Positions 1 to 24,241 of a stretch of DNA of 24,241 nucleotides are shown here, piece after piece (within the stretch, counting starts at the first letter, position 1; each line of letters begins with the position of its first letter). Where the stretch lies: positions 1 through 24,241 of IMG/VR virus record IMGVR_UViG_3300031689_000052, one strand, 5' to 3'. Both the position numbers and the translations under genes were made by a program. A model generated the notes under the pieces. The model saw only the letters and a program-made list of their open reading frames with translations. It did no database searches and had not been told where the DNA came from. The DNA comes from a virus. Lineage: Duplodnaviria; Caudoviricetes.

Positions 1-1
1 A

Positions 2-1672
2 TATTTGCAATACTCCTTTGATTACTGCATCTTGATATTTAGGTGATTTTTTATCTGCTTCTTTAGCTAATCTTATAGCTGTATTCTTAACTACAGATAC
101 TATAGCTCCTCCAAGTCCAATACCTCGTAATATACTATCGGACATACCGTTTACTATATTAAAGTATTTTTCATTTTTCTTTTCATCTTCTTCATCGTCA
201 TCAAACGCAATAGCAAATAATGCTTGCTGTAAAGCAGAGAATAAAAGGTTTTGTGCTACTCCATAGTATATGATCTTAGATATATTTGTTTTAGCATCTC
301 CTCGACCGTTCTTAAGGTCGCTAGCGGCTTTCTTAATTAGTCGCGCATATTGTGCTGGCGTGTTAGCAAAAGCTAGCACTACACGTCCTAATGGACCAGC
401 TTGTTGTTGACTGATTTTATCAGGTCTGCTTGACTGTTGAGACTCTTCTGCTATTTCTCTAAAATCTCTAAATGCTTGCTCTTCAGCTTCAGCTTCTGTT
501 AAGCCTTCTTTTTGTAAAGCTTTAATTCTATTTCTATAAAACGAAGCTCCACCTGATGCGATAGCGAAACTATCTGCTAATTGCGTAGGTAAGAAACCAG
601 CTTTAAGTATTCCAGCGATAACATTTCTAGCGCCATTTCCAGGGCCTTTAGCCATATCAGCGATATCAGCTTCGTTTACGTTTAGCTTTAAGCCGCTACG
701 TCTATCTAATAAAAACGGTGAATTGAATAGCTTTTTAAAGTCTTTCCAATATTGAGGTTGATTAGCAAATGCAACTCCAGCTTTTAATACGTTATTATCG
801 CTAAAGTTTATGAAGTTAACAGCTGATATAGTCTGCAATACAGCTGATCTAGTGTTAAAAAACATAATAGCACCAACTGAATTTGTTAACCAGTCTGTAA
901 ATCTAGCAGTTAGCTTATCAGAACCTGAGCTAGTATTTTTACCAGTACTCATTCTTTTAAGCATGTTCTCCATTGCTTCTCTATAAGGCTTACCGTAAGC
1001 AGCTTCAAGCTTGTTTAGATTAGCTTCAGAAAATATTTCATCTGCATTTTGCTGCCATACTTCTAAATACTTATCTCTTTTAACTGTATTTAAAGCTTTT
1101 ATAAAGTCTGTATCAATAGTTCCAGCAACCCAACCGCCATCAGGAGCAGCATATGCATCTCCTTTACCCATAGCTATTAATTGATCTGCAAAAACAGTTA
1201 AATCAGCATCGTTATTTACGTAGTCAACTAATTCTTGTTGATCTTTTTGAGATAATCCAGGCACTGTCATACCTTGTTTATCCCAAATAGCAACTCTTAC
1301 AGCTTGCTCTTTAGTGAAATCACTATCTTTTATTTTTTTACGTAAGTTTTTAGGTACAATTTTTAAAGCTTTTTTAAGGCCTTTAAAGTCTTGCATCAAT
1401 GAAACTCTATCGTTAGCTAAGTTTTCCATTGCTCTAGCAAATGGATTAAGCAAATGAGCTTTATACCAAGCCATTTGAGCATCTCCAACGTCACCTTTTC
1501 CTAAAGTAGAGTATAATAAACCTACAAAGTCTTCAGCAGACGGTGGAATAAAGAAATTAAATCTACCTTTATTAGCTCCAGCAACCTCAGCCTTAACTCT
1601 AGCATAAGTTTTATCTGATGCAATACCAGTTTTGTTTTCTATGATATCATTAAAATCTTTATCAAGATCTAA
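2..1672 (-). other. C-terminal helical domain of the giant protein, resembling large ejection-protein (gp16-like/LPD-type) C-termini
   Basis: FFIPPSAEDFVGLLYSTLGKG...GFLPTQLADSFAIASGGASFYRNRI...EESQQSSRPDKISQQQAGPLGRVVLAFANTPAQYARLI, followed by the hydrophobic segments IIYYGVAQNLLFSALQQALFAIAF and ILRGIGLGGAIVSVV. The family assignment is inferred. Confidence 0.5.
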
Positions 1673-4600
1673 TGATTTGCTAAATTTAAGTTCAGATTCT
1701 TGACTATCATTGTCAATCTTAGCCATTCTGTCTAACACATTATCATTTGTGTATTCTGCAGACTTACTAAATTTCACTTCAACTGGTAAAGCATTATTGT
1801 TTGATATTGCTGCTTTTTCTATTAACGGTGCAATTCCAATAAATTCATCTATTTCTTTTTGTGAATCAATTTTTTCACCTAATAATTGTTCTTTTATTAA
1901 TTCATTTTGAAAAGCTTGCGTTTCAGTATTTCTAAAATTAGATGCTACGGCTACCTTATAAATTTCACTAATAGGTTTACCATCAAAAGTAAGGTCATTT
2001 GAATTAAATCCTCCACCATTATTATTAACTTGAGAATTAAAGTATCTTTGTAAAGAAGGTAATACTTTAGAAAAATCACCAGTTTTTACAGCTTCTTTTA
2101 GCGCCGCGTTGAACTCTTCTGTCATTCCATTGCCGAGATCATAAGGGTCACCATAAGTTCCTTTTAAATCTTTAAGCTTGTTATTGTTGTAAGCTGTAAG
2201 ACCTAACATGTAAAAATTATCTCTAACAAATTGAAAATAGCCAGGTGTTTCTACGTTTCTATCAGCCATCATCTTGAATATATATTCACCTGCTTGATTT
2301 TGTTGCCAAACGTGTTCTTTTTCTGTTTTGTATTCTTTAAATATACGTTTCTTTTCTTCTTCTGATATTTTCCCTTCTTTATAATCTTTAGAAGCTTTGT
2401 TTTTCTTTTTTGTAAATTCTAAAAAATCCGCATCAACACCTCTAGGTACAGCTATTTGTCTTATTAGATGGTTACTAGAAGAGCTAGCTGTGTTAAAAAA
2501 AGCAGCTACAGAAGGAATTGTTTCAGGATTGCTATACATCATTTCTTGGAATTGAAGAAATATATATTTAGCTCCATCAAAATTATCTTTAACATATTGT
2601 TCATACTCTGCGGAACCAAGGTCTCTAAGAAATAAAACACCATTTTTTGTTTGAGTAAATCCTTTGTTCGCTACAGCAGCTTTTACAATTTTTCTTTCTC
2701 TATCAGTAAATTGTCTTTCTTTTGTTTTGTATATTTTTGTTAAATCTCCAAAAAAATCACCTGTAAAATATTGACCTCTTTTTAAAACCTTAGCTTTGTC
2801 TGTTGCATTTACGGAAGCAAAACCCGCCGCCGCCATTATCTCTACAGGAATCCATTGAGACCACACATCTGTTAAAATTTCGCTGTAATAATCTATATCA
2901 TTTTGATTATTAGGATTTAAAACTTTACCTTCAATACCTAAATCTTTTTGAAATTCTACACTTAATGTATCCAAAACCGATTTACTAAACTTTAAATCAG
3001 ATTGTTCTTTAGTTGTTTCTTTAGGCGTAACAATAAAAGTATCAACCTCTCCTTGTACTGGAGTAGTTTTAATTTGTTTATATTCCCATCCTAGCTCTTT
3101 AGAAAACCTATCAACCATAGCTTTGTAAAGTCTAGTTCTATTGCTTTCAGAACTATTAAACACAACCCCTTTAATGTTGTTTTCTTTTACAAAATCTAAA
3201 ACCGAATTAGCTACTATGCTAAAAGTTTTTATAGCGCTAGTTTTGCCTTCTAAAGATTTACCCGTAATATCAAGTCCACCGCCTTCATAGTCTTCAAATT
3301 CAACGCTTAATAACTCTTTAGTGTCTATGTTTTTAGCTTCAAGTTGTTTTTTTAATTCAAACTCAGCTTCAAAGTCGTCTGATATATCATTAAGCGGAAT
3401 AAGTTTTAATCCAAACTGTGTGTCACCTACTTTAAATTCTCCTTCAAAAGTAACATGACCAGTGTCTATGTTTTCGTTTTCTTCAAATGCTATATCTTGT
3501 TTAGTGCTTAGACTAAACTTTAAGGTAGGCGCTCTATCTATTTCAGATAATACTTTAGCTCTTTTAGCTGGTTCTATTTTACCTTCAGTAACCTCAGGAG
3601 CAGCGTCTTTAACTAACATTTCAGTTACAACATTAACTAAACCAGCTTTTCTCTTTTGAGTAAAAAATTCTTTAGCTTGCTCAAGCGTTGTAGGTAGTTT
3701 AGAAGACACTTTAGGTCCAGACTGTAAGTTAGTATCTTTTGGTAATATACCTTTGTTAACGGCTTCCCTAGCATCCTTAACGTTAAGCCTAGGACCTTGT
3801 TCAGCTAATACTTTTACTTTAGCCTCTCTTTCTAGTTTAACTAAATCCGATGCTGGCAAAGCTTTTAATACTTCTAATATATTTTTATTTAGAAATTGCT
3901 CGTCTATAGCTTTCTCTGTACCCATAAGATTAGATACAGCTTTACGTAGCTTACTCTCTCTAGCTTTTTTATTTACAGCTGTTTTAACTTTTTTACCAGG
4001 TAAATCACTACTTAATATTTCTCCTGAAACTTCTTTAGCTAAATCGTATATTTCATCGCCTTGCTTGATACCAAGAACTCTTCTAAGCTTAGAAGTAGCT
4101 TGTTTGTCAGTAGACACAACGTCAACTGCAATTTCTTCAGCAGCAACACCTTTAGCTTCAGTTACATCATCTGTAAATTCTTCACCTAGTATTCTTTTCG
4201 ACGCCTCTATAGCTCTAGCTGGTAAAAACTTATTTATATAAGCAGCCAATGGAACACCAGACTCAGGTTTATATTCTTTAATTAAATCTAATATACCACG
4301 TTTACCTGTTTCTACTTCGTCAGTAAGTAGCTGTCTGTCAAACCCTGGAGCTTGAGATCTTTTTTCTACTATTTTATTTGTTATAGGTTTAAACTGCTCT
4401 ATAATGTCAAAAGCAGCAGCTTCACCTTGTGCGTCATATAGTTCTTGAACCTTGTTAGAAGCCTGCTCGTTAGTATTTGATTTAACTATTTCTTCAAACA
4501 CAACTTCACCGCCTGTAGCTTCTACTATATCTTTACTTAAAGCACCTTGTGTTATACTTTTATTATACTCTCGCATAAAATCGTAAACATCTTTACCTGT

Positions 4601-6655
4601 GTTAAATTCTATTTTACTCCACCCAATTTTACGAAGCAAAGGAGTTATCAAGTCACCTATTTTTGTAAAAATATTTTCTTCAAAACTTATTTCTTTTTTC
4701 TGTATAGCGTCAGAAAAAGCTGTTAAATATTCATCTGGATTTTTTGCTAAATATTTATCACTATATAATCTATTGCCATTAGAGTCTTTAGCTTTTAATC
4801 TAGCTTCTACAGCTTTTTTTTGTGAACTATTCAACTGTGCTTTAAAGTTATCTATAATTTCTACTCCAGCTTGTCCGCTTGATATAGCGTTTTTTAATAT
4901 AGCGTGTAGTAGCTCATGACTTCCAACAGAAACAGCGCCAACTTTTGAAGCTCTTTCTTTATTGATTAAAACTTTATTACCAATAACAACACCATCTGCT
5001 TTTATGTTTTCTACTCCAACTCCTTTTGCGTTTCCAAAGTCCTCAGAATTTTCAAATACCTCAACTTCAAGACCGTATTTACTAGCTTCAGATTCCGTAA
5101 AAGCTATATCTTTATCTAATATACGTTGAGCGGCTACGCCGAATAAGTCTATATTAGCTTGATTTAAGCCTTCTATCTGATCTTTAGCTGTTTTTATTAT
5201 ATTCTCGTCAGTTTGATCTTTAACTACATTTGTTTTTTCAAGTATTTGCTCTTGATTAGAAGCATATTCAATAAGCTCTTCTGGAGTTAATTCGTTTAAA
5301 GATCTTGACACTTCACCCTTAGCTTTTACTATTTTTTGCTCTATAGCTTCCATTTGCTCTAAAATAACTTTTTTAGATTCTGGAGTGTTAGCATTTTTAA
5401 GAGATTTAGACAATTCAGATAACTGAGCAGCGCTACCTTGATATTTTTTTTGAATTTCTTGAGGAGTTAATATGTATTCTGCTCTACTTCTAGCAGCTGT
5501 AGAAGCACCCCCAATTTCAGATGCACTAGTTATATTACCACCTACAAAACCACCTATAATAAAAGCGTCAATAGACCTATTCCACATTTCACCAGTAGAA
5601 GTTTCTTTACCTAATTGAAGATTATCGAAAGCTATGCTCGTTAATTCAGTTGCAGCTTCAGAAGCTCCTTCTCCTAACGTACTTAATCCTAGTTTTTTAA
5701 TTAAAGATTCACTTCCTTTTTGTATAAAATCTTTAGCTGCTTTTACGCTTTGAGTGTTTTTAATAAAACCAGCTTTAGTGAGTAAACCTTTAGTTACTAT
5801 TTCAAAACCAGATTCAATAGCGCCACTTCCAATAGCATTCAAAGTTAAAGAACTTATAGCTTCTTCAGGATTATTTCGTAGTTCTTCGTCAAATTTATTA
5901 CCAGCCACGCTAGCTCCTAACATTGCAATGCCACCGTAGCCTGTAAAAGCAGCTAATAAAGATGGTATAGACTCTAAAGCTCCACCAACAGTGAGTTCAG
6001 CAGCTTCTGCATAATCACCGCTACTTATGGCTTGTGTTATGCTTTCGTTGTCAGTTTTTCTAACGCTTTTTGATAATATTTCTTCTAACTCTTTAAAACT
6101 ATCTGTAGAAGGTAACGTTAAAAATCCAGAAGGAGAACCAATATCTCCAGATTCTAACAACTCTTTTGCTATAATTTTTTCTTCAGGAGTAAAATCATTA
6201 TTAAAAGACATTAATCCAAGCATTAACATGTCTTGAGTCTGAGAAATTCCCTTTCCTGCTCCTACAAAACCTTTAGCTGTTCTAGCTGCTAATGATTCTA
6301 AAATATTAACTTCATCTTCATCTTCACCTTGCAGCTCTTCAAGTCTTTCTTTAGTAAAATTATCTTCTTTAGACATCTGCTTAGAGAACTTATTGTTCTG
6401 TAAGGATATTTTTTCATCTCTAGTTAAAGGAGTTTTGTATTTAGTTTCTTTTAATTCCAAAGAACCATCTTCCGATGGTGATTCCGTAATTTCGGACACT
6501 TCGGTTACATCCACAGACATGTCCTGATCTGTGGGAGTTGTCTTTCCCTCTTCTGTTTTGCTATCAGAATTATATTCTTCTATCACCAGCGCTATGGCTT
6601 CTTCAGACTCGCCGGCATCGATCATTCTTTGTACAATTTTTTCTAACTCGTCCAT
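2..6655 (-). CDS. Giant multidomain virion/DNA-ejection ('polyvalent') protein, >=2218 aa, 3'-truncated by the window edge
   Basis: Absent from the ORF track and translated manually. ATG at 6655 lies 3 nt after the stop of the 506-aa gene. It begins MDELEKIVQRMIDAGESEEAIALVIEEY and I found no in-frame stop down to position 2 (...KYQDAVIKGVLQI). It is last in the ejection cassette, the position of T7 gp16/P22 gp16. Confidence 0.92.
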   Translation of the reverse strand, partial: MDELEKIVQRMIDAGESEEAIALVIEEYNSDSKTEEGKTTPTDQDMSVDVTEVSEITESPSEDGSLELKETKYKTPLTRDEKISLQNNKFSKQMSKEDNFTKERLEELQGEDEDEVNILESLAARTAKGFVGAGKGISQTQDMLMLGLMSFNNDFTPEEKIIAKELLESGDIGSPSGFLTLPSTDSFKELEEILSKSVRKTDNESITQAISSGDYAEAAELTVGGALESIPSLLAAFTGYGGIAMLGASVAGNKFDEELRNNPEEAISSLTLNAIGSGAIESGFEIVTKGLLTKAGFIKNTQSVKAAKDFIQKGSESLIKKLGLSTLGEGASEAATELTSIAFDNLQLGKETSTGEMWNRSIDAFIIGGFVGGNITSASEIGGASTAARSRAEYILTPQEIQKKYQGSAAQLSELSKSLKNANTPESKKVILEQMEAIEQKIVKAKGEVSRSLNELTPEELIEYASNQEQILEKTNVVKDQTDENIIKTAKDQIEGLNQANIDLFGVAAQRILDKDIAFTESEASKYGLEVEVFENSEDFGNAKGVGVENIKADGVVIGNKVLINKERASKVGAVSVGSHELLHAILKNAISSGQAGVEIIDNFKAQLNSSQKKAVEARLKAKDSNGNRLYSDKYLAKNPDEYLTAFSDAIQKKEISFEENIFTKIGDLITPLLRKIGWSKIEFNTGKDVYDFMREYNKSITQGALSKDIVEATGGEVVFEEIVKSNTNEQASNKVQELYDAQGEAAAFDIIEQFKPITNKIVEKRSQAPGFDRQLLTDEVETGKRGILDLIKEYKPESGVPLAAYINKFLPARAIEASKRILGEEFTDDVTEAKGVAAEEIAVDVVSTDKQATSKLRRVLGIKQGDEIYDLAKEVSGEILSSDLPGKKVKTAVNKKARESKLRKAVSNLMGTEKAIDEQFLNKNILEVLKALPASDLVKLEREAKVKVLAEQGPRLNVKDAREAVNKGILPKDTNLQSGPKVSSKLPTTLEQAKEFFTQKRKAGLVNVVTEMLVKDAAPEVTEGKIEPAKRAKVLSEIDRAPTLKFSLSTKQDIAFEENENIDTGHVTFEGEFKVGDTQFGLKLIPLNDISDDFEAEFELKKQLEAKNIDTKELLSVEFEDYEGGGLDITGKSLEGKTSAIKTFSIVANSVLDFVKENNIKGVVFNSSESNRTRLYKAMVDRFSKELGWEYKQIKTTPVQGEVDTFIVTPKETTKEQSDLKFSKSVLDTLSVEFQKDLGIEGKVLNPNNQNDIDYYSEILTDVWSQWIPVEIMAAAGFASVNATDKAKVLKRGQYFTGDFFGDLTKIYKTKERQFTDRERKIVKAAVANKGFTQTKNGVLFLRDLGSAEYEQYVKDNFDGAKYIFLQFQEMMYSNPETIPSVAAFFNTASSSSNHLIRQIAVPRGVDADFLEFTKKKNKASKDYKEGKISEEEKKRIFKEYKTEKEHVWQQNQAGEYIFKMMADRNVETPGYFQFVRDNFYMLGLTAYNNNKLKDLKGTYGDPYDLGNGMTEEFNAALKEAVKTGDFSKVLPSLQRYFNSQVNNNGGGFNSNDLTFDGKPISEIYKVAVASNFRNTETQAFQNELIKEQLLGEKIDSQKEIDEFIGIAPLIEKAAISNNNALPVEVKFSKSAEYTNDNVLDRMAKIDNDSQESELKFSKSLDLDKDFNDIIENKTGIASDKTYARVKAEVAGANKGRFNFFIPPSAEDFVGLLYSTLGKGDVGDAQMAWYKAHLLNPFARAMENLANDRVSLMQDFKGLKKALKIVPKNLRKKIKDSDFTKEQAVRVAIWDKQGMTVPGLSQKDQQELVDYVNNDADLTVFADQLIAMGKGDAYAAPDGGWVAGTIDTDFIKALNTVKRDKYLEVWQQNADEIFSEANLNKLEAAYGKPYREAMENMLKRMSTGKNTSSGSDKLTARFTDWLTNSVGAIMFFNTRSAVLQTISAVNFINFSDNNVLKAGVAFANQPQYWKDFKKLFNSPFLLDRRSGLKLNVNEADIADMAKGPGNGARNVIAGILKAGFLPTQLADSFAIASGGASFYRNRIKALQKEGLTEAEAEEQAFRDFREIAEESQQSSRPDKISQQQAGPLGRVVLAFANTPAQYARLIKKAASDLKNGRGDAKTNISKIIYYGVAQNLLFSALQQALFAIAFDDDEEDEKKNEKYFNIVNGMSDSILRGIGLGGAIVSVVKNTAIRLAKEADKKSPKYQDAVIKGVLQI
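1673..3523 (-). repeat. Dispersed peptide-level repeat (L/V)KFS(K/L)S, 4 copies, in the giant protein
   Basis: LKFSLS (LKFS at 3512-3523, aa 1045), LKFSKS (2978-2995, aa 1221), VKFSKS (1760-1777, aa 1627) and LKFSKS (1673-1690, aa 1656). A weaker NKFSKQ lies at about 6377-6394. Confidence 0.8.
4184..4420 (-). other. Sigma70 region-2-like domain within the giant protein (aa ~746-824)
   Basis: AAFDIIEQFKPITNKIVEKRSQAPGFDRQLLTDEVETGKRGILDLIKEYKPESGVPLAAYINKFLPARAIEASKRILG matches by eye the sigma region 2 pattern AFxxLxxxYxPLVxxIA...EDLxQEGxxGLxxAxxxYDPxxGxxFxTYxxxxIxxxxxxxxR. Confidence 0.6.
4553..5074 (-). other. Zincin-like metallopeptidase domain within the giant protein
   Basis: A beta-rich lead-in (ADGVVIGNKVLINKE) is followed by VGSHELLHAIL (HExxH at 4904-4918, aa 580-584) and then NPDEYLTAFSD (E at 4730-4732, candidate third Zn ligand). 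Confidence 0.75.
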
Positions 6656-6658
6656 ATT

Positions 6659-8179
6659 TTAGTTTGAATATTTTTTAAGTAAATCTCCAGCGTTTAACTC
6701 TGAAGTTTGAGCACTTGCTTTATTAACTTTAGACATCTCAGTTATTTCGTTTAATATTTTAGATTTTTGAGATGCAGTACCTAATTTTTTCTCAAGTTCT
6801 TCTCTAAAAAATCTTTCTATATCTGAAGGATTTGTTAAGTCATATGTATAGTTTGATACTTCGCCCGACTTGTTTACGTATTTTATAGTAAATCCTTTAG
6901 CTCCAGGACCTTCTGTCATGGTGAAATCATCTTCTTCGAAGTATCTAGTTAAAAAGCTTTCCGTATCTCCAACTAAATCTTTAACTAATGTACTTGCCAC
7001 TTCTTTTGTTTTATCTTCTTTTTTAGGTGTAGTTTCTTCAATTTGCTTTATTCTAGTAGATAATCTTCTACTATAGTCTATATTTTCTTTTTGATCTTTA
7101 ACATTGAAAGCAGGTAATTTTTTTCTTCCGTAATTTACAAAACTTTCAGTAAAACGCACTTGATCTTGGTCACTTACGCCTACACCAGATCTACCTAAAG
7201 GCTCTTCGTTTCCTAAAATCTCCATCCATATTTTATTAGCTGAATTATAATCTGCTAAATAAGATTTAGCTTTATTTTGCAAACCACCAACAGCTGCTCC
7301 AATTATTTTAGCAGTATTAGCAGGTACTATTGTAGAGCTAACGTAAGAACCGTCACTTCCAACTTTTCCATTTTCAACAAATGAATTTCCAAAATCTAAA
7401 TACTCTTCAGAATATTTACCTTTTTCGTTTAAAATAGAAAATTGTGTACCGTCTTCGTTTTCTCCACTAGGCTTATCAAATACAGCCATTATTTCAGCGT
7501 CAACATCAGGAACTAATCCAGCATCATAAGTTAAAGACTGACTCATAGGCACAGAAACTATTTCATCTCCATAAGAACCTCCACTATACTGCAAGTTCCA
7601 AGTACCATCTCCATTATCAATATATTCTTCGGTTGCGCCTTGACCTAAACCAACTCTAACGTTCATTCTTTTTATAAAAGACTGAGTATCTGATCCAACA
7701 ACAGACATTCCACCTTGTTTTCCAGGAGCCTTCCAGCCTTTAATTCCAGTACCTATTCTGTCTTGCTTGTAAGTTTCATCAGCTTCACCTCCAGCGTTTA
7801 TGCCAGCAACTAGATTTTGATAAGATTTTTGTATTGTAGAATATTTTTCTAAAGCAATTTGTTGCGCTTCTTTTGTCTTGGCGTTTTTAACCTGCATATT
7901 AGCCTCTGCCATAGAGTCAATAACTCTTTTACCTGCAGCAAACAAACTAGGATTGTTTATTCCATTCTTAGCCGCTTGCGCGTTAAATGCCGCTTGATTT
8001 TTTATTATATATTCAGACTGTGCTGTTAATTCAGCTTGAGCTGTTTTTTGCTTTAAAGACATGTTTTTATTTGCCTTTTCAATACCGTCAGCTATACTTT
8101 TGCTTACTCCAGATATAGCATTAGCCCATATTTGACCAGACTCTCTGTCTATTACAGTAATTGGATTTTCGTAACTCAT
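6659..8179 (-). CDS. Putative internal virion/ejection protein (506 aa; positional analogue of T7 gp15/P22 gp20)
   Basis: Helical A/Q/K-rich N-terminus (MSYENP...WANAISGVSKSIADGI). It lies between the small ejection protein and the giant protein. The function is inferred from synteny. Confidence 0.55.
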   Translation of the reverse strand: MSYENPITVIDRESGQIWANAISGVSKSIADGIEKANKNMSLKQKTAQAELTAQSEYIIKNQAAFNAQAAKNGINNPSLFAAGKRVIDSMAEANMQVKNAKTKEAQQIALEKYSTIQKSYQNLVAGINAGGEADETYKQDRIGTGIKGWKAPGKQGGMSVVGSDTQSFIKRMNVRVGLGQGATEEYIDNGDGTWNLQYSGGSYGDEIVSVPMSQSLTYDAGLVPDVDAEIMAVFDKPSGENEDGTQFSILNEKGKYSEEYLDFGNSFVENGKVGSDGSYVSSTIVPANTAKIIGAAVGGLQNKAKSYLADYNSANKIWMEILGNEEPLGRSGVGVSDQDQVRFTESFVNYGRKKLPAFNVKDQKENIDYSRRLSTRIKQIEETTPKKEDKTKEVASTLVKDLVGDTESFLTRYFEEDDFTMTEGPGAKGFTIKYVNKSGEVSNYTYDLTNPSDIERFFREELEKKLGTASQKSKILNEITEMSKVNKASAQTSELNAGDLLKKYSN

Positions 8180-8195
8180 GTATATTGTTTTTTAT

Positions 8196-8936
8196 TTAAC
8201 CCTTTGCGCCTATAAGTGAACCAGCTATATTACCAACTCCTTGAATACCAGCGCCTATAGCAGCGTTTTTATCTGATCTAGCTTGCGTTGCAGCTTGCTC
8301 TTGACCTGTTATCTGAGCTTGTTTTCTGTTTAATTGAGCAGTTTCTCTTTTTTCTTTTTCTCCGTAAACAAATTTTTGACCAGAAACATCTGCTTGTTGC
8401 ATTCTTCCTGCTTCACCCATTAACGTGCTTTGTACTCTTTTAGCTTCTGCAAGTTTTGTTTGTTGTAAGTTCTGCTCTCCATCAGCCCGTAGTTTTTGGT
8501 TGTTAGCTTCTTGAGATTCAATGCTAGCTGATATACCTTTTTTACTTTCTAACGCCATTCTAGCTAGAGCAGTTGCACCACCAGCACTTGCTCCGGTAGA
8601 TCTAAGAGTGTCCAGCGTGTTAGCTAAAGCTATATCAGTTTGCTCTGCTTGCATTTCTGCACCAGCAGTAGATACGCTTAAGCTATTATAAGAATTACTA
8701 GCTATAGAACTAAGATCTGAAACCATTCCAGATAAATCAGAAACCCCTTCGTAGGGATTAATAATTTCTTGTCTAGAGTTTTCTAAATCTTCAAGTTCTG
8801 CCGTTAGTCTATCTGCTTTAGACATAGCTCTTCTTTCTTGCTTTTTTGACTGCGAAGCACTGTAAACGGTTCCCCCAATGGTCGCTGCTGCTCCTATAGC
8901 ACCTGCTACTACTATTCCTGCTGAAATTACTGCCAT
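8196..8936 (-). CDS. Small DNA-ejection/pilot protein (246 aa; T7 gp14/P22 gp7-like)
   Basis: Hydrophobic G/A-rich N-terminus (MAVISAGIVVAGAIGAAATIGGTVY), a Q/E/A coiled-coil body, an internal GASAGGATALA and a G/A-rich C-terminal helix (AAIGAGIQGVGNIAGSLIG). Confidence 0.7.
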   Translation of the reverse strand: MAVISAGIVVAGAIGAAATIGGTVYSASQSKKQERRAMSKADRLTAELEDLENSRQEIINPYEGVSDLSGMVSDLSSIASNSYNSLSVSTAGAEMQAEQTDIALANTLDTLRSTGASAGGATALARMALESKKGISASIESQEANNQKLRADGEQNLQQTKLAEAKRVQSTLMGEAGRMQQADVSGQKFVYGEKEKRETAQLNRKQAQITGQEQAATQARSDKNAAIGAGIQGVGNIAGSLIGAKG

Positions 8937-8937
8937 A

Positions 8938-9339
8938 TTATATTTTTTTCATTAACTCAAAAGAAGGTGTTGGATCTTCTGTCCATCCTAATTTTTTCAT
9001 TGTTTTTCTAATGCCATTACTTTTACCTATAAATAGCATGTATTTATAACCTAATTTTAAAGCAACTTTTTGAGCGGTATCAACTAGTTTCTCTATCATT
9101 ACTTCTTTATCTTTTTTGTATTCAGGATCTGATATTATAAATTCCAACCAACAGCCTTTTGAATTAGTTTGAAATAAAAATCCAGCAATAACTGGTTTAC
9201 CATTTTCTTCAACAATAAACCCTCCTGTTCCGTTTTCAGGCAAACCATCTTTATCTACTAAAGGCCATTTATGGCCAACCCACCAACTAACTAGCATATC
9301 CCAGTCGTCAGTAGTTATTTGTCTAACGTTTAATTCCAT
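8938..9339 (-). CDS. GNAT-fold protein (133 aa; positional analogue of T7 gp13/P22 gp14)
   Basis: GNAT pattern: LNVRQITTDD start, GFIVEENGKPVIAGFL strands, WLEFIISDPEY motif-A-like segment and a MKKLGW end. It sits between the nozzle and ejection genes. Confidence 0.7.
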   Translation of the reverse strand: MELNVRQITTDDWDMLVSWWVGHKWPLVDKDGLPENGTGGFIVEENGKPVIAGFLFQTNSKGCWLEFIISDPEYKKDKEVMIEKLVDTAQKVALKLGYKYMLFIGKSNGIRKTMKKLGWTEDPTPSFELMKKI

Positions 9340-9349
9340 TTAATTTAAT

Positions 9350-10816
9350 TTAATATGATGACTCTACATAGTCAGAAGATACAGCAAACAATTCTTTAGC
9401 ACCACCAACATCAGTAACTAAATCATTAGAAACAGTAACTGTAGCAAAATACCCTTTAATACCTGTCATATCAGCACCAAATAATACTTCGCCAGCTGTA
9501 GCCACGCTTGTATTAACTAAATTCGCCATATACTTGTTTTCTTTTCTATAAAATCCAGCATGATTTAAAGGAGGTATTAATGTTACTCCAGCACCAAACT
9601 CATTACCATAATCGTCATAAGAGCCTTCGTTGTAGCTATATGTTGCTGGCTTATTTAAAACAGCTGTAGTGTCTTGTGTTCCTAATCCATATTGATCTCC
9701 TTCTCTGAAAGCCGGAGTACCAACACTATGCACTCCCGTTATATCTGAAACAAAGCTATCAACTTGCCAACCATTGCTTCCTTCGTAATTAACCGTTTTA
9801 AACACTTTAGCCATGCTTACTTTTGGATTAAATACGAATTTTATACTAGATTTAAATTGAGTTCCATAAAAGTTAGATCTAATAGCTGGATTTTTATAAT
9901 GTAAATATAAAACACCATCCTTCATTGTATAGAAATCACTTTTCATGCTTATACCTTGATCTGGCTTGTAACTAAAGAAACTTGGAAAACCATTTATATC
10001 TTCATCAAAAGACAACGTATTATAAGTACCAGTGGAAGGCTGTAAAGATACAACGTATTGTTTAGTATGCATATCCCACGATCCTATTGCTTTACCTAAA
10101 GAAGAAGGAGTTGCGTCTAATGAGCTTAATTTATCTCTAAAATAGTCTGTCAAACCGTTTTTAGATATTTCAGTTAAACCATTACCAGATAATCTTAAAA
10201 CAGCATTACGATCTTTATCGGTAAAATATTTTCTATTACCATAAAAAGCAAAACTTTCAGGGTTTTTACTTATACCATATCTACCTTCATAAGGTTTAAT
10301 AGCTCCAATCACTACGTTTGAAGAGGTCACTGTACCACCACCTTCTGCAGAAAATATAGCGTTTTTATCTATAAGTGCACTGCTTACTTTAGATTCTTGG
10401 AAAATAGTTAAATTTGTATTTTCAGCGTATATTCTTTGTATAGATCCATTGGCTGGATTTAAACTTCTTGTTATATCGGTTCCAACAGAAAAAACATTTG
10501 TATCGTTTATACCTGTTCTAGAATTGAATATACCTGAATATATCAATGAACTACTTCTAATCTGAGCATTAGGTTCAGATTCTATTAGATAAGCTTTCAC
10601 GCCATAAGCATCTGAAACATTATTATAACCTCCTCTTATTCTGGACTCTTCAATCGCCCAGTTTTTAGAATTAGCAACAGCTGCTGGATCTACGTAAGTA
10701 ACATTACCATAAGTATTATCTCCTCTAGATCCATTCCAAATAGGTGCATCAGCTGCGCCATTTAATACTTTCCTAAGTATAAAGCTATTAAAATATTTTA
10801 CTTCTATCGCTCCCAT
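9350..10816 (-). CDS. Tail nozzle/stabilisation protein, C-terminal part (488 aa, beta-propeller-like)
   Basis: Contains SSLIYSGIFNSRTGINDTNVF, GSIQRIYAENTNLTIFQESKVS, YGISKNPESFAFYGNRKYFTDKDRNAVLRLS and KVFKTVNYEGSNGW. These motifs are typical of the C-terminal half of crAss-like muzzle/P22 gp10-like proteins. Confidence 0.7.
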   Translation of the reverse strand: MGAIEVKYFNSFILRKVLNGAADAPIWNGSRGDNTYGNVTYVDPAAVANSKNWAIEESRIRGGYNNVSDAYGVKAYLIESEPNAQIRSSSLIYSGIFNSRTGINDTNVFSVGTDITRSLNPANGSIQRIYAENTNLTIFQESKVSSALIDKNAIFSAEGGGTVTSSNVVIGAIKPYEGRYGISKNPESFAFYGNRKYFTDKDRNAVLRLSGNGLTEISKNGLTDYFRDKLSSLDATPSSLGKAIGSWDMHTKQYVVSLQPSTGTYNTLSFDEDINGFPSFFSYKPDQGISMKSDFYTMKDGVLYLHYKNPAIRSNFYGTQFKSSIKFVFNPKVSMAKVFKTVNYEGSNGWQVDSFVSDITGVHSVGTPAFREGDQYGLGTQDTTAVLNKPATYSYNEGSYDDYGNEFGAGVTLIPPLNHAGFYRKENKYMANLVNTSVATAGEVLFGADMTGIKGYFATVTVSNDLVTDVGGAKELFAVSSDYVESSY

Positions 10817-10851
10817 ATTATATTATCACTTATTAACTAATTAAATTACTA

Positions 10852-13800
10852 TTAGTAGAATGGTAATTCTACTGTATTAGGTAAAGACGTACCAGCTACT
10901 TTTTTATTACTAGAAAACTCAGCTGTCCATCTTCTTAAATGAGGATCAAAACCACCCGTTAAAGGATATGTACCATTTTGTAATCTGTTAGTAGTTGCTT
11001 GTATAAAAGAATTTTGATTACCTTTTGTTGTGTTTATATCGTCATCGTTATAACTACTGTAAGAATAAAAACCGTTAGTCAAAGTTTTAATGGTTGTCAT
11101 TTGAGGAGTTGTGTAAAAAAAGCTTACATATTTAAGTGACCATTCCCTAGCAAACACCTGTTGAGTTGGATTGTCACCAGATGCCTCAGCCGATGAAGTT
11201 CTACTATCATTGGAAATAAGGTATGTAAATACTGTATCCGTAGTATTGTTTGGATAATAAAAATCTCCAAAATCAATATTTACTTTTATTTTTTGATTTA
11301 TTAAATTAGGTCTAACTTTTACTTGAGTATTATAAACACAAACAGATGGACTAGGTACCACGTTATCCGCGCCAGTTCCCTCGCGACTAGTTGTTTCGTA
11401 CCCATTCGCTGGGTATCTAATTATTAATCTATATTCACCATGTTTAGTTGCTGTTCCGTATCCGTTTTGATCTTTACCTATAGCAAAAACTTTAGAAGAC
11501 ACGCTTTCAAGAAGAGGTTTGTCAAAATTACCAAATTCTCTAAAAGTTGTTGTAACTTCATTAAAATCAACTATATTAACTCCAGGGAATTCACCCGGCG
11601 TGTTAGCAATTAAATTACCTTCAACCTTAGAAGCATCGCATATTACTCCAGTTTCAACAGCAGTAGATCCAGTTGTAGGACTTAATTCATATGAATTTCT
11701 TTGAACACCACCTAAAGTTATATCTTGACCTTCAATGTCTATTGCTCGAACCCAATTATCACTACTACTAGCTCTATATTGAAGAAAACTAGGCCAAGCA
11801 ACTCCACCTGAAACTTGAGGTCCAATGTTGCCGAATCTGCTAGATGACCCGTCATTTTGCAATGGAAAAGATTTATATGTATAGTCTATTTTTATGTAAG
11901 CAGTTCCTTCGCTTAAAGCATGTTGTCCATTGTTATCATTTAATTGAGCTGATGGTCTACGATTTGTGTTTACAAAATCAACGTATCCTTCGTTGTTAGG
12001 GTATGGGCAATTAGTAAGTGCTTCAACTTCTTGATCTCTTACAGTATTAACTAAATTAGCGGTAGATAAACCAGTGTCGCTTAATGAAAGCCCAGTAATT
12101 GCTGCTCTTCCGCTTAGTACGTTTCTCATGCCTTCAGGTAAATTACCTTCAATTACATTTATCAATGAAGCATTGTTGTAATCATTAGACCAGTACATTC
12201 CTGATGATTCCATTCCTTCGTTTATAGTAACACCATCTCGTTTACCCCATCCTAGATTTATTTGCTCTTTACCAAACACAACGATAGCCGGAGCTGTTAC
12301 GGTTGCTCCTCCTGAATCTGTTAGATTAACGTTAAAAGAATAATTTCCTTCAGCACTAGCTTCTGGTTCTGAAAGTTCTCCATTAGTTGAATTTATTACT
12401 AAGGCCGGAATTAAACCAGCTACGGGTGCAGGTACTTGATCTGTTATACTCCATTCTAAATCAGTAGTGATAGTGTATGGGTTTGGTGGACCGACAGAGC
12501 CATTAACTCCAGAGTATGTTGTTATAACGCCACCACCGTACGTTGGAGATAATGTTATTGGCGCTAAAGGTGTGTTTTGTATTACTGGTGGCATATTTTG
12601 CAAACCTACAGTTACAGTTAGATCTGCTGGAACAGCACCAGCGGCTACAGCTGCAGAGCTAGTATTGAGCACGCTAAAAGTGAATACAAATCTTCTAGTT
12701 GCTTCAGCTATAGTATAATACTGAGAGTTTACGACGTTTAATCGCCATGTATTTATGTTTCCGTCAGGTTCTCCGGCCACTAAAGTCCAATCGCCAGTTT
12801 TATCATTACCACTTAAGTCTTTCACGCTAACTATAGTAACACTGCTACTTTCCATAGCAACAGAACCAAGTCCAGCTGGTAGTAAAGGGAAAAAATCTGG
12901 TGTGCTAGTAGCTGCAATCCCAGCTGTAGTTGCTTCTGTCTGTACAAAATTAAAGCTACTAAAGCCTTCTACTTGAGGTCCTGAGTCCACAGCGCTATTA
13001 AAGTCTGAAACTAAACCAGATGTAGAGGTTTCCCAAAATATATCTAATAAAGATTCTACTGGAACGGTTTCGTATACGCCTAAAGTAGTAGTAACTAATG
13101 TGGTTACCGCTGCTGGTTGTAAAGAACCTATTAAATTTCCAGACTGAGTAAGTCTAGCCATAGAGGGATTAGAAAGAGTTTGATATATAGAACCATACTC
13201 TACTATTGTTGTGCCTTGTGGAACAAAATCATTTTGAAGAGAAATAGTTGAAACAACATTACTAGTAGGAGGAGATATAGAAGTTATAACGGCTCCTGAA
13301 ACTGTTGCTGTTGTGGGATAATATGGTTGATTACCGCTGTATTGATTAGGATTTGCAGTTGTAATGTCTGGCGTTACTCTACCGTAAAGCTCTACACTAC
13401 TTCTGTACTGCTTTTGATTTGGTCCTACCTCTGTTAGATCTCTAGGTACTTTATTTATATTATCATTAAGTAAAGTTATAAAAGCTATTGTGCCGTTTGG
13501 ATCAGGTGGAGTTGTTGGAATATTTGGATAAAAGCCCATTATACCAGGTAAATAAACATTATAATATTCCTGCTCAGACTGTTTAACAACAATTTTATAA
13601 GAATACCATCCTAAAGGGTTATAAGAAGCACTAGTGGCATCTCCGTTGTAAACTCCAGGATAACTTGTCGTTGGATCAGCGTTAACGGGTATTTGTCCAT
13701 TTACAAGTAATTTCAGTGAATCACCAGGCCAACTAAATATATCATTAACAGGTGCACCTACGGGTAGAACTGGAGTTGGTTTGTAAGGATGATAATAAGT

Positions 13801-15300
13801 AGATCCTCCATAGGTTATACCTTGAGTATCTGTTATTTGAGTAGTTTTAACAGGAGATAATATCACAGTAGATTGTCTTCCGAACCTGTCAGATAAAACA
13901 ATACCTACTTGATAGTTTCTATTCTGTTTAACGGTGTGCATAGGATACTCTACTATACTAGTGTTGTTTAAAGATTGATTTGCATTACCTTGTGTGAAAG
14001 TTCCTTTTGCTGTTACGGCTACATCGTAGTCTATGCTATCAGGAGGAGTGTGTTTGTCTTGAAAATTACTATAAACAACTCTATTGCTTATGATTTCTTG
14101 ACCTAAAGCCTTAACTGGAACTCTATCAAAAACTCTTATTATTTCAGATTCAGGTAAAGTCTTGTATGGTTTACGAGATTGATAATTATATTTATAAAAG
14201 CCTTGACCATAACTGTTTAATGAATTATTTTCAGTTCCATCTTCGTTTAGACTAAAATCTACACTAGATACTGCTTCTAAAACCTTAACAGATAAACCAT
14301 CGGATTCTTTATATAAGAGCTCGATGTCTGTTACATGAAAATTACTTTTTAATTGATTAGCTTTGGAAGGAAGTGGAACATATAATCCTACGTTATTCAC
14401 TTTGTTTTCCATAAACTCAACTATAGTGCTTCTATAGGTTGAGTCTTCGTCTCCAGCTAAAAAATAACCATCTTGTTTTGGTATAAAGGCTGCTTGAGTA
14501 AACGGAGCCATTATAGAGTATTCTCCATCTATAAATTTAAACCTATAGCTAAAAGAAACAAATTTGTCTTCTAAGTAATCAGGATCTCCAGGCCACGTGG
14601 CATCATAAAAAGGATTATTTTTCGTTGGATCTGGTAAAAATTCAGAAGTAACATCTTGCATAGAAGTTACATAGGAGTTCACAGGCGCAGGTGCGTCATA
14701 ATATAAATCTATAGCTCTATAAGGATTGTATTTAGCTACAGAAACTGTTTCTTCATTTATATAAAAAGTTCCATTATCAGCTCTACTTACATTTAGTTTT
14801 CTAGGTTGGTTTCTATTATCCGTCCAAAACAATAAAGTATCTATAAGGTTTATGCCGTATATAGGATTATTTTGAGCAAAATTTAACCAAGCCCCTTCAG
14901 CTAATTTACTTACGTTTTTAGTTAGAGTATTGTATTCGTATATATAGTTTAAAGCGTCTGCGCTCCACACTATAGGAGTTTCATTAGCGGAAACAGTATC
15001 TACCCAATTTGTTAAAAAAACAAATATAGAACCAGTATTTACGTCTCCATACACGCCTATAGATTTAAGTTGAGCAGAGCCCGCGGGAACACCAGCTAAT
15101 GCATTAAAATCTATATTAGCTCCAACCGTATTTACAGCTGGACTGTTGCCAATTACATTTTCTAAAGCTCCTACATCTTGTCCCTCTGATTTGCTTACCT
15201 GTATGTTTATACCTTCTCTATATTCGCCTGGAGGTATAAGTCTATCGTCTAGATCTTGATTCATCTTAGACTTAATAAAAGCGTTTTTAACTTCAGCCAT
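10852..15300 (-). CDS. Tail nozzle/stabilisation protein, N-terminal part with a long variable Ig-like extension (1482 aa)
   Basis: Starts MAEVKNAFIKSKMNQDLDDRLIPPGEYREGINI and contains LLFWTDNRNQPRKLN, FSYRFKFIDGEYS, RVVYSNF, RNYQVGIVLSDRFGRQS and LDIFWETSTSG. The last ~700 aa are T/S/G/N-rich and beta-type. Confidence 0.75.
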   Translation of the reverse strand: MAEVKNAFIKSKMNQDLDDRLIPPGEYREGINIQVSKSEGQDVGALENVIGNSPAVNTVGANIDFNALAGVPAGSAQLKSIGVYGDVNTGSIFVFLTNWVDTVSANETPIVWSADALNYIYEYNTLTKNVSKLAEGAWLNFAQNNPIYGINLIDTLLFWTDNRNQPRKLNVSRADNGTFYINEETVSVAKYNPYRAIDLYYDAPAPVNSYVTSMQDVTSEFLPDPTKNNPFYDATWPGDPDYLEDKFVSFSYRFKFIDGEYSIMAPFTQAAFIPKQDGYFLAGDEDSTYRSTIVEFMENKVNNVGLYVPLPSKANQLKSNFHVTDIELLYKESDGLSVKVLEAVSSVDFSLNEDGTENNSLNSYGQGFYKYNYQSRKPYKTLPESEIIRVFDRVPVKALGQEIISNRVVYSNFQDKHTPPDSIDYDVAVTAKGTFTQGNANQSLNNTSIVEYPMHTVKQNRNYQVGIVLSDRFGRQSTVILSPVKTTQITDTQGITYGGSTYYHPYKPTPVLPVGAPVNDIFSWPGDSLKLLVNGQIPVNADPTTSYPGVYNGDATSASYNPLGWYSYKIVVKQSEQEYYNVYLPGIMGFYPNIPTTPPDPNGTIAFITLLNDNINKVPRDLTEVGPNQKQYRSSVELYGRVTPDITTANPNQYSGNQPYYPTTATVSGAVITSISPPTSNVVSTISLQNDFVPQGTTIVEYGSIYQTLSNPSMARLTQSGNLIGSLQPAAVTTLVTTTLGVYETVPVESLLDIFWETSTSGLVSDFNSAVDSGPQVEGFSSFNFVQTEATTAGIAATSTPDFFPLLPAGLGSVAMESSSVTIVSVKDLSGNDKTGDWTLVAGEPDGNINTWRLNVVNSQYYTIAEATRRFVFTFSVLNTSSAAVAAGAVPADLTVTVGLQNMPPVIQNTPLAPITLSPTYGGGVITTYSGVNGSVGPPNPYTITTDLEWSITDQVPAPVAGLIPALVINSTNGELSEPEASAEGNYSFNVNLTDSGGATVTAPAIVVFGKEQINLGWGKRDGVTINEGMESSGMYWSNDYNNASLINVIEGNLPEGMRNVLSGRAAITGLSLSDTGLSTANLVNTVRDQEVEALTNCPYPNNEGYVDFVNTNRRPSAQLNDNNGQHALSEGTAYIKIDYTYKSFPLQNDGSSSRFGNIGPQVSGGVAWPSFLQYRASSSDNWVRAIDIEGQDITLGGVQRNSYELSPTTGSTAVETGVICDASKVEGNLIANTPGEFPGVNIVDFNEVTTTFREFGNFDKPLLESVSSKVFAIGKDQNGYGTATKHGEYRLIIRYPANGYETTSREGTGADNVVPSPSVCVYNTQVKVRPNLINQKIKVNIDFGDFYYPNNTTDTVFTYLISNDSRTSSAEASGDNPTQQVFAREWSLKYVSFFYTTPQMTTIKTLTNGFYSYSSYNDDDINTTKGNQNSFIQATTNRLQNGTYPLTGGFDPHLRRWTAEFSSNKKVAGTSLPNTVELPFY

Positions 15301-15305
15301 TCAAT

Positions 15306-16529
15306 TTAGTATTTAATCCATTTAGATTTACCTCTAGCAATCTGAACAAACTCATTTAATTTTATATTTGATAAACGTATTTTAGCATTTCTAAGCTTAG
15401 CGCTTCTTTCGCGTCTTAATCTTTGAACTACATACTCTGGCTGATTTATTCTACTAGCTATAATAGCGTGTGAAATATGAGCGTATAAAGCCTCTTCTGC
15501 CATTTTAGGTATTTTCATATCTGCATCATAGCTAAGGCCGTCAGATATATACTCTAATACTATTATTTTATTAGCTAGATCACTTGAAAAGGACATCTTG
15601 CCTTCTCTTTCATTTATAGTAAACCATCCATTAATTTGAGCTGTCTCTGGTTGTAATCCAAATCGCTGACCAATATAATTATCTCCATACATGCCAGCAA
15701 AACCTAAGCCTTCGGAAGCTAATAAGCCTGCTAAATTACTCTGTGCAGCATTAACTTGTTCAAGATTATTAGCCGCCCATCTTTCTTCTGTTATAGAAGT
15801 TGTATCAATGTTTTCACCTTGATCATCTTGTATAGGTATGCCTTGGTTATCTTGACCAGGAATATTATAAGGATTTGTAGTAAGAGTCGTAGGGTATATA
15901 ATATGCTTAACACCTGATTGATCTATCCAAGACACGTTAACATAATTAACATAATCTTGCGGTAAAACAATGCTTAAATTAGCGGGCACAGTTAACTCTT
16001 GAGAATTTATACTTTTTAAAGTATCATAACTAAATTCTTGTAATCCTCTTTTAGCAAAAAACATTACATCAGTTGTTTTAGCACTTGGAATTAATTTTCC
16101 AGCACCAACATAACCTATCATAAAATTAGTTATTACGTCTTCTAGCGAAGTATATGCGTATCCACCGTAATTATCTTCAACAGTATCACCGTAAGCGTCT
16201 CTATCTCCATATTCACCGCCAAACTTACTAAGCAATTGAATAACAAACCATTCGTTAACTGGAGGTGCTACACCTAAAGTTATAACGTTATTCAAAACCG
16301 TGTAACTTGTTACATATTCAACAAAAGTACTTGGCACTCCAGTAGCGCTTACGTATAATCTAAAGTTATTGTTATTGTATTCAGCAGTGGTTGGATCAAA
16401 ACCTCCAAATATTAAATCAGTATTAAAAGTTGCGGTAATAGTAGTAGATCCGTTCTGCTGAAACGTTTGAGAGCCAGCGTAATATTGAGCATTTGTTTCG
16501 GTTATTATACCGTTATTTGGTGTTGCCAT
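15306..16529 (-). CDS. Head-tail ring/adaptor structural protein (407 aa)
   Basis: Contains AKRGLQEFSYDTLKS, LPQDYVNYVNVSW, IIVLEYISDGL and IPKMAEEALYAHI. The LPxDY and LEY..D..IP..EEA pattern is typical of tail-tubular/ring proteins, and the gene lies just before the nozzle. Confidence 0.65.
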   Translation of the reverse strand: MATPNNGIITETNAQYYAGSQTFQQNGSTTITATFNTDLIFGGFDPTTAEYNNNNFRLYVSATGVPSTFVEYVTSYTVLNNVITLGVAPPVNEWFVIQLLSKFGGEYGDRDAYGDTVEDNYGGYAYTSLEDVITNFMIGYVGAGKLIPSAKTTDVMFFAKRGLQEFSYDTLKSINSQELTVPANLSIVLPQDYVNYVNVSWIDQSGVKHIIYPTTLTTNPYNIPGQDNQGIPIQDDQGENIDTTSITEERWAANNLEQVNAAQSNLAGLLASEGLGFAGMYGDNYIGQRFGLQPETAQINGWFTINEREGKMSFSSDLANKIIVLEYISDGLSYDADMKIPKMAEEALYAHISHAIIASRINQPEYVVQRLRRERSAKLRNAKIRLSNIKLNEFVQIARGKSKWIKY

Positions 16530-16535
16530 ATTATA

Positions 16536-17336
16536 TTAGCTTTTTTTATTCATTTCATCAGCTTGCACTTTGCTAGCTGCAGCCTGTATAATTTCAGGAT
16601 CTCTTATTATGATACCAGCATACATAAGTATATTTAATATAACATCTGTTTGCTCTGATGGATGAAGTTCGAATTGAGTTGATCCTGTTAAGTTCTGATT
16701 AGCACCTTCTTGTGGAACATAAGCACTACTATTATATACGTATTGACCTAAAGTTCCAGGAGAAAATCCCCATCTAGGATTTGTAGGCGTTCTTACGAAA
16801 TCAATTTCTACACTAGTTTTTATAGAATCTGGTTTTATAAATATTTTTTGATTTTCATACAAATAAACAGGGTTTAAAGTTGTTGGTCTTGTTAGTTTAG
16901 ATGAATTTACATAATAAAAATCATGTCTATCAAGTCTTTGCACTTGTTTCTCTTTGTTATGAATAACATTACCTAGTCTATAAAAAGAAGATCCAGTAGG
17001 AGTGGAACTAGCGCTAAAGCTTATTTCTGTTCCATATATATCAACCGAGGGCAAAGTAAAATATGAAAGCGTAGGGGTTGGTGTTGTATATACTGCATCA
17101 CCAACTGTTTTGAATATAGCTATTTTTTCGTCAATATTTTCTTGTCTATCAGCGTAATCTGTATCCGCTTGAGGAACACGTAATTGCTGATTTAGATCAT
17201 CAAAATATTTTTCAAATATTTCTAACTGCACTTGTGTTGCTACTTTATTAAATTCAGTAGGTGTCATATAACCCCGCTGTTCTTTATTAAGTATCATTAA
17301 TACAGTTTGATATACTGTGTTTACGTTTATAGCCAT
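16536..17336 (-). CDS. Head-tail ring/adaptor (tail tubular A-like) protein (266 aa)
   Basis: Contains LNKEQRGYMTPTEFNKVATQVQLEIF, YFTLP, IDFVRTPTNPRW and FELHPSEQ. The gene is in the neck position. Confidence 0.65.
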   Translation of the reverse strand: MAINVNTVYQTVLMILNKEQRGYMTPTEFNKVATQVQLEIFEKYFDDLNQQLRVPQADTDYADRQENIDEKIAIFKTVGDAVYTTPTPTLSYFTLPSVDIYGTEISFSASSTPTGSSFYRLGNVIHNKEKQVQRLDRHDFYYVNSSKLTRPTTLNPVYLYENQKIFIKPDSIKTSVEIDFVRTPTNPRWGFSPGTLGQYVYNSSAYVPQEGANQNLTGSTQFELHPSEQTDVILNILMYAGIIIRDPEIIQAAASKVQADEMNKKS

Positions 17337-17353
17337 TGTTTATTTTTATTATA

Positions 17354-17380
17354 ATAAAGGAGGCATTACACCTCCCTTAT
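17354..17380 (-). terminator. Intergenic stem-loop, probable intrinsic terminator or processing site
   Basis: Minus-strand RNA AUAAGGGAGGU-GUAAU-GCCUCCUUUAU forms an 11-bp stem with two G-U pairs that pair only on the minus strand. An A/U-rich tail follows. Confidence 0.6.
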
Positions 17381-17392
17381 TAATATTACATG

Positions 17393-18157
17393 TTATGCGA
17401 ACTTTTTCTCTATAGATTTAAATATTTCTAAACCTTCATCTGTTTTAAAGAACGCTGCCATAGCTGAGTATGGATTCTCATCAAAAGGTACTGTCATTAG
17501 CTTTCTTCCATTAGAGGCCCAATTAAATGTTCTTTGATCATCTGCAAGCTTAAGTATGTTAGCCTCTGTAGCTCTGATAGCAAAGTTTCTTAATTGAACA
17601 TTATCATCATTAGCTAGTTCTAAGAACATTGAAGGGTTTCGCTGAGCAAATAATAAGATATCTCTTTTTATCTCCTTAGAACTCATGCTAGTAACTCTAG
17701 ATCCTACTTCAACTCTCAATATAGCTTCCGCTTGATCTATGTCCATACTTCTAGCAGCATTTAACGCGTCGATTGATAATTCTAAATCACCTAATTCATC
17801 TTCAGCAACCTCAATAGGATCATGTTCTCTAAACTTGACATCTTTCAAAGGATGATATAGTGATAGTATTTTTTGTAAAGCTTGGTTTTCTTTTTTAACT
17901 TCCATAGTTCCATCTCTAAATATGATATGGCCTAATGTAGCTTCACCAGCTTGCTCATCTTTAAATGGTGAGTTTTGATTTGTTGCATAACGCAATTCTC
18001 TCTGCTCGTTTTTTTCCGAATCAAACCATAACAACGTGTGTCTAGTCGTATGCCTTGATGGTATTTTGTAAGTTAAAGGACTATTATTATGTCCTGTTAA
18101 ATAGTAATTTCTGTCTTTGATCTCCCACGAGGAAGAGTTTGTAGCTTTTTTAGCCAT
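17393..18157 (-). CDS. Conserved phage protein of unknown function downstream of the major capsid gene (254 aa)
   Basis: Intact ORF (WEIKDRNYYL, RELRYATNQNSPF, helical C-terminal half) flanked by two hairpins. I recognised no catalytic motif. Confidence 0.7.
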   Translation of the reverse strand: MAKKATNSSSWEIKDRNYYLTGHNNSPLTYKIPSRHTTRHTLLWFDSEKNEQRELRYATNQNSPFKDEQAGEATLGHIIFRDGTMEVKKENQALQKILSLYHPLKDVKFREHDPIEVAEDELGDLELSIDALNAARSMDIDQAEAILRVEVGSRVTSMSSKEIKRDILLFAQRNPSMFLELANDDNVQLRNFAIRATEANILKLADDQRTFNWASNGRKLMTVPFDENPYSAMAAFFKTDEGLEIFKSIEKKFA

Positions 18158-18189
18158 GATAAAATATAATTAAAAATTAAAGAATAAGA

Positions 18190-18229
18190 GTAGAAGTTAC
18201 CCCCGTTGATTTAACGAGGGTAAATCTAC
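18190..18229 (-). terminator. Intrinsic terminator after the major capsid gene
   Basis: Minus-strand RNA UUACCCUCGUU-AAAUC-AACGGGGGUAA forms an 11-bp stem with one G-U pair, extendable by GUAGA/UCUAC. The U-rich UCUUAUUCUUUAAUUUUU follows, and the hairpin starts 8 nt after the capsid stop. Confidence 0.75.
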
Positions 18230-18237
18230 ACTAGTTA

Positions 18238-19728
18238 TTATAGTCCTTGAAATAAAACAAAGTTATTAGCAGCTTGTACTACTAAACATCTTTCAGACAA
18301 GAAGTTAACTTGCATTGCATCTAATTGAGATGTAAATGCGCCTCCAGCTGATCCAGTTAACCAAGACTTCATACGACGATCTTCAGTTTCTGAAGCTCTG
18401 TATCGCACGTGTAAGAATGGTCTACGGATATTTGTTCCTAGAATTTGATCGTAAACTGTTGAAGTTCCAGCAGGAACAAGAACACCTTCGATTGAGCTAG
18501 TACCTACTTGAGCACCACGAGTTGTAGCGTCGTTCAAGTATTTCCAGTCAGTTTTATAGAAGTCATAAGATCCTCTGCGGAAACCACTAAATCCAAGATT
18601 TAATGCCATTTCTTCAGAGTTTTCAAATAATCCATAAGCTGTACCACCTTGGAATCCAGAAGAAATTGCTCCTAACATATTATCAAAATCTAAAGACGTT
18701 TGACGTTGTAAGAATAACATGTTTTCTTCAATAGCTCCTTGAGTATCTAAGTTTTTAAGGATTTCATCGAAATCATCTAAACCACCAGCTCCTGAGAATC
18801 CAACCTCTACATTACCTCTTTGTTGAATAGCAGCAAATAAACCTTGAGTACCATTCATTCCGACAGCAAGCGCACCACTAGCAGCAGCGGCAAGTTCACC
18901 TTCAATTATGGACATTTCAAGATAATCTTCAAAACGCAAGCGAGTTTCAGATTCAGCTTTTAAGTACCATAAATATCCAGATGTTCCGTCTTCAGCAGCA
19001 ACTTCTACCCAACCGATTTGAGCCATATCCGATCCGTTTACAACGTATTCGTTTCTGATAATAATAGGATTGTTAGAAAATTGAGTGAACGAAGGAGTAA
19101 TACTAACTTGAGGTTGAATAGCATTGTTTAATGCGTTTGCTCCAGCGGCAGCACCTACAGTGCTAGATCCTTTTAAGAATTCTGAACCATAAACAAACAT
19201 TTTTACAACAGATCCCACTGCAATTCCAGCGGCAGCTAGAGTAGCAAATTGATAAGGTGCAACAACAACAAGACCACCTGCAGCTCCAGGTGTTGTATTA
19301 CTAGCTGTAACAACACATTTTGCTTCGTTTCCAACTGCATCCATGATAACTACTGTTTGACCAGGAGATATTACATTTATAATAGCAGGAACAACTCCAG
19401 CAGCAGTTTGAACGATTTGAATTTGGCCTCCAGCTGCATTAGCTGCTGTTACCACATTAGAGTAAGCAATATGTAATCTATTTTGTTCTGACCAAATTAC
19501 TTGATCTGAAGTCATTGGAAGCTCTGCTCCAACCATACGTAGAAATCCTGAAAGAGTTCTGTTACCGTAACGCTCTACCTCTTGTTCGTAAACTTCAGGT
19601 AGGTATTGCTGAGCAAAGCTAGAAAAGTTTGCCCCTGCAGCATTGTTAAATTGTAAATAATTAGTTTGTAGCAGCTGCTGAGCTTGCGACGGCACTAACG
19701 AGCCAAATTGTGGTTGTAAATTACCCAT
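18238..19728 (-). CDS. Major capsid protein (496 aa, HK97-type fold with an A/G/V-rich insertion)
   Basis: Contains FAQQYLPEVYEQEVERYGNRT, SDQVIWSEQNRLH, YLWYLKAESETRLRFEDYLEMS, GTQGLFAAI and LNLGFSGFRRGSYDFYKTDWKYLND. It follows the portal and scaffold genes and precedes a terminator. Confidence 0.85.
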   Translation of the reverse strand: MGNLQPQFGSLVPSQAQQLLQTNYLQFNNAAGANFSSFAQQYLPEVYEQEVERYGNRTLSGFLRMVGAELPMTSDQVIWSEQNRLHIAYSNVVTAANAAGGQIQIVQTAAGVVPAIINVISPGQTVVIMDAVGNEAKCVVTASNTTPGAAGGLVVVAPYQFATLAAAGIAVGSVVKMFVYGSEFLKGSSTVGAAAGANALNNAIQPQVSITPSFTQFSNNPIIIRNEYVVNGSDMAQIGWVEVAAEDGTSGYLWYLKAESETRLRFEDYLEMSIIEGELAAAASGALAVGMNGTQGLFAAIQQRGNVEVGFSGAGGLDDFDEILKNLDTQGAIEENMLFLQRQTSLDFDNMLGAISSGFQGGTAYGLFENSEEMALNLGFSGFRRGSYDFYKTDWKYLNDATTRGAQVGTSSIEGVLVPAGTSTVYDQILGTNIRRPFLHVRYRASETEDRRMKSWLTGSAGGAFTSQLDAMQVNFLSERCLVVQAANNFVLFQGL

Positions 19729-19737
19729 AATCTTTTT

Positions 19738-20982
19738 TTAATTAAGTTTTCGTTTTTGTATTTTTAATTTTGAAGAGTCAACGCCTGAAATAGCTTTCAC
19801 TTTAAATCCTCCAACAAACACATCACCACTTTGCGTAGCGCGAGGTTCTGTAGTTATGTTTTTAGATTTAGCAATTTGGCCTTTAATCGCATCAGTTTTA
19901 CCTTGTTCATAAAAGTGCTGTGCTATAGTGTCAGCGTTTCTAGCTGCATATAAAGCTTTGTGATAACCTTTTGCATCTACAATTTCTCCTTTATCATTTA
20001 AGAACGTCTTAATGAATTTAGAAATGTCTTTTTGGTCATCAGCTACTCTTGAAGGGTCTTTTATTCCATACCTGAACTTGTTCTCTCCGACTTTAAAATC
20101 AAAACCTTTGAAATTTTCGTTGAGAAGGTCATTAGTTTGGTTTACAAAACTTTCTTGAGCTACTTTAGTTTGCTTTTGCTCTTCGTTGTATCGGTTGAAA
20201 AAATCAACTGCTTGTTGTTGCTCTTGACTAACTCCAGGTCTCAACTTGATATCTGCATAGTATTCGTCTTTAAGCGTATTCAAATAGCTTTTGGCTTTTG
20301 CAACTTCTTCTTTATAGGCGAGTTTCTTTTTACGGATGTCTCGCGCTTCGTCTAAATCTTCATCAAAATCAAAAGAGTCTTCAATTACAAATGAAATCTC
20401 TTCGCTGTCTAAATGTGGTTTAGCTTTTTTATAATATTCTCTAAGTAATGTAGTTCCATCTACGTCACTATAATCAGCATTTAATCTTGCATAGTCATCT
20501 ATAGTTCCACCTGTTTCTTTCATAAAAGATACGAGCTTTTCTAGATTTTCTGGAATTTCTTGTGCTTGTGTTTGCGGTAATACTTCTTTTTGTTCCTGTG
20601 TGGTAACGGTGTTTTCAGTGCCTCCAACCATTCTTGGTTCGTCACTATTATCTTTTTCATCTTCTATTAGTTGTAAAGGAGATTCATTTTCTTTTACTTC
20701 TTCAGATGGGATTTGAACTTTAATAATCTCGTTGGACTCCCGTACTTGTTCTTCCACTTTAGGTATATCTCCGGTTTGTTTATCTTCAACCAGTTCTTTT
20801 GTTTCTCCGACTTGAATGGCATTTTCTTCTGGTTTTTTATTAAAATCAACCTTAGCGATACTTTGCTTTGGCGAACCTAAATCTTTGTAAGATGGTGTAA
20901 GTTTTTTAATCTTAAAATCTCCTTCTTGTTTTACTTCTTTGCTCTCATCTACTTTTGGAGCTTCTGTTACTTTTCCTTCCAT
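19738..20982 (-). CDS. Putative capsid scaffolding/assembly protein (414 aa)
   Basis: Very acidic low-complexity N-terminal third followed by a helical region. It lies between the portal and capsid genes. Confidence 0.6.
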   Translation of the reverse strand: MEGKVTEAPKVDESKEVKQEGDFKIKKLTPSYKDLGSPKQSIAKVDFNKKPEENAIQVGETKELVEDKQTGDIPKVEEQVRESNEIIKVQIPSEEVKENESPLQLIEDEKDNSDEPRMVGGTENTVTTQEQKEVLPQTQAQEIPENLEKLVSFMKETGGTIDDYARLNADYSDVDGTTLLREYYKKAKPHLDSEEISFVIEDSFDFDEDLDEARDIRKKKLAYKEEVAKAKSYLNTLKDEYYADIKLRPGVSQEQQQAVDFFNRYNEEQKQTKVAQESFVNQTNDLLNENFKGFDFKVGENKFRYGIKDPSRVADDQKDISKFIKTFLNDKGEIVDAKGYHKALYAARNADTIAQHFYEQGKTDAIKGQIAKSKNITTEPRATQSGDVFVGGFKVKAISGVDSSKLKIQKRKLN

Positions 20983-21010
20983 GATAAAATAATATAAAAT
21001 TAATAATTCC

Positions 21011-23422
21011 CTAGCTAGGGCCGAACTGCTCTAAACCAAATCCATCTAAATTGTCATTACCTGCTGATTCAAAATTCTTAGGTAGTAAGTCATTTTGTCT
21101 TTGATCTATCAATTCACTTTGTTGGGTACCTTGCATTTTTATTCTAGTGTCTTTGCGATCCTCTATTAAAGCCTCTTTACTTTGTTGGGCTTTCATGTTT
21201 ATTTGCGCTAACTGAACTTGATAATTAAACTCTTCAGCCATTAACTGCTTTTTTATTTGAGCCTCTTGTTCCATTCTTTGTATTTCAAACTGAGATTTAG
21301 CTTGTTCTATTTGAATGTCAGTTTCCGCTAAAGCCTGTTGCTTTTGCACTTCTGCAACTGCTGCTCTCTCTGCTGATTCAGCATTAGCTTGAGCCTGTGC
21401 TTGAATGTTCTGCATTTGAACAGCTTGCTCTTGTTCTGCTTTTTTCTTTTGTCTAGACTTTAAAAGCTCATTCGCAAGTTTAATGTTTTGTATCTGTCTA
21501 ATGTCTATTGCGTCAGCTAAGCTTATACTTTGAGTTTGTAAAGCTATTTGAATGCTTTTTTCTAAATTAGCTTTTTCTTCTTCTTCTGGTTCTAATTCTA
21601 AGAATATTCCAAAATCGTGCATGTGAAGATCATCTATCTCAGTTAGAGTAGCTGTATTAAAACTATTTATACTACTCATTAAAGCTTGTTTAGTCAAAGG
21701 AAATTGCAGCATATCGCCAGCTCTAAGACTTATGTTTTCACAAGTTCTAATACTTAAGTACATTAAAGACTGCAGTATATGTCTAGTTGCCGTGTTTGAA
21801 TTAGCAGCGGCTAATTTCTGTAAACCTACTAAAGCGTTTTTATCTGGAGTACTTCCATCTCTAGCTTCGTTAAGACCAGTTACATCACGTATCATCTGTA
21901 AATAATACTGATACGTTTGTATCATAGCTTGTATTTTAGAAATACCAGAAGAACTTTGAAGTTCTTGAATAGGCACTTTACCTCTATTCATTTCACCATC
22001 TTGAGTAAGTGATCTACCTACTATAGTACCGGTCTGAAAGTACATGTTTAGTGCTTCTGCTGGATTGTAATTAGTTCCATTACCTAAATCTACTTCAGCT
22101 AAACCATCTACATCTAAATAAACTCCATCAGGAACTAATCTCTGTAAAACTTGCTGTAGCTTTAAGTGCGTTATCTGTATCATATCAGCAAAACTTATAG
22201 TTCTACTAACTAAAGATTCTATACGACCTTGATACATTCTAGGTGCTGAAATAACATAATTCATGTTTACCTTAGTTGTGTCGGCTAAAGGTCTTGTCAT
22301 GTTTTCAGCTAACTTCCATTCTAGCATAGTATCACCCATGCCTAGTATTTTAGCTCCAGTATATAAAACCTCAATAGATCTAGATGCTCTTTCAAAGTTA
22401 TCACTAGGTGGTGGATTAAACGTATCTTCTTTTTCTAATGTTTTTTCTAAACCTTGTTCTGTTTTTTTAATTTTAAAAACTTGATCTTGATAGGTTTTAT
22501 ATTCAAAAAACAAAACTTGATGTAATTCTGGATCACTTTGAACTTGCCAATCGCTTCTGGCGTAATTCTGTCTACCTGGGTATTTTTGTATTACTTCTAG
22601 CTCGCTATTAGTTAGAGCAGGATATAATCTTTTTATTTCTGATAATGATAAACTTTTAATTTCACCAACATAATATATGTCTTCAAAATTAGGATCATCA
22701 GTAGCTGAATAAATTATATTAGCTGGATCAACATAATCTATTGTTATTCCTTCTGAAAGATTAAAACTAGTTTTAACAGCTCCAATACCTAAAACCGTTA
22801 AATCATAAGCTAATCTTTTTTTAGTTTCAGAGTATTTGTTGTAATCTAATACGTTATTTATTAGCTCTTCTTCAGCGATCTCTACACTCTGCTTGTAATT
22901 AAGTTGCATGTATAAATCTAATTCCTCAGGATCATTAGGTAAACTTTCTGGATCTGCTGATGCATAAAAATTTTTACCAGTTAACTTAGCTAGTTCTTCT
23001 ATTTGATCTTTCTGCTGCATATCTCTCAATGCATTAAAAGCAAAATCAGTTCTTTGTTGAGTAGCAAAGGGATCAGATGCAAAAGATTTTATCTCATAAC
23101 CTTTTTCAGTCATACCATTGACTACTATGTCAACAAACTTAGATAAAACAGGTATTGGTTTCCAGTCTAAATTAAGATAAGACAAGTCACCATTAGTAGA
23201 CAACTCATCTTTATATTTCTGTATAGGTTGTTCACCTCTAGCATACAATCTAAGTTTATTGAAATTTTGAAAATTCCAAGAAAACCTGTTAGTTCCACTA
23301 CTGTTTCTAAACCATTCTTGTTCTATAGCATTACCCACCTTTAAACCATATTCAAATGATTTTTTCTCTTCTTCAGGTACAACCTGATCTGGAAAGATGC
23401 TATTATTACTAGTGTAAACCAT
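21011..23422 (-). CDS. Portal protein (803 aa)
   Basis: Directly follows the terminase. Contains LNLDWKPIPVLSKFVDIVVNG and MIRDVTGLNEARDGS plus a long Q/A/E C-terminal coiled coil (barrel-type portal). It ends in TAG. Confidence 0.88.
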   Translation of the reverse strand: MVYTSNNSIFPDQVVPEEEKKSFEYGLKVGNAIEQEWFRNSSGTNRFSWNFQNFNKLRLYARGEQPIQKYKDELSTNGDLSYLNLDWKPIPVLSKFVDIVVNGMTEKGYEIKSFASDPFATQQRTDFAFNALRDMQQKDQIEELAKLTGKNFYASADPESLPNDPEELDLYMQLNYKQSVEIAEEELINNVLDYNKYSETKKRLAYDLTVLGIGAVKTSFNLSEGITIDYVDPANIIYSATDDPNFEDIYYVGEIKSLSLSEIKRLYPALTNSELEVIQKYPGRQNYARSDWQVQSDPELHQVLFFEYKTYQDQVFKIKKTEQGLEKTLEKEDTFNPPPSDNFERASRSIEVLYTGAKILGMGDTMLEWKLAENMTRPLADTTKVNMNYVISAPRMYQGRIESLVSRTISFADMIQITHLKLQQVLQRLVPDGVYLDVDGLAEVDLGNGTNYNPAEALNMYFQTGTIVGRSLTQDGEMNRGKVPIQELQSSSGISKIQAMIQTYQYYLQMIRDVTGLNEARDGSTPDKNALVGLQKLAAANSNTATRHILQSLMYLSIRTCENISLRAGDMLQFPLTKQALMSSINSFNTATLTEIDDLHMHDFGIFLELEPEEEEKANLEKSIQIALQTQSISLADAIDIRQIQNIKLANELLKSRQKKKAEQEQAVQMQNIQAQAQANAESAERAAVAEVQKQQALAETDIQIEQAKSQFEIQRMEQEAQIKKQLMAEEFNYQVQLAQINMKAQQSKEALIEDRKDTRIKMQGTQQSELIDQRQNDLLPKNFESAGNDNLDGFGLEQFGPS

Positions 23423-23425
23423 TTA

Positions 23426-24241
23426 TTATATTATTTTTGAATTCGCACCCATATTGTTGTATTTTTTAAAGCCTAATGAAACCTTAGACGCAGTTCTTTT
23501 AGCTACAGGTGTATATCTGTTTTTGTTGCAAGCCATTATAGCTAAGCCAGAACTTATAGAAGCATCATGCTTTGTTCTATTGTTTATATTGAATTTTTCC
23601 CAGTCTTCAAGCGTCCGTTGAAAATACATATTACCATAACCTTCGTCTTGTAAACCTATATGGTTTTCTATATAATCTTCTATAGCGGCTGCATGAGCTT
23701 GCTTTATATCTTCGCTTGAATTAGGTATTCCACCTATCTCTTTTTCGGTAACAGATAATTTATACATAACCTTGTCTGGTCTATTCATAGAATATCCTCT
23801 GTAACCTCTTCTTTTTATATAATACAATAGTCTAGGCTTATTGTTCTCTGCTAATATCGGCATACCGTAAAAAACTAACGCCATTAACACGTCTTCAAAG
23901 AATATCTCAGCAGTCTGTGGTCTAGCTATGTATTCTAAAAAGAATAAATTAGGAGGAACGTCTTCCATTGAAAACTTAGTTAAACCATGCAAAGCACCGT
24001 TGGATCCTCTACCGTCTACCGTTCCTGATATATCGTAACTATCACAGCCAAATGCACCGCAATGATCATTACCTGGATATTTTGTATTGTTTTTTAATAT
24101 ATACTTATTTTGCAGATTACTTGGAGGAACCCAACTAACGAAAAATCTACCATTTTTACTTGGTAAAAACATCACCCTAGTATCTTTAATCCCACCTTCC
24201 CATTGAAAATTACCCTGCGTAACAACATTAGTGTTACGAAG
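23426..24241 (-). CDS. terL: Terminase large subunit, C-terminal RNase H-like nuclease domain (5'-truncated)
   Basis: The frame stays open upstream of the track start at 24175 (LRNTNVVTQGNFQWEGGIKDTR-VMFLP) to the window end. Acidic nuclease motifs AFGCDSYD, ILAENN and KHDASISSGLA are present, and the gene is directly upstream of the portal. Confidence 0.88.
   Translation of the reverse strand, partial: LRNTNVVTQGNFQWEGGIKDTRVMFLPSKNGRFFVSWVPPSNLQNKYILKNNTKYPGNDHCGAFGCDSYDISGTVDGRGSNGALHGLTKFSMEDVPPNLFFLEYIARPQTAEIFFEDVLMALVFYGMPILAENNKPRLLYYIKRRGYRGYSMNRPDKVMYKLSVTEKEIGGIPNSSEDIKQAHAAAIEDYIENHIGLQDEGYGNMYFQRTLEDWEKFNINNRTKHDASISSGLAIMACNKNRYTPVAKRTASKVSLGFKKYNNMGANSKII

Follow-up and report, generated by a model that had tools for sequence, protein, structure and literature searches.

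To our knowledge, phages start transcription with either the host holoenzyme or an injected polymerase. In crAss-like phages, a giant last ejection protein starts early transcription, and the T4 late factor gp55 is a small stand-alone protein coupled to the sliding clamp. In phage N4, early transcription is started by a giant virion RNA polymerase (available text of PMC13434306), which carries an MPTase domain (available text of PMC5512222). T4 gp55, which works with gp33, is a phage sigma cut down to domain 2; it docks on the β′ coiled coil, and the place of sigma4 is taken by a separate part (available text of PMC2988020). The polyvalent proteins with zincin MPTase hubs are large and carry variable cargo, and their injection and autoproteolysis have been proposed (Iyer et al. 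2017, PMC5512222, available text); the word sigma is absent from the main text of that paper, in the portion available. Here we describe a conserved sigma2 module in a giant phage protein, which is apparently undescribed, since no description of a virion-borne sigma domain was found in the literature searched, subscription papers being mostly outside its reach. Its closest precedents are T4 gp55/gp33 and the virion RNA polymerases.

The DNA analyzed here (the window, 24,241 nucleotides) is part of a genome and is 38% complete; the early region falls outside it, and relatives' genomes were therefore used for the early-region questions. The window is a minus-strand podophage structural operon of flavobacterial type, running from terminase, portal, probable capsid and structural genes through a crAss-like muzzle and genes of 133, 246 and 506 aa to the giant ORF (Table 1). 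This gene order matches that of phi38:1 and the elemo phages, and the syntenic counterparts of the giant protein, phi38:1 gp101 and elemo gp21, are both annotated 'structural protein'. The N-terminal part of the giant protein matches elemo gp21 (aa 228-379; E = 3e-3, and 1e-6 in a second search), and homologues of the window protein match phi38:1 gp101 (E = 3e-18), which is not mentioned in the available text of PMC13288928. The likeness in structural gene order and in N-terminal homology of the giant protein covers the Pervagoviridae (phi38:1), Elemovirus, the Pachyviridae and Maribacter phage Panino. Judged from gene position and homology, the giant protein is probably an ejection/cargo protein, and the 506-aa and 246-aa products, the positional equivalents of phi38:1 gp100 and gp99, are by synteny probably smaller ejection proteins. 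The muzzle-type protein, a single gene in phi38:1 and elemo, is split in the window (9350-15300), where the 1482-aa and 488-aa genes match different parts of phrog_14478.

Table 1. Features of the window, numbered from its first nucleotide; aa positions refer to the giant protein
Feature	Position	Strand	Basis or remark
Conserved C-terminal region, aa ~1640-2218+	2..1738	-	homologue alignment
Giant multidomain polyvalent-type protein, at least 2218 aa	2..6655	-	ORF list; 3' end beyond the window; final structural-operon gene
DUF6934-like cargo domain, aa 1101-1192, flanked by KFS motifs (aa 1046, aa 1222)	3080..3355	-	Pfam E = 8e-6, just below cut-off
Folded domain, aa ~856-1048, ends in KFS motif; no recognised fold	3512..4090	-	homology, AF2
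Sigma70 domain-2-like module, aa ~726-840: 1.2-like helix, regions 2.1-2.4 (aa 747-821), acidic linker	4136..4480	-	
Zincin-like HExxH domain, aa ~562-704, HELLH at 580-584; directly precedes the sigma module	4544..4972	-	
Two genes ahead of the giant ORF, 506 aa and 246 aa	6659..8936	-	synteny only
Upstream structural operon: terminase, portal, putative scaffold, probable major capsid protein, structural genes, crAss-like muzzle	9350..24241	-	

We infer that the host is a flavobacterium because, in the phage collection, the capsid and portal matched only Flavobacteriia phages and one uncultured record (41-47% and 26-50% identity, respectively, among the matches listed), one relative was assembled in a Flavobacteriaceae MAG, and the gene starts are A-rich, with no obvious Shine-Dalgarno sequence. 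A module-bearing phage in a Flavobacteriaceae MAG is represented by loci L120 / L121 on contigs of 117 kb and 6 kb. Matches to Parvibaculum and Arcobacter MAG contigs were taken as probable mis-binning and not as hosts.

An earlier note on this DNA had likened a peptide of the giant protein, aa 747-821 of the ORF at 2..6655 (minus strand, nt 4417-4193), to sigma70 region 2 and had named PF04542 as the family to compare it with. The window segment has no Pfam Sigma70_r2 match, and on its own it matches nothing in direct Pfam, PHROGs and PDB sequence searches; weak PF04542 matches were found in two of the 37 members of the module alignment (best E = 0.0017), below the curated cut-off. The family likeness did not appear at the curated cut-off but did appear between profiles: HHalign matched the 37-sequence alignment, whose members are 10-77% identical to the window, to 29 real sigma2 domains (24 from a Flavobacteriaceae genome and five from E. 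coli) with P = 3e-5 over 70 columns. Scanning the protein in 36 profile windows singled out 721-840 (P = 2.5e-5); the runner-up reached 0.0024, and P in the reversed-profile control was never under 0.052. In NCBIfam, the window segment matches the SigI model (E = 0.0066), and sigma factors make up 13 of the 21 families matched by the alignment members. Among the ESM Atlas features, Sigma70_r2 stood at 0.96 and was present in 20 of the 30 hits. When the AF2 model of the module (pLDDT 82) was compared with 48,161 solved chains, the top 24 rows were all sigma factors or transcription-complex chains, counting four whose titles do not name sigma and which were assigned by inference. For a helical bundle, Z values of this size (6.0-8.5) are modest, and the weight of the fold search therefore rests on the unanimity of the neighbours; the best Z of 8.5 has an rmsd of 8.7 over 102 aligned residues, and 8b3z_A and 4x8k_A gave Z 7.6 (rmsd 3.0, 80 aligned) and Z 7.5 (rmsd 2.5, 88 aligned). 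A PDB profile search was suggestive at most (sigmas in 5 of 11 hits, best E 0.12, a designed protein as the top hit), and Foldseek against viral models returned nothing at E ≤ 0.001, its named hits being mostly sigmas. The agreement of the controlled profile-profile match, the language-model features and the predicted fold confirms the sigma70 region-2-like domain of the earlier note: aa ~726-840 is a real but very diverged sigma70 domain 2.

Like Sigma70 domain 2 (PF04542; SigB 8x6g, FliA 6pmj, SigE 8b3z, SigA 4x8k), the module has the predicted helical fold and the 2.1-2.4 order, and, mapped to sigma70, it keeps the aromatic positions of F419, F427 and Y430. The F419 position is Y or F in all 37 alignment members, and 35 of 37 have an aromatic residue at the Y430 position. 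K809/F810 stand in place of the W433/W434 pair, which is also replaced in most of the 29 host sigmas aligned. The DxxQ core-binding motif of region 2.2 is only partly kept, being lost in the HHalign register and retaining its D in the ungapped register against 8b3z. Unlike the Sigma70 family, the module scores under the family cut-offs, has an insertion in 2.2 and is embedded in a protein of more than 2200 aa in which no sigma4 was detected: the 36 profile windows gave no sigma4 match (best P 0.0098; the C-terminus lies beyond the window), and none was listed in the fold search of aa 816-1048. The module shares its sigma2-only make-up with T4 gp55, whose chain 7d7d_F ranked 13th in the fold search, and differs from it in being fused into the giant of a structural operon and in probably acting early.

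The module is also conserved. A search with the peptide gave 49 close loci, and a separate set of 63 loci was collected by the C-terminal region so that selection bias would be avoided. Among the latter, aa 761-840 aligned in about half, with an identity of 0.64-0.68 against 0.25-0.40 upstream, which places the module among the most conserved parts of the protein where it aligns; at the remaining loci, this slot is filled by divergent sequences that follow the same pattern. A broadened profile, built partly from these loci, finds the module in 58 of the 63, and the five misses are two truncated proteins, one split gene, from a genome in which a 1979-aa frame matches Sigma70_r2, and two sigma-like sequences with an insertion. 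The conservation that the earlier note had made a test of its proposal thus extends to 58 of 63 homologues chosen without regard to the module, in the same slot across subtypes. With the close-relative profile, 332 clusters were found in a 50% identity library, the full-length matches listed being ~1900-3100 aa. The module subtypes are only 10-30% identical to one another. Among single loci, subtypes appear swapped between otherwise close proteins (L108 versus L045/L076; L066 versus the window), L053/L054 have a large insertion inside the module, and in genome G027 (locus L089) the giant gene comes in two pieces, the 1979-aa frame, which holds the sigma2 match, and a C-terminal gene of 968 aa.

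The surroundings of the module follow the order HExxH domain, sigma2, linker, uncharacterised domain, KFS motif. The HExxH domain is present directly before the module in 152 of 160 non-redundant homologues, with HExxH intact in 142, and can be labelled MPTase-like by analogy (PMC5512222, available text). A region homologous to the post-module domain occurs in 225 of 227 module-bearing proteins and varies widely. Its AF2 model is confident (pLDDT 88) and has no clear fold neighbour, the nearest being a designed protein (Z 5.9, rmsd 3.8, 80 aligned), and there was no usable Atlas hit; we consider this domain a candidate binder of the upstream promoter element described below. A KFS-type motif lies 170-320 residues past the module in 90 of 160 homologues (shuffled rate, 3.4 per 30-residue bin), whereas a KFS site ahead of the module is confined to 15 of the 160 and is absent from the window protein. 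The middle region of the giant protein is variable cargo and poorly conserved; in one homologue (L103, aa 2072-2226) an AAA_33/Zeta-type kinase domain stands as cargo. In its size, its putative MPTase-like HExxH domain and its variable cargo domains, the giant shares the features of a polyvalent protein, and it differs from these proteins in that Pfam found no ART, GNAT or RNAP domain in it. It resembles the virion RNAPs of N4/Schitoviridae and crAss-like phages in being, as its genes suggest, a giant last ejection protein. Unlike them, it would borrow the host core RNAP: a motif screen of 192 giant homologues found no RNAP two-barrel catalytic motif, and neither the window protein nor 18 other giant proteins had a polymerase Pfam match.

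The earlier note had also suggested modelling the module with the β′ clamp of core RNAP. The complex of the module with a Flavobacteriaceae β′ clamp was predicted at 0.42, against 0.00 for the best control, and passed the docking mark. The same mark is passed by 116 of the 157 solved pairs and by 2 of the 215 mismatched ones, but passes at 0.60 or under come from only 18 solved pairs and from both mismatches. The runs agreed in at least 90% of contacts, and the pLDDT of the partners was at least 81. The sigma2-clamp complex is a textbook complex, and the pass may therefore reflect memory of solved holoenzymes. The prediction lends weak support to docking of the module on the β′ clamp.

The relatives also encode a second sigma, missed in the earlier note. 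A Sigma70_r2 match is present in 24 of the 32 relatives' records and in 17 of the 18 near-complete ones, nearly always in a separate gene of ~250 aa whose product carries both sigma2 (P = 1e-9) and sigma4 (P = 7e-8). A derivation of the module from this stand-alone sigma was not supported (P = 0.056, with 4 of the 11 rows of the stand-alone alignment being mis-framed fragments).

We read the genomes of 15 module-bearing relatives in full for motifs, and two classes emerged that we regard as private and promoter-like. Class I, ACAAACTAAATACGA-N9-GATAATA, is found on the early strand of 14 of the 15 genomes in 1-10 copies (at most 0.25 expected), and the fifteenth has 9 variant copies. In the 14 genomes with the stand-alone sigma gene located, 69 class I copies lie upstream of this gene and 5 downstream. 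Class II, (G/T)TAAA-N14-WGTRANTA, was derived from late-gene leaders, so its late-strand count is circular (23 late-strand sites, 16 of them near a start, and 13 early-strand sites, with 11.5 expected in total). In 11 of 14 genomes, class II starts within 11 nt of the sigma stop codon, at sites outside the pattern derivation. The two classes differ in both elements and in spacing, suggesting two readers. Upstream of genes, the flavobacterial sigmaA box, TAnnTTTG (PMC9723704, available text), stays at background in the 15 module genomes (19 versus 16.1 shuffled) and enriched in five relatives without the module (60 versus 11.2); the per-genome rates of the two groups do not overlap (P = 1e-4 by genome). 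These five tested relatives, of the Pervagoviridae/Elemovirus/Pachyviridae/Panino type, lack a Sigma70_r2 gene, a convincing module and any strict class I site. Weak profile hits to the module in phi38:1 gp101 (5.2 bits, E 0.0076) and Panino (E 0.016) were unconvincing.

The base before GATAAT (-13) is G in 57 of 61 sites from 13 genomes with the window-type module and in 9 of 49 sites from 9 genomes of other types; one intermediate genome (T in 9 of 9 sites) was kept out of both groups. On the tree of 19 stand-alone sigmas, which omits four genomes without an extracted sigma, this covariation amounts to about two independent contrasts. Genomes G024 and G028, which have the related L083/L097 module type, show the variant GATTAT at 2 of 4 and 4 of 8 class I sites, respectively. 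Among 32 partial contigs, 19 matched the pattern, a result left unscored because many of the contigs have no early region, and the RNA runs, available as contigs with at most 0.15 of words shared, were uninformative on start sites.

In the window, one class II match (3996) lies inside the giant ORF and is at chance level (0.4 expected). Class II-like variants that fail the strict pattern were seen by eye on the minus strand at 10816-10852 and 17336-17393, upstream of the 488-aa and 266-aa genes. Two further elements were noticed in the relatives. An inverted repeat (GTGACA, ~30 nt, TGTCAC) is found at two places in each genome, one directly ahead of the first late gene and the other ahead of the gene that comes before the stand-alone sigma (G005, 29056-29130 and 37600-37665 in oriented coordinates, with equivalents in G024, G009, G006 and G018), and is possibly an operator, origin or packaging signal. 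tRNA-like T-arm elements (GGTTCGA.TCC...CCAC) stand directly before several early genes in G005, G006, G007, G010, G019 and G029.

The sigma domain, together with private early motifs in place of host-type ones, suggests that the phage likely injects the giant protein for its own transcription. The order of class I, sigma gene and class II, with host-type motifs at background, implies that class I needs to be fired at entry, for which the injected sigma2 module is the simplest candidate. We therefore favour, with a probability of roughly 0.6, that the injected module starts class I transcription with the host polymerase and that the second sigma then takes over. The giant protein would be packaged with the DNA and ejected into the host, where the HExxH protease might release or trim the module at KFS motifs. 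The module would then bind host core RNAP at the β′ clamp, with sigma2 opening GATAAT and another part, possibly aa 856-1048, holding the upstream ACAAACTAAATACGA element. Early transcription would yield the stand-alone sigma2+sigma4 factor, which would read class II at the replication and late genes.

Several observations stand against this reading. In its occurrence, class I is tied as closely to the stand-alone sigma as to the module, and its bipartite form with an 18-bp spacer suits a sigma2+sigma4 protein. The module subtypes are only 10-30% identical, and the domain that follows the module differs widely too, yet GATAAT is nearly constant. The partial DxxQ, the replaced tryptophan pair, the two or so contrasts behind the -13 covariation and the small share of homologues with a KFS site ahead of the module also count against it. 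Sigma2 cannot reach the upstream element, and the profile windows revealed no sigma4. The stand-alone sigma is the main rival reader of the early motif and could read both promoter classes.

The first alternative is that the module is a tether by which the injected protein holds host core RNAP where the DNA enters and aids transcription-driven DNA uptake, class I being read by the host holoenzyme or by a co-packaged stand-alone sigma. It would account for the hydrophobic core and aromatic positions being kept (F419 position in 37/37, Y430 position in 35/37), for specificity positions that differ among subtypes while the motif does not, and for the lack of sigma4 in the 36 profile windows. We consider it unlikely, because class I resembles neither the host sigmaA consensus nor the ECF CGT box (PMC9723704, available text), the class I sites come before the stand-alone sigma gene and class II comes after it, and the -13 base tracks the module subtype.

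Alternatively, the giant protein might work late, from new copies, or might not be injected at all; low-level host transcription would produce the first stand-alone sigma, which would read both classes in a feed-forward manner. The virion location of the giant protein is presumed from gene position and homology, and the stand-alone sigma is complete (sigma2 and sigma4), is present in 17 of 18 near-complete genomes and has five class I sites downstream of its gene. Against this, the differences in both elements and spacing between the two classes suggest two readers, and the syntenic homologues are annotated as structural, which makes late action improbable.

Ejected proteins reach the cell in few copies relative to cellular RNAP, and this low number weighs against a module that merely occupies the β′ clamp and displaces host sigmaA, host transcription being off until the phage sigma accumulates. 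Such a role would suit a sigma2-only module without the tryptophan pair, and a protein of polyvalent type with variable effectors as its other domains (PMC5512222, available text). It would leave the first genes without transcription, host-type motifs being at background, and we find it highly doubtful. Of the three functions that the earlier note had suggested, redirecting host RNAP to phage early promoters has genomic support, whereas a pure decoy fits worse because it leaves the reader of the private early motif unexplained. Last, a non-functional relic or convergent helical bundle, for which the lack of a Pfam match at cut-off and a best structural Z of 8.5 within the chance range for helical bundles could be cited, is very improbable given that several independent methods point to sigma2, that identity is 0.64-0.68 in the module against 0.25-0.40 upstream and that the slot is kept across subtypes.

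In its fullest form, the favoured reading describes a virion-delivered sigma in a widespread marine flavobacterial phage clade, in which sigma2 and a new upstream-element-binding domain, released from the giant by its own protease, would capture host RNAP at private early promoters and set off a two-sigma cascade that is the phage's own and goes around the host housekeeping sigma; we hold this complete version tentatively, at somewhat less than an even chance. The fragment of ~330 aa, the two promoter classes and the second sigma form a compact system that could serve as orthogonal expression parts in Bacteroidota. The module offers a substantial chance of a new way to start phage transcription. 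An injected sigma, if true, would be a third route to start phage transcription, spanning a large uncultured marine clade (the 332 clusters at 50% identity), and it would make early expression independent of host sigma regulation.
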